From a virus: a stretch of 64,000 nucleotides of DNA. Both the position numbers and the translations under genes were made by a program. The stretch lies in IMG/VR virus record IMGVR_UViG_3300049844_000277, positions 36,520-100,519 of that record. One strand, given 5' to 3'. Shown one piece after another: positions 1 through 64,000 of the stretch. The notes under the pieces were generated by a model that did no database searches, had not been told where the DNA came from, and saw nothing but the letters and a program-made list of their open reading frames with translations. How positions within the stretch are numbered: the first letter of the stretch is position 1; each line of letters begins with the position of its first letter.

Positions 1-1203
1 AAACATTCCCGTAGACCCGAGTTGCTCAAGAAGCTGTGGGTGCTGTGCGAATAGGTCAAAAATATGACCTTGCATAGCTATAATACCGTCCAGCACGTGG
101 TCTGGAATCTGGGTTCCGGGCGCTAACCGCTCCACAATCATCTTAACAAATTCAGGCGTAGTGAGAATAACGCCAGCAGCGGACAGCGTAGAAAGCACCT
201 GCGCGACGGGATACTTAGATAAAGACTTTAGCGTATCGTCGTCGAACGACGGCATTCGCTGAACCGCGGGAAGAATCATATCGCGGTAACGCTGAATACC
301 GACGGCTTCCTGTTCAGACAAGGGCGACGTTTTGTGGTCAACTGCTACGCCTCGCACAATTTTATCAATGTCCGCGATTTTACGAATAGCAGCGCGCTTC
401 TCGTCCATCGCGTCTAGGTACTCACCGAGTTCAGCGGAGGTGCGTATGTTATACGCATTCTCTTCGGCTACTTTTTTGATCATATAGCCCGTGAGATCAG
501 CTGGCTTGGTTACAAAACTCAAATCGAAGAACTTTGGAGATGGATTGAGAGCTCCAGCGCGCAAGCCGCTAGCGGTTACTTGTCGCATTCCAAACTTTAG
601 GTGATCACAATACTGTTTACGTGTCGGAGCTTTGTGACCACAAACTGTGCAAACATCGTAGGCTATACGGGTTCCCATGCTTACAGCCGGATATTCTCCA
701 TCCGCGATCCGTTCCGCCAAATCCGGCGCGAGCTCATTCCTAAGTCCTAGGAGCAGCTCAACTCGATGCATTTGGGAGTTCCAAAATGCTTTGAGAATGT
801 CGCCGCAAGATTTCAGCGGATCTTTATTAAGATGGTGCCTATAGATCTTCCCGTGCGTCTCAAAACGCTTGTAATGATTCGGTAGAACTTCTTCTTGCGT
901 GACCCACGCGCCATCCGCCTGACAACAACCGCAAGTAGGTTTGAAACCGGTCTTGTAGGGGAACTCGTTGAAGCCGTCGCCATTACGGTTTAAATCGTAG
1001 GTTTCGTACGCTCCTAGCGCGATAACAAGAACAATGCTTGTTCCAGGTTTCGGCTCCACCGCTTTGATGTACTCAGACGCCTCGCTAGCCGTCTTAGTGA
1101 ACTTTTCACGCAAAGGTCTACCGTTGGCACCCCATAGAAGTACCGGTTGAACCGTTGCTTCGCCTGTAGCGAAGTGCGTGTCTAGTTCATAGATTTTCTT
1201 CAC
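1..1203 (-). CDS. Hypothetical protein, partial (C-terminal part lies beyond the window start). Several Cys pairs (CGCC, CTVCGH).
   Basis: Manual minus-strand translation gives an uninterrupted frame from a GTG at 1203 down to position 1. An AGGA Shine-Dalgarno sits about 9 nt upstream (acgAGGAttattcgcGTG). The ORF is absent from the track only because its stop is outside the window. Confidence 0.5.
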   Translation of the reverse strand, partial: MKKIYELDTHFATGEATVQPVLLWGANGRPLREKFTKTASEASEYIKAVEPKPGTSIVLVIALGAYETYDLNRNGDGFNEFPYKTGFKPTCGCCQADGAWVTQEEVLPNHYKRFETHGKIYRHHLNKDPLKSCGDILKAFWNSQMHRVELLLGLRNELAPDLAERIADGEYPAVSMGTRIAYDVCTVCGHKAPTRKQYCDHLKFGMRQVTASGLRAGALNPSPKFFDLSFVTKPADLTGYMIKKVAEENAYNIRTSAELGEYLDAMDEKRAAIRKIADIDKIVRGVAVDHKTSPLSEQEAVGIQRYRDMILPAVQRMPSFDDDTLKSLSKYPVAQVLSTLSAAGVILTTPEFVKMIVERLAPGTQIPDHVLDGIIAMQGHIFDLFAQHPQLLEQLGSTGMF

Positions 1204-1592
1204 GCGAATAATCCTCGTAACAACTTTACCGCGTACTCCCGCCCTAGTAGCTGAACAGAACGGGTTGCGTCGTAATCGGCCCCAGACAATTTCTCAAGCT
1301 GCGCAGATAGCACATCATCAACGAGAGACGCGGCTGCCAGCTTGTGCATGAGCTCGTTAACGACAGTAGTATCCGAAGCTACCTTTTCACCAATTCCTTG
1401 GGCGGTGTTCCAAAGTTCCAAGAACGCCGTAACAGTATCCGATGACGCGCTCTTCACTGTCCCGAACAGATTATCGCACGTTGACGCCAATAGCTGCTGC
1501 GCTTCCGCTGACACTGAAGGGTCGTCACTCGCAGCCAGCTTCTCAAGCCCGGCCACGGTCTGTAGCGTCTTCCAGAACGTGGGGTAGTGCAT
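1200..1592 (-). CDS. Hypothetical protein. The track ORF is 1200..1658; the start is probably the internal ATG at 1592.
   Basis: The internal ATG is preceded by a strong AAGGAG with 5-nt spacing. Starting here removes the 64-nt overlap with the upstream gene. Confidence 0.5.
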   Translation of the reverse strand: MHYPTFWKTLQTVAGLEKLAASDDPSVSAEAQQLLASTCDNLFGTVKSASSDTVTAFLELWNTAQGIGEKVASDTTVVNELMHKLAAASLVDDVLSAQLEKLSGADYDATRSVQLLGREYAVKLLRGLFA

Positions 1593-1594
1593 AG

Positions 1595-1816
1595 CTACTC
1601 CTTGTCCGTTTCGGTCAGAGAAGTAAGCGCGCTCAGACCCTTCTGAATCTGACGCCACTCCGCCAAACGCGTCATCATCTTCGCACCAATAATCTCAGAC
1701 GCCGTCTTTGCGTCTATCTCTTCCACGCCATACATTTTAGCCGCTATCTTGTTAAAGCCGAAACGACGTACCGCCTCGTGGAATTCAGGCGCGATAAACT
1801 CAGTTAAGTCTTGCAT
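1595..1816 (-). CDS. Small hypothetical protein. The track ORF is 1595..1846; the start is probably the ATG at 1816.
   Basis: GGAGGG RBS 7 nt upstream of the internal ATG. Starting here abuts the upstream gene's stop at 1818. Confidence 0.4.
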   Translation of the reverse strand: MQDLTEFIAPEFHEAVRRFGFNKIAAKMYGVEEIDAKTASEIIGAKMMTRLAEWRQIQKGLSALTSLTETDKE

Positions 1817-1817
1817 G

Positions 1818-2825
1818 TTAGTGCCCTCCGTACGTGGGCCGAGCATCCGCGATAGATCGCTCAGTATCCACTAAATTCTTGATAGTGGCATAATTTACGC
1901 CCGAGCCGCCAAGTACGGCTTCTCTAAGAAAAGACCTAACAGCATTAACATCTAAAGAAAGAGTAGGCGCGAATCTTACCATTGTACCGTAAGACTCTTT
2001 AAGCATCGACTTCGCCTCGGGATTACGCGAAATCGCGTCGCTTAGAACTGGGTCGGATTTGAGTAAAGTCTCGAATAGCGCTTTACGACGAGGTTCGACC
2101 ATAAAATGGTCTCTAAGCGCATCGAAACTCGTACCGATTCCGTGCGCCATTAAGCTAACCAGTGCTCCACCCGCTGACTGCCCTAAGCCTTTACCTAACC
2201 CTTCAACTACATTCTTTTGCGAAGATTCCCAGAACGTGGGTTCCGGCGGTAACGAACGTTTTACAGCACGGGACGCAGCTCTTGCGACAGCCGCTAAATC
2301 TTTTCTACGTTGTGCCCTTACTGCCGGAGGAATCTGGAAAGATGGTGTAGCTGCTTCCTTGGTCATCGAATGGAGCTCAGCTTTTTTCTCCAAAAACTTA
2401 TCCAGACTGGCGGTAATAACTCTCGTTGGATCCGCGTAAGCGTTCATGAGTTCTTCCTCATTTTGTCTCTGGGAAGCGTCAAAGGCTTTACCAAGTATAG
2501 GCGCTAAAAACGCAGTACCTATGGCGGCTCCAGCCAATCTAGGACGCTTGGAAAGAAAACCGTGTGCGCCCTGTAAACCTCGCGCTAAAACACCTGACTC
2601 GTTTGACGCAGGGGATAAAAATTTATCAATACCTCGACCAACGGTACCCGCTAAATTCTTAACACCTTCCGCGGTTCCCTTAGCGCTTTCAATAAGCGCA
2701 AGGCCACGACGTAGGTGTCCTCGTTGACCTTCGGGAAGCTCGGTGAGAACCTCGCGCGGATCTCTTCCGAGAGCCGTCTTCTCGAACAAAGCATCCACGT
2801 ATTCTTTAAAGAGTGCGTTATTCAC
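1818..2825 (-). CDS. Hypothetical protein (335 aa)
   Basis: Long ORF with a GTG start immediately after the upstream gene's stop, suggesting translational coupling. No motif recognised. Confidence 0.55.
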   Translation of the reverse strand: MNNALFKEYVDALFEKTALGRDPREVLTELPEGQRGHLRRGLALIESAKGTAEGVKNLAGTVGRGIDKFLSPASNESGVLARGLQGAHGFLSKRPRLAGAAIGTAFLAPILGKAFDASQRQNEEELMNAYADPTRVITASLDKFLEKKAELHSMTKEAATPSFQIPPAVRAQRRKDLAAVARAASRAVKRSLPPEPTFWESSQKNVVEGLGKGLGQSAGGALVSLMAHGIGTSFDALRDHFMVEPRRKALFETLLKSDPVLSDAISRNPEAKSMLKESYGTMVRFAPTLSLDVNAVRSFLREAVLGGSGVNYATIKNLVDTERSIADARPTYGGH

Positions 2826-2826
2826 G

Positions 2827-3639
2827 TCAGCGCCCTAGAGCAGGCATGTTTTTATCGACCCAAGCTAACGCCTTCGTCATTTTCTCGTAGGTCTGCCGCT
2901 CGGCGCACGCTTCCTTCAAGAGCTTCAGTTCCGGTGTTTCATCGGTCACCACGCGCTCTTGTAAAAAAGCTACCTTTTCAAAATCGGGCGGCGTGTGCTT
3001 GACGCGTAACTCCTCATACAAGAAAGCCATTTCCGCGGAAGCATCTGCGCCTAATTCTGCCCATGCGTTCTTTTCAAATTCGCTGAACTTGGGTCCGTAT
3101 CCCGGTGCTTTCTTGAATGTGCGAGCCAGGGAAGCCAATTTCTCCTCCCACTTTGCTCCGGCGGAAATCTTTTCAAGCTTAAACTCTGTAGCCAACTTTC
3201 GAAGATTCATTACAACAATATCTTCGCGGGCAGGTTTTTCAGTATACTCGGCAGTCTTCTCTTCTAGAGGTCCATCGAACTTCCGACCCAAACGCTTTTC
3301 CCGCATCATGTCGGGAACTTCGTTAGCTAGCTTATCGTTATGAACGCTGGCCGGACGAGGAGGCTCATTAGCCGTATTTAGTAGATTTCGAATTACGGTC
3401 TCAGGATCCCCTGTATCGAATTCAATCATACGGTCAGGGGCTCCTTCTTTCGCCTTGAACATGTTTTGAAAAACATAAACATTGGCCAGGCGAACAAGCG
3501 TTCGAATCTCGTCCGGATTTAGCTTGTGCTCTGAAGCAAACTTTTCGCAGAGTTCGTTAAGACTCTTTTTCGATACGAGATGCTGCTCTGCGATTCCCTG
3601 CGCATTCTTAATAAACTCATTCTCAGACCAGCGTGGCAT
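2827..3639 (-). CDS. Hypothetical protein (270 aa)
   Basis: Long ORF in the co-directional minus-strand block. No motif recognised. Confidence 0.55.
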   Translation of the reverse strand: MPRWSENEFIKNAQGIAEQHLVSKKSLNELCEKFASEHKLNPDEIRTLVRLANVYVFQNMFKAKEGAPDRMIEFDTGDPETVIRNLLNTANEPPRPASVHNDKLANEVPDMMREKRLGRKFDGPLEEKTAEYTEKPAREDIVVMNLRKLATEFKLEKISAGAKWEEKLASLARTFKKAPGYGPKFSEFEKNAWAELGADASAEMAFLYEELRVKHTPPDFEKVAFLQERVVTDETPELKLLKEACAERQTYEKMTKALAWVDKNMPALGR

Positions 3640-3701
3640 TGGAAAGCTCCTTGCGAAGTTGTGTCCAGCGCCACGCTGAGTAGAAGAAGTCGGCCATGGC
3701 G

Positions 3702-4394
3702 TTAGTGCAGAATATCATCGAGCGGAACGGGAGCTTTTTCAACTGGGATTGTTTCGTCCTTACCTTCCAAGGCAATCCGTAGCTCTTCGTAAGCTTGTTT
3801 CGCTTCTTGAGGCTCCATCTTCTCAAGAATCTCTGCGTTCTTGATAGCCGTGGTCCACCACTTCTGAGCCTCCTTGGCTACGCGACTTGTAAGGCTATTC
3901 CCCTTGTGCGACATTCCTCGATAAAAAGAATCGATCATCGTATGTCGAACAATGGTACGAGTATCCACGGCGTCGCGTCCGCCATACATCCAAACCAGAT
4001 AATCTGAGCCGACCATTACGCCCGTCTTCAACAGCTCTACTGCGTAAGGGTCTCCGTCATACATGGAAGCATAGCTAATTCTTTCCAACCGGTTTCTGAA
4101 AACCGTAACATCGAAAAAGAGGTACGTGTAAGTTAGTAAAACCGATACGGGAATACTAAGTACACGCGAAACCGTAGTCGGGTCTGCGTCAGACAAAATA
4201 AACGCATCCATGACTGCACGGTGATTGCTGTCTAAGTACAAGTCGTACGCGTACTCTACCGTCGGGCTCACTTCTCCTCGGTCAACTATGTACGCGTACA
4301 ATGACTTCTCTAACTCGCCTTCAGGCGCAGGCGCAGAAGTCTTTACCATTTCCAACACCGCCTCAAACCGATGGCGGGGAGATATCTGTCGCAT
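3702..4394 (-). CDS. Hypothetical protein (230 aa)
   Basis: Long ORF in the minus-strand block. Confidence 0.55.
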   Translation of the reverse strand: MRQISPRHRFEAVLEMVKTSAPAPEGELEKSLYAYIVDRGEVSPTVEYAYDLYLDSNHRAVMDAFILSDADPTTVSRVLSIPVSVLLTYTYLFFDVTVFRNRLERISYASMYDGDPYAVELLKTGVMVGSDYLVWMYGGRDAVDTRTIVRHTMIDSFYRGMSHKGNSLTSRVAKEAQKWWTTAIKNAEILEKMEPQEAKQAYEELRIALEGKDETIPVEKAPVPLDDILH

Positions 4395-4396
4395 AA

Positions 4397-7180
4397 TTAC
4401 CCCCGATATACGCTAGGGTCGTTTTGATTTCGAAGAACCAGAGTATTCTGGTTAATCTTCAAAATTAAATCACCCATTCCGCGGAATGTCGAGCGCAGAT
4501 TATCTTCCAGGGAAACGTAAGCAATGTCTCCGACATCACCCTTAATTCGAGTCTCATCCATCCAAAGAGTGAGTAAAACCCGCCCTAAGTTATCCAGAGA
4601 TTTCTCAAGATTAGGGAGATAGCCGGCAACCATTTCCTTAATCGCCGGAGCTTGGGCCATTGATGCCAGCGCTGCAGCGTCAAACGTGCCCGCGTCGTTA
4701 AGCTGCCCCGCTTGCTCAATGAATTGCGGATTCACCTGAGACTGGACGGTATCCACCGAACCGTCATCCGCTGCCATCATAGCTTGCGGAGGCTGCTGCT
4801 GCGCCTGAGCATTAGGGTCAGCGGCCATTTGAGCATTAGGGTCCGCACCCATCTGCTGCTGCGGTGCAGCCATTCCTTGAACCGGCGCGCCTGCGCCCAT
4901 CATCGACGGGTCCATTGGACCACCCATCGCAGCTGCCGCTGCGGCGGGAGCAGCTCCGGCTCCCCCGCCACTAGCAATCATACTCGCCCGCTGCTGGATG
5001 GCTTGAACCATCTGCTGCATTTGCGTCAAAGCCTGCATCTGGCTTTGAATGTTCTGCATCTGTTCAGCGACCGCCATATCAACGGGCGACGGACCTTGCG
5101 GAGGCTGCATCTGCGCCATCTGCATCTGCTGCATCGCGGCCTCAGCGGGATCGGCTTGCTCAGGCTGCTTCTCGGCGGCGCTCTTAGCGCGGCTCCGGAA
5201 TCCGGATTCCATCTTAGCCATGCTGTTGAACCGCTCCCCTGCCTGACGTGATGTCTCGCTAGCGCCGGGCTTGGAGAGGCGGGCCGAGGGCTCTTGCATC
5301 TTGCGAAGAACCGCTGAATCAGCGCTGCGTACTTTTTCAGCGATTACTCGGGGATCCCTAATTGACGTACGGTTCTCAGCAACGCTCAGCCGAGCCGCCA
5401 CCTTCTCCAACTTCTCCGGCTCAATAATCCAGAAAGAATAGTTCCCCTTCTCCGCCGCTTGCTTCAGGGCAAACTCAGCGTCATCAACAGAGATGACCGC
5501 GTCCGTTGCCAGCTTACGCAACGCTGAAACGAAGTTTGGCGCGTACTCACCAGAGATATTGAAACCATTCTCTCCGGTGTACTTCGACACCTTCACCTTC
5601 TCCGCGCCTTCAGCCAACATAGCGTCGGTCGTCCAGCAGAAGATGCTCTTCGGCGTGGTGAGGAAATCGCGCTGCGTGAGCTCATTCTTGGTTGGAAACC
5701 AAACGAAGTTGCTCGGCAAATAGACAATGTCCCCGTGCGTAGGAATCATTAGCTTACTGCCAGGATATTTATCGTCAGTAACCAGCGTCTTCTTGCCCCA
5801 AGAACCAATCACATCGATCCGTCGACTACCCTCAAAATCAGAGGTAACTGAATCAATAGTAACCGGAGCCGTGGCAACAAACGATGCACCGCGACGCTGA
5901 ACAAAGATACCCTTCTGACCCTTGCGAGGACCTGCGGCAGACGCTTCACCAACAGCCTTCTTGAAGACCTCAGAGCCTTCAAGCTGACTCATCGCTACTT
6001 GCGTACCGAGAAGGTCCGTAGAATCTATGAGGTCGCCGTCTTCGGTAATACCGACGTAACGGTCAATATGAAACTCATCCCGATAGCCGTCCTTGCCAGG
6101 GACACGGTACCGCTCATTGTGGCCCTGCATCTCATTCGCAGGTGCTGCGTTTGAGGGACGGAAACGAATGTTACGCGAAGGAATTCGCTTACCTTCAGCA
6201 TCGCCGAATAGGTTGATGGGGTTCGCGATAACTAAAGCAACAACAGGCTTACCGTCGCGCTTCCATAACTTGTAAGCACCGGCATCCTTAGGCTCATGTA
6301 AATCAAGATACGGTTGAATCGCTACCGCGCGATTAACACGCTTACGGTCATCCTTGGCGTAATAGCCCTTTACCTTCACGCCTTGAAAAGCGGCGGGTGA
6401 CTTAGGCCCAAAGATGTCTTTGAATTCAGCGGACGTAGTCTTGTCGTCCGCGACATACAACGCGCCACCATGATTCTTGATTCCACCGCCGTAGTCAGCC
6501 GTTTTCAGCGCATCGACAAGCGGCTTTTCACCATAGAACCACACCGCTTGCTTGAGCAATCGGGGCCGCGTCTCAAGCATCTTGGCCGCAGCCTTCTTGA
6601 CGCGAGAGGGCGCATTGCTGAGGAAAGTTAAAAATGAAAGCTCAGGCTCAGTCTGATTTCGTGCTTCATCAAAGACACGACTCGCCTGCTTAACCGCACC
6701 AGAGACGTCCGAGGCATAGCTGTAACGTCCAGTCGTCGGAGGAACGACCGTATTACGAATGTCGACGTCCGTCGGCATCGTTGTGGGCGGAGTTACACCC
6801 TTGCCCATTTCACCCAGAGATTGCTTGTCCAACTCCTCCAACCAGTCTTTGGATAGTGGGACGAAGACATTCAGATTCTTGTAGTACAAAATGTCCAGCG
6901 GCTTAATCTGATTATCCGCCATCACAACAGGAACGTAGAGCGTCTGCCCTCGCCTAAGGATAACAAACGCGCCGACACCCGAGCCGTCATCGGGTGAAGT
7001 TTCCAGGACTTTGAATGTAACAACGTCCGGAGCAATATTGGGTAATTTCGAGAGGAGGACGTTGTACGCCATTTGGGAAAGACCTTGGTCGAACAAAGCT
7101 TTCGCTTGATCGCCGGTTCCTCCCAGCTGTCCCATCGCTTGCGTCCTAGGCGAAATCGCTGGCATGTCATCTCCCGACAA
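4397..7180 (-). CDS. Large hypothetical protein (927 aa), possibly a virion/structural component, with a central Q/M/A/G-rich low-complexity segment.
   Basis: Single long ORF. Residues about 640-790 are MQQMQMAQMQ.../AAPAAAAAAMGG... low complexity, encoded by short direct DNA repeats (gagcattagggtc twice near 4806-4843). Confidence 0.6.
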   Translation of the reverse strand: MSGDDMPAISPRTQAMGQLGGTGDQAKALFDQGLSQMAYNVLLSKLPNIAPDVVTFKVLETSPDDGSGVGAFVILRRGQTLYVPVVMADNQIKPLDILYYKNLNVFVPLSKDWLEELDKQSLGEMGKGVTPPTTMPTDVDIRNTVVPPTTGRYSYASDVSGAVKQASRVFDEARNQTEPELSFLTFLSNAPSRVKKAAAKMLETRPRLLKQAVWFYGEKPLVDALKTADYGGGIKNHGGALYVADDKTTSAEFKDIFGPKSPAAFQGVKVKGYYAKDDRKRVNRAVAIQPYLDLHEPKDAGAYKLWKRDGKPVVALVIANPINLFGDAEGKRIPSRNIRFRPSNAAPANEMQGHNERYRVPGKDGYRDEFHIDRYVGITEDGDLIDSTDLLGTQVAMSQLEGSEVFKKAVGEASAAGPRKGQKGIFVQRRGASFVATAPVTIDSVTSDFEGSRRIDVIGSWGKKTLVTDDKYPGSKLMIPTHGDIVYLPSNFVWFPTKNELTQRDFLTTPKSIFCWTTDAMLAEGAEKVKVSKYTGENGFNISGEYAPNFVSALRKLATDAVISVDDAEFALKQAAEKGNYSFWIIEPEKLEKVAARLSVAENRTSIRDPRVIAEKVRSADSAVLRKMQEPSARLSKPGASETSRQAGERFNSMAKMESGFRSRAKSAAEKQPEQADPAEAAMQQMQMAQMQPPQGPSPVDMAVAEQMQNIQSQMQALTQMQQMVQAIQQRASMIASGGGAGAAPAAAAAAMGGPMDPSMMGAGAPVQGMAAPQQQMGADPNAQMAADPNAQAQQQPPQAMMAADDGSVDTVQSQVNPQFIEQAGQLNDAGTFDAAALASMAQAPAIKEMVAGYLPNLEKSLDNLGRVLLTLWMDETRIKGDVGDIAYVSLEDNLRSTFRGMGDLILKINQNTLVLRNQNDPSVYRG

Positions 7181-7268
7181 AAATCATTGTACTACGTAAA
7201 GCGAAACGGCCGCCGGTCCATTAGGACCCAGCGGCCGTCGTGGGCCCACTAACTGGGAGCGAAGGAAC

Positions 7269-8528
7269 TTAGCTCGCCGAAGCCGCGATTTCTCGAATGC
7301 GACCCAGAAGAGCGCTCTCCTTCTTCTGAGCCTTACCCGATTCGTCCTCGTGCTCAACTTCCTTCTTCATCTTCTTGCCCTTCTCAGACTTCGACTCGTC
7401 GCCCTTCATACCTTCCGCGCAAGCCGCCTCTGCTGCCTTCTTCTCCGCATGCAGATGGTTTAAGTACTCCTGCCTCGCGGTGTGGTCGTACCCAATCATC
7501 CGGCTGATAGCCGCAACCTTCTCGTCATCGCTCATCTCCGGAAGGTACGGACCCACGTCTTCCGCGGTCTTCTTAAAGAGGACCAGGAAAGCATCTTCCT
7601 CTGAAGTCTTGGAAGCTTCAATGACCGAGTTCGTCCCAGCGGGGCTGTTCTTAGGCGCCTTAGGGTGCGGCATCTCAGTGCCGACATGGTGCGTCTGAGG
7701 CTCCGAGATGTTGGCGTTACCCATTCCAACTAGGTACGCCCCCTGAGGACGATTCTTTGCGTCAAGCTTCGCCACTGAATCTACCGAGTCGGTAAGCTTG
7801 TTCTTGTCCTTACCGTCATGTAGTCCAACGAGCTTATTCGCAATCTTCTTAAGCTCGGCATCAAGCCCCGCCGCCTTCGCCGAACCGGCGTCCTTCGCTA
7901 CCGAATTCGTACCAGCAGGCGTATTCGCTGGACCCTTGGGATTCTTGCTCAAGTCACCAACGTGACCCTGCATAGACTCGAGCTCAGTCTTGCCCATGCC
8001 GTGGTGATACATTCCCTCGGGTCGTTGCTTTTGGTCTAACGCAGCAACCTCCCCATTATGTGCAGCTTGCGCGGGGTCATTACCCTTGTCGCCACCGTGC
8101 ATGAGAGCGCCGCCGGATGCTTGCTTAACCTCTTCCGCAGCCTTGGTCATACAGGCAACAGCCTCTTCGCCCGCAAGAGACTCGTAGTCCGCTTGAGCAG
8201 CGGTCTTCGTAACTTCAGCAGCAGCTTTTGCTACCTCGGGGCTGGGAGGAGGAAGCGGCATACCGCCCTCACCCGGAGGACCACCGGCAGCGCCGGCCTG
8301 CTCCATGAGCGCGTGAGCAATTTCCATGAGCTTATTCGCCACAGCGGCAAGCTCTTCCGGCGAATGACCGCCCTCAGGAGAAACTTCCGGCATTGGCGCG
8401 GCTACCGGAGAATCGGCGACAGCATCCGCCGCCTCATCCATGGCTTCCTTTGACGGAAACGCGATGATCCCCTGGCGAACCAGTTCGTGTGCAACTCCCC
8501 GTGCTGCGGCGCGCTTAAAGAGTCCCAT
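7269..8528 (-). CDS. Acidic Ala/Gly-rich hypothetical protein (419 aa) with an internal tandem duplication of an about 45-aa module.
   Basis: The modules ...RPEGMYHHGMGKTELESMQGHVGDLSKNPKGPANTPAGTNSV... and ...RPQGAYLVGMGNANISEPQTHHVGTEMPHPKAPKNSPAGTNSV... are clearly homologous. Confidence 0.55.
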   Translation of the reverse strand: MGLFKRAAARGVAHELVRQGIIAFPSKEAMDEAADAVADSPVAAPMPEVSPEGGHSPEELAAVANKLMEIAHALMEQAGAAGGPPGEGGMPLPPPSPEVAKAAAEVTKTAAQADYESLAGEEAVACMTKAAEEVKQASGGALMHGGDKGNDPAQAAHNGEVAALDQKQRPEGMYHHGMGKTELESMQGHVGDLSKNPKGPANTPAGTNSVAKDAGSAKAAGLDAELKKIANKLVGLHDGKDKNKLTDSVDSVAKLDAKNRPQGAYLVGMGNANISEPQTHHVGTEMPHPKAPKNSPAGTNSVIEASKTSEEDAFLVLFKKTAEDVGPYLPEMSDDEKVAAISRMIGYDHTARQEYLNHLHAEKKAAEAACAEGMKGDESKSEKGKKMKKEVEHEDESGKAQKKESALLGRIREIAASAS

Positions 8529-8633
8529 GAAAGTTTGCTCCTTTTACTTTTACTTTGGCCGGAGTGTAGGCCAATGGTTGAGATTTAACAATCAATGTAG
8601 TCGGTCGGCGCCGCTACGTACAACTTAGGAGAA

Positions 8634-9083
8634 TCACCCGCCTGAAACAACTTCAGGCTTTGTATCGAACTTGCGCCCCAGTTCGCGCCCAAGAGTTCCT
8701 AACAACATACCACCGCCAAGCTGTCCCGCAAATCCGCCCAAAGGAGCCCCTAACAGAGACCCTGTTAAATTTCCAATAGCTTGTCCTACTACTTCTCCGC
8801 GATATTCAGACGGTGTCGCCTTAGTTTGTAGTGCTGTAAACACCAAAGGAAGCGTAAGAGTTCGCGAAAGATCTCCGCCTGTACGCGGTAAACCTTGCGT
8901 GTATAATCCTGTCTCTGGGTGAAAAAGTGTGCCGTGGTATATTTGCTTTGCGGCCTCTATCGGTCTTCCAATCGCTGAAATGCGTGCCGCCGTAAGAAAA
9001 TCACGAAACGCTCCCGCGCACTTAGTAGCCTCGAAATCTCGTAGTGCGTTTGACGCGCCTGCTATATACGCCCAGTCACGCAT
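8634..9083 (-). CDS. Small Gly-rich hypothetical protein with a hydrophobic C-terminus.
   Basis: ORF in the operon. The C-terminal GGFAGQLGGGMLLGTLG segment is membrane-like. Confidence 0.4.
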   Translation of the reverse strand: MRDWAYIAGASNALRDFEATKCAGAFRDFLTAARISAIGRPIEAAKQIYHGTLFHPETGLYTQGLPRTGGDLSRTLTLPLVFTALQTKATPSEYRGEVVGQAIGNLTGSLLGAPLGGFAGQLGGGMLLGTLGRELGRKFDTKPEVVSGG

Positions 9084-9085
9084 AA

Positions 9086-10885
9086 TTAGTAACGCCCTTC
9101 CGGACCCATCCCAAATTCAGCCCCATAAGCATAGGCGGGTACCGGATGCGTACTGTGTAAATCAGACGCAGCGCCGGTTCGTGCCCCCTGCAGAAGGGAA
9201 TCCTTTAGATATCGGTGAGCCAAGCGCGCCATCCAGTCAGGATGTAGCAGTGGATTACGTGCCATCGGACGCATCAAAAATTCTACCCGAGGTAATGTAG
9301 TGGCGACAGATACTTCCGAAATTTTATGCTCATTCAATTTCTGTATAACTGATGGTGTTAACGGAGTTCCGGCGGTGAAGTGAAGAACTTCTTTACCGAG
9401 TACACCACCCTCCGCCTGCTTCAACGGAACAGATTTACTGTGCCGTGCTGCGGCATCTCTATACGTTGAGTAAGGAATAACCTCGCCCTTTACCAACGTA
9501 GGATGCTCATCAGTATGCTCGAGAACTTTGACGTGGTTGAGGTCCGCGCGGGCAACCAACTCAAGGTGCCGCTTGTCGACATTGAGTCCTTGTCCATGAT
9601 AGATGTCGTGCAATGTGTCCACGAGGTACTGTCGTCCGACACCAAAGCCCTTGTGATGAATGAGCTCGTCTGGTTTCGGAATTCCTTCTGATAAGACATC
9701 CCCCGCCTCTACTTTCTGTCCCACATGAACTAAGATTTTTAAGTTTGGTCCGGCGTAATGTTGTAAAGCATCAACATGCACGTATGTTCCACCGTGCGGA
9801 GCTGGGATTATTTTTGTAATAGTACCTGCGTGCTCTGCTAGCGGTGCTTTATTAATGAAGGTCTGGGGGATTTCCAAAAGCTGACGGATACCAGACATCC
9901 CCTCTAACTTGGGGGATGTACCTTTGAGTAACCGCATACCGTGCTTAGCGCCGAGCGCCATTTGAGTCAACGGTTCGGAGATAGACTGGGCGGCACGGAC
10001 TCCGACGTTAACACCGATAGCGTGCGGACGTCCTCGCTCATCTAGACCCTGGCACTTACGACAGACGCCATCCTTGGTGACGCAGGTCATTGGTGAACGC
10101 ACGTACACTGTACTGACCTTTGCCTGAAGCTTAGACGCCACTTCTTTTGTAACTAAATCATTCCGATGAAATCCAGCCTGGTCTCGAGATAAATAGCGGT
10201 CAACAATATTTCCATCGGAACTATTCATTGCGAGACCGTTATCAGTTCCGCAATCGTCCTGGGTAATAACCAGCGGATACATATTGTTGGTCATCACCTT
10301 AGACATATCGCCAGGCTCTGCGATGGCCGTATAGGTTTGTACGATGTTATGTCGCGCTTCGTTTCCTGCGGCCCAATGGTCAGCAGCGGACAACCCTTCG
10401 GCGTAGGACTTACTGATTAGCCAGGGATTTATCTCCCCTTTGCTTGTCGTAGTCGCAACCGGGGACGCAATGGTTTTCATCAGCTGCGGAATATTGCCGC
10501 GCGCACCCGACAATGCCATCGAGGTCATAGAACCTGGATGCTTTTTGGTGTGCTCAAGCATCTTCTTTTGTACATCTAAAATAATCTTCTCTTTGGCGTC
10601 TCTATTGTCCGCGTTTTTAATTGCGGCGACAGCGGGCTGCATGATGCTGTCGCGTTCTTTGTACTCCGGCGTAATGTCATCCAACCCTACAGAGACACCT
10701 TCAAGCGTAGAGATGTCGTCCCCTAAGGTTTTTAGCTTAGAGACAATTTCTACGTATTCGGCAGGATCTTCCTTGGCCAAGTCCAACATTTTCTGTTGGA
10801 ACTCTTTTTTATTTAGTGTGCCCGTAATGTGATGCTTCCCGGGCAGCAGGCTATTGACCAGAAACCTACCTAACGGCTGAGCCAT
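9086..10885 (-). CDS. rpoC: DNA-directed RNA polymerase beta' subunit, C-terminal module (trigger loop / regions F-H). This is the split second half of beta'.
   Basis: N-terminus [31 protein letters not shown] aligns with E. coli beta' [54 protein letters not shown] matches the AAQSIGEPGTQLTMRTFH motif. [20 protein letters not shown] matches [20 protein letters not shown]. Confidence 0.85.
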   Translation of the reverse strand: [599 protein letters not shown]

Positions 10886-10891
10886 GGGAAT

Positions 10892-11308
10892 CTATCTCGC
10901 CCCGTATGGGTCATTAGGAGGCGGAGGTTGTTGAGGTTGAGACGGTGTCATGGCCTGCTGTATGCCCATCATAGCTAGGGGAATAGACGCTTGAATCGCC
11001 ATATCCCGCCCAAAACTTTTTAAACCTGATTTCCAACCACCTGGCTCTTGGGCTGGCGTTGCGGGGACCTCAGGTGTCTTTGGTACAGTGTCCGCAGACG
11101 TCACTGCCGGATTGGCGGTACCACCAAAAATAGGCGGCTTGCCTGCTGGCTGCTGTACCGGCGCTGCTGGCGATGTCTTCGGCGTAACAGGTTTGCCCTT
11201 CTGACCCTTCGCGAAGCGCAGCATCTGAACGGGCGCAGGCGCAGCCGTTTTCGTAAACGTCATCCACGCATCAGTAGTTCCCACAGAATAAAAGATATCG
11301 GCAATCAT
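10892..11308 (-). CDS. Pro-rich small hypothetical protein.
   Basis: ORF between the RNAP gene pieces. PQQPPPPNDP and PAAPVQQPAGKPP tracts. Confidence 0.4.
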   Translation of the reverse strand: MIADIFYSVGTTDAWMTFTKTAAPAPVQMLRFAKGQKGKPVTPKTSPAAPVQQPAGKPPIFGGTANPAVTSADTVPKTPEVPATPAQEPGGWKSGLKSFGRDMAIQASIPLAMMGIQQAMTPSQPQQPPPPNDPYGAR

Positions 11309-11664
11309 ATCGCAGCTCCGTCCCGACCAATGCCGGAGTAATCATACGTAGGCGAGCCGCCGCTCCAAGGACTTGATACTCCGCCCCATCGTACGGGGTT
11401 CCCAAAACGCTCGCGACGTTTATCACGCTCAGGGGAAATCCCCGGGTCCATGTCCGTAAGATGCTTAGCTAACCGCTCCGCGGCTACGTTCATATCCCCG
11501 TGCGGAATAGCATGCTGCATGGCATGAGCGGCGGTTCTCACGCCGAAATCTTCTTCTGCGCGAATTCTACCTTCAGCGTAAGCTAAATTCGTCATACGAA
11601 AACCTAGGCTACTCTCGCCCACTACGCAATCGATTAGGTGTAACAGCGTTCTCTTTCCAACCAA
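11305..11664 (-). CDS. Hypothetical protein (119 aa) with a faint, unproven resemblance to RNAP omega.
   Basis: Position inside the RNAP operon. The segment MTNLAYAEGRIRAEE weakly resembles the omega SKYRLTVVVAKRAQQL helix pattern. Weak evidence only. Confidence 0.35.
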   Translation of the reverse strand: MVGKRTLLHLIDCVVGESSLGFRMTNLAYAEGRIRAEEDFGVRTAAHAMQHAIPHGDMNVAAERLAKHLTDMDPGISPERDKRRERFGNPVRWGGVSSPWSGGSPTYDYSGIGRDGAAI

Positions 11665-11750
11665 CTAAAGCTTCGCGCTTTTTAACGGCATCCTTTAGTT
11701 TCTGCGCTAATTCTTCAGCGGCGATGCGCTGTCCTTCCTCGTAAGCGTAC

Positions 11751-12380
11751 TTAAGTACCGGCTCCACGGGAACCTCCTTCACAGAACATCATTCGCCGTA
11801 GGTCATCAGCATGCTGCTGGTCAGTAAGGACCATTTGCTCCAGCATGACCTTAAGCGACAAATTATCTCCGGCCATGTCTGACAGATGTCGTAACTCTTC
11901 AATCAATTGCTTCTCAGTTTGTAGAAGAGTCATGAAAATCTGGTGGAGGTCACTCATGTTCGGGATGACACCTACCTTAGGAATAGGTTCTCCGCCTAAC
12001 GCCGTAATCTTCATTGCGAGATGGTAGGCGTCCATCCGCTCTTCTTTGATGTGCTCTTTAAAGTGGTCGTAGATAACATCTCTAAAGTGCGCACGAATAC
12101 GATCGCCATAATTCATATACATGAAGATGATGGTATATTTGTAGCGCAGCAACTTATTACACTGAGCCACTACCTTATCCTGGGCAACCGCGAAGAATCC
12201 TTCCTCGGCCGATACAGCAAGAGGATGAGCACCAGCAGATGCTGTGGCAAGCGGAGGCATGGCGAACATCTCCTCCGTGTGCGGGGATGACTCCATTGTG
12301 TCCGCCATTGGACTGCTAGGAACTGGAAGACTCGAGCCACTCTCAGCCATGGAAGTACCCACTTTGTAGCGCTGCGTCAT
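11751..12380 (-). CDS. Ferritin-like (bacterioferritin/Dps-fold) four-helix-bundle protein.
   Basis: KEERMDAYHLAMKITALGGEPIP matches the EExxHAD.L.ERI..L.G.P helix-B pattern of bacterioferritin/Dps. C-terminal LEQMVLTDQQHADDL matches the ILESEEEHIDYL pattern of the last helix. Confidence 0.5.
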   Translation of the reverse strand: MTQRYKVGTSMAESGSSLPVPSSPMADTMESSPHTEEMFAMPPLATASAGAHPLAVSAEEGFFAVAQDKVVAQCNKLLRYKYTIIFMYMNYGDRIRAHFRDVIYDHFKEHIKEERMDAYHLAMKITALGGEPIPKVGVIPNMSDLHQIFMTLLQTEKQLIEELRHLSDMAGDNLSLKVMLEQMVLTDQQHADDLRRMMFCEGGSRGAGT

Positions 12381-15300
12381 GTACCCACCTCAACTCGAGT
12401 ATTGAGCGTAATCTCCCCGCGCTTATAGGCGGCGAGAGCTTCTTCTCTATTTTTGAAATGGCGTACTTTATCGTTCGCGGAACTCTCGGCTTTGGACGCC
12501 AAATGTACCCCAAGCATAGCTTCCATTCGTGGCGCTACCATCAAGCTATCTTTTTCACGGTCCGAGAATAGAAGGTTTGAGAGAGTCATCCCCTTCACTT
12601 CATCTATCGCGGGCTTCAGTACGGGAACGTGGATTTGGAATGTGTCCCAAACTACGAGGCCGTCGTTGACCGCGAAAATTTGTGTGTCAGGAACAATAAG
12701 GTCATAGACGGTTTCTTTTCTTAATACCTCGACCGACTCTACTAGATCCCAGGTAATTCCAACGTTCTCAACGATCCTTGCCCAAGCATCGACATCTGGT
12801 GTTTTGGCCGTCCGGAAAAAATGCAACATACGCCGAGCGTTTTGCCTCGTAACGTATGGAGCCTCTTTTCGTTTAGATCGTAGCGTAGCCAATGATGCGC
12901 AGAACGAACTATCTTCCGCGCACGGACCAGTACGGCTGGAGGCGAGGGTCATTAGATTTTTAGGAACAGGAACAATATCCACCTGATCCACAAGTTCATC
13001 AGCTTCTAGGAGGTTCAAAGCCTCCAAAGATTTAGAGTTGTTCCAAATTCCTCTACGAAGCCAGGACACGTTACGCTGGAGGTCTACGGTACTAATAGGT
13101 ATCGTATAAGCTACAGCTTTTTGGAGACGTCCCTCCTTCGGATATGCTTCGCTCACAGAACACCGGACGCCGATAGTTTGTAACAAAAAACGTAATGAAG
13201 CTGCTAACGCAGCAGACGACGTGTGAAGGGCGGCCATCACTTGAAGTTTTGCCTTACCGGCGCTGACAGTGAGTGTACCGTCACCGTTCAACATTCCGAT
13301 GAGCACACCCCACCGAGCCTCCTCAGACCAGTCCCCAAACGCTGGCACGCGTTTCGAGAGACAAGAGCGTCCGGGTACCCTCTCATCTAAGTAACAAGTC
13401 TTGAACAGCTCAACGCACTTCTGCGCACCACTAAAGTGGTCTTTGATACTTTGTCCTGTTATTCCGTTAGATGCGTCGTGTACCTCACGATACGTATTTC
13501 GCTTAATGAGCTTACCCTCAAACGCATTCACCGCGGCAGCAAAGCGTTCACGGTGCACGTCACTAACTTTCGTGTACCCGAAATAATGATCGGTTTCACC
13601 CAGTAAGAAACCGTCGGACAAGAATGCGCCGACCATCCATCCAAACTCAAAATCCCCCTGTGACCCCGTTAACGGTAAATGCCGCACAACCGGAGCTAAC
13701 TTTCCAACGGAATCCGAGGGCGCTGTTGCTTCGATCTGACCTGTTTCATGGTTATAAATACACAACGACTCATTCGTCGACGCCGTAACGCTTAAACCAC
13801 GACGCATTTCTACTTTCGCCACTTCGCATCCGTCTTCAATCGTAAGTCCTGTCACCGGGGACATTACTGATTTACTTGCGGAGTGGTCGTAAGAAAGAAC
13901 GCGAAAACCCTCCGGAACGGCGTAACTGCGAGCACCATTCTTGTCGATACTATAGGGCTCCTCAGCGTGTGGAATCTCTTGAAGCTCCGCTTCCACCAGC
14001 GCCTGTACCGCTGAGGTCCAACAAACACGAGTCTCTGCCGCGAATTTCATGGCTGTCTCCTTGGCTTCATCGCCAAGGAGCGCTTTACAAGCCGCACCTT
14101 CTGCTGTCAACACAACTTTCGTCGAACCCAAGAAACAGTTTCCATCGTAATCCGCATTGAAGCCAAGCTCTGCGAACGGATTTACGCGAATCGTCTTCCC
14201 CGCAACAGGGACGGCGTGAGCGCCAATAAACCCGTACCGGTGGAGAGTCGGAGCGCGATTCACCATCACCGGACGCTCCTTAATCTCCGCCATCAACGCG
14301 TCGTGCGCTGCCGGATGTTTCTTTTCCAACATCTCTTTCGCTTGAATGGCTCCGAAGCCGCGACGGATAAGGCGTGAGATAATAAACTTCCCGTACATGC
14401 CCCAAAGCATGTCTATCGGAATACCTATCTCATCCATGCTCAGAGAGCCGTCTGGAGCTATGGTTCCGCGGCCGGAGATATCTTGCTGCCGCTTCATTAT
14501 TCGTTTTTGGAAAAAGGAACTGTTCCCCGATACGGAAGGTTTACCGTTACGGCGAACAACTACAGTACCATTAGGGACTGTCACACAATACACGGTTCCT
14601 TTGTACGGGTACGCCTCGGTAAAAGAGCCCGACTCAATGGTGACATCAGAAAACCCCCGCACAGAAAAAAGATAATGCGGGAGATGGTGATCCTTAACTG
14701 GCGGACAAATTCCTCTAAAAATAACTTGGTAACCTATTTTTGCAGCGAGATGCTGTAGGTCATCAATTAATTGTAAACTAGCGGTACCGGCGTGAGCACT
14801 CAGCGGTTTACGCCGATAATGGGTTTTCGGGTTTTTCACGTTCTTCGCTAACGAAGGGTGAAGGGTTCCATCTCCACGCAGATATCCGCGCAATAATCCC
14901 TCTAACATAGCAGAAGGCCACGCTAAAATATCTGAAGATAAGTGTTTACTCTCGCACCCACGCCCGCAATGATGCGTTAACCAATCCGCCAGTGAGCGTA
15001 ACCTAATAGTCCACCAGATTACCTGGTATCCATCTTTACGCGTATATGTTTTGCGTACAAAGGGAATATCCAATTTTTTAAAGCACAAATCCACCGCGCG
15101 AACGTGTGGAGACGTTGCGGCTTGACACAAAGAAACCTGGGTTCCTGTTGTGGAAATCCAACCTTCCGCAATCCACCAACCTACAAACTCCGCAAAGGCC
15201 AAAGGATCTGGAGTAAATGTTCCTACTAAATTAGCCGTACGCCGTTTTTTGTTATCCGTAGAAACTTCACACGTATCTCCCGCGAAAACCAACTCCGGAA

Positions 15301-18300
15301 AAGTACCCTCCCACTCCTCAGCGCTAACCATTACCCTCCGGCGGTCCGTGCCTATAAAAGTATCCGCGCGTACCTTTTCCCACGGAGTCCAGACATAGAG
15401 CGCCTTACCGTTACTTACGCGCTTACGGCGATACGAGACTACATGTTCGTGGTTAGGTGTTACACATAAATCAAGTTCACGGCTGCGCGTATGTATCAGA
15501 TCTCCGTCGAACGGCATGGATACTAACGCGGTCGGCTTCTGCCATTCAAATTCCCGGGTGTCTAAGTTAACCGTAGCGACACGAGTTTTTCCGGTGTACT
15601 TAGAAAAACGAACCCACCCTTTTTCTGTAAGAATATCTGTTTGATCATCGTAACATTTTGGCGTAGTTTTCCCGGTAATATGCTCGAGAAATCCCTTTAC
15701 GTTTCTCTTTTGGAGTTTGGGGTTATCTGATTCGTGCGTACCAATCACGGCGCCTACCGCGTGAAACAAGTTCTGACGAAGCTTCGCTTGTTCATCCGGC
15801 GGAAGAATTGGAGATTCAATTTGCTTCCGTAATGACTGATTATGAAGGATAGCGCTTTGGTACAGGTAGTTCGAATCACCTACTACGAGCTCAGAGCCAC
15901 TCTTCCCCGGAAGAATGGGTCGCATTATTGGAGGAAGAACAGGCAACTTGGATAGGACGTACGCATCTCCCGGCTTGAGCTCCTGCCGATTCAGCGCCTC
16001 AAGGAACTTCAACTGCTTTACTGCGTCATCTAGCTTCGTACCGGAGAGCGACTTAATAGAGTTACGGAGCTCCGCGATACGCGCCTTAACGTCGATAGCG
16101 TTAAGCTTTTTCTTTACCGCAGCGCCACCATTCGTATGGTGATACTGGTCAAAATCTTTCGCGGTCATCCCCAGCAAGCGACGGGCAGGGTCGGCGAATA
16201 CAGGATTTACAACGGGCTCGGCGAGCTCAATGTGGCTCCACCGTGTTCCAGTGGTACCGCCAGTAACCGCGGGGTCAAACAATCCCCCACGTTCAGCGGC
16301 CAAATCTTTAGCGCGTACTAACTTCTCATTTTGTACTTCGCCAGATGACATCCGTAGAATGTCTTTATCGGTAAGCGGAGAGAGCGTGCTGATACTTCCA
16401 CGCGAATCAACTTTGACCCCTGCGCCATGCAGCATACCGATGAACTTGTCATAAACGAACGACGACTTGAGTGGAGGGAGAGGCAGTCCCAGCTGAATCG
16501 CCCGCCAGAACTCATCGTTCTTCTGGCTCTTAATAGCCGCCGTCTCTCGAAGCACGTTCCGCGCATTATGTGCAACGAGGGCATTGAACTCCATTTTACC
16601 GACGGCTTTCGCGCCTTCGTCACCGCCCTTAATTGGCTGCTGATTAACGTCGTACGCACCCGTACCGCGCGCGGCGTAGTTGGTCTCCGTGGTCTTAAAC
16701 AAGCGAAGTACGTATTGCGGCCCAACCAGGATTCCCGGAATCTTTTTACCCGACACAGGGTCTATCAGCGTTTCCTTGTCCTTGACCTTGTGCTCCTTCA
16801 GTAAATCCTTTGCCCACTGTACGTTGTCACGCCCTGAAAAGTTTTCAACGACAATAGGTTTACCGATTTTCTTGGCAACCTTAGCGACACACGTCTCTAG
16901 TATTTGCGACGGATTGATTCGGGAAATTACGCCAGCCGAGGTATACAAAACCTCAATCGGCTTACCCGTCTCATCTTGAAGCATCTTGTGATCGGGAACA
17001 ATAAGGGAAACAACGCCCTTGTTTCCGTGGCGTCCTGTGTTTCCGCACCATACTGATTTACCATTTCTGCGAACATACAAAACATGTCCAGGAACAGTTA
17101 CACAGTAAACTGGTGATTTGTACGAATCTACAAAACATTCCACCTGACCCTTCTGTCGTTTGATATGTCCATGATTCACAGTAGGTGTTAATTTCGAATT
17201 AATAATTCGTACCTGCCAATAATCACGACACCAAAAATCTTTACCTTTGATTGTTTGATACCCTTCAGCTTTCGCTAACGACACATTAGCAGCTTTACCA
17301 ATATGTAGTGCGAGACGCTGAACATCATCCGCCAAACGTTTGGATGTTGTTTTGTAGCATATCGGTTGGCCATTTTTAGTATGACCGTCACCCCACATCA
17401 ACCAGTTGAATAGCGTCTCTTGATCCGCTCGAGACCAAGCGAACACCTCAAGCGGGATAAATTTCTCGTAAGACTTACCGAACTGTTTAAAGTACTGCCA
17501 ATATTGCTTGGAATGAATACGAACCTTATCACCTGTGTCCGTGAATAAAATCCCTTCCTCACGAAGAAACTTTTCTAACTGTTTTCGATTTGGCTGATTA
17601 ATTTGCGTAATCTCTATGCCGTAAGTACCGGATTCTTCAATCGTAATGAGATTACCTTCAGATAAAAACGCACCGAGAAGAGCGGCTAAGGTTTTAGTCG
17701 GAAGCGCTTTATCATCTAAAACACGTAAACCCCGGCCCCCTTGTCCCGCGCGCACAGTTATCGAGTCAAATACAAACGACTCAGGAGAGTGCCCCACCCA
17801 AATCCCATCCTTCTTATAACTGACCCTTTTTCCTGCGATTTCATACGCCGGTAAAAGTTGGAAAGATTTCTCGTTGCGCGGTTGAACGTACATATGATGT
17901 CCGTCGGTCACAAACAAATCTACCTGTTGTGATTCGATGCGGTACATCCGTCCGCCTTCTGGATACGAATGAATTGCGTCGGGCTCTAGGTACTCGATAT
18001 TTTCGCCATTCTGTAACGTACAAATCTTATCCGTAATACGTACATCCGCTATCGGTTTCCACCCTTCCCACGTGAGAACCTCAGTCTCTGCATCATAACA
18101 GAGCTTGTCTCCGACGCGCATCGGCTCACGGGTCTTAACCGTTACAACGACACGCTTGTCCGTCACATAAACATCCATGACTTCACCTTCGAAGTCGTGG
18201 TCCCACGTACGAACAAGTTCCCGATACGGCGTAACTAACGTCTTCTTTAGGTTACCGAGAAGCGCATCAGACGCCGAAAGTTTACCTCGTGTGACTCCAG

Positions 18301-25430: not shown

Positions 25431-27488
25431 ATGCCGGAAATTTCCCTCGAACAAATAAACGGAACCGCCGTATTCACTTCGGCGGGTATGCTTCCGGGTC
25501 TAGAACGCGTTCACGCAGGAATGCTGGATGTAGATAAAAAACGCTGGTGGTTTCCAGCGTATCCTCCGTTCGGACTTCTAGCAATTAACGACCTAAAAAA
25601 AATCATAAAAGGAGTCTCGTTCTCGAAAGAAGCGATACAACAAATTGACTTCTTGGAATCCGTCCCAGAGAGATTAACAAAACGTACCCTACCAGAGGGC
25701 TTTCAATTTATCACGCAGCCGTTCGAGCACCAGATTGACGTTCTCACACACGCGCTTCACTATCCGCGCTTCGCCCTCTATCTCGATCCGGGAACCGGTA
25801 AAAGCAAGATAATGGTTGACCTCAAACGCTGCTTCCCGGACGAGCGTATGTTGGTCATCACACCCAAAGTTACTGTAGTCAATTGGGTTAGAGAAGCAGC
25901 TCAACATTCTGGAAATACTCTTAAAGCCGTAGCGCTTCAAGGTACTCCAGAACAAAAAAGAGATATCATTCGAAGGTATAAGGAGTACGATATAATCATA
26001 GCATCTTATGGAACAGCAAGGAACTTGGGATATCCCCGACTGTATCCTGAAACCTTAAAAGCGTTGAAGGCGGCTACGGAAGCAGGAACCCCTCTCACAG
26101 AGAGCGGCCTTGCAACGTTGGTAAGGGGGATTCGTTTTATTTCGGATCCAGGTAGACAATTTGATTTAGCTTTGGCGTGGGCACTCGGTGCTCCAATAGC
26201 ACGAGTATGTGCGTGGGCTGAGGAAGAATCAAAAAAAGAACCACAGTGGTTGAAAGATATTGACTTCAAAATAATAGTAGCGGACGAAAGTCAAAACCTT
26301 AACAATACGTCAGCTGACCAAACAAAAGCCGCACTAGCGTTATCTAAGCAAGCGCCGCGAAGATATTTGATGTCAGGTACTCCAACTCTCGGAGACCCGC
26401 GACATCTCTACGCGCAGATGAAGTTTCTTTCGCCGGCCATCATTCCGGAAAACTGGTTACAGTTTTCAGATATGTTCTTAGTGCGAAGCACCTACAACAA
26501 AAAAATCGTAACAGGGTTCAAGAATATAAATATCCTGAACGAGCGCGTAAACAGAGTAGCAATTCGTAAGACAAAAGAGGAGTGTCTCGATCTTCCTCCG
26601 AGAACAATCATCGACGTTCCGGTGGACTTGTCGAACGAGCAGAAAAAGCTTTACAACAAGATGGTCGAAGAGATGCAGATTGATTTGCAGGATTTCTTCG
26701 ACTCAGAAAGTACTTTAGCTGTACAAAATGCTGCGGTTCTCTTGAACAAGTTGGCACAAGTTACGTCGGGTTTTATCATCGACAGCCAGCGTAAAACTGA
26801 CCTCTGCGACACCTGTATTCACCTAGTAAAGTGCGTCGATTCAAACATCCAGCCATATACAGAACGTTGCCAGGTTGTACAAAAGAGTCCGCCTGGAAGT
26901 GTGAATCTTCTTAAAGAAAACCCAAAGCTAACTATCCTCGACGGACTGCTGGATGAAATCTTAGTGAATGAAACCTCAAAAGTAATTATTTGGGGCCAAT
27001 ATCACGCCGAACTCGATTCAATAGAGGAGCTATTACAAAAGAAGAAAATTACTCTGGTGCGTGGTGGAGAAGGGAATATTCAGAAGAGAATAGATACGTT
27101 CAACCTCGACCCAGACTGTCGCGTATACCTCAGTCACGTAGCAACTGGTGTAGGTATTACTCTGAACTCTGCCGCGTACATGATTTTTTATGCGCTCCCT
27201 TGGTCACTGGGACATTATCTTCAAGCTATCGACCGAAACTTCAGAGCCGGACAGAAGATGAAGACCGTCGTATATAGGTTGATCGCCGCAGATACTGTAG
27301 ATTACTTCAAAGCATTAGCGCTCTCTGAGAAAAAAGATTTGAGCGCTATGTTGACCAATAAGATCGCGTGCGCTACGTGCACTCACGCGCAGAAATGCCT
27401 GCAAAACAATATTGAGGTATTTGAACCTGGCTGCATATATCAACGAAACGTCAAACGTACTATAGCGAAGGCGAGGGTACTCGAATGA
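25431..27488 (+). CDS. SNF2/RAD54-family (SF2) helicase.
   Basis: - Motif I: LYLDPGTGKSKIMV.
- Motif II: IIVADESQNL.
- Motif III: YLMSGTPTLGDP.
- Motifs V/VI in the C-terminal helicase domain: LSHVATGVGITLN, QAIDRNFRAGQK. Confidence 0.85.
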   Translation: MPEISLEQINGTAVFTSAGMLPGLERVHAGMLDVDKKRWWFPAYPPFGLLAINDLKKIIKGVSFSKEAIQQIDFLESVPERLTKRTLPEGFQFITQPFEHQIDVLTHALHYPRFALYLDPGTGKSKIMVDLKRCFPDERMLVITPKVTVVNWVREAAQHSGNTLKAVALQGTPEQKRDIIRRYKEYDIIIASYGTARNLGYPRLYPETLKALKAATEAGTPLTESGLATLVRGIRFISDPGRQFDLALAWALGAPIARVCAWAEEESKKEPQWLKDIDFKIIVADESQNLNNTSADQTKAALALSKQAPRRYLMSGTPTLGDPRHLYAQMKFLSPAIIPENWLQFSDMFLVRSTYNKKIVTGFKNINILNERVNRVAIRKTKEECLDLPPRTIIDVPVDLSNEQKKLYNKMVEEMQIDLQDFFDSESTLAVQNAAVLLNKLAQVTSGFIIDSQRKTDLCDTCIHLVKCVDSNIQPYTERCQVVQKSPPGSVNLLKENPKLTILDGLLDEILVNETSKVIIWGQYHAELDSIEELLQKKKITLVRGGEGNIQKRIDTFNLDPDCRVYLSHVATGVGITLNSAAYMIFYALPWSLGHYLQAIDRNFRAGQKMKTVVYRLIAADTVDYFKALALSEKKDLSAMLTNKIACATCTHAQKCLQNNIEVFEPGCIYQRNVKRTIAKARVLE

Positions 27489-27931
27489 GATTAATCCTAG
27501 AAAAAAACGAAATCGTCGCCATCTTGGGAAAACATTTCGACGTTGAACTAGACCCCGAAAAAGTAATCATCAAAACAGACCCGCTAGAAATCGAAGTAAG
27601 CGGAATTCCCATGACCGACGCACAACCACGAGAAGAAACGAATGTTGTAACGCTAAGGTCTGGACCAGGAACATATTCAGCGGTGAAGAGCTCTGCGGTG
27701 GATCCAACGGACATCGTCAAAAAGCGAGATGACCCCGACGCTACGACGGAACCGCCTACACCAGGAGACGATGACTTGGGCGGTCCGGGACAAGACTTAC
27801 ACCCGGCAGCAGTCCTTGCGGCATCAAAAGCTCTCGAGCGACAACTCGAACAAGAGAATCCCCTCCTTAAGAGACGAGCCGGACGAGGAACCTCTCGCGC
27901 ACCTGAAGGATTTGAAAACGAGATTACGTGA
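27485..27931 (+). CDS. Acidic hypothetical protein (148 aa).
   Basis: ORF overlapping its neighbours by 4 nt, suggesting translational coupling. Confidence 0.5.
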   Translation: MRLILEKNEIVAILGKHFDVELDPEKVIIKTDPLEIEVSGIPMTDAQPREETNVVTLRSGPGTYSAVKSSAVDPTDIVKKRDDPDATTEPPTPGDDDLGGPGQDLHPAAVLAASKALERQLEQENPLLKRRAGRGTSRAPEGFENEIT

Positions 27932-28833
27932 TGACCAAAGGCAACGTTCTGGAACAACCTCACGCGACGGGCCCGAAACCCTCACGTACACAAAAACTGT
28001 TACATCAATTAAACGTTAAGGAAGACTTTCTAGACCTTAAGCTACCCAAAGGTTTTTTCTCAAACTCGCAGTACAACAGCTGGCTAATTTGCGGTCGAGC
28101 ATACGAGTTTAAGTACGTAGAGCAAGTTCCTACGCCTGAGTACGCCTCAACAAGCCGTGGAAACGCTGTGCACGCGGGCGTAGAGCACATGCTTCGAGCG
28201 AAGCTCGCTAGCAAGCACACGACAGTAGAGGAAGGTAGAGAAGTAGTAAGTAAGGTATTCGACGAAAAAGCAAAAGGCGTTGTTGATTGGGGCGAAGAAG
28301 AACCCGGTAAGATTAAAGACGTAGCCATACGACTATTTAACACCTACGCAACATACGGATTACCGAAGGTCAATCCCATAGGGATCGAAGAAGGATTCGC
28401 GAAAAAAGTAGGTGACGTACCGATGGTTGGGTGGGTAGATTTAATCGACGAACAACCCGCCGTAGTAACCGCCAACATGGCGGAAGAGGATGCCGCACTA
28501 GCTCCAACACGCTTAATCACCGCAGACCTAAAAACCGGAAAAGCGAAATGGAGCGAAAAGGAAGTAGCACTTGACCCACAGCTGACTCTGTACTCATACG
28601 TAGTCGGAACACCTTATGTGCGTGTCGACCAACTCATCGACCACAAAAAGGCACCGACATTTCTTCAAGCTAACAGCACAAGAACTCCCCGAGATGCTGA
28701 AATTTTGGTAGAGCACGTCAACGAAGTAGCTGACTTCGTAAGAAAAGGAATCTTCCCAAAAACACACATTGATAATTGGGCATGCGACTCCGGGCATTGT
28801 TCGTTCTGGGATCTGTGTAGAGGAAAAAGATAA
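27928..28833 (+). CDS. Cas4-like / RecB-family PD-(D/E)XK exonuclease with a 4-Cys cluster.
   Basis: - GWVDLID ... ITADLKTGKAK ... QLTLYSYVV (D...D/E-x-K core).
- N-terminal WLICGRAYEF.
- C-terminal CDSGHCSFWDLC, as in Fe-S Cas4 nucleases. Confidence 0.75.
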   Translation: MMTKGNVLEQPHATGPKPSRTQKLLHQLNVKEDFLDLKLPKGFFSNSQYNSWLICGRAYEFKYVEQVPTPEYASTSRGNAVHAGVEHMLRAKLASKHTTVEEGREVVSKVFDEKAKGVVDWGEEEPGKIKDVAIRLFNTYATYGLPKVNPIGIEEGFAKKVGDVPMVGWVDLIDEQPAVVTANMAEEDAALAPTRLITADLKTGKAKWSEKEVALDPQLTLYSYVVGTPYVRVDQLIDHKKAPTFLQANSTRTPRDAEILVEHVNEVADFVRKGIFPKTHIDNWACDSGHCSFWDLCRGKR

Positions 28834-28836
28834 GAG

Positions 28837-29439
28837 ATGTACTGTGCTACATGTAATACTGACTTACCAGAATCCGCGTTCGGAGATAGAGCAGAAACAG
28901 CCTCTGGAAAACGATATTATTGTCGAAAATGCGGAACCAAGAAAAACGTACACTGGCGAAAAAAGAAAGCGGCAGAAGGTTTCTGCTATTCATGCGGTAA
29001 GCGAAAACCTCTTAAAAATAAAACACGGTGTAGGCGTTGCATAGCAATAGCGAAAAAAAGATATCTTGAGAAAACACCTGAAATGCACGCGGAAGCGAAC
29101 CTGAAACAACGAACCAGGTTGGCCGCATTAAAACGGGAAGTTTACGCCGCGTACGGCGGTTATCGCTGCGCCTGTTGTGGTGAAAAACACGAAGAATTCT
29201 TGAGTATTGATCACATAGAAGGAAACGGTAAGCAGCACCGGAAGGAAGTAGGCAGTGGGGGACGCGGTAGTGCGTTGTACAGGTGGCTAAAGAAAAATAA
29301 TTTTCCACCGGGGTTCCAGATTCTGTGCATGAACTGTAACTTTGCGATAGGACACTACGAATCGTGCCCACACAACCCCACGGTAAAAAGAGTAGTTAAA
29401 CGCAGAAGAACCAGGGAACACACATGGCCATCAAGATGA
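28837..29439 (+). CDS. HNH endonuclease.
   Basis: CACCGEKHEEFLSIDHIEGNG ... LCMNCNFAIGHYESCPH (H-N-H with Zn-binding Cys pairs). N-terminal CxxC/CxxC zinc ribbon. Confidence 0.75.
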   Translation: MYCATCNTDLPESAFGDRAETASGKRYYCRKCGTKKNVHWRKKKAAEGFCYSCGKRKPLKNKTRCRRCIAIAKKRYLEKTPEMHAEANLKQRTRLAALKREVYAAYGGYRCACCGEKHEEFLSIDHIEGNGKQHRKEVGSGGRGSALYRWLKKNNFPPGFQILCMNCNFAIGHYESCPHNPTVKRVVKRRRTREHTWPSR

Positions 29440-29789
29440 GCATGAAGTGTACTCGTTGTCACCGCGAAGACATCCTCGAGCTGGAGACGCTCGCGGAAGC
29501 CACTGCTCTGGAGGAGCACCAGAAGCGTAAGGCGGTTGTGCTGAAGAAGCTCAAGGACTTCGTAGGAAGTCTTCCCGCAGAAGACCTCCCGGATTTCTTC
29601 GCGGTCCTAGGGGACAAGGTTCTGATTCACGACTACCTGTGCGACCCACAGGATGACTCAAAGCGCTCCTGCGCTAGTCGCGTAAGTGACTTGCTCGCGG
29701 GTGTGAACGAACTCGGCGAGCGTAAGCCGAGAACGAAGAAGGAAAAGGAAAAGGAAAAGGAAAAGGAAAAGACTCCGCAAGCGGCGTAA
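29424..29789 (+). CDS. Hypothetical protein ending in a (KE)n repeat.
   Basis: ORF. The C-terminus KPRTKKEKEKEKEKEKT is encoded by a (ggaaaa)5 microsatellite at 29741..29770. Confidence 0.45.
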   Translation: MAIKMSMKCTRCHREDILELETLAEATALEEHQKRKAVVLKKLKDFVGSLPAEDLPDFFAVLGDKVLIHDYLCDPQDDSKRSCASRVSDLLAGVNELGERKPRTKKEKEKEKEKEKTPQAA

Positions 29790-29793
29790 GCGT

Positions 29794-30003
29794 ATGAAAG
29801 AGAGGATCCCTGTGCCGGATACTGAAAAATATGGCGTTGAAGAAGTAGAAAACGCGGAAAAGCTGGCGGAGGAAAACCTAAATACGTGTCCTCGATGCCG
29901 GAGTAAACTTCGTCCGCGCGACGTCACAGGGATCCTCTTGTGTTTGAAATGTGGTACCTTACCTTTTGAGGCTACGGACCATGGCACTCCGAAGTCTCGC
30001 TAA
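29794..30003 (+). CDS. Small zinc-ribbon protein.
   Basis: CPRCRSKLRPRDVTGILLCLKCG. Confidence 0.4.
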   Translation: MKERIPVPDTEKYGVEEVENAEKLAEENLNTCPRCRSKLRPRDVTGILLCLKCGTLPFEATDHGTPKSR

Positions 30004-30235
30004 AAATTCGGCTAGAGTTCAGCGAAAACTAGCCGCGCAGCAGCATCTCATCTACAAGCTCAAAGCCATACGAGCTTTATGGGTTACAGCCCATAATACG
30101 CCGCAGGCGATTGAGAAAATGGAACGAGAGTTTCTTTTTCTTGTAGGTGAGATAGTGGAAGGTACCCCTGTAGAAAAACTTGTTATGATCAACATAAACA
30201 AGTCAGCCTTTCTACGGGAATTTAACGACGGATAG
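29951..30235 (+). CDS. Small hypothetical protein. It overlaps the previous ORF and the start is uncertain.
   Basis: ORF only. Confidence 0.3.
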   Translation: MVPYLLRLRTMALRSLAKNSARVQRKLAAQQHLIYKLKAIRALWVTAHNTPQAIEKMEREFLFLVGEIVEGTPVEKLVMININKSAFLREFNDG

Positions 30236-30275
30236 CGTTCCCATTCAGCTAAAACACCGTACATGGAGGAGCCAC

Positions 30276-31250
30276 ATGGCTGCCGCCGAAAAACCTGTAT
30301 TGCCTACGTGGACCAAACCGAACCTCGTGACTATTGAACCAACACCGAGGAACCCTCCGAAGCTCATTGAACTCGCGGTCAAGGATATCCTCACGAAAGC
30401 GGGAGACAATATCCGAACAGGAGAACTTCCCGATATTGAAGAGCTTGCCAAGAGTATCAAAGCCGAAGGATTGCTAGAACCAATCATCGTTACTGCCGCA
30501 GAGACGCCGGGAAAGTACTCGGTGATTGCAGGGCACCGCCGACTGACCGCCGTTCGAAGCTTGGGCGAAGAATCTGTCCCTGCGTTGGTAGTAGATGCGG
30601 ATAGCAATCGACGCATCAAGCTAGCGCTCATCGAAAACATCCAACGAAAGGACATGGCTCCGTTGGATAAAGCGAAGGCGTTCGCGAAGCTCATCAAAAA
30701 TACAGGGCTGGAGCAGCAGCAAGTGGCTCAGGCTATCGGAGTTGCCCCAGGATACGTCTCACAATATTTGACTCTCCTCGCGCTACCGGAATCAGCTATC
30801 TCTGCGCTTCGAGATGAAACGCTTTCATTCACACAAGCGCGAGTTCTTTGCCGACTACTTCCGCACATAAAAGAAATCGACGCCCTAGTACTCGAAGCCT
30901 CCAACCTTACCGCTGCCGCGATGGAGACAAAGGTTGCGCATATCCTTGGGACGCTCAAAGCATCGAAAGCTGAAGCTGAAGCTGAAGCCGATGCTGAAGA
31001 TGATAAGGTAAACCCTGAGGATGCGGACGGACGTCCGAAGAAGAAGAGAGTAGCTAAGACCGTGGTACCCGATAAAGCAGTCGAGTATTACGCCGAAGCG
31101 GACTTCCATCCGCTCAAGAAAGAAGACATTCGGGAACTGATGGTCAGCTACAAGCGAAAAGAAGTAAACGCTGAGAGCGAGAAAAAGAGAGAAGAGTATC
31201 GCCTGATTCTCAAGGGAATCACGTTAGCAGCGGATCTTCGTCTTAAGTGA
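30276..31250 (+). CDS. parB: ParB/Spo0J-like nuclease-domain DNA-binding protein.
   Basis: PIIVTAAETPGKYSVIAGHRRLTAVRSLG (ParB box GxRRxxA). ALIENIQRKDMAPLDKAKAF plus the HTH GLEQQQVAQAIGVAPGYVSQYL. Confidence 0.8.
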   Translation: MAAAEKPVLPTWTKPNLVTIEPTPRNPPKLIELAVKDILTKAGDNIRTGELPDIEELAKSIKAEGLLEPIIVTAAETPGKYSVIAGHRRLTAVRSLGEESVPALVVDADSNRRIKLALIENIQRKDMAPLDKAKAFAKLIKNTGLEQQQVAQAIGVAPGYVSQYLTLLALPESAISALRDETLSFTQARVLCRLLPHIKEIDALVLEASNLTAAAMETKVAHILGTLKASKAEAEAEADAEDDKVNPEDADGRPKKKRVAKTVVPDKAVEYYAEADFHPLKKEDIRELMVSYKRKEVNAESEKKREEYRLILKGITLAADLRLK

Positions 31251-31259
31251 AGAGATTCA

Positions 31260-32093
31260 CTACTCAAGAAAAACATCTTGAGACGTTTCTACTTGATTTG
31301 CCAATAAGTATGTCTTGATTTGCGCGAGAGTGTCCTTCTTAATCTGCCGGACACGTTCAGAAGATAAATCTACTCTTCTGGAAATCTGCCGGAGATTTTT
31401 AGGCTCTTCTCTCGCGCCGTAATACGCCAGGACAATATATTTATCTCGTTCGCGTAGAGATAAGTTATCTAACGCACGACGTAACATAGTAAGGCCGTAC
31501 GTATTCACTAAATCACGTTCTAAGCTCACATCGCAGTGTCCAGCTACGTCAATAGCGCCAACAGCATCCAACGTAACGTGCGGCTGCTCTACATCAACAC
31601 CGCCACCACTCTTACGTTGCGCTCTTAACGCTTTCTGCTTATGGGCAGGGACACGAATAATTCCTTGACTATCTAACTCCTCTAGTATTTTCTCGCGAAC
31701 CCACCACGCAGCGTATGTAAGAAACTTAGTATTGCGTGAGGTATCAAAACGATCCGCCGCGACTAGAAGTCCTACGTTACCGGCGGATATCAGTGACGTC
31801 AATAGTTCGTTGTCGAACTTTGGTCCCTTAGTGCGATAAGCATATTCTTTCGCTACTTTCACAACAAAGCGAAGGGCTCCCGAAATAAGTCGATCACGCG
31901 CTTTAAAGTTTCGCGGAGTATTACACCTAGGACATCGGGTAGCTGAAGATCCCAAGCTATACGAAGACCTGCACGCAGAACAAGTGCGGTAGGCCTTTAC
32001 TAGATCGCGTTCCTCTCGTTGAGGAATGAATTCATTACCACGTAAATCAGCGAAATAAGCCGAGACTACACGGTCATTGTCCATTGGGTTCAT
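31260..32093 (-). CDS. Sigma-70-family RNA polymerase sigma factor with an N-terminal zinc-ribbon insertion. Antisense to the surrounding plus-strand module.
   Basis: - Region 2.1/2.2: ARDRLISGALRFVVKVAKEY.
- Region 2.3/2.4: FLTYAAWWVREKILEEL.
- Region 4.2 HTH: ISRRVDLSSERVRQIKKDTLAQIK.
- Insert: CSACRSSYSLGSSATRCPRCNTP. Confidence 0.8.
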   Translation of the reverse strand: MNPMDNDRVVSAYFADLRGNEFIPQREERDLVKAYRTCSACRSSYSLGSSATRCPRCNTPRNFKARDRLISGALRFVVKVAKEYAYRTKGPKFDNELLTSLISAGNVGLLVAADRFDTSRNTKFLTYAAWWVREKILEELDSQGIIRVPAHKQKALRAQRKSGGGVDVEQPHVTLDAVGAIDVAGHCDVSLERDLVNTYGLTMLRRALDNLSLRERDKYIVLAYYGAREEPKNLRQISRRVDLSSERVRQIKKDTLAQIKTYLLANQVETSQDVFLE

Positions 32094-32206
32094 TTTTAAA
32101 CGATCCTCGTTTTAGTGCTGGAAATAGTCAGAAGCTGGGAGTAAGGTGCCCGAGCAATCAACGCAACGAAACCAACAACTAATCCACAAATCAAGAAAGC
32201 ATAACA

Positions 32207-33250
32207 ATGGCTAAGAACAAAGACGTGACCCCCGCCGCGGAACCGGCCGTAATCGTTAATCCGCCGAACGCGACTTCCGCTATCGTCAAAACTGAAGAAA
32301 GCGGGTCTTCGGAGTTCGCTGCGCGCAAAGCTTTGGCCATGCGACTACCCGAAGCCATTCGACCTCGGGCCATGATGTTGAAGCGTCCTACGCCGAATGA
32401 GCTCATGGAGATTGTCATGAACCTTCCTGAGAATAGCCAGGAAGCGATGATGACTCTGGTGGCCAAGACTAACCCAGAGAAGCAGGGGTTGCACACCTCG
32501 TCTAGCGGCTTCGAGCCAACCGCGTTGAAGGTTTACCACGGTACCGGTAACGACCCCATTAGACCCCGACAAACGCTCCCAGGTCAATTCTACTCCGCGG
32601 ACTCTCGGGTTATCGGTGAGAAGTTCAACGCCGTTCCTCTGGCAATCTATGAGGGACACATCCTATGGCCAGAGAAGACCAAGGATTCCAACGAGAGTAA
32701 AGCACCTATCTGCGTTTCAGTCGACCGTAGGATGGGGAGCAAATACGGAAACTGCGACGCTTGTCCGCTTCACCCAAACCTTCGTCCGTATGCGCAGGGT
32801 GGGTGCATGCGAGAAATAACTGTGTACCTCCTCGACCAAGACATGACGTCCATCTACGAGCTCAAGTTCAGTAAGACGAGCGAGGGTGCCGGTAAGGCGC
32901 TCATGGGTGTCATGAAGAAGTCCAACTTCCTCTGGGAGCGCTGGTTTACCTTCGAGGCGAAGGAGCGAGTCGACAAGGGTAACAAGTGGTACATCATTCA
33001 GTCTAGTCCTGTTGCCGATGCTACAAAGGCAATCACGGATACGAAGTTCCATCCGCTATTCAACGCGCTCTCAAAGGTCATTGACGCGGACATCTACTAC
33101 ACGCAGATGGCGAACATCTATGACCGCGCTCGTAACAGTCCTGACTCGAGTGAATCGGTGGTAAACGCCACCCCGGTCGTAGCGTTCGATGAGAAGGCGT
33201 TTCTGAAGAGCGATACCGACGCCGTCCCGGATTACTCCAAGAACGTCTAA
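32207..33250 (+). CDS. Hypothetical protein (347 aa).
   Basis: Long ORF. Cys cluster CVSVDRRMGSKYGNCDACPLHPNLRPYAQGGC. No family recognised. Confidence 0.55.
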   Translation: MAKNKDVTPAAEPAVIVNPPNATSAIVKTEESGSSEFAARKALAMRLPEAIRPRAMMLKRPTPNELMEIVMNLPENSQEAMMTLVAKTNPEKQGLHTSSSGFEPTALKVYHGTGNDPIRPRQTLPGQFYSADSRVIGEKFNAVPLAIYEGHILWPEKTKDSNESKAPICVSVDRRMGSKYGNCDACPLHPNLRPYAQGGCMREITVYLLDQDMTSIYELKFSKTSEGAGKALMGVMKKSNFLWERWFTFEAKERVDKGNKWYIIQSSPVADATKAITDTKFHPLFNALSKVIDADIYYTQMANIYDRARNSPDSSESVVNATPVVAFDEKAFLKSDTDAVPDYSKNV

Positions 33251-33288
33251 GCAATTATCGTCGTAACTAACAGGAGGGCGGGGCTCAT

Positions 33289-34128
33289 TTGAGCTCCGCT
33301 CTACCTGTCTGTGTCATTACAAAGGACGCGCACATGTCTTTACCCCTGCCCGAGTACGTACTGAAAGGCATGCCGTGGTCCATCTCTAAGGCGGGGGTAG
33401 TATCTAAGTGCTCCCAGCAATACGAATACAAATACGGCCCGCTAAGAAGAACGTACATTGAAGAAACGTCTTCTTCTGAGGAGAGCCGTATCGGAATCGC
33501 AGTACACCAAGCACTAGAGTTCAGCTTAGACAGGATTCCTGTAAAGCAAGCCTTCCAATTCGCCGCCGACAAGAATGAGCTCACGACTAACGAAGTAGAA
33601 AAGATCAAAAGTTTCTACGACCAAGTCACTCGCTTCGTCGCGTTCATCGAACGCTTTAAGGCAAAGTACGGAGTAAAGCCACAAAACGTACTCATCGAAT
33701 ACCGGATGGGGTTATCTCCGGAGTTCAAGCATACGTCATTCAACGATGACAGCGGACTATTCCGGGGCGTAATAGATTTGATGATGATAACCGAACAAGG
33801 TGACGCGGTAATCATCGACCACAAAACCGGAAAACAAAAAGAGATGTCGATGTACGAGGACCAGTGCAAAGCTTACTGCATCCTTGCTTTAGCCCTGCGC
33901 CCTGAACTCAAGGGAGTTCAAACAGCGATCAACTTCGTACAAACCGACCAGGTTAAGTGGAACTCCCGAGTAACCGCGGAAACTATCCGTGAAAAGTACT
34001 ACCCATGGCTCGTCGATTTCCTAACGCAAGCCTGTGCTGCGCTACAGAATCCTCCCCAGCCTAATGAGGGTTGGTGGTGTGGCTGGTGTGGATACAAAGA
34101 TACGTACTGCCCCAAATTCAAAAAATAA
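33289..34128 (+). CDS. Second Cas4-like PD-(D/E)XK nuclease with a Cys cluster.
   Basis: GVIDLMMITEQGDAVIIDHKTGKQK ... YEDQCKAYCILA. N-terminal KCSQQYEY. C-terminal GWWCGWCGYKDTYCPKF. Confidence 0.7.
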   Translation: MSSALPVCVITKDAHMSLPLPEYVLKGMPWSISKAGVVSKCSQQYEYKYGPLRRTYIEETSSSEESRIGIAVHQALEFSLDRIPVKQAFQFAADKNELTTNEVEKIKSFYDQVTRFVAFIERFKAKYGVKPQNVLIEYRMGLSPEFKHTSFNDDSGLFRGVIDLMMITEQGDAVIIDHKTGKQKEMSMYEDQCKAYCILALALRPELKGVQTAINFVQTDQVKWNSRVTAETIREKYYPWLVDFLTQACAALQNPPQPNEGWWCGWCGYKDTYCPKFKK

Positions 34129-34143
34129 CCGCACGAGCTACTC

Positions 34144-37100
34144 GTGCCCACAACCCGAGGAGCTCTCATGGAGAAGCCCGCAGAAATCTGCAGCGGATGT
34201 CCTCGAGAAATCGAGACAGAGACCCATCCCTACGGTTATGTTGAATCGTGGATTGATTCAAACGCCGAACTCATCATCATAGCGGAAGCTCCTGTCTGCG
34301 ATCGCCACGGTAACGTTCCTAGCTCTTTCGACGATGACAGCGGTAAAATCATTCGAACCGCCGTATCCGAGCTACGTAACTTACCTTCGCACAGTAAGCT
34401 AGCGGTCTCGTATACGTACGCAGTACTCTGTACAAGCAACCAGGGCGACAAAGACCCCGAAAAAGCCGTACTGCAACGGTGCCGTACGCTGCTCCAAGCT
34501 GACTTACGTCGCGCAAACAAGAACGCCGTCCTGCTGGTAATGGGTATGTCTGCCCTTCGCGCACTAGAAATAAAAGCCGCGAAGTTGAAGGACATGCAGG
34601 GGCGATTACTCCAAAAGCAGAAAATTGGAGAAGGTGATGACGCTCCGATATTCGATGTCGTCGTAACCGTCTCGACAAAACAGTTGTTCGCGATGCCGGG
34701 AATCTACACGACGTTCGTAGCGGACCTGCGACGAGCTGCGGACGCTGCGAGCGCAGGTGGATTAACACACGTTACCCCACTCGAAAAACTAACCGAAAAA
34801 TACGTAATCCCGAAAACAATCGAAGAAGTACGCCAAATCTGTCGCGAAATACTGAATTATCAAGAAGGTAAAGTATCTGCAGATAACTGGCCTATCTCTG
34901 TAGACACCGAGACAAACACCAAGTTTCCACACCGAGAAAACTTGAAAGTATTGGCGGTGTCCTTCGCATGGGCGGAGGGTAAAGCTACTGCAATTCCATT
35001 AGAGCACCCCACTACACCCTACGCGTACCAAGACGCGATACCGTACGTACGCGAAGTCTTAGCGAGCAAGAAGCCGAAGTTCCTTCATAATGCTAAGTTC
35101 GACCTTAAAGTCTTCATGAAAGCGGGCTGGCCGATTAACGGGTTCGCTTGGGATAGCATGCTAGGGGAACATGCTCTCGAAGAAGATAAAAAGGGACAGT
35201 ACGGATTAAAGCAGTTGACCCGTACTTTCTTCCCGGAATTCGCGACATACGCCGACTCTCTTCAAGAAATGCTCACGCACGAAGAGGGCGACTCGCAGCT
35301 CGACAACCTGAGGAAAGCGCCAAAAGCTTCAACTTCGAAAGATGGGGGATTTGAAAGTATCCCACTTCCCACGCTATTGCTTTATGCGGCAGTCGATGCA
35401 GATATGACACGGCGGCTAGTGTTACTGCAGGAAAAAAGAATTACCGACGAGCAGAACAGAGTAATCGTAGAAACGAATATAACGAAGAGAGAGCAGGCGC
35501 TGGCGATTTCGGCGAGGAAGAAAATACGGCTGAGAATTGCGCCGCTACATAGTGAGACGGAGATGTTGAAGAAGTACATGGTGCTCTACCCCGTCCCAGA
35601 ACTCTGTTCCGCTGATAAGCCGGTAAGACAACTAGTACTGAACAACGTATTCCCCGTTACCCCAGCTCTCGCGAGAATGGAGTTTAAGGGCATACGGATA
35701 GACAGACCGTACCTAACTACGTTGCGTGAAGCGTTGGGAAAAGTCGTCACAGAAACCGCTGCAGAGCTACAGGATATGGCGGGCAGAGAGATAACTCTCA
35801 ATAGTCCGGCAGAGATAGCTGAAATCCTGTTCAACAGCGGGTTTATACATCCAACAACTCACGCCCCCACGACTTATCCCCTCACAGGCATCGGTAAGAC
35901 AAAAACGGGACAGATACAAACCACCGAGAAAGTGATGCAGTACTTGGTGGCGAAGTATCAGTGCCCCTTTGCAGCTAAAAAACTAATCTACGCCAAGGCA
36001 TATAAAGCGAAAAATACGTTCTGTCAGAATGTGTGGGATCTCTCGGAGCTCGACGGGTATCTACACACGAACTACAACCAGCACGGCACAAATTCGGGTA
36101 GACTGTCCTGTGTCGCGGGAGAAACCGTACTAGATACTAATTACGGAAAAATCGAGATACAGAATCTCGATCTGGAGAAGATGCCGGGGATTACCATCCA
36201 GACCCACGAACTCCGCGAACAACCGATTCTACGTAAAATAGAAAAAGGCATTGAAGAAATGTTCGAGGTCGAACTCGAAGACGGGCGCACCATCACCGTG
36301 ACTAAAAAACATCGCTTCTTGACGCCGACGGGGTGGAAACGACTCGAGGAACTGTCAGAAAATGCCGAAATACTCTGCGCCGCCTCCGTGGGTAGTGGAC
36401 CAAATATGCGACTCGTTACAACCCGGATAAAAAGCATACGTCCCGTAGGTCCTAAGAAAGTCTGGGACCTCACAGTAGCGGTCGATCACTCTTACATCGC
36501 CCACGGATTTGTTAACAAAAATTCCAACGATGAAAACATGCAAAACATCCCCAAGAAATTGGCGGGTGTTAACATTAAGAAAGTGTTCCTCCCGGACGAT
36601 GATTCGTATGTCTTCGTCAACGCTGATGCGAAGGGTGCCGAAGTACGAATCCTAACCGCCTACTGCCGAGACCAAGCGCTCATACAATCGCTCAACGCGG
36701 GGCAGGACACGCATTGTTTCATCGCGTCCAAGATTGTTGAAATCGTACGTCAGAGTCCTGGTGCAACGGCGGTTCTCGGAAGCATGAATCTAAGCGATGA
36801 GTATCCTCTGACGTACGAAGACTTCGCGGCTAGAGACAAGCTAAAAGAAACCAATAGTAAGTACGGGGCGATGCTCGACAAATTCAGAACCGCTGTCAAA
36901 CGCGTAGTGTTCGGTATTCTGTACGGCGCCGGTCCTCAGAAAATTGCGGAAACTATTGGTATCAGTCTAGAGCAAGCACAACAGCTCATTCACACTCTGT
37001 TCGCTTTGTTTCCGTCCATCAAGACGTACATGGCGCAGACAAAGTGGGAACTACAACAATTTAATTTAGTCGAAACGTTCTTCGGTAGACGCCGTAGATT

Positions 37101-37527
37101 TAGTGTATCGGGAGCGCCGAAGTATCAAATAGGGAGAGCTGAACGTCAGACAGTTAATTTTAAAATCCAAAGCACAAGCTCTGATATCGTAATGGGACGA
37201 TTACTAGCAATCGAAGAACCTCTCAAAGATTTGGGAGGTAGACTTCTATTGACAGTGCACGACAGCCTTGGGTTTCAAATCAAGAAAAAATATATCCGAC
37301 AGCTACCTGATTTCATTTATACGTATTTGGAGAAGGGTGCAGCAGACGCCCATCCATGGCTCCCAGTCGCATTTAAATGGGACTACGAAGTTGGGTCATC
37401 ATACGGCGAACTCAAATCACTGGAATCCTACCTTGCCAACACGAAAATAGAGGAATACTCGAACGATGCCTACGTCGCCGAGGCTTTCACAGAAGAAGAC
37501 GCAAGAACCTCCCTCTCCGAACCCTGA
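34144..37527 (+). CDS. polA: Family A DNA polymerase (Pol I-like) with a 3'-5' exonuclease domain, interrupted by a mini-intein.
   Basis: - Exo I: ISVDTETN.
- Exo III: YAAVDADMTRRL.
- Pre-motif A GRLS//SNDENMQNIP matches GRLSSSDPNLQNIP.
- Motif A: FVNADAKGAEVRIL.
- Motif B: RTAVKRVVFGILYGAG.
- Motif C: LLTVHDS. Confidence 0.9.
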   Translation: MPTTRGALMEKPAEICSGCPREIETETHPYGYVESWIDSNAELIIIAEAPVCDRHGNVPSSFDDDSGKIIRTAVSELRNLPSHSKLAVSYTYAVLCTSNQGDKDPEKAVLQRCRTLLQADLRRANKNAVLLVMGMSALRALEIKAAKLKDMQGRLLQKQKIGEGDDAPIFDVVVTVSTKQLFAMPGIYTTFVADLRRAADAASAGGLTHVTPLEKLTEKYVIPKTIEEVRQICREILNYQEGKVSADNWPISVDTETNTKFPHRENLKVLAVSFAWAEGKATAIPLEHPTTPYAYQDAIPYVREVLASKKPKFLHNAKFDLKVFMKAGWPINGFAWDSMLGEHALEEDKKGQYGLKQLTRTFFPEFATYADSLQEMLTHEEGDSQLDNLRKAPKASTSKDGGFESIPLPTLLLYAAVDADMTRRLVLLQEKRITDEQNRVIVETNITKREQALAISARKKIRLRIAPLHSETEMLKKYMVLYPVPELCSADKPVRQLVLNNVFPVTPALARMEFKGIRIDRPYLTTLREALGKVVTETAAELQDMAGREITLNSPAEIAEILFNSGFIHPTTHAPTTYPLTGIGKTKTGQIQTTEKVMQYLVAKYQCPFAAKKLIYAKAYKAKNTFCQNVWDLSELDGYLHTNYNQHGTNSGRLSCVAGETVLDTNYGKIEIQNLDLEKMPGITIQTHELREQPILRKIEKGIEEMFEVELEDGRTITVTKKHRFLTPTGWKRLEELSENAEILCAASVGSGPNMRLVTTRIKSIRPVGPKKVWDLTVAVDHSYIAHGFVNKNSNDENMQNIPKKLAGVNIKKVFLPDDDSYVFVNADAKGAEVRILTAYCRDQALIQSLNAGQDTHCFIASKIVEIVRQSPGATAVLGSMNLSDEYPLTYEDFAARDKLKETNSKYGAMLDKFRTAVKRVVFGILYGAGPQKIAETIGISLEQAQQLIHTLFALFPSIKTYMAQTKWELQQFNLVETFFGRRRRFSVSGAPKYQIGRAERQTVNFKIQSTSSDIVMGRLLAIEEPLKDLGGRLLLTVHDSLGFQIKKKYIRQLPDFIYTYLEKGAADAHPWLPVAFKWDYEVGSSYGELKSLESYLANTKIEEYSNDAYVAEAFTEEDARTSLSEP
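36109..36522 (+). mobile_element. Intein 5: mini-intein (138 aa, no endonuclease domain) in the DNA polymerase.
   Basis: - Starts CVAGETVLDTNYGKIEI.
- Ends VWDLTVAVDHSYIAHGFVNKN with +1 Ser.
- Boundaries codon-verified (tgt at 36109 = Cys; aat at 36520-36522 = Asn). Confidence 0.8.
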
Positions 37528-37792
37528 TGTGGTAGTGCACACGCCTCTAGCGCTACACACCAAGAACCTCAAAGAAGCTGTAGGTACCCTCGTCATCTTT
37601 TACCTCGTAAACAACGGAAGACCTCTTCGAGGAATTTTGTTGGAATATGACGATGAGACAGTAGTTATCGCTCCTAAAACTACAATTCCCCGCGAAAAGA
37701 TAGTAGCCTTCTATCAGGCCAAAAATGCTCCTCCCAAAAACAAAGAAGTTCCAAGATCTTCTGTTCGTCGATACAGAAACGACGGGACTTGA
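37466..37792 (+). CDS. Small hypothetical ORF overlapping the Pol end and the exonuclease start. A GTG start near 37529 is possible.
   Basis: ORF only, with overlaps on both sides. Confidence 0.3.
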   Translation: MPTSPRLSQKKTQEPPSPNPDVVVHTPLALHTKNLKEAVGTLVIFYLVNNGRPLRGILLEYDDETVVIAPKTTIPREKIVAFYQAKNAPPKNKEVPRSSVRRYRNDGT

Positions 37793-38297
37793 CCCTACTA
37801 AGCATGAGATACTCGAGGTCGCGGCGATACGTACAACGCCTGATGCGAAGCAGGTGCTGACGACGTATCACGCGAAAATAAAGCCACTACGTATCGAAAC
37901 CGCGGAACCAAAGGCTCTTGAGATAAACAAGTATTCCGCGGAGGAGTGGACCTTTGACAAGTGCGTCAATCCTGAGGTTGTGGTAAGAGCCCTAATGGCT
38001 ATGTCGCACAATACGGTGCTAGTAGGGCACAACGTATCGTTCGATGAGGGATTTCTTACGGCTTTATTGCGTCAATTCTACGCGACAGTTCCGTGGGGAT
38101 ACCATAAGATCGATACAGTCGCACTCGCGTGGCCCCTATTCATGTACACTCCCGCTGAAGGAGTGAGCTTAGAAAAGGTTTGTAGATATCTCGGTACTAC
38201 AAACAAACCTGAGCATCGAGCAATGAACGATGCCCTCGCGTGCAGGGATGTGTATTTAAGTCTGATGTCTCGTTGGGAAAAAGCTTGTGAAGCGTAA
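37725..38297 (+). CDS. DnaQ-like DEDDh 3'-5' exonuclease.
   Basis: - Exo I: LLFVDTETTGLDP.
- Exo II: LVGHNVSFDEGFL.
- Exo III: HRAMNDALACRDVY. Confidence 0.8.
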   Translation: MLLPKTKKFQDLLFVDTETTGLDPTKHEILEVAAIRTTPDAKQVLTTYHAKIKPLRIETAEPKALEINKYSAEEWTFDKCVNPEVVVRALMAMSHNTVLVGHNVSFDEGFLTALLRQFYATVPWGYHKIDTVALAWPLFMYTPAEGVSLEKVCRYLGTTNKPEHRAMNDALACRDVYLSLMSRWEKACEA

Positions 38298-38333
38298 CCT
38301 GTAGATACGTAAAATCTTTGTTCCAGTACATCT

Positions 38334-38355
38334 GGAGTCAGCGTAGCGCTGACAT
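38334..38355. repeat. Palindrome-containing repeat, copy 1 (ggagtcagcgtagcgctgacat; hairpin gtcagcg-tag-cgctgac).
   Basis: Seen directly. A second near-identical copy lies 174 bp downstream. Flanking similarity extends the repeat to about 30 bp. Confidence 0.6.
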
Positions 38356-38507
38356 GCTTCCCAGAGCTCTTAGTTTGGTAGCCTAGCTAACAAATATAAG
38401 GTCAATGGCCGCCGGGGAAAAATGAACTCCCTGAACCCCACCGAGCTCGAGCAAACAATAAATATATAGTAGAACATAGAAAGATCTTTCCTGCCCGGTA
38501 CCATTTC

Positions 38508-38529
38508 GGAGTCAGCGTAGTGCTGACAT
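38508..38529. repeat. Palindrome-containing repeat, copy 2 (ggagtcagcgtagtgctgacat).
   Basis: One mismatch relative to copy 1. Both copies lie in the 496-bp convergent intergenic region between the exonuclease gene and terminase. Confidence 0.6.
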
Positions 38530-38772
38530 ATGGCCCGATGTTAGCGCGAAGCCTAGCTTCAAGCTAAGAGAAGGTCATTATGGGCCGCCTCCGCCTCAAG
38601 GGCAATATCCTTAAGTATGTGGCGCCTATATTGGACATTCCGCGGAATCATAGAACTAAGAGGAAAGACGTAGGGAGCGTAGGGATTCGAGCTGTAAACA
38701 CAGCGCCCGCGTAGTGCGGGCAGCCGTAAGCTGTTCAGATAAGCTATGAGATAAGCTTGAAATCAACCATAT

Positions 38773-38787
38773 CCTCACTGAATGAGG
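38773..38787 (-). terminator. Possible weak terminator hairpin (cctca-ctgaa-tgagg) 7 nt downstream of the terminase stop.
   Basis: 5-bp stem, then a U-containing tract on the minus-strand transcript (UUGAUUUC). Weak evidence. Confidence 0.3.
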
Positions 38788-38793
38788 AATCCC

Positions 38794-40398
38794 TTACGCG
38801 TAGAATTTCAGGTCATTAGACACAAGCTTATGTGCAAACCATCCGAACAGTTGTGCATGAAGACAATCGTCAGGTAATTGGGGACTGTGTCGCCAAACCT
38901 TTTTACCTGACGACGTAACTTCTTCATAGACGTTCAGAATATCTTTAATCGCTTCACGTGATTCTTCTCGTGGCGGATATACAACCGAACCCCGCTTCAG
39001 AAACATGAGATAGTTATCAATCATCGTCGTGCGGTCAGCGAGATACCTGTCCAAGCCATTGTGCTTTATCGGCTGACCTAACGCTCCGTACTGCATCATG
39101 TGCACGCGGTGAGCGCCTAGACGGTCTCGTAGCGTCGCATTAGGTAGTGCGCCTTCGCCAGCGTCACCGATGACCATCGCAACAGCGTAATGCTGGCAAA
39201 TCGCAGCGATATTCTCGACATCTGCGACGGCGTTGCTTCCTGGGTAAATTCGGAAGTAGAGCGTACGTAACTTCTGTGTTGCGGGATGAAAGCCCCACAC
39301 CCATAGGACCGTACGGCTAACGCCCGTCGTTCCGCCGCCCGACCAATCAACGCCGGCAACAGTAATCGAACAGCCTTCCAAATTTTTACCTGGCGTAGGG
39401 GATATCTGGGGGCCTGTGCACAGTGCTTCGAGCTCCTCCAGTGAAATAAGTCTACGACCTACGGCATCTGATACACCCAAGACCTCATTGCGGAACTTAG
39501 CCGCGGAAAACATGTCATGGTCACGGAGGATATCATCCCAACGCGCCTGAGCGTCCTCGACTGCACTCGGCTTTTCGGGCGTATTTTTTACACACGACGG
39601 GATGTTCAGCGGCATAATCAATTGAGAAATGTGAAAGCCTTTAATGGAGTGTTTTCCAGTACCCTTGTCGGCAATACGCATATCGATCCACTGCCCTGCG
39701 CGGGGATTTAAAACCTTCCCACAATTAAGACAAATGGGGCCGTGTTTACCGAGAGACTTCTCACTAATAACGAAGTTGTATTTACTACACCCCTCGCACT
39801 TCATCACCCATTCGCTCTGAGAAGACTGATCCCACAAAAATTGAATGGAGTTCTCCATAGTTTTCGGAGTTCCGGCGTAAGTTTCGAACCGGTACGCGGA
39901 ATTCTTCATACACGCCAAAATTACGGGAATGACACTGTCGTATAATACGTCCTGTACTTCGTCAAACAAACAACGGTCAGCGGAAAAACCACGCGCACGA
40001 TCCGCGTCATCGGTCGCGTACGTGAACCCGTTCTCTGACCCGTTCGTATACGACCGATGTAATACGCGATCCGCGTGATCTGGAGATAAGAAGTATTTCT
40101 TAATCAACGGCGAATACGACAATGTTTTACCAACACGCGTGTTAGAGAACAAGAGAGTTTGCTCGCGTGAAGGACTGGAATAGTAACTCTTGAAAAATGG
40201 GCGAGAAACAGATTCAGATATAATAAAGTTAGCCAGAGATGTGCTTTTACTGACCTGACGCGCAGTCATCAGAAGCGTCGATTTATAACCTCCGTCATAT
40301 ATCGATTTGAAAAATGGATAGTCTGTAAGACTAAAGGGAGCGCCGTCTAGCCATAATAGACGCTCAGCCACTTCCGAAAGACGTTTACTTCCAATCAC
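38794..40398 (-). CDS. terL: Terminase large subunit (ATPase + nuclease).
   Basis: - Walker A-like: TARQVSKSTSL.
- Walker B: RCLFDEVQDV.
- C-terminal RNase-H-like nuclease region: VAGVDWSGGGT.
- Overall 534-aa architecture typical of TerL. Confidence 0.8.
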   Translation of the reverse strand: MIGSKRLSEVAERLLWLDGAPFSLTDYPFFKSIYDGGYKSTLLMTARQVSKSTSLANFIISESVSRPFFKSYYSSPSREQTLLFSNTRVGKTLSYSPLIKKYFLSPDHADRVLHRSYTNGSENGFTYATDDADRARGFSADRCLFDEVQDVLYDSVIPVILACMKNSAYRFETYAGTPKTMENSIQFLWDQSSQSEWVMKCEGCSKYNFVISEKSLGKHGPICLNCGKVLNPRAGQWIDMRIADKGTGKHSIKGFHISQLIMPLNIPSCVKNTPEKPSAVEDAQARWDDILRDHDMFSAAKFRNEVLGVSDAVGRRLISLEELEALCTGPQISPTPGKNLEGCSITVAGVDWSGGGTTGVSRTVLWVWGFHPATQKLRTLYFRIYPGSNAVADVENIAAICQHYAVAMVIGDAGEGALPNATLRDRLGAHRVHMMQYGALGQPIKHNGLDRYLADRTTMIDNYLMFLKRGSVVYPPREESREAIKDILNVYEEVTSSGKKVWRHSPQLPDDCLHAQLFGWFAHKLVSNDLKFYA

Positions 40399-40426
40399 AA
40401 GTTAAACCGTGGTAGGAAATGATTAA

Positions 40427-40627
40427 ATGAGCAACGTTGGACAGGAAAAAACTGTACAAGGCGAAAATTATTGGGACCGCTGCGTTATGCCACGGATTAC
40501 TCCGTACGAAGGATCGACTCTAAGCGTAGCATATAAGTGTTTCGAACTAGCCTGTAGAATCACACGATCCTTTCAACGCAAAAACATTCTTAGCGATAGT
40601 AGCGAATACGTAAGGGTCCTCGTGTAG
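40427..40627 (+). pseudogene. Gene fragment: diverged duplicate of the N-terminus of the 41213..42496 ATPase gene, overlapping the 3' end of the HNH gene on the other strand.
   Basis: MSNVGQEKTVQGENYWDRCVMPRITPYEGS versus MSNTAQNSVATTESYWDKYGIPRVTLHEA (start of 41213). Confidence 0.35.
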
Positions 40628-41185
40628 TAAGCCGAAAGCAGCATTACAATTACCGTGCGCTAACCCCCGAACAACGCCTGTAGTGTGGTCATGGTCAATT
40701 TTCGGAACCTCAAAAAGAGGGCGATCGCATAACCAACAACGTCCCGACTGAGCGATAAGTAACGTATGCCATCGGGAAAGAGTTAGTCCGTAGGTGTGAC
40801 GTGCACGGTGTCCTGGATTAGCGAGACGCCACGCTTTTGTACGCGCTTTCGCCGTTGCCGAATTAGCACGGTAGTACGCAGCTTGATACTCTCTAATCTT
40901 ATCGCGGTTACTAGCGTAATATTTCGAAGCACGAGCCTTTACTTTCTGCGGATTAGCTTTACGGTAGTCAGCTCTTTGTAATCGGATCTCTTCCGCGTGC
41001 TCCTCCCTATAATTCTTACTGTACTTCTTAATCCGAGGCGCATTCTTCTTACTATATTTTTTCTGCTGTGCGCGAATTTCCTCACGATGCGCGTAATAGT
41101 ACTGAGCCGCCAATATTCTCGAGCAGGGCGCGCATCGCCCATCTTTGCGTTTCTCCGTACTCCCACACTTGTTACATTTTCCCAT
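40547..41185 (-). CDS. HNH endonuclease, adjacent to terminase, with a basic repetitive N-terminus.
   Basis: CWLCDRPLFEVPKIDHDHTTGVVRGLAHGNCNAAFG (HNH core). N-terminal CNKCGS...C zinc ribbon. KKYSKKN...KKYSKNYREEH repeats. Confidence 0.75.
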   Translation of the reverse strand: MGKCNKCGSTEKRKDGRCAPCSRILAAQYYYAHREEIRAQQKKYSKKNAPRIKKYSKNYREEHAEEIRLQRADYRKANPQKVKARASKYYASNRDKIREYQAAYYRANSATAKARTKAWRLANPGHRARHTYGLTLSRWHTLLIAQSGRCWLCDRPLFEVPKIDHDHTTGVVRGLAHGNCNAAFGLLHEDPYVFATIAKNVFALKGSCDSTG

Positions 41186-41212
41186 TTACACAATATACAC
41201 TAGAGCAAACAT

Positions 41213-42496
41213 ATGAGCAATACCGCGCAAAACAGCGTAGCCACCACAGAAAGTTATTGGGATAAGTACGGGATTCCTAGAGTAACACTTCACGAAGCCC
41301 TTGCACAAATTGAACTCTCCATTATCTACAATCAAACAAGAGGAGTTTTTTGTTTAATCTCAGAAGCTGGAGAAGGAAAATCGCAAGGAATTCACCAACT
41401 AGCTCGAAAACACCGAAGGCGTGTGGTGGACATCCGAACATCGCAATTTTCTATGATTGGCGCAGGTGTTCCCCAGAGAGCAGACGAAACAGGGCACTTC
41501 AAAATCGCCATCCCAAATGATTACCCGAAACCGGGAGAAAAGTGCCTACTAGTATTCGATGAAATCAACCAAGGGCAACAACACGCCGTAGCGCTATTTT
41601 TCAAACTATTGGAAGATCGAGGAATCTACGACTACACACTCCCCAACGATTGCATCATCGTTGCTTTGATGAACCCCTCGACCGCGAACTACTCAGTCAC
41701 TAAAATTGAAACTAATTCAGCTTTTAACAGACGACTACAAAAACTCTACGTATACAACACTTTCTCCGATTGGAAGAAGCACGCACAAACAAACGACTTC
41801 CACTACACAGATGGGCTTCAGAAGCCCTGCCATCCGATGGTTGTACGGTTGCTCACAGCTACTCCCGCCATGCTGTATACCGCCAAGGATAGAGACGGGA
41901 ATAAGCAGTATGCCTGTCCCGCAACCTGGCAGACCGTATCTCTGTCGCTCTACAACCTCGCCGATGCGGGCGTGGACCTCACAAGTGAGCGAGCGGAGAA
42001 TCGAATCGCCGCGTCTATCAATATCGTCAACGCGCGGATGCTCGTGGAGTTCATCAAGAACAACGAGATACTCATCGGCCCGGAAGAAGTTCTGTTCAAG
42101 TACAAGCCGAAGAGCAAGCTTCGAGAGCGAGTGCTCGAAATACAAAAGGAGCCCGGCGGTACGTACACGCAGCTCGTAGAAGATGTCGCGCAATACATCT
42201 TCCGCGAGAGACCGGAAGCCGAAGTCATCGCGCCCAACCTCGTTCAGTTCTGGCACGATATGCCGGTCGAACAAGCGCAGCCGTTCTACCAAATGCTAGA
42301 TGCTGCCTGTCAGGCACACGGCGGTATCAAGGAGCCCAAGAACGTTCAGTACATGCAGGCGCTCACCACCGCGAATCGTCAGTATCCGCTGTGGAAAGAA
42401 ATCAACGACAGAATCAACCGCATTCACGACGAGGTCGAGAAGAAGATTCATGGGCGAGGGGTCGGGAAAGACCCCATGCTCAGTGCTCAAATGTAG
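41213..42496 (+). CDS. AAA+ ATPase, MoxR/AAA_5-like.
   Basis: Walker A LISEAGEGKSQG. Walker B LLVFDEINQG. Sensor IIVALMNPS. Confidence 0.75.
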   Translation: MSNTAQNSVATTESYWDKYGIPRVTLHEALAQIELSIIYNQTRGVFCLISEAGEGKSQGIHQLARKHRRRVVDIRTSQFSMIGAGVPQRADETGHFKIAIPNDYPKPGEKCLLVFDEINQGQQHAVALFFKLLEDRGIYDYTLPNDCIIVALMNPSTANYSVTKIETNSAFNRRLQKLYVYNTFSDWKKHAQTNDFHYTDGLQKPCHPMVVRLLTATPAMLYTAKDRDGNKQYACPATWQTVSLSLYNLADAGVDLTSERAENRIAASINIVNARMLVEFIKNNEILIGPEEVLFKYKPKSKLRERVLEIQKEPGGTYTQLVEDVAQYIFRERPEAEVIAPNLVQFWHDMPVEQAQPFYQMLDAACQAHGGIKEPKNVQYMQALTTANRQYPLWKEINDRINRIHDEVEKKIHGRGVGKDPMLSAQM

Positions 42497-43223
42497 CGAG
42501 CTCTCGACGCAGATGCTTGGTTCTATCTTCGACGTAACGCCAAGCAACAGCTAACCGGCCAAGCTGCGCCCCCAAGGCGGAAATATCGAACGTACGTGCT
42601 TTTCGTTCGAGCTCCTCCTTGGGGAGCGCTTGCCAAGCCGCTTCGGTTTCTTTTTGAAGCACTAAGGAATCCGCGCTCAATTTACTCGTCAACTCTTCCA
42701 ACGCGAATCCCAAGCCGACGGGTGGAAGTACTAGTCCCTCGTCGAAGAGAGATACACCGACGTACGCAGCGACGCTCTCGTCATATTCAGGTCGAGTAGA
42801 TTCACCATCAGTCAGCGCAAACAAGAGCTCCGCCTCAAAAGCGGCCCACGCCATCTGCGCTGAATCACACTTCGGCACGTCGTTCGGACTTACCATCTCC
42901 TGCGTCAAGGCGTGCGTCGTTGCGCCGAATACGCGGTAATCCCAGTAAAAGCTGGGAGTCAGCGCGAGCGCAACACCCGCCATTAATTTATCTCGATTCG
43001 AGGTGTGGATGGGTAGTTCGTGCCATAGCGTTTCAGGCTCGTAAGCCGTGAAATGTGGACCCAGTAAATAACGGGCTGATACAAGTAAGGCTGTTGCAGA
43101 CGTATCTGCGTTTTGTAGCAACTCTTTAGCGGTCTGCTCGTGTACGGACGTAGGGATGCGGAAATATGCCGCATAGGCTTCCTTTACTGCGAGACGTTGT
43201 AGCTCAGAAAGCGTCATCGACAA
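42480..43223 (-). CDS. Hypothetical protein (247 aa).
   Basis: ORF. Confidence 0.5.
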   Translation of the reverse strand: MSMTLSELQRLAVKEAYAAYFRIPTSVHEQTAKELLQNADTSATALLVSARYLLGPHFTAYEPETLWHELPIHTSNRDKLMAGVALALTPSFYWDYRVFGATTHALTQEMVSPNDVPKCDSAQMAWAAFEAELLFALTDGESTRPEYDESVAAYVGVSLFDEGLVLPPVGLGFALEELTSKLSADSLVLQKETEAAWQALPKEELERKARTFDISALGAQLGRLAVAWRYVEDRTKHLRRELATFEH

Positions 43224-44239
43224 TGCGCCCTCAACTGAAGCTTCAAATCCAGAGGAAGCGTATCGACTACAACAGCAAGCTTGGATTGGTCAACTTCACC
43301 CCCGGGTGCTACCTCATCTCGAAGTTCCTTGCCGCCTAAATCTTCCCAGAAAGAAGCGGGAAGCGCTGCTATCTTCTTCATCGGAACAAACGTACCACCC
43401 AAATCAACAGAATGGGCCGCCTGCTTTTCCGTATTGAACACCGTCCTCACGGCATCCGGAAGATTTCGGTCGTAGTGCTTATCTAAACCTGACTGCTCGT
43501 CGAGCTCCGCGAGAACCGACGCAAACTTCATCAAGCCTTTTCGATCAAAAATTTCTACAGGCTTCTGCTTCAAGCCGTCCGCCAAAGTTTGATACGCTAG
43601 CTTAAATACCTTCGCATCTTCGGGAAGCTTGTTTGCACGGGCCTCAACCCAATCCCGCGCGGTCTTCGTATTCGAGACTACGAGTCCCGCGAGTTGTAGG
43701 ACCTCAGGGCGGAGCTCGACGTTAAGCTCATCTGCTCGCTTCACCAACTCCGCGCAGGCCGAGACACGGTGCTCCATATCCAACTTGGGCAAGGACTCTA
43801 CCAGTTCTTCTTGTGCCCGCTTACACTGCTCAGGATTCGTCACACGAAACAGCCTAAGAGTTGGTAAAAGATATTGATTATCCTCCGAAGCTACCTTCGC
43901 CGTCTCCTCTTGGAAGATAGATTCAGGAACGGCGTATACCTCTAACGCCTGCGCGATATTCGCGCGTACCTCCTCAGGAAGCTCCGAAGCTACCTTTGAG
44001 TACGCGTAGCTCAGCATGGCGTGCTCAGGTGTATGAAGAGGAAATTTTCGCTCCGACGGCCAAGCAAAGGCCGAATCGGGAAGCGCATCAGCTTCACTCG
44101 GCTCTATCGTCGCCTGCTTAACAAACTCCTCCATAGCAGGCATACGGTTGATCTGCCGGTACAAGGTACCAAATGCGGTATCGGAAAATTGGTCAATCGC
44201 TGACATTGTTGACCTCTGCAAGAGAAGACGTCGCGTCAA
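43214..44239 (-). CDS. Hypothetical protein (341 aa).
   Basis: ORF overlapping the previous one by 10 nt, suggesting coupling. Confidence 0.5.
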   Translation of the reverse strand: MTRRLLLQRSTMSAIDQFSDTAFGTLYRQINRMPAMEEFVKQATIEPSEADALPDSAFAWPSERKFPLHTPEHAMLSYAYSKVASELPEEVRANIAQALEVYAVPESIFQEETAKVASEDNQYLLPTLRLFRVTNPEQCKRAQEELVESLPKLDMEHRVSACAELVKRADELNVELRPEVLQLAGLVVSNTKTARDWVEARANKLPEDAKVFKLAYQTLADGLKQKPVEIFDRKGLMKFASVLAELDEQSGLDKHYDRNLPDAVRTVFNTEKQAAHSVDLGGTFVPMKKIAALPASFWEDLGGKELRDEVAPGGEVDQSKLAVVVDTLPLDLKLQLRAHCR

Positions 44240-44251
44240 GAGTATAGGCGG

Positions 44252-45946
44252 ATGTTGGGAAGTGAGCCAGCATACTTCTTAAAGGATATCCAAAAAATGT
44301 CAAACCAGCCTGAACAAGAAAATGCACTCCAGAAATCGATGGTTTTCTGGGTGTCCCGCCGAGGAGCCTCTAACTACTGGGCCTCGGTCGTGAATGGAAT
44401 GAATAAGAGGTTCTCTAACGACGAAGGAACAATGTCGGTGCAGCTCACAGAGAACTGGAAATATATCCTCACCTGCCATCTTCCAGCGTTCGAATCGTGG
44501 TCGCCGAGAATGCGACTACTTGCTCTCGTTCACGAATGCGCTCACGTAGTTCTTCAGCACATTCCCCGGCTGTTCAAGATGTTGGCCAATTGTACAGACC
44601 CGTTCGTACGCACAGCCATCACATCGACGTTCAACTTCGCAGCAGACTTCGCGGCGAATGACGCAATCGTTCGACTTGAAGACGGATTCACAGAAGCGCA
44701 CAAAGCCTTCATGCACGTCAGTCCAGACGGAAAGCCGATTCCTCTCTCCAAAGAAGAAGAGGAGAAACTTCCCGGTGAATGGCCATTTCTTTTGCCAGAA
44801 GAATTTGGACTACCTCGTGGAAAGACAATGGAAGAGTACTTCGTGCTCATCCTCAAGGACCTCCCGAAGTTCAAACAACACGTCGAGGAGATGATGAAAA
44901 ACCTCGAACGTATTCTGAGTGAAATGGGGGAAGACTCCGAAGGAGAAGGAGAGGGAGAATCAGAGGATGGAAGTGGCGGCCAGGGAAAATCTCCCTCCCG
45001 TCGAAACATTCCACCTAAAGGGATTCCCGGCATTCCCGACGAAATCGTCAAGCACGCTCTCAACTCACCAGAGACCTTCGAGATGTTGCAGAAGGCCTTT
45101 GATAAGATTTCCAGTAAAGCACACAAGCAGTGGAACGAAAAAGCAAAGGAGATGACACCTGAGGAAGCAATCTCTGCGGGCAATAAGCTCAAGAAGCACG
45201 CGCAGACGATGGTCAGGGCCGCGAATGACCGCGTAAAGAGAGACCGCGGATTCATGCCCGGCGGAGTCCAGAAGATAATTGACGCGCTGATGGAGCCGGA
45301 CCAGATTCCCTGGGATTCAATTCTTCGAGACATCATTCACGGAGCAATAAGCGCTCGCGTTCAAGAGGAGATGGTCTCTCCGAATCTGTCTCTCATCAAC
45401 GAAGACTACTTGGAGCCGTGGCCTGGGCAAACATTGGAATTTGGCTTCAACATCACCTGGATGACCGATACCTCTGGTTCGATGGGTGATAGTGAATACG
45501 CGCGGGCGTGTAACTGCATGAACTCGCTGCTTGCGCAGAACAAGTTCGTATCCGTCACATACTGCGAGTGTGACGCCATCATGCAAAAGGAGGTGAAAGT
45601 CACAAACATCGAACCGCTCACAGAGGAATACTTGAGCGAGCTCCGTACACGCCGAGGATATGGAGGAACTGTCTATACGCCGTTCTTCAAGCGCGTAATG
45701 GGTGCGGATGAACCTCGGGATTGGATTGATGGCGCACCACGACTAGAGGATGCGCATCCCAAACCGGACTTAATGGTAATCTGCACGGATGGTGGCGTTC
45801 GTCTCATGGGAGAATGCTTCCCGAAGTATCGGCCAGAATGTCCCATCATCTGGTTGTTGATGCCAGGCTGCCATGCTACGACCGGAATGGATGATGTCGC
45901 GCCGGACCGGTTGATTCAGATGTATAAAATGCGGGAGGAGGAGTAG
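44252..45946 (+). CDS. Putative metallopeptidase-like (HExxH) + von Willebrand factor A domain protein. Likely partner of the MoxR ATPase.
   Basis: LALVHECAHVVLQH (HExxH). Acidic linker EDSEGEGEGESEDGSGG. MIDAS-like FNITWMTDTSGSMGD (DxSxS). This architecture commonly pairs with MoxR AAA+ proteins. Confidence 0.65.
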   Translation: MLGSEPAYFLKDIQKMSNQPEQENALQKSMVFWVSRRGASNYWASVVNGMNKRFSNDEGTMSVQLTENWKYILTCHLPAFESWSPRMRLLALVHECAHVVLQHIPRLFKMLANCTDPFVRTAITSTFNFAADFAANDAIVRLEDGFTEAHKAFMHVSPDGKPIPLSKEEEEKLPGEWPFLLPEEFGLPRGKTMEEYFVLILKDLPKFKQHVEEMMKNLERILSEMGEDSEGEGEGESEDGSGGQGKSPSRRNIPPKGIPGIPDEIVKHALNSPETFEMLQKAFDKISSKAHKQWNEKAKEMTPEEAISAGNKLKKHAQTMVRAANDRVKRDRGFMPGGVQKIIDALMEPDQIPWDSILRDIIHGAISARVQEEMVSPNLSLINEDYLEPWPGQTLEFGFNITWMTDTSGSMGDSEYARACNCMNSLLAQNKFVSVTYCECDAIMQKEVKVTNIEPLTEEYLSELRTRRGYGGTVYTPFFKRVMGADEPRDWIDGAPRLEDAHPKPDLMVICTDGGVRLMGECFPKYRPECPIIWLLMPGCHATTGMDDVAPDRLIQMYKMREEE

Positions 45947-45958
45947 AATAGGCGCACT

Positions 45959-46264
45959 ATGCCAACCGTCACTCCTCCAATAACTGATGACTCGGATTGC
46001 AGGGGCTACAAAGTACGATTCAACGAATCTTGGGAAGGGTCTATCTACAAAGCGAACCGTCATTGCTGGATGGCTACGCTAACCAAGAAACAGAAGAATC
46101 GCGCGCTTGTCATTCGTCCCGGAAAAAATTTTCCAAATCCTACGGAAGCGAAGAAATGGTGTGAAGAACAATTTGAACTAGAAGAAAAATCAGCGGTCCC
46201 ATACGAACAAAAACTTCGAGACGTACTCGTCGCAATCCGTAAACAAATAGAAGAAACCCTATAA
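45959..46264 (+). CDS. Hypothetical protein (101 aa).
   Basis: ORF. Confidence 0.5.
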   Translation: MPTVTPPITDDSDCRGYKVRFNESWEGSIYKANRHCWMATLTKKQKNRALVIRPGKNFPNPTEAKKWCEEQFELEEKSAVPYEQKLRDVLVAIRKQIEETL

Positions 46265-46265
46265 C

Positions 46266-46652
46266 ATGTCGCTATACAACTCGCTTTTCGGCCAAGAAAC
46301 TCTGGCCCCAGTTCTCCTAAACGCGCTGAACCTGTCTCGAGAAACCGTCGGAAGATATCGAGACTGTTATCTGGCGAAGGGGGAAGACTTAGGAATGCGC
46401 ATCATCGTATTCACGCGAAACGGTGGCGGTAATCGTGAAGACTACGAAGAAGTAACTCGCTATCTTCAAGCACATCCCCTGTACGTTCGCGACTGGGATG
46501 AAGAGTACGATTGTACTTACGCGTCGTACGAGTTTCGCGTACCAGAGTCGCTAGCCAAGGCCTTGGAAAAATTTGATGAGGAAGAACTCATGCCGCAGTA
46601 CGCACCGATGGAAAAATTCAAAGCGGTAATTGAGAAGCTCAACAGTCAGTAA
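46266..46652 (+). CDS. Hypothetical protein (128 aa).
   Basis: ORF. Confidence 0.5.
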   Translation: MSLYNSLFGQETLAPVLLNALNLSRETVGRYRDCYLAKGEDLGMRIIVFTRNGGGNREDYEEVTRYLQAHPLYVRDWDEEYDCTYASYEFRVPESLAKALEKFDEEELMPQYAPMEKFKAVIEKLNSQ

Positions 46653-46683
46653 CAGTCCTCCTCCCCCTCCCCTTCCCCCTCTA

Positions 46684-46721
46684 GGGCTTCTACGTACGCG
46701 TAGGAGCCCTTTCTTTTTCTT
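46684..46721 (+). terminator. Rho-independent terminator: 11-bp stem (gggcttctacg/cgtaggagccc, one G-U), 4-nt loop, then tttctttttctt.
   Basis: Seen directly, 32 nt after the stop of 46266..46652. It is preceded by a 26-nt polypyrimidine run (cctcctccccctccccttccccctc). Confidence 0.7.
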
Positions 46722-46728
46722 AGGTACC

Positions 46729-47331
46729 ATGGACCTCTACTGTCTTCGTGTTCGTAGGAACATCGCTGGACGTAAATTTCCCTTCGATAGAGTGTATCTC
46801 GCGAAATACGGGGATCACGTTATATTCAAAAGATTATTCAGGTATGCCTTCATCCTTCCCGTTGAAGGCGTACTAAAGGAAACGCTGTACTGTCTCCCCA
46901 TTGAAGACAGCATGACGCACGCATTCGACAGAGTAGAAACGCCTGAGAAAATTCCAGATGTAGAGTGGAAGACGCTCATCGACTCGACGGACTGGGTACT
47001 CGCGGTACCGATTCTATCGAAGTACGTGACCGCTAACATGCCGAGATATATTATTGCCAAGTCCACGGTGCCCCGAAGAGACAAGAAAAACTCTAACGCG
47101 TGCGCAAACCCGTTTCCAAACATGACGTACTTGCAGACACCCGAGCAAAACATTCGGCCAATATGTGTCGCATGTCCGAACTTTATCCAGCATCAGAACG
47201 GTCACTGCGAACTTGGAGATAAGCTCTGCTACGACTCTCTTTCCCTGGGAATCCGAAATCACTTTGAAGAAGGCATGATGGTTCCTCCTGCCCCGGAAAA
47301 AGAACAAGTGACTGAGGAGGGGAACGACTAA
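46729..47331 (+). CDS. Hypothetical protein (200 aa), first gene of the RT operon. The track ORF starts at 46630, but the upstream part crosses the terminator and is non-coding.
   Basis: First ATG after the terminator, in frame. The stop overlaps the RT start (TAATG). Cys-rich C-terminus: CVACPNFIQHQNGHCELGDKLC. Confidence 0.5.
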   Translation: MDLYCLRVRRNIAGRKFPFDRVYLAKYGDHVIFKRLFRYAFILPVEGVLKETLYCLPIEDSMTHAFDRVETPEKIPDVEWKTLIDSTDWVLAVPILSKYVTANMPRYIIAKSTVPRRDKKNSNACANPFPNMTYLQTPEQNIRPICVACPNFIQHQNGHCELGDKLCYDSLSLGIRNHFEEGMMVPPAPEKEQVTEEGND

Positions 47332-48467
47332 TGCCTGTCTACAAACAAAATTTCCTTGAGCGAATTGAAGTACGCGAGCCACTCATCAAAGGCGTACCCC
47401 TTATCGTCGATGACTGGAGTCTGGCATTCCAGCTAGGTTTTACGGGTAAGACCGCGTGGTACATCATCCATGAACGCGCCAGTATGTACCGGGAGTTCAT
47501 GCTGAAAAAGAAGTCTGGGGGTCTCCGTAGAACGTTTGATCCAACTAACCTCCTGCGCATTTTCCAGAAACAACTACGCGCACGCATTCTGTTCCCGCTC
47601 GTATCTCGCCTAGGTCCGCACGTAGCCGCGTATCAGGTCGGTAAGAGCACGCTTGATGCGGCAAACTGGCACCTGCGCGAGTGTAAAATCTGCGACGACA
47701 CGACCCGTCCCGGCACGAGTCCTGTGAAACATGAGTGTCCTCGACGGGGTGTGAAGTTCAAAATGGATTTGAAGGATTTCTTTCTATCGACTCGTCGGTC
47801 CTGGATACGACAGTATTTCCACGAAGTCGTCGGATACAATCACTACGTCTCGTCGATTCTGGGGCACCTACTGACGACGAGTTATAAAGATGAGCGGAGA
47901 AAAGACAGGAACGGCGTTCCGCCAGGCGCATTAACAGCTGGCGATATTTGTAATCTCATCTGTGATTGGAAGATAGATCAACCGCTTATGGCGGCACTAC
48001 CCACAGGCTGGAAGTACACACGGTACGCCGATGACTTGTATTTCTCGTACGACGCACCCCTTCCATCAAAAGAAGTAAACAAGATAATCCGACTAGCCTC
48101 GGACACCATCACCGGCTCCGGTTACCGGGTAAATTGGAAAAAGCTCCAAGTGCAACACTGGAGCCGGCCCCAGCGAGTACTAGGTATCAATATCAACAGA
48201 AAACTAAACATCCCTGCGACTGAGTACCGTCGAATGCACATGATTCTGTATAAAGCAAAGAAGCATGGATTCCAGGCGCAACTTACGTGGGCAAAGAAAG
48301 CCGATGTTCCGGAACTTCACGCCTGGATAACCGGCAAACTGAATTACTACGCGCGATTCGCACCAGATAAAACCAATAAACTACAACGGCTTTATCAAGA
48401 AGCGAAGGACGCGAATCCAAGCGAAGAGGCCGCGGTGTTCAACTTTGGAACCGGTGCAAACCCATGA
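47331..48467 (+). CDS. Reverse transcriptase (retron/DGR/group-II-like clade) with a Cys/His-rich insertion.
   Basis: - Motif 1: KKKSGGLRRTFDP.
- Motif 2a: AAYQVGKSTLDAA.
- Motif A: VKFKMDLKDFFLS.
- Motif B: VPPGALTAGDICNLI.
- Motif C: YTRYADDLYFSY.
- Motif 6: VLGINI.
- Thumb: GKLNYYARF.
- Insertion: CKICDDTTRPGTSPVKHECP. Confidence 0.85.
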   Translation: MPVYKQNFLERIEVREPLIKGVPLIVDDWSLAFQLGFTGKTAWYIIHERASMYREFMLKKKSGGLRRTFDPTNLLRIFQKQLRARILFPLVSRLGPHVAAYQVGKSTLDAANWHLRECKICDDTTRPGTSPVKHECPRRGVKFKMDLKDFFLSTRRSWIRQYFHEVVGYNHYVSSILGHLLTTSYKDERRKDRNGVPPGALTAGDICNLICDWKIDQPLMAALPTGWKYTRYADDLYFSYDAPLPSKEVNKIIRLASDTITGSGYRVNWKKLQVQHWSRPQRVLGININRKLNIPATEYRRMHMILYKAKKHGFQAQLTWAKKADVPELHAWITGKLNYYARFAPDKTNKLQRLYQEAKDANPSEEAAVFNFGTGANP

Positions 48468-49840
48468 ACATGTACACGGTTTGCCACGCGTACGATGCAC
48501 GTAACGCAAGGTCAGATGCACTTGCGCTTTTGTTCAATACTCCCGACACTAAAAAAATAGCAGGAATCCCTGAGCTCTCCGAAATATATCCCAACGGATA
48601 TTTCGTCACTAGTATCTCCGACATAAAATCAGGAGACCCCTACAGACACTCATACTACCAAAGACAAAGATACTCCCACAATCCTGCTCCTTACACGATG
48701 GTATCCATTTTCGCTACGTACCCCCGTCCAGATGAGGCAAAACTAAACAGCGAAGATATTTGCTTCTTCGTAAATGGAAAAACATATCAGGTTAATCTAC
48801 GTACCCGCTACAACCACTGCCTGTCGTTGTTCAAAGCGGTAGGTTGTGCGCAATGCCCTGATAACGGGCTCCCCTGCGTATCCCAGGAAGCCGAAGAGCT
48901 AATCGAGCTTGATAAGAAACTCACCGACGCCGAAAGGCCTGTGTATTTCAACGAGACAGCGTTCTCGAACAATACCGAGTTCTTGAACGATATCGACGAC
49001 ATAGAGTTCTTAAAGTACCTACAAAGAAAGCACCCGTCCCTCGGTGACTTCAAACTTGTCAAACCCGGATCAACAAGTCCACGTTCGTTCCATAGTACTT
49101 TCCGCCCGTACTGGGACCACGACTTTTCGCTAGTTCCACGTAATGAAAAAGAAAAGTCAGACGCGGCATCTCGAGCAGCACGGACACGTAAGTTCAAGAA
49201 GGAAGAATGTCCTCAGTGCGTCATCAAAGATAGCTGCTCGAATGCATCCCGGTGTGATGGTAGATATCCGCCACAGGAGACGATTATCAAGCAGGCGAAT
49301 GCGGAGCTTACTGCGGCGATAGCCGGGTCGATACTTCCCGAGTGGGCGATATGGGAAGTTGCTCGAGGCGCGGGACAAACAGCAAAACATTCCAGGTGGC
49401 ACATCATGCTCACCGGAATACTATTAGACCGATATGGAAATGGGTCTCTCCGCGCTACAGTTCACCGCGCAAAAACAGACATCGATGAGTACAAAAGACT
49501 CAATACGTACGAAGAAATCGCTGAAGTATTTAACTTAGCGAAAACGGAAAAAGATGTGCCGCCCGAGCGTGGACCACTGAGGAGCTTTGAGCTCCGCGCA
49601 GTTTGGTGGTTGGCGCTTCTTGCTCGCTCAACCGCTCGAAGGGCTACAGGTTGGGGAGGTTCCCGGTACGTCGTAAGTATCGGTGTAGATGAGAAGACCG
49701 GTATCTCGCTCGAATGGACAAACGGGCGAGATATATCCCACTGGCACAGCAACAATCTACGTAAGATTGAAGATGTATCGAGGTGCCTCACGCCGAATAG
49801 TTTGTACGGCGTAGCTAAGGAACAATTCGTTCAGCGGTAG
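48464..49840 (+). CDS. Hypothetical protein (458 aa) translationally coupled downstream of the RT.
   Basis: Start overlaps the RT stop (ATGA). Cys clusters (CAQCPDNGLPC, CPQCVIKDSCSNASRC). No family recognised. Confidence 0.55.
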   Translation: MNMYTVCHAYDARNARSDALALLFNTPDTKKIAGIPELSEIYPNGYFVTSISDIKSGDPYRHSYYQRQRYSHNPAPYTMVSIFATYPRPDEAKLNSEDICFFVNGKTYQVNLRTRYNHCLSLFKAVGCAQCPDNGLPCVSQEAEELIELDKKLTDAERPVYFNETAFSNNTEFLNDIDDIEFLKYLQRKHPSLGDFKLVKPGSTSPRSFHSTFRPYWDHDFSLVPRNEKEKSDAASRAARTRKFKKEECPQCVIKDSCSNASRCDGRYPPQETIIKQANAELTAAIAGSILPEWAIWEVARGAGQTAKHSRWHIMLTGILLDRYGNGSLRATVHRAKTDIDEYKRLNTYEEIAEVFNLAKTEKDVPPERGPLRSFELRAVWWLALLARSTARRATGWGGSRYVVSIGVDEKTGISLEWTNGRDISHWHSNNLRKIEDVSRCLTPNSLYGVAKEQFVQR

Positions 49841-50918
49841 GACACACTTCCTGGTACGCAAGGAAGGCTTCTGTATCTGCGAGGAGGGCGGCCGACTGAG
49901 CTTCGTCGGCTGCTCTCTTCGCTGTCGCCGCTTCGGCGGCAGCCGTATCTGCGTCTTTCTTTTTTTGGCTCGTAATGGACACTTCACCGAGCTTATTAGT
50001 ACAGGTGAGCGCCATATCGCTTCTAAACGCTTCGAGGACTGACTGTCCGTTCGTAACTTCATCCACGACCGCTGCATCCATGGCAGTCTTAGCGGCGTCC
50101 CAGATGGCTTTCGCGCTGGTGTAGGCGCTCTTTGCGGCGTCGTAGGTAGCATTATCTGCGGTACCTGCTCGATAGGCGTCGGCCACACTAACGAACGTAG
50201 TAACTGCGTTGGTGTAGGTAACCGACGCTGAAATAAAGTTGTTGACGCTTGCCCGGTACGTGCTAATAGCCGTGTTCCCGGAGTTGAAGCGCCCCAGCAT
50301 CGCGCTACACTTCTGGCTCTCACTTAACGCCGTGACGTTGTCTTCGTTCGCCGCTGAAGCTGCGGCTGCGGTTACGGTAGCGTCCGTCGTTGCTTCGGCT
50401 GCCGTCACTTTGCTAGCCAGGTACTCGGCGTGCGCCGTAGTGTACTCGGACTCCCGTTCCGCAACGATGCCCGCGGTGAGGGGCATTGAAATCGTCGAGT
50501 AGTCTGGCGGCGAGGTAAGAGGCGCCAAAAACTGCTCGTTGTAGGTATGCCAATCGGCAATCAGATTGTCGACACGTTGTTGAATGAGAAGCTTGGCGCT
50601 CGAGGCCGTAGCAATGTCATCATAAACAACCGTGAAGTTCGTGCTGAGATAAAGGGTCTGATTTAAGCCGACCGCCGTTTCTCGGCCTAAGGACAGCGTC
50701 GTCAAATCAGCTACGTTAGCGACGCGAAGAAAAGTATCTGACTTTGGATCAACTGAGTTAACTATCTGATGGACAAAAATATTTGACGTGTACGGAGAAG
50801 GCCCGTATAGGGGGAGATCTCCTGCCTCGACCGAGTCGATGCTCGAATCAATCTTGAAGCGTTGAATACTAGCTTCGTCGAGAAATACAGTGCAACGTTG
50901 TCCAAGAGTGGTAGGCAT
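49815..50918 (-). CDS. Ala/Thr/Ser-rich hypothetical protein (367 aa), possibly structural or fibre-like.
   Basis: ORF. Composition (TVTAAAASAANEDNVTALSE...) suggests an extended or fibrous protein. Weak evidence. Confidence 0.45.
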   Translation of the reverse strand: MPTTLGQRCTVFLDEASIQRFKIDSSIDSVEAGDLPLYGPSPYTSNIFVHQIVNSVDPKSDTFLRVANVADLTTLSLGRETAVGLNQTLYLSTNFTVVYDDIATASSAKLLIQQRVDNLIADWHTYNEQFLAPLTSPPDYSTISMPLTAGIVAERESEYTTAHAEYLASKVTAAEATTDATVTAAAASAANEDNVTALSESQKCSAMLGRFNSGNTAISTYRASVNNFISASVTYTNAVTTFVSVADAYRAGTADNATYDAAKSAYTSAKAIWDAAKTAMDAAVVDEVTNGQSVLEAFRSDMALTCTNKLGEVSITSQKKKDADTAAAEAATAKRAADEAQSAALLADTEAFLAYQEVCPTAERIVP

Positions 50919-50945
50919 TTTTTGTTTTTCTTGTTTCCCTTGTTC

Positions 50946-51395
50946 TTACGGCACCGTAACGGCGGTAGTGCCAATCACGAACGAGGTCGCGATTATATCA
51001 TACTCTTGCGCCAAGCTCGTCAAGCGTGACTCGATGGTCGCCGCAAAGTCGATAGCCTGATTCGCCGCAGTATACAACTGGGTAACAGTGTTTTGTCGGT
51101 AAAAGGGAATGGCGGGCGTTGCTACGTCGGGATACGTCTGCACGTCAAGCACGGTGGCTATATGGTCATAGAGGCCGTCGCTGTACCGGTACACAAACAC
51201 AGCGTCATCGATATTAACCGTACTGGTGACCGTAGCCGCAACGCTGTATTGCGCCGGTGGACCAGTAATCGTCGACTGAACCAGATTGTACGTGATGCTA
51301 GTAGCGGCCATGGTGCTCCCAGTATAGGCCGCACATCTATCCATGTCTAAACAACTTCGAATCGGCCTTTGGGATGTGCAGAAGACCATCCCCAT
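50946..51395 (-). CDS. Hypothetical protein (149 aa), Thr/Val-rich, possibly structural.
   Basis: ORF co-oriented with the previous gene. Confidence 0.45.
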   Translation of the reverse strand: MGMVFCTSQRPIRSCLDMDRCAAYTGSTMAATSITYNLVQSTITGPPAQYSVAATVTSTVNIDDAVFVYRYSDGLYDHIATVLDVQTYPDVATPAIPFYRQNTVTQLYTAANQAIDFAATIESRLTSLAQEYDIIATSFVIGTTAVTVP

Positions 51396-51427
51396 TCTCT
51401 ATTTCTACCGTGTAAACCCCCGAACTG

Positions 51428-51937
51428 TTGATGACGACAAACTCAGATTATTGGCTGAGATGGGCAAGCGCCCAAGGAGCTACGATGCCGGCACACTCCC
51501 GAGGTCAAAGTCAAAGTCAAATCCAAAACCCAAATCTGGACGTGTTTCTAGAAGGTGACGTATATACGACGAATTGTCGATGCTCTGATTGTGGGAACAA
51601 TCACAGGAAAACAGAAAGAAAAGAATATTACTGGGCCACGGTCTCGAACTGCCACCGTGAATTAGCTCGAGCAGCAGAGGTTTACACGGCGGTCTGGGAG
51701 CCGAACACGGCGGGGTCTACCGTCGCAAAGCAGCTCATCGTTCCGCTGACCATCGGCCTCGCGGAGCTTGAAGTTCATCCTGAAAAATTTGAGAGCATCG
51801 CTCGTCGAAGCGTGTGTGCTCCGTACGGGGGATATCAATCCTTCGTGCATTTCATCCAAGGCTATCTGCAAGCGTGCATCGAGTACCCTGACGCCACCGT
51901 GCGGGTATCTACGCATAATTGGGGGCTACGTGATTGA
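51428..51937 (+). CDS. Hypothetical protein (169 aa) with a CxxC pair.
   Basis: ORF. CRCSDCGNNH. Confidence 0.45.
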   Translation: MMTTNSDYWLRWASAQGATMPAHSRGQSQSQIQNPNLDVFLEGDVYTTNCRCSDCGNNHRKTERKEYYWATVSNCHRELARAAEVYTAVWEPNTAGSTVAKQLIVPLTIGLAELEVHPEKFESIARRSVCAPYGGYQSFVHFIQGYLQACIEYPDATVRVSTHNWGLRD

Positions 51938-52250
51938 TCTAATCGAGCAGCTAACTCGGCAGAAGGAGTTCTCTCTTAGGACCTTTGGGCCCGGCGATTC
52001 ACGCGAGAGATTCGCTGGATTGCGGGAGCATATTGAGAAGGAACTGAGAGAGCTGGAGTCCGCCCCGTACGACTTGGAAGAGTGGATAGACATCATCTTG
52101 TTGGCGCTGGACGGCGCATGGAGGACCGGCGCAAGTCCAGCAGAGATAATCGCAATGCTCCAATACAAGCAACGAAAGAACGAAGAAAGAAAGTGGCCCC
52201 GCTGGCAAGACGTTTCGTTTGAGCGAGCGATGGAACACATCAAGGACTAA
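51930..52250 (+). CDS. Hypothetical protein. The track ORF 51768..52250 overlaps the previous gene by 170 nt; a GTG start at 51930 is proposed.
   Basis: A GTG overlaps the previous stop (GTGATTGA). The downstream part has ordinary protein-like composition. Confidence 0.35.
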   Translation: MIDLIEQLTRQKEFSLRTFGPGDSRERFAGLREHIEKELRELESAPYDLEEWIDIILLALDGAWRTGASPAEIIAMLQYKQRKNEERKWPRWQDVSFERAMEHIKD

Positions 52251-52275
52251 CTGCGTAGTATCCCTCCCCACGACT

Positions 52276-52614
52276 ATGTCTGACTGCTCTTCTTCTTCCC
52301 TTCCCTCCCCTTCTTCCCTTCCCTCTTCTTCTTCCCCTTCTTTTGACGCCGACATTCTGGCCGATGCCGAATCACGCGAGTACAACGAGTTCCTTCGCCG
52401 CGCTTACCTCCGCCGACGAATAGATAAACCTGGCTCTCGGTTAATCGGATACGGCGGCATGCCGAAGAATGACCAGCAAGCGAGATTCGGGCCCGCGATT
52501 TGGGAGTTTACGCCGGAGATCGCCAATATGGCGGCGCGGTATGCTTCTTATGTGCAGGGTCGGTACCTCCGATATCTCCGCGTCCGTCTTCCCCCACGAC
52601 ATCGGGAGTCATAG
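52276..52614 (+). CDS. Hypothetical protein with a Ser/Pro/Leu-rich N-terminus encoded by a 58-nt polypyrimidine tract.
   Basis: ATG at 52276 chosen over the track start at 52219 to avoid overlap. Composition is unusual, so the coding call is doubtful. Confidence 0.3.
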   Translation: MSDCSSSSLPSPSSLPSSSSPSFDADILADAESREYNEFLRRAYLRRRIDKPGSRLIGYGGMPKNDQQARFGPAIWEFTPEIANMAARYASYVQGRYLRYLRVRLPPRHRES

Positions 52615-52619
52615 TCACA

Positions 52620-53651
52620 ATGGAACGTGCGTACGGCGTAGCAATTGCCTCCATCTATTTGGAGAAGCTGAAGTATCACGTCTTTCCTATTCGGCAGATA
52701 CTCGGAATAACGACTGGAGAACCCCGCTGTGACTGTACGGATGAAACGTGTCCGAACGTCGGAAAACATCCGCGAGTAGCGTGGTCTAAGAATACTGCGA
52801 CCGCGTCTGCTTGGGAACGTTGGCCAAATGACGGCTTTGGAATCGCAACAGGTGCGCGTTCGGGTATTTGGGTCTTGGATGTCGACCCGAAGAATAACGG
52901 TCCGGAGACACTACGGGTGCTCGAGCAGGCTCCAGGGCACGCTCCATTACCCAGGACAATAACCGTAAAGACGGGCTCGGGAGGGGAACATTACTACTTC
53001 CGATATCCTGGTCCGAATTACCGTAACACCGCCGGTGCGCTCGGGTTGGGACTAGACACGCGTGGTGACGGTGGATTCGTCGTTGGGCCTGGGTCACTGC
53101 ACAAGAGCGGGCGACGGTACACGTGGAAGCATGGGCCCGCCGATGCGCCGCTCGCCGATCCGCCTGAGTGGTTGCTCAAGTTGGTGAAGCAAACAGCCAA
53201 ATACCGGCGAGACGTGAACGTTGAAAAACAAGGGCTGCACACAGCACCTGTCCCACGCGCAGAGGCGGAATATCTTCTCGAAATAATGTTGGACCCGGAC
53301 TGCAGGCTAACGCAGTGGATGCGCACGTCTCCCGACGACGTCAGCCGAGAAACGTGGCGAGGATTTGCGACAAACCTCGCTTGCGCTGTAGTCGATCATC
53401 CTGAGTTGATCGAAAAAGCCTGCGAAGCGTTCCACGAAATCTCGTCCGGATATTCGCGCTATAAGGTTTCTGAAACGGAGCGAGTATTTAGAGATTCCGT
53501 AACAGTTGCACGGGTTTACGGCCCAATGTCGTTCGAGCACATGGTGAGGTCAGGAATGCCCTCAGAGCACGCTATTCCTCCCCACGCAAAAAACTTGTTG
53601 CACTCCGCGCAGTTGGAGATGCGGAGAAAAAGGCCTCGCAAGTCGGATTGA
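52620..53651 (+). CDS. Bifunctional primase-polymerase (Prim-Pol) N-terminal domain protein. The track ORF starts at 52500; an ATG at 52620 with a GGAG RBS is preferred.
   Basis: CPNVGKHP. VLDVDPKNNG (DxD). SGGEHYYFRYPG. GPGSLHKSGRRYTW. These are the classic Prim-Pol motifs. Confidence 0.75.
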   Translation: MERAYGVAIASIYLEKLKYHVFPIRQILGITTGEPRCDCTDETCPNVGKHPRVAWSKNTATASAWERWPNDGFGIATGARSGIWVLDVDPKNNGPETLRVLEQAPGHAPLPRTITVKTGSGGEHYYFRYPGPNYRNTAGALGLGLDTRGDGGFVVGPGSLHKSGRRYTWKHGPADAPLADPPEWLLKLVKQTAKYRRDVNVEKQGLHTAPVPRAEAEYLLEIMLDPDCRLTQWMRTSPDDVSRETWRGFATNLACAVVDHPELIEKACEAFHEISSGYSRYKVSETERVFRDSVTVARVYGPMSFEHMVRSGMPSEHAIPPHAKNLLHSAQLEMRRKRPRKSD

Positions 53652-53826
53652 AAAGTGGAATCCTCTCCGCTTCACACTTCACGCTTCGCGTCCGCGGCGC
53701 CTTCGAAAAACCTCGCCACACCCTTGCCGTCCGAACACATAAGCGGGTCTTCCCGTACCCACTCAGTCAAAGACGGCAAGGATGTGACGTAGGCGCCCCA
53801 CCATCCCCCACGGAAAGAGGAGCATA

Positions 53827-55728
53827 ATGCTGCTGCCTAGTCCTGCTGAGGTCAAAGAACTAATCGTCTCTGCAGCCTTTCAAAGCGATGCGTTCATCGT
53901 GGCAAAAGGCGAAAAGACGCAAACAATGAAGGATATAGAAGCTGAAAAAGCGGCCCACGCAATGGCGGCCCGTCAGTCTAGTGGTCTACCACAAAGTACA
54001 AACGCACTTCAAACTTCGCCAAACCCGGACCCTGCGCCACCTCCCGTAGTGGAGAAGTTGGCCGGGGTTCTTAAGTTCCTAATCCAGAATGACCCCGTAC
54101 TGCTAGCAAAAACGAAGATTGAATTCAAAAAGCATTTCACAGGAGTCCTGACAAAGGGAAAGCTCATCTTAGAGCCTCTTTGTGACTCCCTCTTCGATTC
54201 AGCATCGGCCGAAGACATCACCTACAAAGAATTACGTAAGTTGGGAATGCATCGGGGCGGGCAGATACCCGGCGTGGAGACGTTGGGCCGGTGGATTCGA
54301 AGTGAAGCGTATAGCCAGTGCGTACCCAACGGACCACTGACCGATGACTACGTCTCCTTAATAGTCTTACTCACGCTCGACCCTGAGCTTCTAAAGGGCA
54401 AGCTGGAGTGGGACGATATGAACAAGGCTATTACGATTAACAGAGAACCTATTGATTTAGCAAAGACAGTAAGTCGAATCCGTACGCAGATAGGGGATAC
54501 TTACTCTCAGGAAGTCGGACGCTTACGTAAAATGCGTCGAATCGTCCCCTCACATCAATCTGTAGAGCAAGCCCTGGAAGCCCTGGCGAAGGAAAATCCG
54601 TTCCACGCAACGAAAGAATGGATGGACGCGCTCCCTGCGTGGGACGGCGTCGACCGCATGCTTCCGCTCCTAAAGGCTATCAGAGGCTGGGTGGATACGT
54701 CTGCCATTGACATGCCGCAACATATAAAAGAAGAGCACGAAAGGATAAACAACCTAGCGCTGAAACAGCTAACCAAAACACTCATCGGCACGGTAGCTAG
54801 AACATACGAGCCCGGGTGTCAGATGGACACGATGTTAGTGTTAAAATCCAAGCAGGGGACCAAGAAATCCACATTATTCCGCGTACTGGCACCAGCAGGT
54901 AGGTTCTCGGCATCGCACGGTGAATTCGGGACTAAAGACTCCCGAATGGTATACACGAAGAATACCTGGGTAGAGATTGCGGAACTGAGTGGGATGCAAC
55001 GCAAAGAAATACAAACAATCAAAGCTGAAATCAGTGACCGCAGTGATGACTTCCGACCACCGTACGCTAAAGCTATCATCAATAACCCTAGGTGGTGCGT
55101 GCTCGTAGGGTCTACGAACGACGATAAGTTCCTGAAAGACCAGTCGGGGTCGCGTCGATTCTGGATTATCGTCATAGGAGACGACACGAAGGCGGATATG
55201 GTCTTCGTGGAGAACAATAAGCCACAGCTATGGGCACAGGCGGTGGCTCTCTATAAGGCTGCCCCTATGTGCCAGGACTGCCTCGCGCGGGCCGATGGGG
55301 AGACCCGCTGCCCGACGCACCGCTGGTGGCTTACCGACGAGGAGGACAGCTTCAGAGAGAAGTACAACGAGAACTTCACGGAAGTGGAACCCTACGTAGA
55401 GGCGCTCAGGGACTGGATGAGCAGCGCAATCTCGGACCGTCGTTCGTCGAAACAGGGGCTACACACGGCGGTAAAAAATACCGACCACATGACGGTCGCG
55501 CAATTTCTTCAGGAGGTCATTATGCTACCGCCAGAGAAGGTTTTTGATCGAATCCAGCAGGATAGAATGGCCCGAGCACTCAAAATTTGCGGATACACTA
55601 AAAAACACACAGAACACGGAAATATTTGGATAAGTCCAGGAATGCGCAATAGACCAGATTTGAAATTAGTCGCTAAAGAAAAAACAGAGGCGGTATCGGA
55701 GAATTTGACAAAAACGTCGGAACAATGA
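53827..55728 (+). CDS. D5/P4-family SF3 helicase, the primase-associated C-terminal domain protein.
   Basis: Walker A LVLKSKQGTKKSTLF. Walker B region and SGSRRFWIIVIGDD, characteristic of D5-like NTPases. AGAGGAG RBS. Confidence 0.75.
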   Translation: MLLPSPAEVKELIVSAAFQSDAFIVAKGEKTQTMKDIEAEKAAHAMAARQSSGLPQSTNALQTSPNPDPAPPPVVEKLAGVLKFLIQNDPVLLAKTKIEFKKHFTGVLTKGKLILEPLCDSLFDSASAEDITYKELRKLGMHRGGQIPGVETLGRWIRSEAYSQCVPNGPLTDDYVSLIVLLTLDPELLKGKLEWDDMNKAITINREPIDLAKTVSRIRTQIGDTYSQEVGRLRKMRRIVPSHQSVEQALEALAKENPFHATKEWMDALPAWDGVDRMLPLLKAIRGWVDTSAIDMPQHIKEEHERINNLALKQLTKTLIGTVARTYEPGCQMDTMLVLKSKQGTKKSTLFRVLAPAGRFSASHGEFGTKDSRMVYTKNTWVEIAELSGMQRKEIQTIKAEISDRSDDFRPPYAKAIINNPRWCVLVGSTNDDKFLKDQSGSRRFWIIVIGDDTKADMVFVENNKPQLWAQAVALYKAAPMCQDCLARADGETRCPTHRWWLTDEEDSFREKYNENFTEVEPYVEALRDWMSSAISDRRSSKQGLHTAVKNTDHMTVAQFLQEVIMLPPEKVFDRIQQDRMARALKICGYTKKHTEHGNIWISPGMRNRPDLKLVAKEKTEAVSENLTKTSEQ

Positions 55729-55960
55729 ACTTATTAAAAAACAATAGGTGTAAGCAAGTTTCGGGCCAACAAACTTTTTCAAAAATTCCTGAAAGGGGCG
55801 TTCAGCCGCAAATGTCCGTAATTACTAAAACTCGAAGAAAAACCTGAACAGGCTGAATGCCCTGACATGGTGCTTCTTATATAAGCATGGAGTAACAGGG
55901 GTATTACTGACCCACCCTGGGTCATTTTTGACGGACACTGGGTATAAAGTTCAGAAACAT

Positions 55961-56040
55961 ATTCAGGGTATTCAGGTATTCAGTTATCCAATAAAATCAA
56001 GTACTTAGAACGAAAAATGGCTGAATACCCCCTGAATATC
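55961..56040. repeat. Iteron-like cluster: TATTCAG core three times direct (attcagggtattcaggtattcag), then twice inverted (ctgaataccccctgaatatc).
   Basis: Seen directly in the AT-rich half of the 1.16-kb non-coding region. Confidence 0.6.
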
Positions 56041-56084
56041 CCCCCCTATGGCACCAGAATTGCTTGTGCGGTCAAAATCGAACT

Positions 56085-56108
56085 TTCTGGGCTATTTTCT
56101 GGGCTATT
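56085..56108. repeat. Tandem 2 x 12 bp repeat (ttctgggctatt).
   Basis: Seen directly. Confidence 0.6.
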
Positions 56109-56436
56109 ATTTTGTTCAGTATTCCTTTTAACCAAATGCCCGAACTGGCGAACATTGATCACGTGCCATCCCGCGCGCCCAACATTGATCCCGTGCTGTC
56201 CGAGCCGACCCTCAGCGGGGTCAAGCTCCCGTGCTGTCCGCGCCAGCCTCCGGCCGGCCCCGCTTCCGCAAGGGAAACCTTCCCGACGTCCCGACGAAGA
56301 CTATACCCTAGCCTAGCCTTATCCTCCACCCCCGTCCCCACTCTCGCTGTAGCCGTAGATTTCCTGGCAAGTCTCGCCAAAGGCCTCCAGCGGGCCGTAG
56401 GACCGACGAACCGGCGTAACCCGGTCCGACCCCTTG

Positions 56437-56482
56437 CCCGACCCCCGAACGTCGCTCCTGCGCCCGCCTAGGCCCCTTCCCG
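56437..56482. repeat. 46-bp direct repeat, copy 1 (cccgacccccgaacgtcgctcctgcgcccgcctaggccccttcccg).
   Basis: Identical to copy 2 at 56562..56607, period 125 bp. Embedded in a GC-rich CCGAC-rich segment. Confidence 0.7.
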
Positions 56483-56561
56483 CCGGTCCGCCGAATCCGC
56501 CTCAAACCGCCCTGAGTGGCCTCCAGGCGCTCAAACGCCCCAGACCCGACCCAAGACCCTA

Positions 56562-56607
56562 CCCGACCCCCGAACGTCGCTCCTGCGCCCGCCTAGGCCC
56601 CTTCCCG
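56562..56607. repeat. 46-bp direct repeat, copy 2.
   Basis: Identical to copy 1. Confidence 0.7.
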
Positions 56608-56888
56608 GCCTAGACTCGAGGGGAACTCTCGCCGGGAGAAGACCCTTGAAGCCCCTACCCGCCCTGACGCTTCGCGACGTCCTCAAGAACGAAATTGAAA
56701 ACGATCGACGGAACGTCGAACAGATTTCCGTCTCTCGCCAGGATTCAGTTAACCGTTCAATCGCCATATGTGCGCGCCGGTACATCGAAGCGCTGGACTT
56801 TGGCGATGAAACGTTGTTGTTTGATGCCGAAGATAATTTGCGGCTTGCGCTTGATAACGTTCGTTCTTGATTATTCGCTTACTTCAAA

Positions 56889-57446
56889 ATGTTATTTCTC
56901 GGAGTCGATCAATCACTACGCAGCTCCGGAGTGGCTGTCATTTCCGAGGAACAAGAATCTGTCTATCTTGGGCGTATAGCCCCTGCTAAGCTTTCAGATG
57001 CACCAAGGTTGGCTGCAATAAGAGACGCATTACAGACACTCATTACTACAACACCAGACATCCGCTTTGCCGCGCTAGAAGGGTACGCGTATGACGTTGG
57101 CGCTGGTAGAGTGTTTGAGCTGGGTGAAGTTGGCGCTGTTGTTAAGTTGGCGCTTTATGACGCTAAAATCCCGTTTATCGTCGTTCCGCCGGCCTCTCTA
57201 AAGCAATTCGTAGCTGACCACGGCAACGCCAATAAGACGCAAATGCGGATATCTGTATTACGTCGTTGGGGTTATGACATTACCCAGGACGACGAATGTG
57301 ATGCCTTTGGTTTGGCGCAAGTCGCTAGAGCTGTACACCTTAACAAGGGCACGACTCGCTCCGAACTCGAAGTACTGAAGAAGCTACGTACAACAGACAA
57401 GAAGGTTTCTTTAGTCAGCTTCAAGACCCGATTCCCTTCCATCTAA
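56889..57446 (+). CDS. ruvC: RuvC-like Holliday-junction resolvase (RNase H fold).
   Basis: MLFLGVDQSLRSSG (Asp1). ALEGYAY (Glu). DDECDAFGLAQVA (Asp/His region). Size about 185 aa. Confidence 0.7.
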   Translation: MLFLGVDQSLRSSGVAVISEEQESVYLGRIAPAKLSDAPRLAAIRDALQTLITTTPDIRFAALEGYAYDVGAGRVFELGEVGAVVKLALYDAKIPFIVVPPASLKQFVADHGNANKTQMRISVLRRWGYDITQDDECDAFGLAQVARAVHLNKGTTRSELEVLKKLRTTDKKVSLVSFKTRFPSI

Positions 57447-57458
57447 GAGAATAAGAAT

Positions 57459-57659
57459 ATGCGTTGCTCCAACTGCGAATCCCCGATGAAGGATGTCGAC
57501 GGTATGACTGTTCGGCTTAATAAGGACAATACAGCCCTCACGCATCTCTGCGGTGAGTGTATCTCAGGAGTTTTGACGCTTAAGATTGTCTTGTCCCGTC
57601 AGCGGGCGCAGGATTCGTTTACGTTTTCTGGTTATTTGCCGGTAGCGTCGGAGAGGTGA
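57459..57659 (+). CDS. Small Cys-containing protein.
   Basis: CSNCESP...CGEC. Confidence 0.4.
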   Translation: MRCSNCESPMKDVDGMTVRLNKDNTALTHLCGECISGVLTLKIVLSRQRAQDSFTFSGYLPVASER

Positions 57660-57886
57660 GTGAGAGTGAGGAGCTTATGAGCAAGAGACGTTGCATCGAG
57701 TGCGAAGAAATAATTCCACCGGATTCTCTTTTTTACCGAGTGACTCGCCCAGGAGACCAAGCCATTGAGAGCTGCTGTGCGCGATGTGTTCCGAGCTTAC
57801 GGGCTCGCGTGAAGGCCGCCAATGCTTTGTACGTGGAATTCGGTCGCGCCGATGAGGTGGCTCCTTTACCGCAGCCGGTGAACTGA
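57656..57886 (+). CDS. Small zinc-ribbon protein.
   Basis: CIECEE...CCARC. Confidence 0.4.
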   Translation: MSESEELMSKRRCIECEEIIPPDSLFYRVTRPGDQAIESCCARCVPSLRARVKAANALYVEFGRADEVAPLPQPVN

Positions 57887-57889
57887 ACG

Positions 57890-58375
57890 ATGCCTCTTTT
57901 ACCGAGTACATTGTCGTCCGGACTCATAAAGCTCGACGACCCGAGTGGTCCCAATCCCAAGAACATCCCTGCGGTAGCGCAGGCTTGGTTTAATCTTTGG
58001 TGGGACTATGCGCAGAACATGACGTACTTGGTTCCTGGAGGCGGCGGACGGCCTCTCGTCGAAAGTTCGTTCAAATCAATTTTGATGGGCGGGCTTTCAC
58101 CGGTTCCTGTGCCGATAACTTTCTTTGTAGCTTTGGGCACAGCGATGTTGGCGGCGTGGGCGACGCTAGGAACTCCGGCGACTCTCACACCGCCGATTGT
58201 ATCCCTGATTCCGCAGCCCGTACCGTTTGCACCAGCGGGCGTCGCAATAGTTCCAATCGGGATGGCATCAAAAGATAAGAAGCTTCCTCGGGCGGCGCTA
58301 GCGACGCTCATTCATACGTGGACAATCACAGCGCAGGCCGTTGGTCCCAGCGGTCCTGTGGGGCCTATCTCGTAG
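57890..58375 (+). CDS. Hydrophobic/Pro-rich protein, possibly membrane-associated.
   Basis: ORF with hydrophobic stretches: ITFFVALGTAMLAAWATLG, AGVAIVPIG. Confidence 0.45.
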   Translation: MPLLPSTLSSGLIKLDDPSGPNPKNIPAVAQAWFNLWWDYAQNMTYLVPGGGGRPLVESSFKSILMGGLSPVPVPITFFVALGTAMLAAWATLGTPATLTPPIVSLIPQPVPFAPAGVAIVPIGMASKDKKLPRAALATLIHTWTITAQAVGPSGPVGPIS

Positions 58376-58699
58376 GTGACCGGGATGATTATCAGTGAAC
58401 GCGACGGGTGGGTAAACCCACGCCACGCATCCGTTGTTTATGATTTGTTCTGCCGCAACTGCTGTTTACCACGCTCGAAGCACGTCGACGGTAAGTGCTT
58501 ATTTGATTCTACCTCTTTCGAGTTTGCATCTCTGGAGCGACAAATATCACTCGCTTGCGCGCAGATGTTTGAAGGTAGGCCGGCTACTGAGCGTACGCTG
58601 GATATAGTCCAGCAGTACGCAGCTTATTTGCGAAGGGATTTATGTCTCTTGGGGTTTACAGAAAAGAATCCAACTGGAATACAGTTTAAACATGTCTGA
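58376..58699 (+). CDS. Hypothetical protein (107 aa).
   Basis: ORF. Confidence 0.4.
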   Translation: MTGMIISERDGWVNPRHASVVYDLFCRNCCLPRSKHVDGKCLFDSTSFEFASLERQISLACAQMFEGRPATERTLDIVQQYAAYLRRDLCLLGFTEKNPTGIQFKHV

Positions 58700-58943
58700 T
58701 ACTTCCGATGCGGTTGCGTATTTTCGAGACCGAGAGAAATTTTTATTCAAGCGTAGTTTGAATGAACTCTTCTCCGAGCAGGAAGCAGTGTGGGAACGCC
58801 ACTCTCGCACACTCGACCGATTCAATAGATTGACCGACGTAACGGCGGTGACCAGTGAAAATACAGTAAATATGGTAGCGGTTGATGTGTCGGGGAAGGG
58901 AATCTATTCCTCGGATGTTGGGGTATTTTTTCTAAGTCGTTAA
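58692..58943 (+). CDS. Hypothetical protein (83 aa).
   Basis: ORF. Confidence 0.35.
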   Translation: MSDTSDAVAYFRDREKFLFKRSLNELFSEQEAVWERHSRTLDRFNRLTDVTAVTSENTVNMVAVDVSGKGIYSSDVGVFFLSR

Positions 58944-58955
58944 AGGAGTCTTAAA

Positions 58956-59867
58956 ATGTCTGCTCAAATTGTTCCGTTTCAGTTCGAAGGCGAAGAAGAA
59001 GTTCGAGTCATCATGAAGAACGGAGAGCCGTGGTTCGTTGCTTCAGACCTGTGTCGGGTCCTGGACATCAAGGACGTCTCCGTCGCCGTACGTAACTTCC
59101 CGGAATCACTGATTGGTCGGTGTTTAACACCGACGAGCGCGGGGGAGCGAGAAGCCATTACCCTCAGCGAAGCCGGCATGTGGCGGCTGGTCATGCGCTC
59201 CGACAAGCCCAAGGCCCTCGAGCTCCAACAGTGGCTTTCGGAGCACGTACTTCCGAGTATTCGTAAGACCGGTGTGTACTTTGCCGGGATTTCTCCTGAA
59301 TCGCTGAAAAGCCAGCGCGTTCAGCACGCTATTCAGCTCGTACACCTCACTGCTGAATTCGAGTTAGCACAGGAGCAACTTAACGAACATACCCGGCAAC
59401 TGATTCGGCAGAATCAGGCTCTCAATAAGCATGAACAACAGTTGAAGACCCTCGAAGAGACAACGGCCATCATCGACGACTACGTCACCATTAAGGGAGC
59501 CGCAAAGAAGCTCGGGGTACGCATCGATTCAACTCTCGCTGGAATGATGGGTAAAGTCGCAGCGACCCGAACTAAGCAGCGGGGGTTACTCATTCGAGAT
59601 GTTGCTGATTTACAACACGGAACAGTGCACGCATATCCTCGAGAAATCGCGGAAGAGGCAGTGCTGTTTGTAACGGCGAATGAACCACAGCGGCTCATCG
59701 AAAAACAAGAAGCCGCAGCGAAGAGGGAAGCGAAGAAGCTTGAGCAGATGAAGGAGGAAGCTAGCGCAGTTCCTACTTCTAACGGAGCGTCGAAGCATAG
59801 GCTCCAATTTATCGATCTTCCGGATGACGCATTTTTGAAGGAAGATGATAAGTCGACCATACAATGA
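58956..59867 (+). CDS. Bro-N domain (antirepressor-like) protein with a C-terminal coiled-coil region.
   Basis: FQFEGEEEVRVIMKNGEPWFVASDLCRVLDIKDVSVAV ... GMWRLVMRSDKPKALELQQWL (Bro-N/KilA-N-like). Confidence 0.7.
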   Translation: MSAQIVPFQFEGEEEVRVIMKNGEPWFVASDLCRVLDIKDVSVAVRNFPESLIGRCLTPTSAGEREAITLSEAGMWRLVMRSDKPKALELQQWLSEHVLPSIRKTGVYFAGISPESLKSQRVQHAIQLVHLTAEFELAQEQLNEHTRQLIRQNQALNKHEQQLKTLEETTAIIDDYVTIKGAAKKLGVRIDSTLAGMMGKVAATRTKQRGLLIRDVADLQHGTVHAYPREIAEEAVLFVTANEPQRLIEKQEAAAKREAKKLEQMKEEASAVPTSNGASKHRLQFIDLPDDAFLKEDDKSTIQ

Positions 59868-59946
59868 GCTAGGAACGCCCGTGCCTATTTCGGCGGATCT
59901 CGATGTTGAATAGTTCTGAAGAGACGATTATTTTACGGGGAATCTA

Positions 59947-60339
59947 GTGAGTATTAAGGAACAGTTAAAGAAGTACACAAAGGCGCATCACCGGTTGGAA
60001 TGGTTAGCCCGGGTTGAGGTTATACAGGAAGAGGCAGCTAAGGACGCGTATGGAGCTGCGGAGGAGATTCGTACTCGTCAGTTAGAAGTAATAACCCATT
60101 TGCTAAAGGCTGAATCTAGTAGCAAGCTCATTACGGAGCTGAAGCAGATTCGCGAACAGCGCGCGAATGACGATGATTGCGCGGATGAGACGGGAATGGA
60201 GACGTTGTGGGAGTTGGTTACGCATGGGGCTGCAGGACTTCATCACGATTTGGATTTCTCCAATAGGCGGAAACTGGACGCGTATGTTCGCGTTCTCAAC
60301 GGGATTCTTCGTATGGCTACGAAGGGGTCTGAGTACTGA
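59947..60339 (+). CDS. Hypothetical protein (130 aa).
   Basis: ORF. Confidence 0.45.
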   Translation: MSIKEQLKKYTKAHHRLEWLARVEVIQEEAAKDAYGAAEEIRTRQLEVITHLLKAESSSKLITELKQIREQRANDDDCADETGMETLWELVTHGAAGLHHDLDFSNRRKLDAYVRVLNGILRMATKGSEY

Positions 60340-60376
60340 GTTCCCGGGAATCACTTTTTATTGAAAGGAGTTTTAC

Positions 60377-60691
60377 GTGGCTCTATCGACCGCATCACAC
60401 CAGTTTCAGGATTTGGGCGAGGTACGTACGGTGGTTAAGCAGGGAGAACCGTGGTTTGTCGCGGAAGATTTGTGTCAGATGCTGGGGGTAGAGGATGTTC
60501 CAGGAGCTGTTGCGCTCATTCCACGTGTTTTAAGGGAGACTGTGGAGGTTGAGACTTTAGATGGGCCGGAGCAGGCGGTGGTTCTTCGTGAATCTGGTAT
60601 GCATTTATTGGTGCAAAGAGCCAATTCGATTAATTCACTGCCCCTTCGTACGTGGTTGAAAGAAACCATTATTCCGAGCATTGAAGTGTGA
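60377..60691 (+). CDS. Second Bro-N domain protein (104 aa, domain only).
   Basis: FQDLGEVRTVVKQGEPWFVAEDLCQMLGVEDVPGAV ... GMHLLVQRANS. Paralogous to 58956. Confidence 0.65.
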   Translation: MALSTASHQFQDLGEVRTVVKQGEPWFVAEDLCQMLGVEDVPGAVALIPRVLRETVEVETLDGPEQAVVLRESGMHLLVQRANSINSLPLRTWLKETIIPSIEV

Positions 60692-60972
60692 GCAAAGAAC
60701 AGCAGCTCCAGGGAATTACGCCGTACGTACTTAGATTGAGCGCTCACTACGCTGCGTTGGGCATCGGTACGTATTACCCAAAGGGCTATAGCCAGTTCGA
60801 TCGTGTTGAAGTAGGTGTCAAGCAACCTTGGCAACCAGGCAAGCTCTTCACCGAGTCTTGTCTGATTCTCGAGGTTGCTTTTTTTAGCTCTAACGAGATG
60901 CTTCGCTACGTGGAGTTCGCACTGACGCCGGCTGGGTTTGGTGGGCGGCCGATCGTCAAAGAGATTAAGTGA
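60688..60972 (+). CDS. Hypothetical protein (94 aa).
   Basis: ORF, start overlapping the previous stop. Confidence 0.4.
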   Translation: MSKEQQLQGITPYVLRLSAHYAALGIGTYYPKGYSQFDRVEVGVKQPWQPGKLFTESCLILEVAFFSSNEMLRYVEFALTPAGFGGRPIVKEIK

Positions 60973-60979
60973 GTTATCG

Positions 60980-61396
60980 CTATAATCCGAACACGCTACT
61001 CGCCGCATCATATCCTTGTCGGTAAGCAGCAGGGTCTCCCGCCTTCTTCACCTCTTCGTAGAGCCCGCGGACCTTCTTGTCGCTCTTGTTCGCCTCGTCG
61101 TGCGCGGTCTCGTAGTTCATCCCACGGTTCTTCATCAGACGATGCTCGATGGCCTCGTGAATGACCGTTGAGACGCGGTCCTTAGGGGAGAGGTTCTTCT
61201 CCACCCACATCTCGCCTTTCGGGATGTACGAGTACCGCGAAGGGTTCCCGCCCATCGTGAAGTCGGTGTCGATGTCGTCCCGGACCTTCGTTCCGTCCAC
61301 CGTCTTTATTTTTAGCTCGTCGGGGCCTGAACGGGGCGCAGTGTCGCGGCGTTTTTCATCTGCTATTTTGGTGAGGTTCGTTGTTCTCGTAACCAT
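60980..61396 (-). CDS. Small protein with an HExxH motif. Possible minimal metallopeptidase (ImmA/IrrE-like?).
   Basis: VIHEAIEHRLM. Weak evidence. Confidence 0.35.
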   Translation of the reverse strand: MVTRTTNLTKIADEKRRDTAPRSGPDELKIKTVDGTKVRDDIDTDFTMGGNPSRYSYIPKGEMWVEKNLSPKDRVSTVIHEAIEHRLMKNRGMNYETAHDEANKSDKKVRGLYEEVKKAGDPAAYRQGYDAASSVFGL

Positions 61397-61542
61397 TTCT
61401 TAGTTTAGTTCATTTTGAGTAGGCTTAATTCCTTGGCGACTGTTACGGAATATCCTGAAATTCTTGTCCGGTACCCGCGACGTTGACAACTTCATGCCGC
61501 TGCCCGGTTAGGTTTGTGATGGATAGTCGTACCATGTAGAGA

Positions 61543-61554
61543 GTATAGCTATAC
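61543..61554. promoter_or_regulatory. Perfect 12-bp palindrome GTATAGCTATAC, 7 nt upstream of the 61562 ATG. It also contains a TATACT -10-like hexamer.
   Basis: Seen directly in the divergent intergenic region 61397..61561. Confidence 0.35.
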
Positions 61555-61561
61555 TCCCTCC

Positions 61562-62122
61562 ATGCGCGTCGCCATCTATGATAAAAATCCAGGGTATGGT
61601 CTGTGGCAACACTTCCTCGCCTTAACCTGGCGCATCGGCTGCTGCATCCACTGGGTGTTCGGTAAGCTTGATGCGTATTACGGCGCATCATCGTGGGATG
61701 ATGCTTTTAAGTGGCTTGAGTCGAGGCCGGGGATGCTCACATCAGTTCAGTATTGGGGGCACGGAAGTCCCGGCACGGCGTGGCTTGCCGGGAAGCCGAT
61801 CGACGTCACCCAATTTAAACGTATCCAACATAAAGTAGTTCCGGCTACCGTCCTTTGGTTTCGTACGTGTTCGACGTTTCAAGGCGAGAGCGGACACACG
61901 GTATCGAAGTACCTGACTAACCTGCTAGGCTGTACCGTAGCCGCGCATACTCGAATCATCGGCGTATTTCAGGGCGGCTTACACACTCGACGTCCCGGCG
62001 AAGAACCAAGTTGGCCTGTGACGGAAGGCGAATTCCCGAATTCCAAATTGGCGCAGCTAGGACTTAAGTGGGGCAACAACACTGTCCTGTGCTTGGCGGC
62101 GAGAATTCCTAAGGGTTGGTAA
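61562..62122 (+). CDS. Hypothetical protein (186 aa).
   Basis: ORF. YWGHGSPG segment. No family recognised. Confidence 0.5.
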   Translation: MRVAIYDKNPGYGLWQHFLALTWRIGCCIHWVFGKLDAYYGASSWDDAFKWLESRPGMLTSVQYWGHGSPGTAWLAGKPIDVTQFKRIQHKVVPATVLWFRTCSTFQGESGHTVSKYLTNLLGCTVAAHTRIIGVFQGGLHTRRPGEEPSWPVTEGEFPNSKLAQLGLKWGNNTVLCLAARIPKGW

Positions 62123-62183
62123 TAGTCTCGACTTCACTAAACCGTCTGCTTCACCAGCGCGGTAGACCTTGGGGTTTAGTGAA

Positions 62184-62256
62184 CTCCCCGAGTAGGACTC
62201 GAACCTACGACCTAGCGATTAACAGTCGCTCGCTCCACCAGCTGAGCTATCGGGGA
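62184..62256 (-). tRNA. tRNA-Asn (anticodon GUU), 73 nt, no encoded CCA.
   Basis: Manual fold:
- Acceptor: TCCCCGA/TCGGGGA.
- D arm: GCTC-AGCTGGTG-GAGC.
- Anticodon arm: AGCGA-CTGTTAA-TCGCT.
- Variable loop: AGGTC.
- T arm: GTAGG-TTCGAGT-CCTAC.
- Discriminator: G. Confidence 0.8.
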
Positions 62257-62261
62257 AGATG

Positions 62262-62459
62262 TTACTCTTTTTCTTTTTTAGCTTTTTCGCGGGAGATAAT
62301 CAGATTCGACGACATCGGAGTTAGTCCGTGTTTGGCGGCGAGCTTCTCTCTTACGTCTTTTGCCGCATCCATGAAACTCTTGAGAAGCTTGTTCTGCGTG
62401 AATCCATTCTTCTTTTGCAGGAATGTGATTTCCCAAGTGAACTTGACGATATCACTCAT
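62262..62459 (-). CDS. Small hypothetical protein (65 aa).
   Basis: ORF. Confidence 0.3.
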   Translation of the reverse strand: MSDIVKFTWEITFLQKKNGFTQNKLLKSFMDAAKDVREKLAAKHGLTPMSSNLIISREKAKKEKE

Positions 62460-62466
62460 TTAGAGA

Positions 62467-62910
62467 TTACCGAGTAACGTAGACACCTAATACCACGCCC
62501 GCTATTACTCCGACGGCGAGGCCGACCCCGCCCGCGATGGCCCACGCTGGAAAAGGTCCGGGGCGTGCCTCTGCAGCGGTAGCGCGCGTCGTCTCAAGTG
62601 TGAGCAGGAAGTTCAGCCTCTCGTTATTTGATTGCAGAGTACTACACGCAGTCTTCTCGGCGTTCAGCGCTTCCTTAAGCTTGCTTACCGCTTTTTCGTG
62701 TTCTACTTTGATTTCGGCGTGCTTATTCTCCAGTTTAGTCAGCCTGTCTATTTCCAAATCCAGCGCAATCAACTTCCAAGCATCGTTGAACTCATAGCAC
62801 GCCTTATCGCCGCACATCTTCCACTTGGGGATGTACTTCAACTCGTTAGCATGCGCGGGTACAGAGAGACAGACGATGATAGTGATAGCGCCGAAGGGTC
62901 TACGGTTCAC
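62467..62910 (-). CDS. Secreted/membrane coiled-coil protein: N-terminal signal-like segment, C-terminal TM helix. Possibly lysis-related.
   Basis: N-terminal MNRRPFGAITIIVCLSVPAHA. Central coiled coil. C-terminal AIAGGVGLAVGVIAGVVLGVYV. Confidence 0.4.
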   Translation of the reverse strand: MNRRPFGAITIIVCLSVPAHANELKYIPKWKMCGDKACYEFNDAWKLIALDLEIDRLTKLENKHAEIKVEHEKAVSKLKEALNAEKTACSTLQSNNERLNFLLTLETTRATAAEARPGPFPAWAIAGGVGLAVGVIAGVVLGVYVTR

Positions 62911-63305
62911 AGCTTAACTCCCGCAAGCTTGTTGAGCGCCGTCCAGTCTTTATTTGCTACGGCTTGTAAGAGCTTCATCTGAGTTCGATGTTCTTCTTCG
63001 ATGAGATTGAGCTCTTCCTCTTTTCGCCGGACGGCTTTCAGAGATTCCTCGGCTACAACCTCGGCGACCATCCTTCGCTGCAGATTCGTCTCGACTTTCG
63101 CAGCAACGGCGGCCTGTTCAGCATCGAGCTTCCATCGATTGATTTCGTCTCGACGGATAGCCAATTCAGCGGCCCGCTTCTTAAGCAAACGATGAATCTG
63201 CACAACCATGACGGCAAGAAGTATTCCGCCTAGCAGTTTCCACCACCAGCTAGGCGGGTTCTTCACCTTCTTGGCGAGCTCGAGGATGCGGGATTTGATG
63301 GTCAC
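62907..63305 (-). CDS. Type II membrane coiled-coil protein, i-spanin-like topology.
   Basis: Short basic N-terminus. TM WWWKLLGGILLAVMVVQI. Then a coiled-coil periplasmic domain. Overlaps the downstream gene by 4 nt. The spanin assignment is tentative. Confidence 0.4.
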   Translation of the reverse strand: MTIKSRILELAKKVKNPPSWWWKLLGGILLAVMVVQIHRLLKKRAAELAIRRDEINRWKLDAEQAAVAAKVETNLQRRMVAEVVAEESLKAVRRKEEELNLIEEEHRTQMKLLQAVANKDWTALNKLAGVKL

Positions 63306-63323
63306 GGTTTGTTTACGTAGCTG

Positions 63324-63614
63324 TTAGGCGTCTACTGTCTCTGTTGTATCTTCTTTGGCTTCGTCGTTGGTTTCAGATTCGTCGTCGGCTTTTTCTTTAA
63401 TTTTTGGCAATACGTCGACTGTGAACGTTAGTGTCATAGGGATCGGCGTACTGTTGTTCGCATACTCGTCTACAAGCGTAGCGAGGAATACGAGCTTTAA
63501 TCTGCGTGTAGCATCCTCGGATGTGCTTCCCAAAGCCCACGCCCAGTTCAGTCCTGGGACGAAGGCTTTGTGTGTACCATCGAGCTGCTCTTCGATTCCG
63601 ATGCGGATTAGCAT
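63324..63614 (-). CDS. Small acidic hypothetical protein (96 aa).
   Basis: ORF. Confidence 0.4.
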   Translation of the reverse strand: MLIRIGIEEQLDGTHKAFVPGLNWAWALGSTSEDATRRLKLVFLATLVDEYANNSTPIPMTLTFTVDVLPKIKEKADDESETNDEAKEDTTETVDA

Positions 63615-63623
63615 TTAATAGGC

Positions 63624-64000
63624 TCAAGGAGGACTGATTGTGATCGTTCTCACTGTTCCACCGATTTTTATTTTGAGCGCGGAGCCGGTGACCCAGATGT
63701 CTCCGTCTTGTGGACTTCCTGGATCTCCTGTACGTGGTGCTATGCGTATAGTACCTCGGTTTGAGTTTATCGCAGAGAATATCGCCGCTAAGCCTGTATT
63801 TGCAATATTTTGACCATAGAAGCAGGTATGTGTACCGTTGTTACTCGTATTCGAATCAATGGAGGAGTAATAGCCTATATGCGCTGATGAGCCATTACTA
63901 GGATAGCTATAGGTGGAGAAAGCGTATCCGTCAGAACAAGATCCGATTACCGCGGCCGTCTCCGGGGAGTTTACAGTTGATGACGCGTAAATCCCGCTCG
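63624..64000 (-). CDS. Tail-fibre-like protein, partial (only the C-terminal about 125 aa are in the window; the start lies beyond the window end).
   Basis: Manual minus-strand translation ...SNNGTHTCFYGQNIANTGLAAIFSAINSNRGTIRIAPRTGDPGSPQDGDIWVTGSALKIKIGGTVRTITISPP-stop. The GDxW / Ser-Asn-Gly-rich composition is typical of fibre tips. Confidence 0.45.
   Translation of the reverse strand, partial: SGIYASSTVNSPETAAVIGSCSDGYAFSTYSYPSNGSSAHIGYYSSIDSNTSNNGTHTCFYGQNIANTGLAAIFSAINSNRGTIRIAPRTGDPGSPQDGDIWVTGSALKIKIGGTVRTITISPP

Follow-up and report, generated by a model that had tools for sequence, protein, structure and literature searches.

A sigma-70-family factor with a Cys4 insertion in tailed phages that encode a bacterial-type RNA polymerase

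Which RNA polymerase does a phage sigma factor serve when its phage also encodes beta and beta' of its own, and what does a cysteine ribbon contribute where it is set into such a factor? Both questions are raised by one gene of the window, by which we mean the whole stretch of DNA that was analysed (64,000 nucleotides, or 64 kb), and within which it is the only sigma gene (n=1).

The sigma gene and its regions

31260..32093, minus strand: sigma gene, 277 aa plus stop codon, ATG start (ORF list, Pfam, TIGR02937)
30276..31250, plus strand: ParB-like gene, convergent neighbour (Pfam ParB_N and HTH_ParB; PHROGs ParB families)
32207..33250, plus strand: 347-aa OB-fold gene, divergent neighbour, with 4 invariant Cys, resembling phiC31 gp3 and SSBs
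32094..32206, no strand: divergent intergenic region of 113 nt between the sigma gene and the OB-fold gene

As the first-pass annotation had described, parB is convergent with the sigma gene, 32207..33250 is divergent across the 113-nt gap, and the sigma gene runs antisense inside a replication block. The spacing to parB is 9 nt, and the block comprises a SNF2 helicase, two PD-(D/E)XK nucleases, an HNH endonuclease, ParB, the OB-fold protein and PolA. The product of 32207..33250 is a DNA-metabolism protein and no transcription partner; its OB fold and its likeness to phiC31 gp3 and SSBs rule out an RNAP alpha-like subunit or an anti-sigma. JGI names homologs of the sigma factor 'RNA polymerase primary sigma factor'. 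In public data the identical protein (P0042, 200 aa) is called from an internal start codon, which cuts off region 1.2 and the ribbon, and the corrected start is an annotation fix that restores both.

Membership in the sigma-70 family, already proposed from the first reading together with a profile search as its check, is borne out by both region models above their Pfam gathering cut-offs, Sigma70_r2 (PF04542) with 36.5 bits against 24 at aa 74-143 and Sigma70_r4 (PF04545) with 36.2 against 24.1 at aa 212-260, and by the NCBIfam whole-protein superfamily model TIGR02937 (70.5 bits against 42.9, aa 65-263). Furthermore, PHROG 351 'RNA polymerase sigma factor' was matched with E = 1e-27, all top Foldseek matches in the PDB were sigmaA, sigmaS or sigma32 chains, phage-encoded sigma factors were the best fold matches in BFVD, and more than 120 full-length metagenomic homologs were found. 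The protein is very probably a genuine sigma factor with a structural Cys4 insertion. Outside this insertion it is laid out as follows.

31986..32078, minus strand: region 1.2, aa ~6-36, DRVVSAYFADLRGNEFIPQREERDLVKAYR, with invariant Y13, E28 and Y35 (hhalign against RpoS)
31665..31910, minus strand: regions 2.1-2.4, aa 62-143, with 'ISAGN' and the melting residues Y127/W130/W131 (Pfam Sigma70_r2)
31461..31664, minus strand: region 3.0 helix IRVPAHKQKALRA, then a low-confidence linker; no sigma3 domain
31263..31460, minus strand: region 4, aa 212-260, HTH '...LSSERVRQIKKD...', and a conserved C-terminal tail (...DVFxE) (Pfam Sigma70_r4, alignments)

The N-terminal segment is region 1.2, as the family profile aligns to residues 46-80 of E. 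coli RpoS (hhalign probability 99.4%); no match of the Pfam r1_2 model was reported on the sigma protein. Regions 2.1-2.4 and 4.2 are as recognisable as previously stated, by Pfam above cut-off and by alignment with RpoS: PDB alignments to RpoS, SigB and SigA begin at aa 64-65, Y127/W130/W131 match the conserved Y and WW in region 2.3 of RpoS (we take them to be sigma70 Y430/W433/W434), and 'SERVRQIK' in region 4 aligns to 'TRERVRQIQ' of RpoS. Of region 3, only the 3.0 helix and a disordered linker remain (AlphaFold2 pLDDT <50 for aa 163-187), a stretch ~30 residues shorter than in RpoS by hhalign, and Pfam Sigma70_r3 found no match on the protein.

Assignment to group 1 (RpoD) was rejected both on score (TIGR02393, 76 vs 354 bits, with other RpoD models far below cut-off) and on layout, as no residues precede region 1.2, so that there is no region 1.1, and Sigma70_r3 is unmatched. 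RpoS or group 2 was likewise rejected (TIGR02394, 94 vs 378.7 bits; region 1.2 present, region 3 short by ~30 aa), and region 1.2 together with the 3.0 helix 'IRVPAHKQK' excludes an ECF (group 4) factor. The best PDB matches, in sequence and in fold, are the cores of RpoS, mycobacterial SigB and sigmaA (group 2/3), with which the phage protein has in common region 1.2, regions 2.1-2.4 with Y/WW, the 3.0 helix, the 4.2 HTH and an RpoS-like C-terminal tail. However, it shares only about 30% identity with them, scores far below every equivalog cut-off, and differs in its Cys4 at 1.2/2.1, its lack of a sigma3 domain, an Ala for Glu at the position of sigma70 E407, and in being phage-encoded. Among annotated phage genomes (INPHARED), the best match reached only 24-31% identity.

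31911..31985, minus strand: Cys4 zinc-ribbon insertion, aa 37-61, T-C38xxC41-N12-C54xxC57-xxP-R61, at the sigmaNCR position

The CxxC...CPRC motif noted earlier is read straight from the sequence as T-C38-SA-C41...C54-PR-C57, and its placement between an N-terminal segment and region 2.1 stands, with the refinement, from hhalign against RpoS, that this segment is region 1.2. The ribbon has no counterpart in RpoS and is inserted exactly at the 1.2/2.1 junction; with region 1.2 in front of it, it stands where the non-conserved region (sigmaNCR) of sigma70 would be. Across 38 sequences of 46-85% identity, C38, C41, C54, C57 and R61 do not vary, and the 12 loop residues between the Cys pairs show 8-12 residue types per column. 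AlphaFold2 assigns pLDDT 90-94 across aa 31-70, with isolated beta bridges at residues 37, 44, 53 and 60. Because Pfam zinc-ribbon models score below threshold only (DZR, 14.4 vs 27.3 bits, E = 0.044; Zn_ribbon_4, 9.9 bits, cut-off 30.3), the label 'zinc ribbon' rests on motif, conservation and model. What replaces sigmaNCR is a ~21-residue Cys4 segment, conserved and confidently modelled.

The phage lineage and its promoter-like elements

12377..20887, minus strand: fused beta and N-terminal beta' RNAP gene, 2836 aa with inteins, the proposed sigma partner
9086..10885, minus strand: C-terminal beta' gene, 599 aa (Pfam RNA_pol_Rpb1_5, E = 7.6e-19)

The beta-beta' fusion carries the Pfam domains Rpb2_6, Rpb2_3, Rpb1_1, Rpb1_2, InPase, LAGLIDADG_3 and Intein_splicing, and an intein-free relative of it measures 1604 aa. 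A Pfam search found no alpha or omega beside the RNAP genes; a 209-aa gene near them is ferritin-like. With a large terminase at 38794-40398 (PHROG 675, E = 2e-41), the window combines a tailed-phage hallmark gene with cellular-type Rpb2/Rpb1 domains, the features by which mReC phages are defined. The latter are metagenomic, tailed, up to ~190 kb, and encode beta and beta' (Weinheimer & Aylward 2020, PMC7481178), and in being tailed, metagenomic and equipped with beta and beta' the present lineage is like them. It appears to overlap the published mReC clade, and a contig of the mReC supplement (179.6 kb) comes from the same IMG sample, 3300014204, as a relative with a single-ribbon sigma (L015, 179.3 kb). 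The main text of that paper (PMC7481178) does not mention a sigma factor, and the supplement text holds no sigma-factor annotation.

Across ~51 loci from IMG/VR, JGI and NCBI, the gene order is a block of the form PolA - PD-(D/E)XK - OB-fold gene <-> sigma ... SNF2 <-> p1003 ... beta-beta'. The beta' loci were collected with an alignment query, as a single-sequence query gave only 3 close relatives. Sigma lies 6.5-9.3 kb upstream of beta-beta', on the same strand, in 45 of the 51 loci having 10 kb upstream, and three of the six loci missing it are contigs known to carry it slightly further away. Orthologous sigmas in the lineage differ in their ribbons: some have a single one, others a tandem pair, others one placed in the 2.2/2.3 loop, and others lack any; the ribbon-less ones form large sub-lineages of the same phages, so that the ribbon appears dispensable for sigma function with the phage polymerase. 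Among GTDB representatives, we found no cellular sigma homolog above 35% identity, none with a ribbon, and no prophage copies, and the best 80 cellular matches have neither a ribbon nor Ala at the E407 position.

32141..32149, minus strand: conserved block GCACCTTAC (relatives GACCCTAC / GCTACCC; alignment A5 and more distant relatives)
32101..32120, minus strand: conserved leader/Shine-Dalgarno block CAGCACTAAAACGAGGATCG upstream of the sigma ATG (alignment A5)
20894..20901, minus strand: CTATACTT element, 6 nt before the beta-beta' ATG, conserved across the lineage
20911-20924, minus strand: second element TATACT/GATACCAA near the beta-beta' gene
25410..25416, minus strand: CTATACT, 35 nt before the start of gene 22363-25374
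61542..61555, no strand: back-to-back palindrome of AGTATAG and CTATACT between the divergent genes 60980-61396 and 61562-62122

The expectation that the 113-bp gap holds promoters for both flanking genes was not confirmed, as it contains conserved blocks only and no sigma70-consensus site (0 sites vs 1.3 expected in a consensus scan of 30900-32500). These blocks within 32094..32206 are conserved across 5 relatives (alignment A5), and GCACCTTAC, ~50-55 nt upstream of the sigma ATG, is a candidate promoter element. A -35/-10 pair shared among genes, suggested as a further check, did not emerge either: CTATACT occurs without a shared -35. As the promoter recognised by sigma, CTATACT was rejected, since it is not enriched window-wide (7 vs 4.4 expected). 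In the homologous loci of the window's own family, 9 of 18 occurrences fall in the non-coding 10% (P about 3e-5), a positional bias that is absent in the two-ribbon, type-C and ribbon-less groups. Moreover, this only conserved promoter-like element found would drive the RNAP gene itself, so the host enzyme could read it.

The polymerase that the factor serves

15668..15958, minus strand: beta' clamp-helix region, fusion aa 1644-1740, with E. coli R275/R278/R281 = H/S/K

Sigma70 E407 and beta' R275 are documented positions of the sigma-core interface (PMC3326312). At the former, within 'ISAGN' of region 2.2, 50 of 51 syntenic sigmas have Ala, whereas Glu is found in 76 of the 77 best cellular matches and Glu or Asp in 15 of 19 unrelated phage sigmas. 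On the beta' side, with the clamp helix assigned by BLASTP against an E. coli beta' segment and the numbering anchored on NADFDGD, Arg at the R275 position is absent in 72 lineage members (His/Ala/Ile/Val there). As read from the aligned sequences, the canonical contact between sigma 2.2 and the beta' clamp helix is altered on both sides, E407 to Ala and R275 to His. Strict covariation of the two equivalent positions was not found; a few sigmas of the lineage have Glu or Gln in place of the Ala (L056, L133, L145, L151, L152, L155), and the beta' opposite them is non-Arg wherever readable (L145, L151, L152, L155).

Such changes on both sides of the interface favour pairing with the phage polymerase, short of proof. 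The first-pass presumption that the factor partners the element's own RNAP is also favoured by synteny and co-occurrence, and we consider the phage core the likelier partner. The protein is probably an initiation factor of the sigma-70 family, specific to its lineage, in a tailed phage with a bacterial-type RNA polymerase of its own. Region 1.2 and a complete, melting-competent region 2 are present, as is the 3.0 helix, joined by a flexible linker to region 4. The factor would most likely bind the phage core via region 2.2 and the clamp helices and via region 4 and the flap, and would then direct this core to phage promoters.

Alternatively, the factor might redirect the host core to phage promoters while the phage polymerase uses another specificity factor or none, which we regard as rather unlikely. 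Retargeting of the host core is familiar from T4 gp55, from SPO1 gp28 and from the sigmas that jumbo phages without a polymerase encode; the Y/WW melting residues and the E, R, R and Q of region 4.2 are canonical, as this reading would have it, and the conserved CTATACT before the polymerase gene must be read prior to any phage polymerase. Many polymerase-less phages encode sigmas that hijack the host core. Phage sigmas of such a kind are common (PMC7824862), and phiKZ/AR9-type polymerases function without sigma-70-family factors (PMC7824862). However, nearly all sigmas of the lineage, and hardly any cellular ones, have Ala for Glu at E407, a change that should weaken their hold on a canonical clamp helix; the clamp helix of the phage lacks the matching Arg; and in a lineage that its polymerase defines, sigma belongs to the core syntenic genes.

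Known phage factors differ from the present one. T4 gp55-type, Bacillus phage SigF/G-like, cyanophage and jumbo-phage 'group 2' sigmas are also phage-encoded and of the sigma-70 family, but the phages of host-retargeting sigmas are without a polymerase of their own (PMC7824862), and the host-retargeting sigmas compared here (L051-L077) have no ribbon and mostly retain Glu at the E407 position. Conversely, phiKZ nvRNAP gp68 and AR9 gp226 have the same proposed role, as specificity factors for a phage-encoded multisubunit polymerase, but are not recognisable by sequence as sigma-70 family (PMC7824862), whereas the factor described here passes Pfam r2 and r4.

The role of the ribbon and what the factor means for the phages

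In E. coli sigma70, sigmaNCR is a large, mostly helical domain of about 245 aa. Its insertion point between 1.2 and 2.1 is identical to that of the phage ribbon, but it has no sequence relationship with the ~21-aa Cys4 knuckle. The E. coli domain touches the DNA immediately upstream of -10 and assists opening (bioRxiv 10.1101/256826). The Cys4 segment may bind one Zn ion and act as a rigid staple joining helix 1.2 to helix 2.1, and we tentatively assign the ribbon a structural function or a contact with DNA or the clamp; its hypervariable loop argues against sequence-specific DNA reading. More speculatively, sigma domain 2 could have acquired zinc ribbons independently in two places, as one ribbon or a tandem pair at the 1.2/2.1 junction and within the 2.2/2.3 loop, to serve as a lineage-private anchor to core or DNA that compensates for the lost clamp-helix contact, an idea we consider improbable as it stands. 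If true, the anchor would resemble, by functional convergence, the zinc ribbon with which TFB/TFIIB docks on the polymerase. Archaeal TFB and eukaryotic TFIIB are initiation factors with an N-terminal Cys4 ribbon beside a polymerase-binding part. They nevertheless belong to another protein family and carry the ribbon at another position; the likeness is by analogy only.

The ribbon could instead be a regulatory module, for which we see little likelihood: either a switch responding to redox state or zinc, or the place where a regulator or anti-sigma from phage or host docks. Its variable surface around an invariant metal site would fit a co-evolving protein-protein interface. Gains, duplication and second-site placement of ribbons are seen across sub-lineages, and zinc-thiolate switches are a known means of sigma regulation, as in ZAS anti-sigmas. 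However, no partner was identified, the constant divergent neighbour being an OB-fold DNA-metabolism protein and no anti-sigma, and the sigma protein has no HxxxCxxC motif. That the cysteines are metal-free, the segment merely a variable linker and the ribbon a coincidence of motif, as the sub-threshold scores of the Pfam zinc-ribbon models might suggest, is highly improbable given four of four Cys invariant over 38 sequences down to 46% identity with variable columns between, a CxxC...CxxC unit recurring in duplicate and at a second site in relatives, and a pLDDT of about 90.

While the sigma-70 family is already familiar, what is apparently new is a Cys4 ribbon replacing the usual variable insert. 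A literature search for a zinc ribbon in sigma region 1.2/NCR, or for a catalogued sigma with an inserted ribbon, found none, and ribbons at two places in the sigma domain of related phages are apparently undescribed so far. The family, with ribbons that are single, doubled, moved or missing at or around the place of sigmaNCR, provides a natural experiment on the poorly understood function of sigmaNCR. To our knowledge, no recognisable sigma is in use with the phage multisubunit polymerases of phiKZ, AR9 and crAss-like phages. Phages with cellular-type beta and beta' and a canonical syntenic sigma thus make promoter recognition by a phage polymerase testable via a recognisable factor. Co-inherited with the polymerase, sigma also offers a further marker with which the claimed 'deeply branching' or ancient status of the mReC polymerase can be tested, and its typically bacterial regions 1.2, 2.x and 4.2 point to a bacterial-type apparatus. 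If the ribbons are indeed an anchor that makes up for the lost clamp-helix contact, these phages would carry a complete, self-contained and reconstitutable bacterial-type initiation system.

A sigma-70-family protein with a Cys4 insertion

The ATG-initiated gene at 31260..32093 (-) encodes a 277-aa protein that the first-pass annotation had assigned to the sigma-70 family, proposing alignment to the region HMMs as the check. The assignment held, as the protein exceeds the cut-offs of Pfam Sigma70_r2 (36.5 bits against 24, aa 74-143), Sigma70_r4 (36.2 against 24.1, aa 212-260) and TIGR02937, the NCBIfam sigma-70 superfamily model (70.5 against 42.9 bits). It falls far below every NCBIfam equivalog model for RpoS, RpoD, RpoH, SigK and FliA, and it matches PHROG 351 'RNA polymerase sigma factor' (E = 1e-27). 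The closest PDB sequences are RpoS, SigB and SigA, with alignments beginning at residue 64/65, and the top fold matches of its AlphaFold2 model are exclusively sigmaA, sigmaS or sigma32 chains.

Using the E. coli RpoS sequence as an anatomical ruler against a profile of 38 family members, hhalign (probability 99.4%) gave the following layout:

Residues ~5-36: region 1.2, corresponding to RpoS 46-80
Residues 37-58: insertion without counterpart in RpoS
From about residue 62 on: region 2.1

Compared with RpoS, region 3 is truncated by about 30 residues, and region 4.2 (SSERVRQIK versus TRERVRQIQ in RpoS) and the C-terminal tail are alignable. By alignment, the melting residues Y127, W130 and W131 are preserved. 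The AlphaFold2 model (mean pLDDT 78) is disordered at residues 163-187 and lacks the sigma3 three-helix domain, and Pfam Sigma70_r3 likewise found no match.

The sequence reads T-C38-S-A-C41 ... C54-P-R-C57, in agreement with the CxxC...CPRC ribbon previously noted before region 2.1, and the N-terminal segment preceding it can now be identified as region 1.2. Given this layout, the ribbon lies exactly at the 1.2/2.1 junction, the place that in E. coli sigma70 is occupied by the non-conserved region (sigmaNCR). Screening 5.8 billion proteins retrieved more than 120 full-length relatives (46-85% identity), all metagenomic, several of them on contigs of 168-190 kb. Aligning 38 of these showed C38, C41, C54, C57 and R61 to be invariant, and each of the 12 columns separating the knuckles to hold 8-12 residue types; judged from sequence, invariant cysteines around a variable loop are the hallmark of a structural metal site whose surface is unconstrained or co-evolving. 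The ribbon zone (residues 31-70) is modelled confidently, with pLDDT block means of 90-94. Pfam zinc-ribbon models gave sub-threshold matches only, and we infer metal binding.

The orthologous sigmas of the syntenic lineage display four architectures.

Ribbon architectures in the lineage
A (the window's family): single Cys4 ribbon, located at the 1.2/2.1 junction
B (315-353 aa): tandem pair of Cys4 ribbons, located at the 1.2/2.1 junction
C: Cys4 ribbon within the loop joining regions 2.2 and 2.3; '...DRYRPWVIKCRRCGK...QRCNDCN...TTRFLTYAAWW'
D: ribbon absent; includes a large sub-lineage with 'IAAGNLGLLKA'

Most architecture B sigmas (e.g. L019, L024, L040) carry an extra Cys cluster after region 3.0. 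In the architecture C sub-lineage (L033, L039, L043, L045-L047 and L049, with sigma ORFs near position 10001), the loop ribbon replaces the junction ribbon. Occurring single, tandem, relocated or not at all, the ribbon is therefore an accessory of sigma domain 2, gained, duplicated or relocated, and dispensable for sigma function in this lineage.

Genomic setting and linkage to the phage polymerase

The window is a segment of a tailed-phage genome, as assigned from its large terminase, and also encodes a primase, a helicase, PolA, an SNF2 helicase and two PD-(D/E)XK nucleases. The genes most relevant here are:

38794-40398: large terminase (TerL)
12377-20887 (-): beta-beta' fusion (beta plus N-terminal half of beta'), a 2836-aa ORF including intein/LAGLIDADG segments
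9086-10885 (-): C-terminal beta', a separate gene of 599 aa
30276..31250 (+): ParB, convergent with the sigma gene, 9 nt apart
32207..33250 (+): 347-aa gene, divergent from the sigma gene across a 113-nt gap

Both neighbour orientations are thus as first described. The 347-aa gene is kept across the lineage with four invariant Cys, and since 5 of 32 orthologs match Pfam Pam3_Gp34, its product is a DNA-metabolism protein; this supports the replication-module context of the sigma gene and argues against an anti-sigma factor or RNAP subunit.

An IMG/VR pattern-plus-tblastn scan with the sigma alignment yielded 71 loci, to which six were added by encoding-contig look-ups. Fifty-one loci of this set share the block TerL ... 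PolA - PD-(D/E)XK - 347-aa gene <-> sigma - (ParB) ... PD-(D/E)XK - SNF2 <-> p1003 ... beta-beta', p1003 being the gene at 22363-25374 (-), with sigma identity down to 28-35%. Reciprocally, the beta-beta' N-terminus retrieved 192 relatives; where the full 10 kb upstream were present, a same-strand sigma lay 6.5-9.3 kb upstream of beta-beta' in 45 of 51 loci, and three of the other six are contigs known to have it slightly farther away. The sigma is hence linked to the phage beta-beta' polymerase throughout the lineage. A 190-kb relative has the fusion without intein (1604 aa) in unchanged gene order.

Among annotated phage genomes no close homolog was found (top match 24-31% identity). The best cellular matches are ordinary sigmas (<=35% identity, aligned from region 2.1 on), and none of the best matches in 185,579 species-representative cellular genomes carries the ribbon. 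The dataset of mReC, metagenomic tailed phages encoding beta and beta', lists a contig from the same IMG sample as our relative L015 and of almost its length (179.6 against 179.3 kb); its main text makes no mention of a sigma factor, nor does the supplement text searched carry a sigma-factor annotation (Weinheimer & Aylward 2020, PMC7481178). Two public calls on JGI contigs L003 and L004 start at internal codons: P0042 (200 aa), identical to the sigma, thereby loses region 1.2 and the ribbon, and P0271 (281 aa) is identical to the 347-aa neighbour protein.

Several further features accompany these genes. Three essential-looking genes, beta-beta' (2836 versus 1604 aa in a close relative), p1003 (1003 versus 576 aa) and PolA at 34144-37527 (+) (1127 versus 971 aa), far exceed their orthologs in length and bear Hint or LAGLIDADG signatures, which means that the 64 kb should hold at least 3-4 inteins; these inteins and the HNH/endonuclease VII-type genes inside the replication block suggest that homing elements have colonised this DNA heavily. 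Within the fusion, the beta part contains a PF18823 'InPase' (inorganic pyrophosphatase) domain (aa 590-709), kept in relatives. Others are:

28837-29439 (+) and 44252-45946 (+): the HNH/endonuclease VII-type genes
11751-12380 (-): ferritin-like 209-aa gene; 4-nt overlap with the beta-beta' gene, at the latter's 3' end
47331-48467 (+): 378-aa protein, PHROG 2825 'polymerase' (E = 3e-32), with a weak reverse-transcriptase PHROG match
55796-56042: at least 7 copies of a 9-13-nt 'CTGAATA(C/T)CC' repeat in both orientations, in a 335-nt gene-free stretch, reminiscent of iterons, parS sites or operators, and a possible origin or ParB site
62183-62257 (-): tRNA-Asn(GTT), overlapping the listed ORF 62116-62463 (+), so that this ORF is unlikely to be a real gene

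Candidate promoter elements

Promoters for both genes had been expected in the 113-bp divergent gap; it contains no sigma70-consensus site, and comparison of the window with four close relatives (more distant ones being compared separately) found conserved blocks.

32101-32120: leader/SD block, sigma side, conserved in close relatives
32141-32149: GCACCTTAC, the window form of conserved block GACCCTAC, sigma side

On the other side, relatives conserve a GGAGTAC Shine-Dalgarno, which the window lacks. In the window's family, the start codon of beta-beta' is preceded at 6-8 nt by a different element, CTATACT(T), which distant members keep there too, plus a distal T(T/G)ATACCAA. Four of the window's five YTATACTY octamers are intergenic. 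Three of these sit no more than 6 nt from a start on their own strand; the fourth is 144 nt upstream of gene 60980-61396 and, with the copy preceding gene 61562, makes up the palindrome in the first line below. The second line gives one more copy:

61542-61555: perfect back-to-back palindrome AGTATAG|CTATACT between divergent genes 60980-61396 and 61562, each half with a TATACT -10-like element targeting one gene
35 nt before gene 22363-25374: gCTATACTg

In the window's family, 9 of 18 CTATACT copies fall in the 10% non-coding sequence (P about 3e-5, the loci being homologous and not independent); other sub-lineages show no such positional bias. By its position, the element drives the polymerase gene itself, and it may be a host-read early, an autoregulatory or a packaged-enzyme-read promoter.

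Which polymerase the sigma serves

Phages commonly hijack the host core through a sigma, and we found no alpha or omega homolog beside the RNAP genes; both points count against partnership with the phage core. We nevertheless lean towards the phage core as the putative partner, on indirect evidence from gene order and from both sides of the interface. The lineage is defined by its polymerase, and the sigma belongs to its core syntenic genes. Published work places sigma70 E407 (region 2.2) and R275 of the beta' coiled-coil at the sigma-core interface (PMC3326312). The E407 position is Ala in 50 of 51 syntenic sigmas ('[SAQ]AGN'), Glu in 76 of 77 best cellular matches, and Glu or Asp in 15 of 19 unrelated phage sigmas. 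In the phage beta', the clamp-helix segment is still recognisable (aa 1644-1740) and has H/S/K at the R275/R278/R281 positions, in an alignment to an E. coli segment with numbering anchored on NADFDGD. None of 72 lineage members has Arg at the R275 position: the residue is His in the single-ribbon family, Ile/Val/Thr/Leu in the two-ribbon family and mostly Ala in the remainder, the majority ribbon-less. The region 2.2/clamp-helix pair is altered, and since the canonical contact has been modified on the sigma and the beta' side alike, the sequences suggest a private sigma-core interface. The two positions do not strictly covary, as a few Glu/Gln lineage sigmas face a non-Arg beta'.

For the ribbon we propose that one Zn ion would stiffen the short stretch joining helix 1.2 to helix 2.1, and that the surface ribbon would contact the phage beta' clamp and/or promoter DNA immediately upstream of -10; R157 within the sigmaNCR of sigma70 makes such a DNA contact (10.1101/256826). 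Because the loop is hypervariable, backbone or protein contacts would be expected, not base reading. The holoenzyme of sigma and phage core would then transcribe phage genes.

Sigma factors in phages are ordinary. Less ordinary, and not found described in the searchable literature, are three features of these phages: a canonical sigma among the core genes of a lineage that encodes a polymerase, the replacement of sigmaNCR by a zinc ribbon, and the coexistence of single, tandem, relocated and absent ribbons inside one lineage.

Follow-up and report, generated by a model that had tools for sequence, protein, structure and literature searches.

Tandem structured-RNA modules beside the terminase gene of an uncultivated large phage: a possible array of retron-type templates

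Retrons are known mainly as bacterial anti-phage defense, as immune systems with a single noncoding RNA (ncRNA), and as genome-editing tools, and in classical retrons the ncRNA lies next to ret. A retron ncRNA is defined by terminal inverted repeats that hybridize and a conserved branching G, together with one to three msr hairpins and a long msd stem-loop (PMC7736814). Such ncRNAs have been engineered into arrays that work with a single reverse transcriptase (RT), as in multitrons, where tandem ncRNAs are carried on one transcript and the RT is supplied separately (PMC10370050). Our literature search turned up neither natural arrays of retron ncRNAs nor such systems in large phages. Here we describe a phage locus whose repeated modules share much of this anatomy, in the company of a retron-clade RT.

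The locus lies in a 64,000-nucleotide stretch of viral DNA (the window), in the intergenic region between an RNase_T-type exonuclease gene and TerL (Table 1). The family-A DNA polymerase encoded upstream of the exonuclease is intein bearing, and an Endonuclease_7 gene is annotated upstream of TerL on the - strand. With the exonuclease ending at 38297 (+) and TerL at 38794 (-), the region is indeed the convergent junction between the replication operon and the terminase and endonuclease genes that a sequence-only reading of this DNA had described. A search of 50,697 phage records returned no nucleotide-level similarity to known phages. Relatives recognized by TerL are found on metagenomic viral contigs of 170-194 kb; the cultured relatives, Salmonella phage Arash and Vibrio phages D69 and D181, have a TerL that is only ~30% identical and a different gene order. 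RNA polymerase (RNAP) beta/beta'-like segments occur in two window proteins, one of 599 aa and one of 2836 aa, in the latter fused to virion-protein-like segments. One protein of the window has an identical copy on a 167,875-nt JGI contig. No tRNA or tmRNA lies within 38298-38793.

Two copies of a palindrome-containing repeat of about 30 bp had been noted in this region, each with a hairpin of 7-bp arms. Repeat and hairpins are both present, the hairpins having a 3-nt loop and being H2 of units 1 and 2 in Table 1, with a shared 22-nt core, GGAGTCAGCGTAG(C/T)GCTGACAT, at 38334-38355 and 38508-38529. No further copy of the core exists elsewhere in the 64 kb, and none of 100 shuffles matched it. 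The extent and number first assigned to the repeat do not hold, as the repeating unit is 115-185 nt long in the window and there are three modules. Two GC hairpins had also been listed, at 38705-38721 and 38773-38787; both exist, but the former is no separate feature. It is the third member of the hairpin class seen in both repeats (GCCCGCG-TAG-TGCGGGC), with the loop and two closing pairs kept and the remaining stem changed on both sides. What had been observed is therefore real and larger than two palindromes: it is a tandem array of a structured-RNA module.

The module spans 115-190 nt and consists of a closing helix, flanking G residues, two adjacent hairpins (H1 and H2), and a third, H3, which is long, variable in sequence, and often equipped with an outer extension. 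H2 has a 7-bp stem, an NAR triloop, and conserved closing pairs. To form the closing helix, the 6-12 nt lying 5' of the G before H1 (a2) pair with the 3' end of the unit (a1). In all properly anchored units the nucleotide after a2 is an unpaired G, a position established from the sequence; a1 is itself preceded by (A)G, and the paired a2/a1 sequences vary from unit to unit. The window array comprises two canonical units and one terminal variant (T unit), and unconstrained minimum free energy (MFE) folds of these units predict the closing helices. Unit 1 scores 66 bits (E=1.5e-15) and unit 2 scores 84 bits (E=1.8e-20) (CM R1), and a covariance model built from 12 units places the module at the array locus only within the 64-kb window. 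In unit 1, the H1 stem differs on both sides from the CCGG/CCGG of relatives, and H2 shows compensatory changes at 4 of 7 pairs and no broken pair. All copies of the module have the same orientation, and the structure is specific to the + strand.

Table 1. Positions of the array, its modules, and associated genes in the window, with closing helices of related genomes (paired segments separated by a colon; lowercase, nucleotides flanking the helix)
Feature	Positions	Strand	Description
RNase_T-type exonuclease gene	37725-38297	+	Left border of the intergenic region; downstream of family-A DNA polymerase
Array	38314-38797	+	Units 1 and 2 and T unit
Unit 1	38314-38485	+	Complete module; closing helix in MFE fold of the unit
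Unit 1 closing helix	38314-38319 : 38480-38485	+	a2 ATCTTT : a1 AAAGAT
Unit 1 G residues	38320; 38479	+	Unpaired G38320 after a2; G38479 before a1
Unit 1 H1	38322-38336	+	TCCAG-TACAT-CTGGA, directly abutting H2
Unit 1 H2	38337-38353	+	GTCAGCG-TAG-CGCTGAC; 7-bp stem, triloop UAG
Unit 1 H3	38374-38394	+	Long hairpin; invariant apex AGC-CTA-GCT at 38380-38388
Unit 2	38485-38668	+	Complete module; 8-bp closing helix in whole-region and unit-alone folds
Unit 2 closing helix	38485-38492 : 38661-38668	+	a2 TCTTTCCT : a1 AGGAAAGA; TCTTTCCT-g ... taag-AGGAAAGA
Unit 2 G residues	38493; 38660	+	Unpaired G38493 after a2; G38660 before a1
Unit 2 H1	38495-38509	+	CCGG-TACCATT-TCGG; one G.U pair
Unit 2 H2	38511-38527	+	GTCAGCG-TAG-TGCTGAC; loop-closing pair G.U
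Unit 2 H3	38532-38586	+	Extended hairpin; outer helix 38532-38536 : 38582-38586
Unit 2 H3 inner stem	38541-38567	+	Apex AGCCTAGCT at 38550-38558
T unit	38679-38797	+	Terminal variant; closing helix predicted by folding
T unit closing helix	38679-38688 : 38787-38797	+	a2 GTAGGGATTC : a1 GAATCCCTTAC; G38689 after a2; GTAGGGATTC-g ... gag-GAATCCCTTAC
T unit hairpins	38691-38704; 38705-38721; 38773-38787	+	H1'; H2; one of the inner hairpins
TerL gene	38794-40398	-	3' end is the right border of the intergenic region
RT-linked conserved genes	46711-47328; 48464-49840		Syntenic with RT
RT gene	47331-48467	+	Retron-clade reverse transcriptase, 378 aa, YADD motif; Pfam RVT_1
L089 unit 4 closing helix			ACTCGTGGTTTA-g ... 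gaag-TAAACCACGAGT
L004 unit 4 closing helix			CGTAAATTCTT-g ... aaag-AAGAATTTACG
L090 unit 5 closing helix			ACACGATTCA-g ... aaag-TGAATCGTGT
L061 unit 5 closing helix			CTTCAGCTCA-g ... gaag-TGAGCTGAAG
L010 unit 1 closing helix			GTATGATCG-g ... gag-CGATCATAC

In relatives of this phage, the stretch that separates the replication operon from the 3' end of TerL likewise holds an array, of 2 to 12 modules. Those with 81-84% TerL identity (L001, L002, L004, L021, L057, and L058) have three to four canonical units and one terminal variant, and their H2 reads mostly GTCTCCG-TAG-TGGAGAC, with compensatory differences from the GTCAGCG/CGCTGAC of the window. The T units of L001, L002, L004, L021, and L057 use TGGTGATTC/GAGTCACCA as the closing helix instead. 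Arrays of 4 to 11 or more units are present in L005 and L061 (TerL identity ~70%) and in L089 and L090; there the H2 loops are UAA, CAA, AAA, or AGA, and cUUCGg caps are found on second hairpins across this group and on hairpins named as H3 in L005 and L061. L010 has a two-unit array with a canonical + strand terminator at its end. In the more distant L006, L009, L012, and L070, helices of 8-10 bp in the arrangement a2-G ... G-a1 span 110-200 nt. L063, a contig of only 2.5 kb, has no array beside TerL. Some relatives have small protein genes on the + strand downstream of the array; in the window there are none, and the T unit runs up to the TerL stop codon, which its a1 strand overlaps. Mimicry of a host element was considered and set aside: the H1-H2 core, sought as an exact pattern in 185,579 bacterial and archaeal genomes, had no match. 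Rfam 15 likewise yielded nothing at gathering score, and for the window region and the L005 array gave only chance-level matches at E values up to 10.

Among the 20 distinct units compared, pairing holds in 98.4% of the cells of H1, H2, and the H3 apex, and 8 of 16 pairs have changed on both sides. The observed covariation score was reached by 0 of 500 shuffles, and only 35-41% of cells pair when the 3' partners are slid by one to three columns. In a wider set of about 40 units, drawn from 8 genomes, H1 is without exception a hairpin of 3-7 bp that ends 0-1 nt ahead of H2, and the sequences of its stems are unrelated (CCGG/CCGG, CATCGG/CCGATG, GCGAAT/ATTCGC, GTACG/CGTAC, and others), and the H2 stems also take many unrelated sequences. 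True H2 hairpins contain 28 non-Watson-Crick pairs; read on the + strand, each of them is a G.T or T.G, and A.C does not occur. The module is thus a structure of the single-stranded + strand, and the one-strand G.U wobbles together with the cUUCGg caps point to RNA as its most likely and simplest form. The upstream replication operon is on the + strand as well.

The closing helix extends this picture to the ends of the unit. Helices of 6-12 bp close nearly all units, and when 3' segments were shuffled, the real helix reached p<=0.05 in 32 of 48 units and p<=0.01 in 19 of 48. The combined P of 2e-27 overstates the support, as orthologous units are non-independent. Four roles had been proposed for the repeats: bidirectional terminators, operators for a dimeric regulator, a small structured RNA, and a cos/pac packaging signal. 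Of these, the small structured RNA stands, borne out by compensatory changes in H1, H2, H3, and the unit-closing helix, by wobbles that are exclusively G.U on the + strand, and by the cUUCGg loops of relatives.

Sites read in double-stranded DNA, be they a pac/cos signal, operators for a dimeric protein, or iterons of a replication origin, would be well placed here, with TerL and the replication module adjoining the region and the palindromic hexamers AGATCT, GGTACC, and GAGCTC within it. Such sites predict the opposite of the observed pattern, in which half-sites are free to vary yet remain complementary and G.T pairs arise on one strand only. The palindromes are, moreover, consistently asymmetric (G..T closing pair, TAG loop), and the operators of the earlier proposal are unlikely on both counts. 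The hexamers are not conserved in L005 and L061, which keep the structure, and the array site has no inflection in GC skew. A cos/pac signal would leave the RNA-type covariation and the strand bias unexplained. We consider double-stranded DNA sites of any of these kinds extremely unlikely.

An array of terminator or insulator hairpins, or of REP-like hairpins stabilizing RNA, would account for a convergent-operon position conserved in all relatives and for hairpins as stable as these (region fold z-scores: + strand, -3.1; - strand, -2.8). No U tract follows any + strand hairpin, however, and a terminator scan gave results at chance, with one weak - strand site at the chance rate, so the proposal of bidirectional terminators is not sustained. 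Transcription must pass through the array in relatives with + strand genes downstream, and neither the conserved loop nor the closing helices nor the 2- to 12-fold repetition is needed for termination. This explanation is in our view highly unlikely. Counts of intrinsic terminators, like those of sigma-70 promoters, were at the chance or shuffle level.

Like the promoters read by the virion RNAP of phage N4, the array has three tandem hairpins confined to one locus, each with a stem of 7 bp and a triloop whose central base is a purine. H2 fits the N4 format (5- to 7-bp stem, 3-nt loop, central purine), its tandem copies number at least three and are restricted to a single locus, and the phage encodes the RNAP-like and virion-like fusion of 2836 aa; in addition, a conserved ..ACAAAG.. 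precedes the units and is absent from the rest of the window and from flanks. The array might accordingly be a cluster of N4-type single-stranded DNA promoters, or of other early promoters, for an RNAP that the phage injects. It differs from the N4 promoters in geometry, strand, polymerase type, and additional RNA-type structures. The N4 enzyme requires the template strand 5' of the hairpin to be single stranded, with the start site 11 nt from the loop center, whereas here that position is taken by H1, 0-1 nt from H2. Hairpins on the + strand would also drive transcription leftward, antisense into the exonuclease and polymerase genes; the N4 virion RNAP is T7-like, whereas the RNAP pieces here are of the two-barrel type; and cUUCGg loops, H3, and a long-range closing helix would have no promoter role. 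We find such promoters very doubtful. As for ..ACAAAG.., it is confined to the array and missing from the rest of the window and the L005 and L061 flanks, which speaks against a general phage promoter; a better account of the motif is that it forms the stretch immediately 5' of a1.

Several other readings were tried and rejected. Six-frame translation of five arrays showed no conserved open reading frame, and an alternation of TAG, TGA, and TAA before an ..AAC motif proved to be purine-purine variation only, with TGG equally frequent. A CsrA sponge with GGA motifs, a mimic of an anticodon arm, and an analog of the phi29 pRNA were considered and dropped, their defining motifs not being conserved across units.

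The arrangement that the module most resembles is that of retron Ec86/Eco1 (type II-A). Ec86 of E. coli C, run as a positive control through the same script as the modules, gave TGCGCACCCTTA-gc ... gacg-TAAGGGTGCGCA followed by the same elements, two short hairpins and then a long hairpin, over 170 nt. The phage modules are comparable in size (about 170-190 nt), have the same a2/a1 repeats of 6-12 bp with a G after a2 and a G before a1, and keep the same order of two short hairpins and a long, sequence-variable one; here too a retron-clade RT is encoded in the same genome, on the same strand. There is also a precedent for phage context, Ec86 of E. coli C lying inside a P2-like prophage beside portal and terminase genes. 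Measured against the definition of a retron ncRNA, the modules have hybridizing a1/a2 ends, a G 3' of a2, and msr-type hairpins in H1 and H2. Ec86 is a single module, in contrast to the 2-12 in tandem in the phage lineage. Since the module anatomy is joined by a conserved retron-clade RT, the most likely reading of the region is that of an array of retron-type template RNAs (msr-msd-like), used in trans by the RT, to which we give a probability of roughly 55% on the sequence evidence. Retrons are not alone, however, in having a closed RNA domain of several hairpins with G residues at its flanks.

The RT itself is placed in the retron clade by its matches. Its best PADLOC matches are all retron RTs (RT_XIII at 1.6e-46, then III-A, XI, XII, and II-A), its NCBIfam matches are to the retron St85, TIR, and Ec67 families, below all curated cutoffs, and its sequence matches in the PDB are only to the retron RTs Ec86, Ec67, and Ec78. 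YADD is present, and in place of the signature motifs NAxxH and VTG it has DAANWH and RVLGININ; the DAANWH and VLG residues are conserved in L085 and L086. It thus deviates from retron RTs in its signature motifs (AANWH, VLG), and no known effector accompanies it. A diversity-generating retroelement was rejected, as there is no repeat of >=40 nt around the RT and no TR/VR pair, and targeting of a similar kind is not apparent, the array spacers matching nothing beyond chance in the window or in 21-kb loci.

The ncRNA is not contiguous with the RT gene, as it would be in a classical retron. In the window, the RT is 8.5 kb from the array, beyond TerL and the endonuclease VII gene on the opposite strand, and the separation is 6-9 kb across relatives. 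No noncoding space adjoins the RT, and no other candidate template RNA lies beside it. RT and array region co-occur in the same synteny in 10 of 10 genomes in which the RT position can be read. A full-length RT accompanies H1-H2 arrays in the window and in L085 to L090, and L010 combines a partial RT at the locus edge with its two-unit H1-H2 array. L006 and L007/L009 also have partial RTs at locus edges and a2-G ... G-a1 closing helices in the same intergenic region, where a hairpin scan of the array strand did not find H1-H2 modules. The RTs of these genomes vary in identity from 100% to as little as 34%. The co-occurrence could simply reflect shared ancestry of one syntenic genome block. We infer that this RT is probably the partner enzyme of the array. 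The conserved genes linked to the RT encode proteins that match no Pfam, NCBIfam, or PADLOC model, including those for retron accessory and effector proteins; for the RT-adjacent protein of 200 aa, the structure model has a pLDDT of 73 and no PDB fold match at E<=0.001.

Structured ncRNA modules could also have arisen with no connection to the RT, as a multivalent platform or sponge for an RNA-binding protein of phage or host, or as a set of paralogous small RNAs that derive by processing from the replication operon's 3' end. All of the structural evidence fits this equally well. Copy numbers of 2 to 12 recall sponge RNAs, the conserved H2 loop and closing pairs suggest contact with a protein, the two-unit array of L010 ends in a canonical + strand terminator, and long noncoding RNAs from intergenic regions are abundant in a crAss-like phage that has a virion RNAP. 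Left unexplained would be the invariant G after a2 and the G before a1, a closing helix on each unit that mirrors retron Ec86, and a conserved retron-clade RT with no other template candidate adjacent to it. We regard this reading as rather unlikely, but it takes most of the probability that the retron-type reading leaves.

Under the retron-type reading, a course of events can be proposed for infection. The array would be transcribed on the + strand, either from the tail of the replication operon or from signals of its own, and the RT would act in trans, recognizing every module by its H1-H2 platform. Priming would come from the 2'-OH of the G that follows a2 (G38320, G38493, and G38689), with copying beginning just 5' of the G before a1, in the conserved ..AAAG/..TAAG segment, and proceeding back through the spacer and H3. 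Each module would then yield a different branched multicopy single-stranded DNA (ssDNA) of roughly 90-130 nt. These products may act in control of the conserved RT-linked proteins, in counter-defense, or in competition between phages. That this large-phage lineage carries a core-like, retron-derived system, in which one RT and 2-12 diverged templates produce a repertoire of msDNA during infection, is a tentative proposal to which we give slightly less than an even chance.

Should the retron-type reading be correct, retrons would be a viral tool as well, for counter-defense, inter-phage competition, or regulation of phage genes, and not bacterial defense alone. The array would be a natural counterpart of the engineered multitrons, with one RT working in trans on many arrayed, mutually orthogonal templates, each with its own a1/a2 pair. 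Multitrons are synthetic editing constructs, whereas the phage array is natural and composed of diverged paralogs with distinct a1/a2 pairs. RT and array are syntenic, core-like features of a lineage with genomes of about 170-195 kb, as opposed to mobile cargo, and the system would have been inherited vertically in that lineage. Its existence would raise the question of what use a phage has for multicopy ssDNA, and for multiplexed editing its modules would supply orthogonal ncRNA scaffolds ready for use. Were the link to the RT to fail, the array would still be a new and well-supported structured-RNA family of uncultivated large phages.

A further parallel concerns the genes downstream of the array in relatives. 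The hybrid RNA of the type VI retron Retron-Vpa2 combines a template with a translationally repressed small open reading frame in one structured transcript (bioRxiv 10.1101/2025.10.22.683967). The window differs in having no small genes downstream, and its RT matches best with types XIII and III-A, not VI. The likeness is to L004 and L021, where the terminal-unit a1 (GAGTCACC) contains a ribosome-binding site that is repeated before a small Zn-ribbon gene; in such relatives, the ssDNA might exert translational control over the small genes through the site held within a1.

In the related phage loci L004 and L021 and in the related 2.5-kb contig L063, a small gene for a DnaJ-type zinc-ribbon protein with two CxxCxGxG motifs is placed between the array of tandem retron-like RNA modules and TerL, and L004 additionally carries a 73-aa lipoprotein. 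Each of these small genes is preceded by AGGAGTCACC(A/G)TG, a sequence that doubles as the a1 strand, the 3' strand of the closing helix, of the terminal unit of the array. Both genes are absent from the window.

The position of the array next to TerL is echoed by that of retron Ec86, our positive control for module layout. Ec86, which comprises effector, ncRNA, and RT, is housed in a P2-like prophage of E. coli C (NZ_CP029371.1, 1217965-1223134), immediately next to convergent portal and terminase genes. The window itself encodes a retron-clade reverse transcriptase, whose operon also codes for two conserved proteins. The 200-aa protein has ~47 metagenomic homologue clusters, but neither a Pfam domain nor a PDB fold match was found for it.

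Features of the window and related loci
Feature	Location	Strand	Remarks
599-aa protein	window 9086-10885	-	separate from 2836-aa protein
2836-aa protein	window 12377-20887	-	virion-protein or lysis-like and RNAP beta/beta'-like segments
Family-A DNA polymerase, 1127 aa	window 34144-37527	+	
Conserved protein, 200 aa	window 46711-47328		reverse transcriptase operon
Retron-clade reverse transcriptase	window 47331-48467	+	operon with two conserved proteins
Conserved protein, 458 aa	window 48464-49840		reverse transcriptase operon
GC-rich non-coding stretch	window 56151-56667	+	direct repeats
tRNA-Asn (GTT)	window 62183-62257	-	single gene
DnaJ-type zinc-ribbon protein, small	L004 7840-8010	- (of locus)	CxxCxGxG twice
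DnaJ-type zinc-ribbon protein, small	L021 about 1300-1430		
DnaJ-type zinc-ribbon protein, small	L063 about 1135-1330		

Other repeats occur in the window. A palindrome-bearing 15-mer around ATTCCGCGGAAT is present twice, at 38634-38648 and 4476-4490 (E=0.025), probably by chance. Within the GC-rich stretch, a 64-nt sequence at 56419-56482 is directly repeated at 56544-56607 with 89% identity, and there are several shorter direct repeats as well. An inverted repeat, GGGTATTCAGGTATT / AATGGCTGAATACCC (55966-56030), lies inside the 360-nt gap 3' of the helicase-primase gene.

Residues 678-793 of the family-A DNA polymerase form an intein splicing domain. The homologue in the related locus L001 is an ORF of 1007 aa, ~120 aa less than that of the window. 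The 599-aa protein matches the remainder of the PHROG profile phrog_25354, which is also matched by the 2836-aa protein, and the two together resemble a virion-type RNA polymerase that has been split or fused.

Follow-up and report, generated by a model that had tools for sequence, protein, structure and literature searches.

A stranded gene start beside a putative Endonuclease VII-type nuclease gene points to aberrant homing at the terminase junction of a large phage

How does a phage come to carry a short open reading frame that begins like a neighbouring ATPase gene, on the far side of a nuclease gene from it? The question arises from a 64,000-nt stretch of viral DNA (IMG/VR record IMGVR_UViG_3300049844_000277, positions 36,520 to 100,519), hereafter the window, where the genes for the large terminase subunit (TerL) and for an AAA+ ATPase (AAA) diverge from one another with a minus-strand nuclease gene in between. 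A preliminary description took the arrangement for the scar of an HNH insertion or homing event that had duplicated the start of its target; as an alternative, it named a terminase-associated HNH nuclease for cos cleavage next to a decayed paralogue. The parts of the locus, in window coordinates, are as follows.

38794..40398, minus strand: TerL, the terminase large subunit (GpA-type ATPase), left neighbour; ORF with a PF05876 match
40399..40426: native TerL/AAA intergenic spacer, 28 nt, delimited by an alignment (A4) and by spacer comparison
40427..40531, plus strand: remnant R, read here as the displaced native AAA 5' end (AAA nt 1 to about 115), with its ATG and an upstream AGGA kept
40427..40627, plus strand: the 66-codon ORF, where the frame of the remnant runs on into sequence antisense to the 3' end of the nuclease gene
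40532..40546: junction filler, 15 nt, linking the remnant to the nuclease stop codon; the putative left, illegitimate junction
40547..41185, minus strand: putative free-standing Endonuclease VII-type (DHHRN) nuclease gene, 212 aa (PF02945, PHROG)
41186..41212: cassette spacer, 27 nt, a diverged version of the TerL/AAA intergenic spacer, apparently imported with the cassette
41213..41345, plus strand: working 5' tract F of the AAA gene, about 130 nt, probably foreign (divergence, breakpoints, codon positions, NJ tree)
41213..42496, plus strand: MoxR-like AAA+ ATPase gene, 427 aa, an intact hybrid (ORF; PHROG 1297 'ATPase')
44252..45946: DUF2201 metallopeptidase/VWA gene, downstream partner of the AAA+ gene (DUF2201 match)

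The similarity that raised the question is real. In a pairwise BLASTP comparison, the 66-aa product and the AAA protein align without gaps, both from residue 1, with 12 of 29 residues identical and E = 3e-7; a tblastn search of the 64-kb window in six frames recovers the same match at E = 1.8e-5. These E-values place the similarity beyond chance, and the homology first proposed stands, at 41% identity rather than the original figure of about 45%. The nucleotide alignment that the preliminary description had suggested gives 45 identities in 87 positions (52%) between the two AAA 5' copies, with conserved islands at ATGAGCAA, GAAA.TTATTGGGA and CACGAAG. An extended alignment to the AAA genes of related phages carries the fragment's homology past these 29 codons, up to about position 40531 (AAA nt ~115); on the way, 10 nt are deleted and 1 nt is inserted. 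The ORF does overlap the 3' end of the minus-strand nuclease gene, as had been noticed; the 81 nt in common (40547..40627) all belong to the ORF's non-homologous tail, and its last 27 codons are the antisense of the nuclease gene's 3' end. The 66-aa ORF matches no Pfam or PHROG family. In the related phages its homologues are true AAA N-termini exclusively and none of these phages has a counterpart as an independent gene; such a counterpart would have spoken against a scar. The ORF is most likely an accidental read-through and not a separate gene.

We assembled 27 distinct related loci from phage contigs of ~180-196 kb (IMG/VR, JGI metagenomes and an assembly index), which allows the comparison with nuclease-less genomes that had been proposed from the start. 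TerL and AAA are divergent neighbours without a nuclease in 24 of them, their start codons an estimated 13-59 nt apart, too close to accommodate a further gene. The nuclease gene occurs between the two only in the window and in the loci L003 and L029; L027 and L028 are 100% identical copies of the window locus, and the genome is present in three samples, namely the source of the window, SRR35532809 and JGI 3300042988. The ancestral state is a divergent pair of TerL and the AAA+ gene, with a few tens of bases between them. In L003 and L029, the nuclease gene and a variant spacer sit exactly between the TerL and AAA start codons; the nuclease is co-oriented with TerL, its stop codon overlaps the TerL start, and the AAA fragment is absent. 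Cultured relatives did not appear at the DNA level, in a blastn search of 38794..43300 against 50,697 phage records. At the protein level, tblastn of the AAA protein against cultured phages returned only distant MoxR-like ATPases (<30% identity) from jumbo and other phages; the distant homologues of the AAA+ gene carry the PF07728 (AAA_5) domain.

Set against this ancestral layout, the old AAA gene of the window is interrupted at about nt 117 by an insert of ~815 bp (40532..~41345) made up of the nuclease gene, the 27-nt variant spacer and ~130 nt of AAA 5' end; the nuclease gene lies 148 nt from TerL. The G+C content of the insert (0.44-0.51) is not distinct from that of the flanks. We found no homology between the filler at 40532..40546 and the relatives, and neither terminal inverted repeats nor meaningful direct repeats at the insert; a search for intron RNA gave no Rfam match except a chance lncRNA (E = 0.42). 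An intron-borne (group I/II) or IS/transposon identity is excluded, there being no intron RNA structure and no meaningful repeats. Scans of 40100..41600 found no sigma-70 promoters or intrinsic terminators.

Which of the two AAA 5' ends is the native one? In what follows, R is the remnant, F the working 5' end and C the consensus of the close clade. R occupies the ancestral position beside TerL and is collinear with the TerL-spacer-AAA junction of the relatives. In nucleotides, R is 63-70% identical to the AAA starts of close relatives and 52% identical to that of the window. Over 29 residues, its protein has 52-66% identity to close relatives and 41% to the working AAA N-terminus of the window, and tblastn matches to relatives, 25-28 aa long, attain 56-72%. 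Site patterns over 87 nt point the same way: R agrees with C against F at 17 sites, F agrees with C against R at 13, and R agrees with F against C at 4, so that R and F have next to no history in common beyond what each shares with the relatives. In a distance analysis, the nearest neighbour of R is a close relative in 200 of 200 bootstraps, with R and F being mutual nearest neighbours in a single one. The NJ tree places F outside the close clade.

The working 5' tract, for its part, has 55-61% nucleotide identity to close relatives, as opposed to 73-77% for the downstream AAA sequence. Maximum chi-square breakpoints fall at AAA nt 127-145 (permutation p < 0.004), the 5' breakpoint being recovered in 9 of 11 comparisons, and sliding windows place the same change-point, which puts the estimated right boundary at 41339..41357. 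Control pairs among the relatives also score high in this test, reflecting a variable 3' end and real mosaicism, and it is therefore used only together with the codon-position analysis. Mismatch fractions at codon positions 1/2/3 are as follows.

Window AAA nt 131-1230, against close relatives: 0.14/0.09/0.53
Remnant R nt 1-87, against close relatives: 0.14/0.31/0.59
Working 5' tract F nt 1-129, against close relatives: 0.37/0.26/0.72
AAA nt 1-129, among the relatives: 0.14/0.12/0.44

F is saturated at codon position 3; R is native-like at positions 1 and 3 and has an excess of changes at position 2, a combination that fits a long coding history followed by recent decay. The position-2 excess yields Y19C, G20V, L26P and A29G, and I21M comes from a third-position change; Y19C, I21M and L26P hit three of the nine positions that are invariant within the first 29 residues of alignment A2. 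Altogether, the ancestral position, the grouping with close relatives, the indels and the replaced invariant residues identify the fragment as the displaced native 5' end. The simplest reading of the sequences is that a more diverged lineage probably supplied the ~130-nt AAA 5' end now in use together with the nuclease. The 27-nt spacer of the window resembles the 25-nt cassette spacer of L003; the donor thus probably had the canonical TerL<nuclease<spacer>AAA layout. We saw no sign of a conserved element embedded in the native 5' end: among the relatives, third-position mismatch is higher there (0.45 in AAA nt 1-87) than in the rest of the gene (0.35).

The foreign-tract reading has its bounds. 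No donor lineage was found: in all the lineages sampled, identity to the working 5' tract stays within 53-65%, so that the case for a foreign origin draws on excess divergence at no more than ~130 sites. The ratio of window-to-clade divergence is 1.9 for the 5' tract and 1.6-1.9 for TerL, an overlap that makes raw identity insufficient, so that the argument depends on the codon-position and site-pattern analyses. When proteins are compared, the remnant is about as far from close relatives as the working N-terminus is. One sequence, P0044, has an N-terminus identical to that of the window at 18 of 19 residues (11-29); it was rejected as a donor along with P0027, P0039, P0040 and P0048, since all of these AAA proteins, whose N-termini had looked closest to that of the window, are encoded in nuclease-less loci and are no closer in nucleotides. 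Likewise, the N-terminal features common to the window and L029 (TTE, PRVTL, NQTRG) are also found in nuclease-less genomes, L030 and L116 among them, and the idea of a nuclease-linked N-terminal haplotype was dropped because such lookalike N-termini sit in nuclease-less loci.

Direct evidence of movement comes from a pair of genomes with and without the nuclease. L019, which lacks it, and L003, which has it, show 0 mismatches in 1150 nt of junction-proximal TerL and match at 910 of 911 positions of the AAA gene, their flanks being 99-99.9% identical overall. Where L019 has a 24-nt spacer, L003 has 480 nt, comprising the nuclease gene and a different 25-nt spacer; the two also differ by a 3-nt indel at about TerL codon 4. 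Such a swap within near-identical flanks means that the cassette is mobile. As the spacer itself differs, the event was an allelic replacement via homologous flanks and not a simple deletion, and this is the way in which homing-endonuclease genes are inherited. L019 is the true partner of L003; L012 had been tried in this role and discarded, for it has the same identity to the window as L003 yet is only 83% identical to L003.

Homing-endonuclease genes are expected to be sporadically present and to show near-identical pairs with and without the gene, and both traits are found here, with three carriers against 24 non-carriers. As for co-conversion, a possible mark of it in the window is the excess divergence of AAA nt 1-130; the flanks of L003 and L019 are too alike to reveal a conversion tract. 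The 24 nuclease-less relatives, the L003/L019 pair and the lack of any independent counterpart of the small ORF bear out the original idea of a scar left by nuclease insertion or homing. The comparison of L003 with L019 also suggests, speculatively, a candidate target for the nuclease that spans the TerL start and the spacer. In the window, the 5' region of TerL is collinear with that of the relatives and the protein is 80-84% identical to theirs, with a GTG start and an N-terminus three codons short; compared with close relatives, the spacer at 40399..40426 is short by 13 nt, and the AACCACCACC motif conserved in theirs is missing from it. If one may speculate further, this short spacer without AACCACCACC and the shortened GTG start could represent a mutated, resistant target.

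The nuclease had been described as an HNH protein; it proves to be an Endonuclease VII-type beta-beta-alpha-Me nuclease (PF02945; E = 2.9e-13, 49.9 bits against a cut-off of 23.6) and not a classical HNH of PF01844, and it matches the 'endonuclease VII' families of PHROG. Its chain opens with a zinc-ribbon-like CxxC...CxxC segment, continues with basic helical repeats and bears the catalytic motif in its C-terminal part (residues ~144-187 of 212). When aligned to T4 Endo VII, whose reference residues are D40, H41, H43, R54 and N62, it presents C150/C153, D164, H165, D166, H167, R173, H177/C180 and N181. The second zinc pair is H177...C180 rather than CxxC (RGLAHGNCN, with a His for one Cys). 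The alignment (E = 0.012) covers the motif residues 144-187 only, 44 in all, against T4 17-68; no part of the nuclease aligns with T4 residues 69-157, the C-terminal dimerisation half. A Holliday junction resolvase of the T4 gp49 type was rejected on these grounds, the similarity to Endo VII being confined to the 44-residue motif instead of extending over the full length.

The nucleases of the three carriers are homologous: the window protein has 42% identity to that of L029 (BLASTP/tblastn; 53% over aligned MAFFT columns) and 32% to that of L003 (tblastn; 43% over aligned MAFFT columns). The three same-site nucleases form a subgroup of their own, with RGLAH..N where other family members have RGLLC..CN.

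The DHHRN family comprises an endonuclease clade (F-CphI), with the motif at the C-terminus, and resolvases with an N-terminal motif and a dimerisation domain; F-CphI itself, ORF177 of cyanophage S-PM2, is a free-standing homing endonuclease (PMC6083498). The window protein has the DHDH, CX2-4C, conserved Arg and Asn of the family, as well as the C-terminal location of the motif. As in F-CphI, the CxxC...DHDH...R...N series contains all catalytically important residues and stands behind a putative DNA-binding N-terminal part, and the gene is free-standing in a large phage and sporadically distributed. It differs from F-CphI in showing no detectable similarity outside the catalytic motif, in its N-terminal part (a zinc-ribbon-like CxxC pair and basic helical repeats), in having a His as one zinc ligand and in having no association with an intron insertion site. 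By its motif and its position, the gene product is a putative free-standing Endo VII/DHHRN endonuclease of the F-CphI type, the clade being assigned from motif position and residues.

Two better-known kinds of mobile nuclease gene offer a parallel. Fungal mitochondrial mORFs create hybrid genes, as in atp6 of Allomyces and atp6, atp9, cox2 and nad3 of Glomus: the mORF brings with it the end of a gene from a foreign source, and the displaced native end survives as a duplicate that is unexpressed or decaying; this native end clusters with close relatives, as the inserted one does not (PMC3630166). In the window, too, an endonuclease ORF is linked to a probably foreign gene end, and the native end is displaced, retained and groups with close relatives. 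Unlike in mORFs, the replaced end is the 5' and not the 3' one; the nuclease is encoded on the opposite strand instead of being fused in frame and is of the Endo VII type, neither LAGLIDADG nor GIY-YIG; the host is a phage and a replacement spacer is carried as well. We regard the cassette as an analogue of mORFs, not as a member of the group. With the Seg and Mob endonucleases of T4-like phages, it would share a place between conserved genes, adjoining an essential one, and inheritance by recombination in homologous flanks with co-conversion of adjacent sequence (PMC2988022, PMC2790892). Canonical intronless homing of this sort leaves no duplicate of the target (PMC2988022, PMC2790892), unlike the window with its one apparently illegitimate junction and its stranded fragment; the nuclease family is also a different one. 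More generally, phage homing-endonuclease genes are known from positions next to essential genes and at boundaries of genetic exchange (PMC10448857), and the breaks they cause can lead to local rearrangement (PMC13096335).

Three other explanations were weighed against these data. According to one, the AAA 5' end was duplicated in tandem, in place, within this lineage, for instance as a by-product of insertion, and one copy then decayed. That the two copies are homologous, that both begin at the ATG with the nuclease gene between them, and that homing-endonuclease breaks can cause local amplifications in phage T6 (PMC13096335) would all agree with it. Shared-derived sites, however, amount to only 4 in 87, against 17 and 13 unique ones, and R and F are mutual nearest neighbours in just 1 of 200 bootstraps. 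The constrained working copy is, moreover, more diverged from the relatives than the unconstrained fragment, the opposite of what duplication predicts, and the native level of divergence at codon positions 1 and 3 of the fragment indicates that it was coding for most of the history of the lineage. We therefore hold a duplication to be distinctly unlikely, and the preliminary description was mistaken in having the target's start copied: the fragment is the native 5' end itself. It is more improbable still that the 66-aa ORF is a genuine small gene recruited from the N-terminus of AAA to act, for example, as a regulator or as an antisense-encoded partner of the nuclease. The ORF has indeed kept its ATG and the upstream AGGA, it is among the predicted genes of the identical contig L027, and the old AAA promoter, if still working, would transcribe it. 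What one would look for in such a gene is missing, however: its only homologues are AAA N-termini, it belongs to no family, Y19, I21 and L26 have been replaced at three of nine otherwise invariant positions, the homologous part has suffered both a 10-nt deletion and a 1-nt insertion, and the last 27 codons merely mirror the nuclease 3' end. All copies of the ORF at hand (window, L027 and L028) are identical.

The remaining explanation makes the nuclease a partner of the terminase rather than a selfish gene, either a cos HNH like HK97 gp74 or a packaging resolvase like T4 gp49, and the fragment incidental. In T4, Endo VII has to clear branched DNA before it can be packaged, and terminase-associated HNH proteins of the HK97 gp74 type were reportedly described in cos phages by Kala et al. 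in 2014. In each of the three carriers, the nuclease gene directly precedes TerL in the same orientation, and the overlap of its stop codon with the TerL start in L003 and L029 suggests translational coupling. Like gp74, it encodes a beta-beta-alpha-Me nuclease and directly adjoins the large terminase gene; unlike gp74, it is not conserved among relatives and belongs to PF02945 instead of PF01844. Its absence from 24 of 27 related loci with the same TerL, in one of which TerL is 99% identical to that of a carrier, is hard to reconcile with a role in packaging. In addition, the protein lacks the C-terminal dimerisation half of T4 Endo VII, the C-terminal placement of its motif is that of the endonuclease clade and not of the resolvase clade, and 148 nt separate the gene from TerL in the window. 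A terminase partner is, in our judgement, very unlikely, and the cos-cleavage alternative with its decayed paralogue gives way to a nuclease of the Endo VII/F-CphI type that nearly all relatives do without.

We thus favour aberrant homing or recombination of a free-standing Endo VII-type (DHHRN) cassette as the probable origin of the region. In a co-infection, a nuclease-less genome would have been broken and repaired from a more diverged carrier. The right-hand exchange would have been homologous, within AAA near nt 127-145, with co-conversion of the gene start; the left end would have been joined illegitimately ~15 nt beyond the stop of the nuclease gene rather than in TerL. In the window as it stands, the original spacer lies stranded beside TerL together with ~115 nt from the start of the native AAA gene, and the working AAA gene is a hybrid with a new start. 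The stranded fragment would later have gained its two indels and several second-codon-position changes. The initiating break may have been made by the nuclease; plain illegitimate recombination between co-infecting phages would yield the same structure.

As we read it, this is a clear but ordinary case of homing-endonuclease traffic between phages: a selfish nuclease of a known class with an unusually legible insertion scar, and no new mechanism. Its value would be that of a clean, datable example of such traffic reshaping essential genes in large environmental phages, in which a hybrid ATPase gene, its stranded former start and a pair of near-identical genomes, one with the cassette and one lacking it, can be seen together. 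Full-text searches turned up no description of a stranded gene start beside a homing-endonuclease gene in a phage, which does not prove its absence. The TerL/AAA junction offers a testable candidate target. For annotation, the 66-codon ORF is best labelled a gene remnant, and phylogenies should exclude the initial ~130 nt of AAA.

By analogy with mORFs, one may go further and suppose that the Endo VII cassette is their phage counterpart, routinely carrying a replacement spacer and gene start; the stranded start may then be kept for a function, and the short native spacer would be a cleavage-resistant target. We consider this extension unlikely. If true, it would mean that the cassette can land in the 5' end of an essential neighbour without killing that neighbour, and the stranded start could be a source of transcription that crosses the nuclease gene in antisense and enters AAA, or it could carry signals for TerL expression.

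The locus also extends the little-studied free-standing nucleases of the Endo VII/DHHRN family to a new phage group. Genes with the Endo VII motif and similar N-terminal repeats are abundant in viral contigs, and one of them (L053) lies at another site in the source genome of L006.

The TerL (terminase large subunit) gene of the window starts with a GTG codon within 40396..40426, and its product is three codons shorter at the N-terminus than in relatives. The conserved GGTGGTGG-like Shine-Dalgarno sequence of TerL (AACCACCACC on the plus strand) is gone from this interval, and AACCGTGGTAGG stands where relatives carry it. On the other side of the Endo VII-type nuclease gene, the spacer before the gene for the MoxR-like AAA+ ATPase is filled exactly by a short reading frame:

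Window 41186..41212, minus strand: 8-codon mini-ORF, ATG TTT GCT CTA GTG TAT ATT GTG TAA.

The nuclease ATG follows directly after the end of this mini-ORF, whose exact fit to the spacer may be due to chance.

Endo VII-type genes also lie on two related phage contigs:

L029, 325..813: nuclease at the same site as in the window, with the motif RGLAHTQYN.
L053 (IMGVR_UViG_3300045051_000909, contig positions 1-6025), 2124..2525 (extent of the match): paralogous gene, 32% identity.

The motif of the L029 nuclease implies that the cysteine aligned to C61 of T4 Endo VII is lost; this gene may be a degenerating copy. The paralogue on L053 belongs to the source genome of the related locus L006, in which the TerL/AAA site is devoid of the nuclease and the paralogue is placed elsewhere.

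The AAA gene itself differs by 12% between the related loci L004 and L011 over its first 690 nt and is identical thereafter, which marks a sharp, recent recombination boundary within the gene. Its downstream surroundings comprise the following:

L114 (a related locus), 4278..4969, plus strand: two extra genes, 156 aa and 70 aa long, separating the AAA gene from the 241-aa gene.
Window 44252..45946, plus strand: DUF2201 metallopeptidase/VWA-like ORF.

The window has no counterpart of the two extra genes at that place. DUF2201 metallopeptidase/VWA-like proteins are the usual partners of MoxR-type ATPases; the best PHROG for the product in the window, phrog_1314, is labelled 'HNH endonuclease' and looks like a mislabelled family.

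Two genes carry intein-like features:

L007 (a related locus, same contig as L020), 3248..6007, minus strand: TerL of 920 aa.
Window 34144..37527, plus strand: family A DNA polymerase of 1127 aa, with an Intein_splicing match at residues 678-793.

The length of L007 TerL results from an in-frame insert of ~385 aa, placed after ...FSADRC, beginning with CYAKGT and ending in ...IICGN|SFDEFQD. This insert gives a weak LAGLIDADG_3 match and resembles an intein placed at Walker B; TerL of the window, compared with that of L007, has no such insert. In the window polymerase, the Intein_splicing match scores 35.8 bits, exactly at the Pfam cut-off, and interrupts the DNA_pol_A match, hence a mini-intein is probable.

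What the first reader, a model, noticed from the sequence alone, without database searches (positions are those of the whole stretch)
46729..49840. Three-gene reverse-transcriptase operon of unclear type: small Cys-rich protein, RT with zinc-finger-like insertion, 458-aa Cys-rich protein
- A strong terminator immediately precedes the operon.
- All three genes are translationally coupled (TAATG, ATGA overlaps).
- The RT has all seven canonical motifs, including YADD and a GKLNYY thumb.
- It carries a CKICDD...HECP insertion between motifs 2a and A.
- No flanking non-coding RNA space for a retron msr/msd or a group II intron.
- No recognisable nitrilase, protease or other known RT-associated effector.
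- The neighbours have no family I can assign.
- This is a candidate undescribed RT-based system: a phage-borne defence, anti-defence or diversity-generating module.
Basis: partly seen in the sequence, partly recalled or inferred. Interest (0 to 1): 0.75.

Follow-up and report, generated by a model that had tools for sequence, protein, structure and literature searches.

The report
Phage-core retron-like reverse transcriptase module
A family of large uncultivated phages always carries a retron-type reverse transcriptase between two unknown metal-binding proteins. It has no template RNA gene next to it, but a row of retron-like RNA genes 8.5 kb away may supply the templates.

Summary
Three overlapping + strand genes lie behind a strong terminator: P1 (46729-47331), RT (47331-48467) and P3 (48464-49840).

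- **RT class.** The RT belongs to the retron clade. Its best profile is PADLOC RT_XIII, but at 157 bits, against about 530 bits for real type XIII RTs. Its nearest solved relatives are retron RTs. It is not a DGR, group II intron or DRT/Abi enzyme.
- **Differences from retron RTs.** It has no N-terminal extension. It carries an invariant C-C-H-C insertion. It reads VLG where retron RTs have the VTG signature.
- **Partners.** P1 and P3 match no family or fold, and each carries invariant Cys4 clusters.
- **Conservation.** P1-RT-P3 sits in the same genomic position in about 50 viral loci from contigs of up to about 200 kb, down to about 30% RT identity. No cellular genome carries it.
- **Template RNA.** None is adjacent, and the local terminator is not conserved.
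- **Candidate templates.** The gap at 38298-38793, between an exonuclease gene and the large terminase gene (TerL), holds three tandem structured units. Each has a covarying closing stem, an invariant G after its 5' strand, a 7-bp/3-nt-loop hairpin and ACNRAG before its 3' strand. Real type XIII ncRNAs have the same junction.

I propose that the RT acts in trans on these units. This is inferred, not shown.

The parts
46683..46720 (+). Intrinsic terminator (12-bp stem, T-run) ending the upstream genes. It is not conserved in relatives, so it is not part of the module.
46729..47331 (+). P1: a 200-aa protein of unknown family, found directly upstream of this RT clade in all but two loci. Its stop overlaps the RT start (TAATG).
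47164..47229 (+). P1 invariant Cys4 cluster (C146, C149, C160, C167; CxxC-x10-C-x6-C). Predicted metal site.
47331..48467 (+). Retron-clade reverse transcriptase, 378 aa.
   Evidence: Pfam RVT_1 2.4e-14. PADLOC RT_XIII 1.6e-46, followed by other retron RT models. PDB profile hits to retron Ec67/Ec86/Ec78 RTs at 1e-29 to 1e-17. NCBIfam retron models are the best hits but fall below their cut-offs.
47682..47738 (+). Clade-specific C-x2-C...H-x-C insertion (C118, C121, H134, C136), directly after the (N)AxxH-like DAANWH motif. It is absent from type XIII RTs.
48024..48035 (+). Catalytic YADD. It is conserved in the phage clade and lost in the cellular P0035-P0038 offshoot.
48464..49840 (+). P3: a 458-aa protein of unknown family, found directly downstream of this RT clade in nearly all complete loci. 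Its start overlaps the RT stop (ATGA).
48818..48877 (+). P3 Cys cluster 1 (C119, C128, C131, C138).
49208..49255 (+). P3 Cys cluster 2 (C249, C252, C258, C264; CxxC-x5-C-x5-C). It resembles the Zn motif of DDE_Tnp_1_6 only faintly (best E=0.0017, 4 of 36 members).
38314..38485 (+). Candidate retron-like ncRNA unit W1: a1 ATCTTT, G38320, hp1, hp2 GUCAGCG-UAG-CGCUGAC, hp3 with apex AGCCUAGCU, then ACAUAG-a2 AAAGAU. Its link to the RT is inferred.
38485..38668 (+). Candidate ncRNA unit W2: a1 TCTTTCCT, G38493, hp1, hp2, hp3, then ACUAAG-a2 AGGAAAGA.
38683..38792 (+). Candidate short ncRNA unit W3: a1 GGATTC, G38689, hairpin GCCCGCG-UAG-UGCGGGC, then AAUGAG-a2 GAAUCC.
   Evidence: (20 bits)

Best explanation
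**What it is.** The operon encodes a divergent retron-clade RT with intact catalytic residues. Two clade-specific Cys4 metal-binding proteins, P1 and P3, flank it. All three are inherited together as a core module of a family of large (up to about 200 kb) uncultivated tailed phages.

**How it most likely works.** It probably works like a retron. The RT binds a structured non-coding RNA whose 5' and 3' ends pair. It primes from the 2'-OH of the G at the base of that stem and copies the adjacent part of the RNA into a short single-stranded DNA. P1 and P3 would act as nucleic-acid- or RT-binding partners, either accessory or effector.

**How it differs from known retrons.** The template is not next to the RT. 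The best candidates are the three tandem units at 38314-38792, which relatives carry in 2-10 copies. They lie between an RNase T-like exonuclease gene and the large terminase gene (TerL), on the same strand as the RT.

**Shown.**
- The RT class.
- The conservation and co-inheritance of P1-RT-P3.
- The absence of an adjacent ncRNA.
- The existence, structure and covariation of the units, and their retron-like junction.

**Inferred.**
- That the RT uses these units.
- That cDNA is made.
- What the product does for the phage. Because the module is a core one, I favour a role in the phage's own infection cycle or in counter-defence over a classical abortive-infection defence.
For: **RT class**
- PADLOC's best hits are all retron RT models, led by RT_XIII at 1.6e-46.
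- The PDB profile search gives retron RTs at 1e-29 to 1e-13, against 1e-6 for group II intron RTs and 6e-4 for DRT2.
- NCBIfam's top three hits are retron or retron-type RT models.
- The closest cellular RTs (28-31% identity) lie in bona fide HEAT-ARM_XIII / SWIM_XIII / RT_XIII operons.

**Module**
- In 58 viral loci, every RT scoring at least 224 bits has P1 directly upstream (all but two).
- P3 is directly downstream in all loci that reach that far, except L002/L003, L041, L045 and L055.
- Viral RTs scoring below 155 bits have neither partner.
- The genes overlap or abut.
- The order polA - exonuclease - gap - TerL - ... - DUF2201 - P1-RT-P3 - ... - PrimPol - VapE recurs in unrelated samples.

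**No adjacent ncRNA**

**Candidate ncRNA units**
- The covariance model R2 finds 21 copies at E<1e-6 in 7 contigs. All lie in that gap and on the RT strand.
- 99.6% of cells pair, and 5 of 11 pairs show double changes. Slid controls pair at 35-47%.
- The closing stems covary: -10.5 kcal/mol within a unit against -7.1 across units.
- Each unit folds on its own into the same architecture in clades with RT identity of 33-75%.
- The composite signature occurs at 0.41 per kb in the gap against 0.026-0.03 per kb elsewhere.
- The region's folding z-score is -4.0.
- Real type XIII ncRNAs have the same junction: a1-(G/A)AGAC ... (C/U)GAAGU-a2.
- Retron ncRNAs are defined by paired ends, a branching G in the msr and msr stem-loops (PMC8632793).
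Against: - No retron with a distant or tandemly repeated ncRNA is known to me.
- The type XIII msr covariance model finds nothing in the phage loci.
- After hp2 the units carry two to four hairpins. Validated retrons have a single long msd hairpin.
- The strict composite signature was detected in only 11 of 47 non-redundant TerL loci.
- Every phage examined has both the RT and the gap, so there is no presence/absence contrast to tie them together.
- The array could serve something else, such as small RNAs or a replication or packaging signal.
- The RT lacks the VTG signature of retron RTs.
- Nothing is known about P1 or P3.
Confidence: 0.45

Rival explanations
1. The RT module works without a dedicated structured template. 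It could be protein-primed or template-independent, as in AbiK or DRT1-like enzymes, or it could copy a phage or host mRNA or tRNA. P1 or P3 would then be the primer or substrate partner. The array near TerL would be an unrelated small-RNA, origin or packaging element.
For: - No ncRNA lies next to the RT in any of about 50 loci.
- The VTG signature is replaced.
- A clade-specific Zn-type insertion and two Cys-rich partners could replace RNA contacts.
- The array is 8.5 kb away and no co-variation with the RT was tested.
Against: - The RT sits firmly in the retron clade. To my knowledge, all characterised members of that clade prime on an msr G.
- The array's junction matches that of type XIII retron ncRNAs.
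- The array is conserved at the same place across the whole family.
Confidence: 0.3
2. It is a phage-carried retron-type defence or exclusion system. It would act by superinfection exclusion or abortive infection against competing phages, with P1 and/or P3 as a toxin effector held in check by the RT and its product.
For: - All characterised retrons are RT + ncRNA + effector defence systems (PMC7736814; PMC8632793).
- The three genes are tightly coupled and co-inherited, like RT-effector sets.
- An inactivated offshoot of this RT sits in a cellular defence-island-like context.
Against: - The module is fixed in position across a deeply diverged phage family (RT identity down to about 30%) instead of patchy like defence cargo.
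- Neither partner resembles a known effector: no nuclease, protease, TIR, transmembrane or PRTase domain.
- PADLOC finds nothing for either partner.
Confidence: 0.2
3. It is a diversity-generating retroelement or a group II intron remnant.
For: Phages commonly carry DGRs. The window holds one 64-nt repeat pair, at 56419-56482 and 56544-56607.
Against: - That repeat is a 46-nt exact core in a C-rich non-coding stretch 6.6 kb downstream. Its mismatches are not confined to A positions, and neither copy lies in a target gene.
- No other repeat of 40 nt or more exists in the 64 kb.
- The RT profile matches retron RTs and not group II RTs: TIGR04416 scores 37 bits against a cut-off of 300.
- Rfam finds no intron domains.
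Confidence: 0.02

Closest known systems
Type XIII retrons (Mx162, Mx65, Ne144, Sa163 group; RT clade 10 of Mestre et al. 2020, PMC7736814)
   Same: - RT_XIII is the best-scoring RT profile.
- The nearest cellular RTs are type XIII RTs of Myxococcota, Planctomycetota and Verrucomicrobiota.
- Both are three-gene systems with one Zn-finger-bearing partner.
- The candidate phage ncRNA units share the junction a1-G ... GAAG(U)-a2 and a 7-9-bp msr hairpin with a 3-nt loop.
   Different: - The RT scores 157 bits against about 530 for real members, with RT_III-A close behind at 138.
- It lacks the roughly 200-aa N-terminal extension, carries a CCHC insertion and reads VLG for VTG.
- The partners are unrelated to SWIM_XIII and HEAT-ARM_XIII (hhalign probability below 1%; PADLOC none).
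- No type XIII msr is present and no ncRNA lies between partner and RT.
- It lives in phage genomes, not chromosomes.
Retrons in general (RT + contiguous msr-msd ncRNA + effector)
   Same: - The RT belongs to the retron clade.
- Accessory genes are co-inherited.
- The candidate ncRNA has paired ends, a G at the stem base and short 5' hairpins followed by longer ones, and is 110-190 nt long.
   Different: - The ncRNA is not contiguous with the RT. It lies 8.5 kb away and is repeated 2-10 times in tandem.
- The module is a core phage module instead of defence-island cargo.
- msDNA production is untested.
Defence-associated RTs (UG/Abi/DRT) and DGR RTs
   Same: These are stand-alone bacterial or phage RTs with partner genes. 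Some have no retron-style template.
   Different: Sequence places this RT with the retrons (E=1e-29), far from DRT2 (E=6e-4). There is no TR/VR pair.

Membership tests
Retron (general) | RT belongs to the retron/retron-like RT clade | tested here: met
   - PADLOC's 25 best hits are all retron RT models.
- The PDB profile search is led by retron Ec67, Ec86 and Ec78 RTs.
- NCBIfam's top three hits are retron or retron-type RT models, although below their curated cut-offs.
Retron (general) | 'VTG' signature in RT motif 7 (PMC8632793) | tested here: not met
   The window has QRVLGININ. In the clade, L284 and G285 are invariant, where type XIII RTs have VTG.
Retron (general) | ncRNA (msr-msd) gene contiguous with the RT gene | tested here: not met
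   - The genes overlap, and the regions upstream of P1 and downstream of P3 are coding in relatives.
- No synonymous-site constraint peak lies inside the cassette.
- Rfam finds nothing.
Retron (general) | ncRNA with complementary 5'/3' ends, a conserved priming G, msr stem-loops and an msd hairpin, anywhere in the genome | tested here: inconclusive
   Units at 38314-38792 have a covarying closing stem, an invariant G, conserved hairpins and longer variable hairpins. Use by the RT is untested. The variable region forms several hairpins instead of one.
Retron (general) | Production of branched msDNA | not testable with these tools
   This needs expression followed by nucleic-acid analysis.
Retron type XIII | RT matches the RT_XIII profile at member level and has the N-terminal extension | tested here: not met
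   The RT scores 157 bits and covers profile positions 109-428 of 469. Real members score 532-538 bits. The extension is absent.
Retron type XIII | Winged-helix + SWIM Zn-finger (DEDE) partner | tested here: not met
   PADLOC returns nothing for P1 or P3. hhalign of the P1 and P3 profiles against 30 SWIM_XIII proteins gives a probability of 0.2% or less.
Retron type XIII | HEAT/ARM-repeat partner | tested here: not met
   PADLOC returns nothing. hhalign probability is 0.4% or less. The models of P1 and P3 are mixed alpha/beta, not repeat solenoids.
Retron type XIII | Type XIII msr | tested here: not met
   Covariance model R1 recovers held-out cellular loci at 72-88 bits. It finds nothing better than E=3 in 500 kb of phage loci.
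Diversity-generating retroelement | TR/VR repeat pair with adenine-specific mismatches near the RT | tested here: not met
   - No such pair was found within +/-8 kb.
- The only repeat of 40 nt or more in the 64 kb has a 46-nt exact core in non-coding DNA, with mixed mismatches.
Group II intron | Intron RNA domains and a maturase-type RT | tested here: not met
   Rfam finds no intron hits. group_II_RT_mat scores 37 bits against a cut-off of 300.
UG/Abi/DRT defence RTs | RT matches UG/Abi/DRT families better than it matches retrons | tested here: not met
   No DRT or Abi model appears among PADLOC's 25 best hits. DRT2 structures score E=6.5e-4 against 1.6e-29 for retron RTs.

The most novel reading that the evidence does not exclude
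This would be a phage-core 'split retron'. A retron-derived RT, with two novel Zn/Fe-S-type partners, acts in trans on a tandem array of 2-10 different msr-msd-like RNA genes beside the terminase gene. It would produce a set of msDNAs that the phage needs for its own cycle or uses to disarm host immunity. This would be the first retron with a detached, multi-copy template locus, and the first retron serving a virus instead of a cell.
Probability: 0.35. Interest if true: 0.9.

Novelty: new variant of a known kind. Interest (0 to 1): 0.75.

Why it matters
- **Retrons are known as bacterial anti-phage systems** with an RT, an adjacent ncRNA and an effector. Here a retron-clade RT is a fixed core module of a deep family of large phages, with partners of unknown fold and no adjacent template.
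- **If the array is the template**, three accepted features of retrons change: the template can be encoded apart from the RT, several templates can serve one RT, and a virus can use the system. This phage lineage has no isolate in the public phage collection searched, so it would also gain a testable function.
- **It could be useful in the laboratory.** A compact 378-aa RT that naturally works in trans on several templates would interest people building retron-based editing tools.
- **If the array link fails**, the module still stands as a new retron-type RT system. Its two partner families would be new (229 representative P3 sequences at 50% identity clustering).

Tried and rejected
- **P1 and P3 family searches.** Pfam, PADLOC, PHROGs and NCBIfam found nothing. 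The only signal was a faint DDE_Tnp_1_6 Zn-motif resemblance in P3.
- **PDB sequence profiles for P1 and P3.** Nothing was found.
- **Comparison with type XIII partners.** Profile-profile comparison found no relation.
- **Public phage genomes.** A blastn search of 44500-52000 found no match.
- **The upstream terminator or polypyrimidine tract as a mini-template.** Rejected, because it is not conserved.
- **Gaps between P1 and RT in L006 and L002.** These hold small inserted ORFs, not RNA.
- **An RNA element embedded in the coding sequence.** No clear synonymous-constraint peak was found. The best window scored 0.76 against a mean of 0.52.
- **Type XIII msr model on phage DNA.** Negative.
- **Rfam.** It found only a tRNA, and it holds no type XIII retron RNA family.
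- **DGR.** Rejected.
- **Direct-repeat search in six distant TerL loci.** Repeats turned up in only two to three of them.
- **Literature.** No paper found in five searches describes this phage group or a phage-core retron.
Full report
**1.

Three + strand ORFs lie at 46729-47331 (P1, 200 aa), 47331-48467 (RT, 378 aa) and 48464-49840 (P3, 458 aa). The P1 stop overlaps the RT start (TAATG), and the RT stop overlaps the P3 start (ATGA). A 12-bp hairpin followed by a T-run at 46683-46720 precedes P1. A convergent gene (49815-50918, - strand) overlaps the 3' end of P3.

The RT has YTRYADDLY, QRVLGININ and GKLNYY. It also has an insertion, CKICDD...KHEC.

**2. What the RT is**

- Pfam sees only RVT_1.
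- PADLOC's 25 best hits are all retron RT models. RT_XIII leads (1.6e-46, 157 bits, profile positions 109-428 of 469), followed by RT_III-A (138 bits).
- A profile of 21 homologues hits solved retron RTs first: Ec67 at 1.6e-29, Ec86 at 8e-25, Ec78 at 6e-18. Group II intron RTs score 1e-6 and DRT2 scores 6.5e-4.
- NCBIfam's top three hits are retron or retron-type RT models, well below their curated cut-offs. The group II maturase model scores 37 bits against a cut-off of 300.

The closest RTs in 185,579 species genomes are 28-31% identical. They come from Myxococcota, Planctomycetota and Verrucomicrobiota. The two loci I checked are classical type XIII retrons: HEAT-ARM_XIII, SWIM_XIII, then an RT scoring 532-538 bits on RT_XIII.

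Aligned with those, the phage RT differs in three ways:
- It lacks their N-terminal extension of about 200 aa.
- It has the C-x2-C...H-x-C insertion right after the (N)AxxH-like motif.
- It reads VLG where they have VTG. VTG is the signature of retron RTs (PMC8632793).

C118, C121, H134 and C136 are invariant in the clade. The RT is therefore retron-clade and nearest to type XIII, but it is not a member of that type.

**3. The partners**

P1 and P3 have no hit in Pfam, PADLOC, PHROGs, NCBIfam or PDB sequences.
- **P1:** 55 homologues, with four invariant Cys.
- **P3:** 229 representative sequences at 50% identity clustering in 1.8 billion proteins, all 400-500 aa with the same architecture.
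- **P3 Cys clusters:** two Cys4 clusters, with six Cys invariant and two nearly invariant in 36 diverse members.
- **P3 cluster 2:** the only Pfam trace, a faint likeness to the Zn motif of DDE_Tnp_1_6 (4 of 36 members, best E=0.0017).

**4. A core module of a phage family**

The window is part of a 167,875-bp contig. It looks like a tailed phage:
- a GpA-type large terminase, a PolA with an intein, a PrimPol and a VapE-like helicase;
- a DUF2201 metallopeptidase/VWA protein;
- a tRNA-Asn.

It has no nucleotide match among 50,697 phage records.

RT homologues are numerous (767 at E of 1e-3 or better) and all come from metagenomes, many on contigs of 140-197 kb. In seven unrelated samples the gene order repeats: polA - RNase T-like exonuclease - non-coding gap - TerL - ... 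- DUF2201 - (small variable ORFs) - P1-RT-P3 - two reverse-strand genes - ... - PrimPol - VapE.

An HMM census of 58 viral loci gave a clean split:
- Every RT scoring at least 224 bits has P1 immediately upstream, with two exceptions.
- P3 is immediately downstream wherever the sequence reaches, except in L002/L003 (two small ORFs instead), L041, L045 and L055.
- Other retron-type RTs in viral contigs, scoring below 155 bits, have neither partner.

The genes overlap or abut nearly everywhere. The module is absent from cellular genomes. The only apparent exception is a MAG contig identical to an IMG/VR viral contig.

**5. No adjacent template**

- The terminator upstream of P1 is not conserved. 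In relatives, coding sequence runs up to the P1 start.
- The rare gaps inside the cassette hold small ORFs.
- I saw no clear synonymous-site constraint inside the three genes.
- A covariance model of the type XIII msr recovers cellular loci it was not trained on at 72-88 bits. It finds nothing in 500 kb of phage loci.
- There is no DGR-type repeat.

**6. A candidate template locus elsewhere**

The window's largest non-coding stretch (38298-38793) lies between the convergent exonuclease gene (37725-38297, +) and TerL (38794-40398, -). It holds three tandem units.

In close relatives the same gap holds three to four units of about 190 nt. A covariance model of the first two hairpins finds 21 copies at E<1e-6 in seven contigs. 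All lie in this gap and on the strand of the RT. On these copies:
- 99.6% of cells pair;
- 5 of 11 pairs show compensatory double changes;
- slid controls pair at 35-47%.

Every unit has the same layout:
1. A closing stem whose outer part differs between units and covaries: -10.5 kcal/mol within a unit against -7.1 between units of one genome.
2. An unpaired, invariant G directly after the 5' strand.
3. A short hairpin.
4. A 7-bp hairpin with a 3-nt loop.
5. One to four longer variable hairpins.
6. ACNRAG directly before the 3' strand.

The same layout, with unrelated sequences, appears in the gap of clades whose TerL is only 52-68% identical and whose RT is 33-50% identical: L182 (about 9 units), L183, L004, L228, L224, L240, L210 and L220. 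A composite signature occurs at 0.41 per kb in the gap, against 0.026-0.03 per kb in the rest of the TerL loci and in the RT loci. It was found in only 11 of 47 non-redundant loci. The whole region folds with z=-4.0.

Retron ncRNAs are characterised by paired 5' and 3' ends, a conserved branching G in the msr that primes DNA synthesis, short msr stem-loops and an msd hairpin (PMC8632793). In 21 real type XIII loci the 5' strand of the closing stem is followed by (G/A)AGAC, and the 3' strand is preceded by (C/U)GAAGU. The phage units show the same junction: a1-G ... AAC(G/A)AAG(U)-a2.

The hypothesis that these units are the RT's templates rests on three things: this junction match, the triloop hairpin and the RT's need for a template. 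It is an inference. I have no expression data, no contrast between phages with and without the RT, and no tested co-variation between the RT and the units.

**7. Function**

The module is fixed in position and co-diverges with the phage backbone. I therefore think a role in the phage's own cycle or in counter-defence is more likely than a classical abortive-infection cargo. I cannot discriminate between these.

**8. Verdict**

This is a new variant of the retron kind. It has a retron-clade RT with altered signature motifs, two new partner families, phage-core status and no contiguous ncRNA. It may also have a detached tandem template array.

Noticed in passing
window 38298-38793 (units 38314-38485, 38485-38668, 38683-38792); also L174:69-885, L175:2129-3044, L176, L177, L180, L184, L182:4076-5500(-), L183, L004:2355-3003, L228: A tandem array of structured ncRNA-like units lies between the exonuclease gene and TerL. 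Each unit has a closing stem, an invariant G, a 7-bp triloop hairpin and ACNRAG before the 3' strand. The array is conserved in position across the phage family and matches no Rfam family. I discuss it in the report as the candidate RT template.
   Followed up: yes
L257 (JGI 3300072388 Ga0620610_0000892) 10001-11104; proteins P0035-P0038: A subclade of this RT is about 58% identical to the window's and keeps the CCHC insertion. It has lost both catalytic motifs (MDLKDFF>LELKDFF; YTRYADDL>YTRHEGSL/HNDSL/HEDSL). In L257 (P0037) it stands alone, without P1 or P3, in 64% GC DNA. Its neighbours there are a type I R-M system, an AAA_15/21 ATPase, an SMODS cyclase, a serine recombinase and bpMoxR/VWA genes, which looks like a cellular defence island or mobile element. 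It may be a captured, inactivated decoy or sensor.
   Followed up: partly
window 56000-56890 (repeats 56419-56482 and 56544-56607): A C-rich stretch (GC 0.58, GC skew -0.20) that appears non-coding lies between the VapE-like gene and a downstream 185-aa gene that occupies the slot of RuvC in relatives. It holds a 46-nt exact direct repeat containing GCCTAGGC. It is not a DGR pair. A gap follows VapE in L172, but the helicase-like gene in L175 has none after it.
   Followed up: partly
window 34144-37527: The family A DNA polymerase gene carries an intein (Pfam Intein_splicing, residues 678-793).
   Followed up: no
window 46640-46682: A 26-nt polypyrimidine tract (CCTCCTCCCCCTCCCCTTCCCCCTCT) lies just upstream of the terminator hairpin. 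It is not seen in relatives.
   Followed up: partly
L004:2355-3003: In this distant relative the gap holds one complete unit (a1 ATGCCG-G ... ACTAAG-a2 CGGCAT). About five further long hairpins follow, each ending in ACNAAG-CGGCAT. One 5' strand could therefore pair with several alternative 3' strands.
   Followed up: partly
L002:9822-10004, L006:5744-5996, L173:9753-10001: Small ORFs of 60-84 aa, one with a CxxC...CxxC pattern, are inserted between P1 and RT in some relatives.
   Followed up: no
window 12377-20887 (-): A 2,836-aa ORF, presumably a structural or injected giant protein. A tRNA-Asn lies at 62183-62257 (-).
   Followed up: no

Follow-up and report, generated by a model that had tools for sequence, protein, structure and literature searches.

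The replication origin of SaPIs is located directly after the rep gene and is composed of 6-12 short iterons arranged about an AT-rich centre, two or more of them to either side and facing in opposite directions; the C-terminal domain of the Rep protein is a winged helix (PMC9371898). The alpha protein of phage P4, a multifunctional primase/SF3-type helicase, also binds the repeats of its origin through a C-terminal winged helix, and in replicons of the pRN1 ORF904 type (Sulfolobus plasmids and Bordetella phage BIP-1) the origin is found just downstream of the replication gene (PMC4234260). IHF sites are also in use at iteron origins of plasmids (PMC4980987).

The 64-kb stretch of phage DNA analyzed here (64,000 nucleotides, hereafter the window) contains a repeat-dense region downstream of primase and helicase genes, which a preliminary description had put forward as a 1.16-kb non-coding candidate replication origin or genome terminus. 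All sequence features listed there are present in the DNA. We put the probability that positions 55795-56120 are a replication origin of the pri-rep-ori design known from SaPIs, and more loosely from phage P4, at about three in four. Judged by its sequence, the AT-rich half of the region looks like an ordinary origin of an already known type. The GC-rich half is devoid of Rep-type iterons and is considered separately below.

Coding content and composition of the gap

At this locus the Prim-Pol gene comes first and the VapE-like helicase gene second, and the stop codon of the latter is directly followed by iterons. The Prim-Pol primase gene (pri; 52500..53651, plus strand) was recognized through Pfam PF09250 (E 3.8e-36) and as a PHROG DNA primase; an independent gene call (Logan contig L007, locus 6063-7094, corresponding to window positions 52620-53651) places its start at 52620. 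The next gene (53827..55728, plus strand; PF05272) codes for a 633-aa VapE-like SF3 helicase, the proposed initiator-helicase (rep). Amino acids 182-458 of this protein match PDB entry 7PDS (7pds_A; phmmer E 6.2e-26), which is SaPI1 Rep1 (PMC9371898). A Cys/His motif is located at amino acids 482-498, and a C-terminal winged-helix-like domain is predicted at approximately amino acids 555-605. P4 alpha produced no sequence match in the PDB search and was absent from the listed fold-search matches. A scan of IMG/VR with the helicase retrieved relatives that were only 28-32% identical. The phage also carries RNA-polymerase-beta-like proteins. On the downstream side, the region is flanked by a gene for a RuvC-like Holliday-junction resolvase (56889..57446, plus strand; PF02075, E 2.3e-8; PHROG 159, E 2.6e-31).

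The non-coding gap that follows the helicase gene extends from 55729 to 56645 (917 bp). No 3-base periodicity is present between 55600 and 56650, where the GC content of codon positions is flat. None of the six open reading frames in the gap has a Pfam match, tblastx of the region against the loci of related phages returned only composition-driven noise apart from the 74-aa gene described below, and a comparison with GenBank phages, extended to distant mode, gave no match to the region. The earlier statements that the whole 1.16-kb span is non-coding and that its open reading frames are not genes thus hold up to position 56645 and fail beyond it, since 56646-56870 is a real gene that lies outside the non-coding element. 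This gene (plus strand, 74 aa) has a TTG start with GGGAG 7 nt upstream and a 3-base periodicity of 6.2, and was also called by gene callers on independent JGI contigs. Homologues of its product were detected by tblastx in two relatives (E 5.5e-18 in L020 and 2.5e-16 in L015); in relatives they adjoin RuvC, forming a conserved partner gene upstream of it.

The described passage from an AT-rich to a GC-rich half is readily seen. Three 60-bp windows, starting at 55702, 55944 and 25229, tie for the lowest GC content of the window (0.28), and the 500 bp with the highest (0.692, ~5 standard deviations above the mean) are 56165-56664. Over the latter stretch GC skew ranges from -0.2 to -0.42. A check of cumulative G-C, made within the window, gave a minimum at 57071, which is compatible with an origin here; when the C-rich element was masked, the minimum moved to 49139. 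Since the C-rich element itself produces the minimum at 57071, GC skew does not pinpoint the site and is not decisive.

Iterons, spacer and hairpin of the AT-rich half

Five TATTCAG iterons had been reported in the AT-rich half, three direct and two inverted, and all were located within 79 bp: direct copies at 55960-66, 55969-75 and 55977-83 and inverted ones at 56021-27 and 56032-38. These are 5 of the 13 CTGAATA sites of the 64-kb window; at the background rate, ~0.01 sites would be expected in a span of this length (Poisson estimate). With the relaxed motif STGAAY, ten sites are found in the gap, no further than 400 bp from the helicase stop, versus 1.85 expected.

The sites fall into three groups. 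Group I (55795..55862) contains three degenerate iterons, GTTCAG at 55800, CTGAAC at 55844 and CTGAAT at 55853, and includes the inverted pair GGGCGTTCAGCC / GGCTGAATGCCC; in related phages an iteron cluster is likewise present in the first ~125 bp 3' of the helicase stop. Group II (55949..55983, minus strand) is made of three perfect CTGAATA copies and one degenerate copy at spacings of 9 and 8 bp, and the aligned position in relatives is occupied by copies of their own iteron variant, some of them degenerate (for example, in L013 and L017). In group III (56021..56038, plus strand) two copies of CTGAATA, spaced by 11 bp, have the orientation opposite to that of group II, and relatives have copies oriented in the same way at the matching place. 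Between groups II and III lies a 37-bp AT-rich spacer (55984..56020; GC minimum of 0.28 at 55944-56003), the proposed DNA-unwinding region, which is thus flanked by at least two iterons per side in opposite orientations (three plus one degenerate leftward, two rightward). The spacer contains a perfect match to the IHF consensus, AATCAAGTACTTA, at 55995-56007, one of only three occurrences in 64 kb. A perfect IHF consensus is found at the same position and on the same strand in 5 of the 10 phages, and across the ten its density is 0.93 per kb in these regions vs 0.013 per kb outside, i.e., ~70 times higher. DnaA boxes (TTATCCACA) with up to one mismatch were absent from the gaps of all 10 phages, and a scan for sigma-70 promoters yielded none.

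The palindrome pointed out earlier was located upstream of group II as a hairpin TGACCCA-CCC-TGGGTCA (55908-55924) followed by TTTTT (55908..55929 in total, plus strand). It occupies the place of a hairpin and GCCACACATATGGTCATTTT box that are conserved in relatives, where the box is present a single time per locus, and it resembles a terminator of the pri-rep operon. On the other side of the core, the tandem 2 x 12 bp repeat TTTCTGGGCTAT (56084-56107), also present as described, and an iteron GTTCAG (56114-56119) make up a segment (56084..56119) that is specific to this phage and has no counterpart in the alignment with relatives.

Nine related large phages, all uncultured (longest contigs ~170-196 kb), have this layout at the corresponding place; their helicases are ~48-62% identical to the one studied here and are, without exception, directly preceded by Prim-Pol. 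The gene downstream of the gap varies among them, being DUF4031, a gene of 62-66 aa or the 74-aa gene. The iteron sequence also differs from phage to phage, the variants being CTGAATA, GTGAACA, CTGAACC, CTGACTACC and GTGAAGG. In a comparison that covers 10 genomes and one alignment column, iteron type is tracked by residue x of a Q-x-RM motif in the predicted recognition helix of the helicase: x is K, K or R (all three CTGAACC phages), A or S in the GTGAACA group and D (D581, in QQDRM) in the phage analyzed here. The co-variation holds although the ATPase domain of L020 is closer to the GTGAACA group. Among distant VapE-helicase loci, 35% have a 7-mer whose copy number in the 350 bp that follow the helicase gene exceeds that in every control window, with the repeated 7-mer reaching 10 copies. 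The conserved box GCCACACATATGGTCA and the leader motifs were considered as a general phage promoter and rejected, each of them being present only once per locus.

From this arrangement we infer helicase binding to the iterons, melting and origin activity, as follows. The VapE-like SF3 helicase would recognize the 7-bp iterons (CTGAAYA) via its C-terminal winged-helix domain, and the two opposed iteron sets would flank the 37-bp AT-rich spacer with its IHF site. Helicase binding together with bending by IHF would melt the spacer, allowing the helicase to load itself there; the neighbouring Prim-Pol would then make primers, to be extended by the phage DNA polymerase (34144-37527). The hairpin and T-run at 55908-55929 would probably end pri-rep transcription ahead of the origin core.

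The GC-rich half and competing explanations

The GC-rich half (56150-56645) is 496 nt long, whereas the GC-rich leader of the related phages measures 66-145 nt. It begins with a conserved leader box present in three copies (56151..56260, plus strand; C(A/C)CGTGC..TCCG.GCC), the last of which runs into CCTCCGGCC; the tripled box is homologous to a single box of relatives, ACG(G/T)GCTGTTTCGCCTTCCGGC. The short repeated elements of the preliminary description are there as well, AACATTGATC in two copies within the leader box segment and CGTGCTGTCCG in two copies plus a diverged one, as are the CCGAC pentamers, eight of which were counted at 56205-56567, all on the plus strand. A unique, C-skewed GC-rich filler follows (56262..56418), with no detectable homology, coding signal or repeats. 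The half continues with a 64-nt unit that occurs twice (56419-56482 and 56544-56607, spanning 56419..56607 on the plus strand). The last 46 nt of the units are identical and correspond to the perfect 46-bp direct repeat (56437-56482 and 56562-56607) at a spacing of 125 bp reported earlier, which was reproduced by no shuffle; over the full 64 nt the two units are 89% identical. At the start of each unit is a C-run tract, which would form a G-quadruplex on the minus strand, and three of the window's four G-quadruplex-type tracts are in the GC-rich half. The units contain CCGAACGTCG and GCGCCCGCC, both with homology to the leader element that lies next to the gene in relatives, and no STGAAY iteron. 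A hidden periodic unit of ~195 nt was considered for this half and rejected; only the 64-nt pair stands out.

The leader is GC-rich in 8 of the 9 relatives, and homologous boxes are present at both of its ends. By this homology the GC-rich half appears to be a four-fold enlarged non-coding version of the leader of relatives, in which the 5' box is present three times and the gene-proximal element twice, and no separate device. The idea that this half and its 46-bp repeat belong to the same origin or terminus signal as the iterons is therefore replaced by that of an enlarged conserved leader. Our best guess is that it serves as a stable duplex boundary beside the unwinding region and/or as an untranslated leader of the downstream genes. 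This passive role leaves the 46-bp perfect repeat and the clustering of G-quadruplex tracts unexplained. It is rather improbable that the leader, with its strong C-skew, quadruplex-type tracts, perfect 46-bp duplication and tripled box, is instead an active, strand-specific part of the origin: a quadruplex or R-loop in it could, for example, set the direction of initiation or the priming site, or the leader could house a second set of protein-binding sites that control the frequency of origin firing. Neither of these roles has been described for SaPI-type or P4-type origins.

A different history for the GC-rich DNA can also be considered, in which ~56262-56607 is functionless foreign or decayed material, be it an inserted mobile element, captured GC-rich host DNA or the remains of small genes that relatives have here. 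Such an origin would account for a GC content of 0.69, the highest in the window, in a genome with 0.51, and for the fact that 56262-56418 has no homology to relatives; besides, in relatives such as L015 the place of this non-coding stretch is taken by two small genes. We nevertheless regard it as unlikely. No trace of the relatives' small genes was found by tblastx, terminal inverted repeats were not found and a target duplication is not evident in the sequence. When viral contigs and 185,579 genomes of bacteria and archaea were searched for the 24-nt core of the 46-bp repeat, no match was obtained, and blastn of the GC-rich DNA gave no match in any of the loci compared. Since leaders of relatives are GC-rich and both ends are homologous, at least part of the GC-rich DNA is ancestral and maintained at high GC in a genome of lower GC content. 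The long non-coding region with its inverted repeats might alternatively encode a structured non-coding RNA, such as the template RNA of the retron-type reverse transcriptase encoded 8 kb upstream (47331-48467). This is extremely unlikely: Rfam gave no match in the region with the gathering threshold, nor when E values up to 5 were admitted; on both strands the folding energy of the GC-rich half equals that of shuffled sequence (z -0.20 and -0.04); and for the leaders of relatives RNAalifold returned a weak consensus (-4.7 kcal/mol) that lacks convincing covariation. Retron RNAs are generally encoded next to their reverse transcriptase, and L011 and L014 share the region, yet the genes called over the 6 kb before it include no reverse transcriptase. 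Around the reverse transcriptase itself, a diversity-generating retroelement was considered and rejected, there being no direct repeat of at least 40 nt in 40000-52000.

Two further explanations concern the iterons. Short repeats flanking an IHF site are also present in packaging sites and in promoters/operators, so that architecture alone does not single out an origin. Such repeat clusters resemble the pac site of phage P1, and the region could be a packaging site or a physical genome end (pac/cos or a terminal-repeat junction) with the AT/GC boundary as the end of the DNA; genome ends or a terminal-repeat junction had been suggested as an alternative in the preliminary description. A Logan assembly of this phage does break at 56466 / 56578, and the contig of relative L021 ends right after the helicase gene. 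However, the Logan break, the sole assembly break here, falls exactly inside the 46-bp repeat, in both of its copies; a short-k-mer assembler would be expected to break there, and we read the break as an effect of the repeat on assembly. An independent JGI contig of this phage (L010) spans both copies at 100% identity. Contigs of six relatives, 20-196 kb long, cross the region at varying internal positions, and the large terminase gene (38794-40398) is ~15 kb away. A terminus at this place is therefore very unlikely. Somewhat less remote, though still quite unlikely, is that the repeats are operators of a dedicated regulator and the region the promoter/control region of the gene block that begins at 56646, with no origin in it. 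A terminator-like hairpin before the core and a new gene block after it would suit such a role, as would the ribosome-binding site at the end of the GC-rich leader; with RNA-polymerase-beta-like proteins in the phage, its promoters would not resemble sigma-70 sites, and none were found. On the other hand, the repeats invariably accompany the 3' end of the helicase gene, whereas the gene that follows them varies, iteron type follows the residue in the predicted recognition helix of the helicase, the same pattern recurs after distant VapE helicases, and no conserved regulator gene adjoins the region. To our knowledge, three direct repeats at 8-9 bp combined with two inverted ones are atypical of dimer operators. 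We therefore retain the reading of 55795-56120 as a probable replication origin, to which the SaPI1 Rep1 homologue, the SaPI-like layout and the nine relatives all point.

Significance and comparison with known systems

It is rare for the origin of a large uncultured phage to be located; in this case a putative one is placed within ~100 bp from sequence alone, along with a putative initiator and the sites that it would bind. IHF is a likely cofactor supplied by the host, suggesting that the host is a proteobacterium. The ten matched initiator/iteron variants provide a natural series for following the evolution of winged-helix specificity. If the assignment is correct, the SaPI-type origin with a self-loading helicase would extend from small satellites to phages with relatives whose longest contigs are ~170-196 kb. 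The presence of iterons right after a VapE-like helicase gene, which holds for about one third of the distant loci, could be used as an annotation shortcut.

The closest likeness is to the pri-rep-ori module of SaPIs, with a primase, a helicase-initiator and an origin that would follow the stop codon of rep without delay. The helicase shares homology with SaPI1 Rep1, and a winged-helix-like fold is predicted for its C-terminal domain; as in SaPIs, short iterons of 6-7 bp form opposed pairs or larger sets around a central AT-rich region. Outside of the ATPase core, however, no similarity to SaPI1 Rep1 was detected, and the helicase of the phage has an extra ~180-aa N-terminal region and a Cys/His motif. 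The upstream iteron group, the hairpin/box, the IHF consensus site and the GC-rich leader are additional to the SaPI design. The genomic setting also differs, being a large lytic-type phage with its own DNA polymerase and RNA-polymerase-like proteins rather than a 15-kb satellite island.

The likeness to P4 is looser. The octamer iteron of P4, TGTTCACC, is similar to the GTGAACA/GGTGAACACC iterons found in relatives L011 and L014, but P4 has a Toprim-type primase fused to its helicase, whereas here a separate gene encodes a Prim-Pol. The second P4 site, crr, consists of two direct repeats of ~120 bp; the 125-bp-spaced repeats of this phage are devoid of Rep-type iterons and are thus no equivalent of crr. 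With the pRN1 type the locus shares a candidate origin that follows a terminator hairpin after the replication gene. The pRN1 origin is, however, a 100-nt stem-loop without iterons, in contrast to the iterons seen here, and three domains are fused there in one protein, while two separate genes are present here.

As in pSC101, R6K and P1, iterons, an AT-rich candidate unwinding region and an IHF site are combined at one locus, and in RK2 oriV a GC-rich stretch is located beside the AT-rich region. The pSC101, R6K and P1 replicons rely on a dedicated Rep protein together with the host DnaA, DnaB and DnaC proteins. At the locus of this phage, where no DnaA box is present, the proposed initiator would itself be the helicase.

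Anatomy of the region behind the helicase gene

The genes surrounding the region are arranged in the order Prim-Pol (52500-53651), VapE-like helicase (53827-55728), a long gap, a gene for a 74-amino-acid protein, and RuvC. The preliminary description had taken 55729-56888 as non-coding throughout. This is correct as far as position 56645: three-base periodicity is absent from 55600-56650 (scores of at most 1, compared to 4.6-11 in flanking genes) and resumes at 56650. The remainder, however, is occupied by the 74-amino-acid ORF (56646-56870), which is also called by gene callers on independent contigs and whose homologues adjoin RuvC in related phages (tblastx E values of 5.5e-18 and 2.5e-16).

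The helicase stop codon at 55728 is followed by an AT-rich stretch with a GC content of 0.34-0.47. The repeats reported earlier for this region were all recovered. Five TATTCAG iterons, three direct (55960, 55969 and 55977) and two inverted (56021 and 56032), are perfect copies of CTGAATA/TATTCAG, which has 13 sites in the 64-kb window; the palindrome corresponds to a hairpin with a T-run at 55908-55929; the tandem 2 x 12 bp repeat lies at 56084-56107; elements AACATTGATC and CGTGCTGTCCG are repeated; and the perfect 46-bp direct repeat, found at 56437 and 56562, was reproduced by none of the shuffled sequences. The relaxed iteron motif STGAAY has 10 sites in the gap, with 1.85 expected from the remainder of the window. 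The sharp compositional contrast proved to be extreme, since 60 bp starting from 55944 tie for the window minimum (GC 0.28) and 56165-56664 is the GC-richest 500 bp of the window (0.692, ca. 5 standard deviations over the mean). An intergenic region between leftward and rightward gene blocks (25229-25430), probably a divergent promoter region, also ties for the lowest-GC 60 bp.

The source of the window is an uncultured phage, and a 100% identical phage was found in one Logan and two JGI assemblies. No DNA match to the window was found among GenBank phages apart from a tRNA-Asn (GTT) gene (62183-62257, minus strand; an 89% match with a tRNA gene in Gordonia phage Catfish), the only such match within the 45-64 kb query stretch. 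The closest helicase of an isolated phage is ca. 31% identical. Other genes of the window encode a DNA polymerase, an SNF2-type helicase, the large terminase and proteins with RNA-polymerase-beta-like segments. Segments of a 2836-amino-acid protein (12377-20887) and a 599-amino-acid protein (9086-10885), both encoded on the minus strand, match phage RNA-polymerase beta-subunit families. This suggests that the phage may have its own multisubunit RNA polymerase, and scans for host-type promoters may therefore not apply. Inside the replication gene block, a reverse transcriptase gene (PF00078; 47331-48467, plus strand) lies between neighbours at 46630-47331 and 48464-49840. In a defence library it is matched best by the retron-type RT_XIII model (E = 1.6e-46); no DGR-type repeats were detected within 40-52 kb around it, and no Rfam retron RNA was found for it. 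A CT-only pyrimidine tract of ca. 60 nt (52286-52345), which holds one of the four G-quadruplex/i-motif-type patterns of the window, is located in a gap of ca. 370 bp 5′ of the Prim-Pol gene as called on the Logan contig (start at window position 52620).

A layout shared with nine related phages

Through helicase homologues (45-62% identity), DNA of nine related loci was obtained (L011, L013-L018, L020 and L022). Contigs of related phages are 140-196 kb long. In all nine, a non-coding gap of 445-556 bp lies directly 3′ of the helicase stop codon. The gap of L016 is really ca. 445 bp and not, as it appears, 666 bp, because the gene caller overlooked a DUF4031-like gene (8366-8586; ATGGAGTACTTCAGCGACAAAC...) homologous to the first post-gap gene of L011, L014 and L022. 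The order of parts is identical in the window and all nine relatives: an iteron cluster right behind the stop codon; a hairpin and then box GCCACACATATGGTCATTTT, which is strongly conserved and reads TGACCCACCCTGGGTCATTTTT in the window; an AT-rich stretch carrying a tandem of three iterons spaced 8-9 bp; box AATCAAnnnnTTAG; two iterons in reversed orientation; box ACGGGCTGTTTCGCCTTCCGGC; and a GC-rich leader extending to the next gene. A 19-nt box, GCCACACATATGGTCATTT, is identical in the gaps of six relatives (L011, L013, L014, L015, L018 and L022; 8065-8090 in L011 and 8078-8103 in L013). It is present in one copy per locus and is conserved far above its surroundings in phages whose helicases are only ca. 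55-90% identical to one another.

The AATCAAnnnnTTA box perfectly matches the IHF consensus WATCAANNNNTTR. There are three perfect matches in the 64-kb window, one of them in the gap, and a perfect match occurs at the same position and strand in five of the ten phages; consensus density is 0.93 per kb in gaps and 0.013 per kb outside. In several iteron origins, IHF sites play a functional part (PMC4980987). No DnaA boxes were found in the ten gaps.

The iteron sequence varies between phages, while within one phage most copies carry its own variant, as would be expected if a co-evolving protein reads the sites. Residue x of a Q-x-RM motif in the predicted recognition helix of the helicase tracks the iteron type: it is D in the window (CTGAATA), A and S in L011 and L014 (GTGAACA), K, K and R in L015, L016 and L020 (CTGAACC), N in L022 (GTGAAGG), and M in L013, L017 and L018, whose iterons are CTGAC-type or mixed (CTGAC(T/G)ACC in L017 and L018). 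In its ATPase domain, L020 resembles the GTGAACA group (0.80-0.81 identity) more than it does L015 (0.70) or L016 (0.60); nonetheless, L020 has its iteron and a basic residue x in common with the latter two. Given the small sample, this co-variation is suggestive only.

The GC-rich half and the question of a genome end

Searches of the GC-rich half (56150-56645) revealed no coding signal, no Rfam match, no similarity to any fetched locus and no hidden longer periodic unit; its folding energy equals that of shuffled sequence on both strands, and the 24-nt core of the 46-bp repeat has no match in viral or genome collections. Both its ends are homologous to the relatives' leaders. The 5′ box C(A/C)CGTGC..TCCG.GCC, ending in CCTCCGGCC, occurs three times in the window (56160, 56190 and 56228) and once in relatives. 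At the 3′ end, CCGAACGTCG..GCGCCCGCC and TCGCCGGGAG match elements of the relatives; the former is present twice in the window because it falls within the 46-bp repeat, and the latter takes in the ribosome-binding site. Since the leader motifs occur once per locus in relatives, we rejected them as a general promoter. The leader is 66-145 nt long in relatives and 496 nt in the window, the extra length consisting of the tripled box, a unique filler of ca. 157 bp (56262-56418) and a duplicated 64-nt unit. Three of the four G-quadruplex-type tracts of the window lie within 56420-56664 as plus-strand C-runs. In eight of the nine relatives the stretch from the CCGGC box to the next gene is GC-rich (0.65-0.75, compared to 0.54-0.60 locus-wide), and in six of the nine C exceeds G on its plus strand, whereas whole loci have positive skew. 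Judged from these comparisons, the GC-rich half represents a conserved non-coding leader that is enlarged in this phage. Its retention in a 51% GC genome argues for some constraint; a role as a stable duplex boundary adjoining the unwinding region, or as an untranslated leader, is a guess.

The region had been proposed as either a replication origin or a genome terminus. The Logan assembly of the phage breaks at 56466 and 56578, but both breaks fall inside copies of the 46-bp repeat, and we read them as an assembler effect, assuming that Logan k-mers are shorter than this repeat. A JGI contig of identical sequence runs across both copies, the relatives' long contigs cross the region, which lies at internal positions that vary among them, and the terminase gene is ca. 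15 kb away, which makes a terminus here very improbable. The minimum of cumulative G-C skew in the window lies at 57071 and moves to 49139 once the C-rich element is masked; skew is thus compatible with an origin here without locating it. What stands of the proposal is a probable origin, confined to the AT-rich half (ca. 55795-56120), on the strength of the layout in nine relatives and of the homologue described below.

The helicase and the SaPI replicon

The ATPase core of the helicase matches PDB 7PDS (E = 6e-26), the complex of Rep1 of the S. aureus pathogenicity island SaPI1 with DNA (PMC9371898). In SaPI replicons, rep is preceded by the primase gene and directly followed by the origin; the origin contains 6-12 iterons, each 5-6 nt long, around an AT-rich centre, at least two on each side and in opposed orientations, and Rep, a self-loading helicase, reads them by its C-terminal winged-helix domain (PMC9371898). 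The C-terminal 158 residues of the phage helicase were modelled from an alignment of 28 homologues (mean pLDDT 73). Model residues 80-130 (pLDDT 84-94) are predicted to form two helices and a beta hairpin. A Foldseek search retrieved nothing significant, with winged-helix domains dominating the list; the domain is likely a winged helix.

A wider survey covered 62 loci, of which 53 carry distant VapE-like helicases (25-42% identity). The 350 bp that follow the helicase gene were compared with control windows from each locus, and in 35% of the loci they contained some 7-mer in more copies than any of these controls (the rows of six close relatives, L011-L017, being imprecise, as the stop codon was set too far downstream). 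Examples are L086, with 10 copies, and L045, L056 and L092, with 9 copies each. The rule that iterons directly follow the helicase gene thus reaches well past this lineage.

We therefore put at roughly three in four the probability that the AT-rich half is an iteron origin of the SaPI type, at which the neighbouring Prim-Pol and self-loading helicase act; this, like our other functional statements, is drawn from sequence, homology and conservation. The SaPI-type origin design is itself already known, and the window would add to it a member from large phages of an uncultured lineage.
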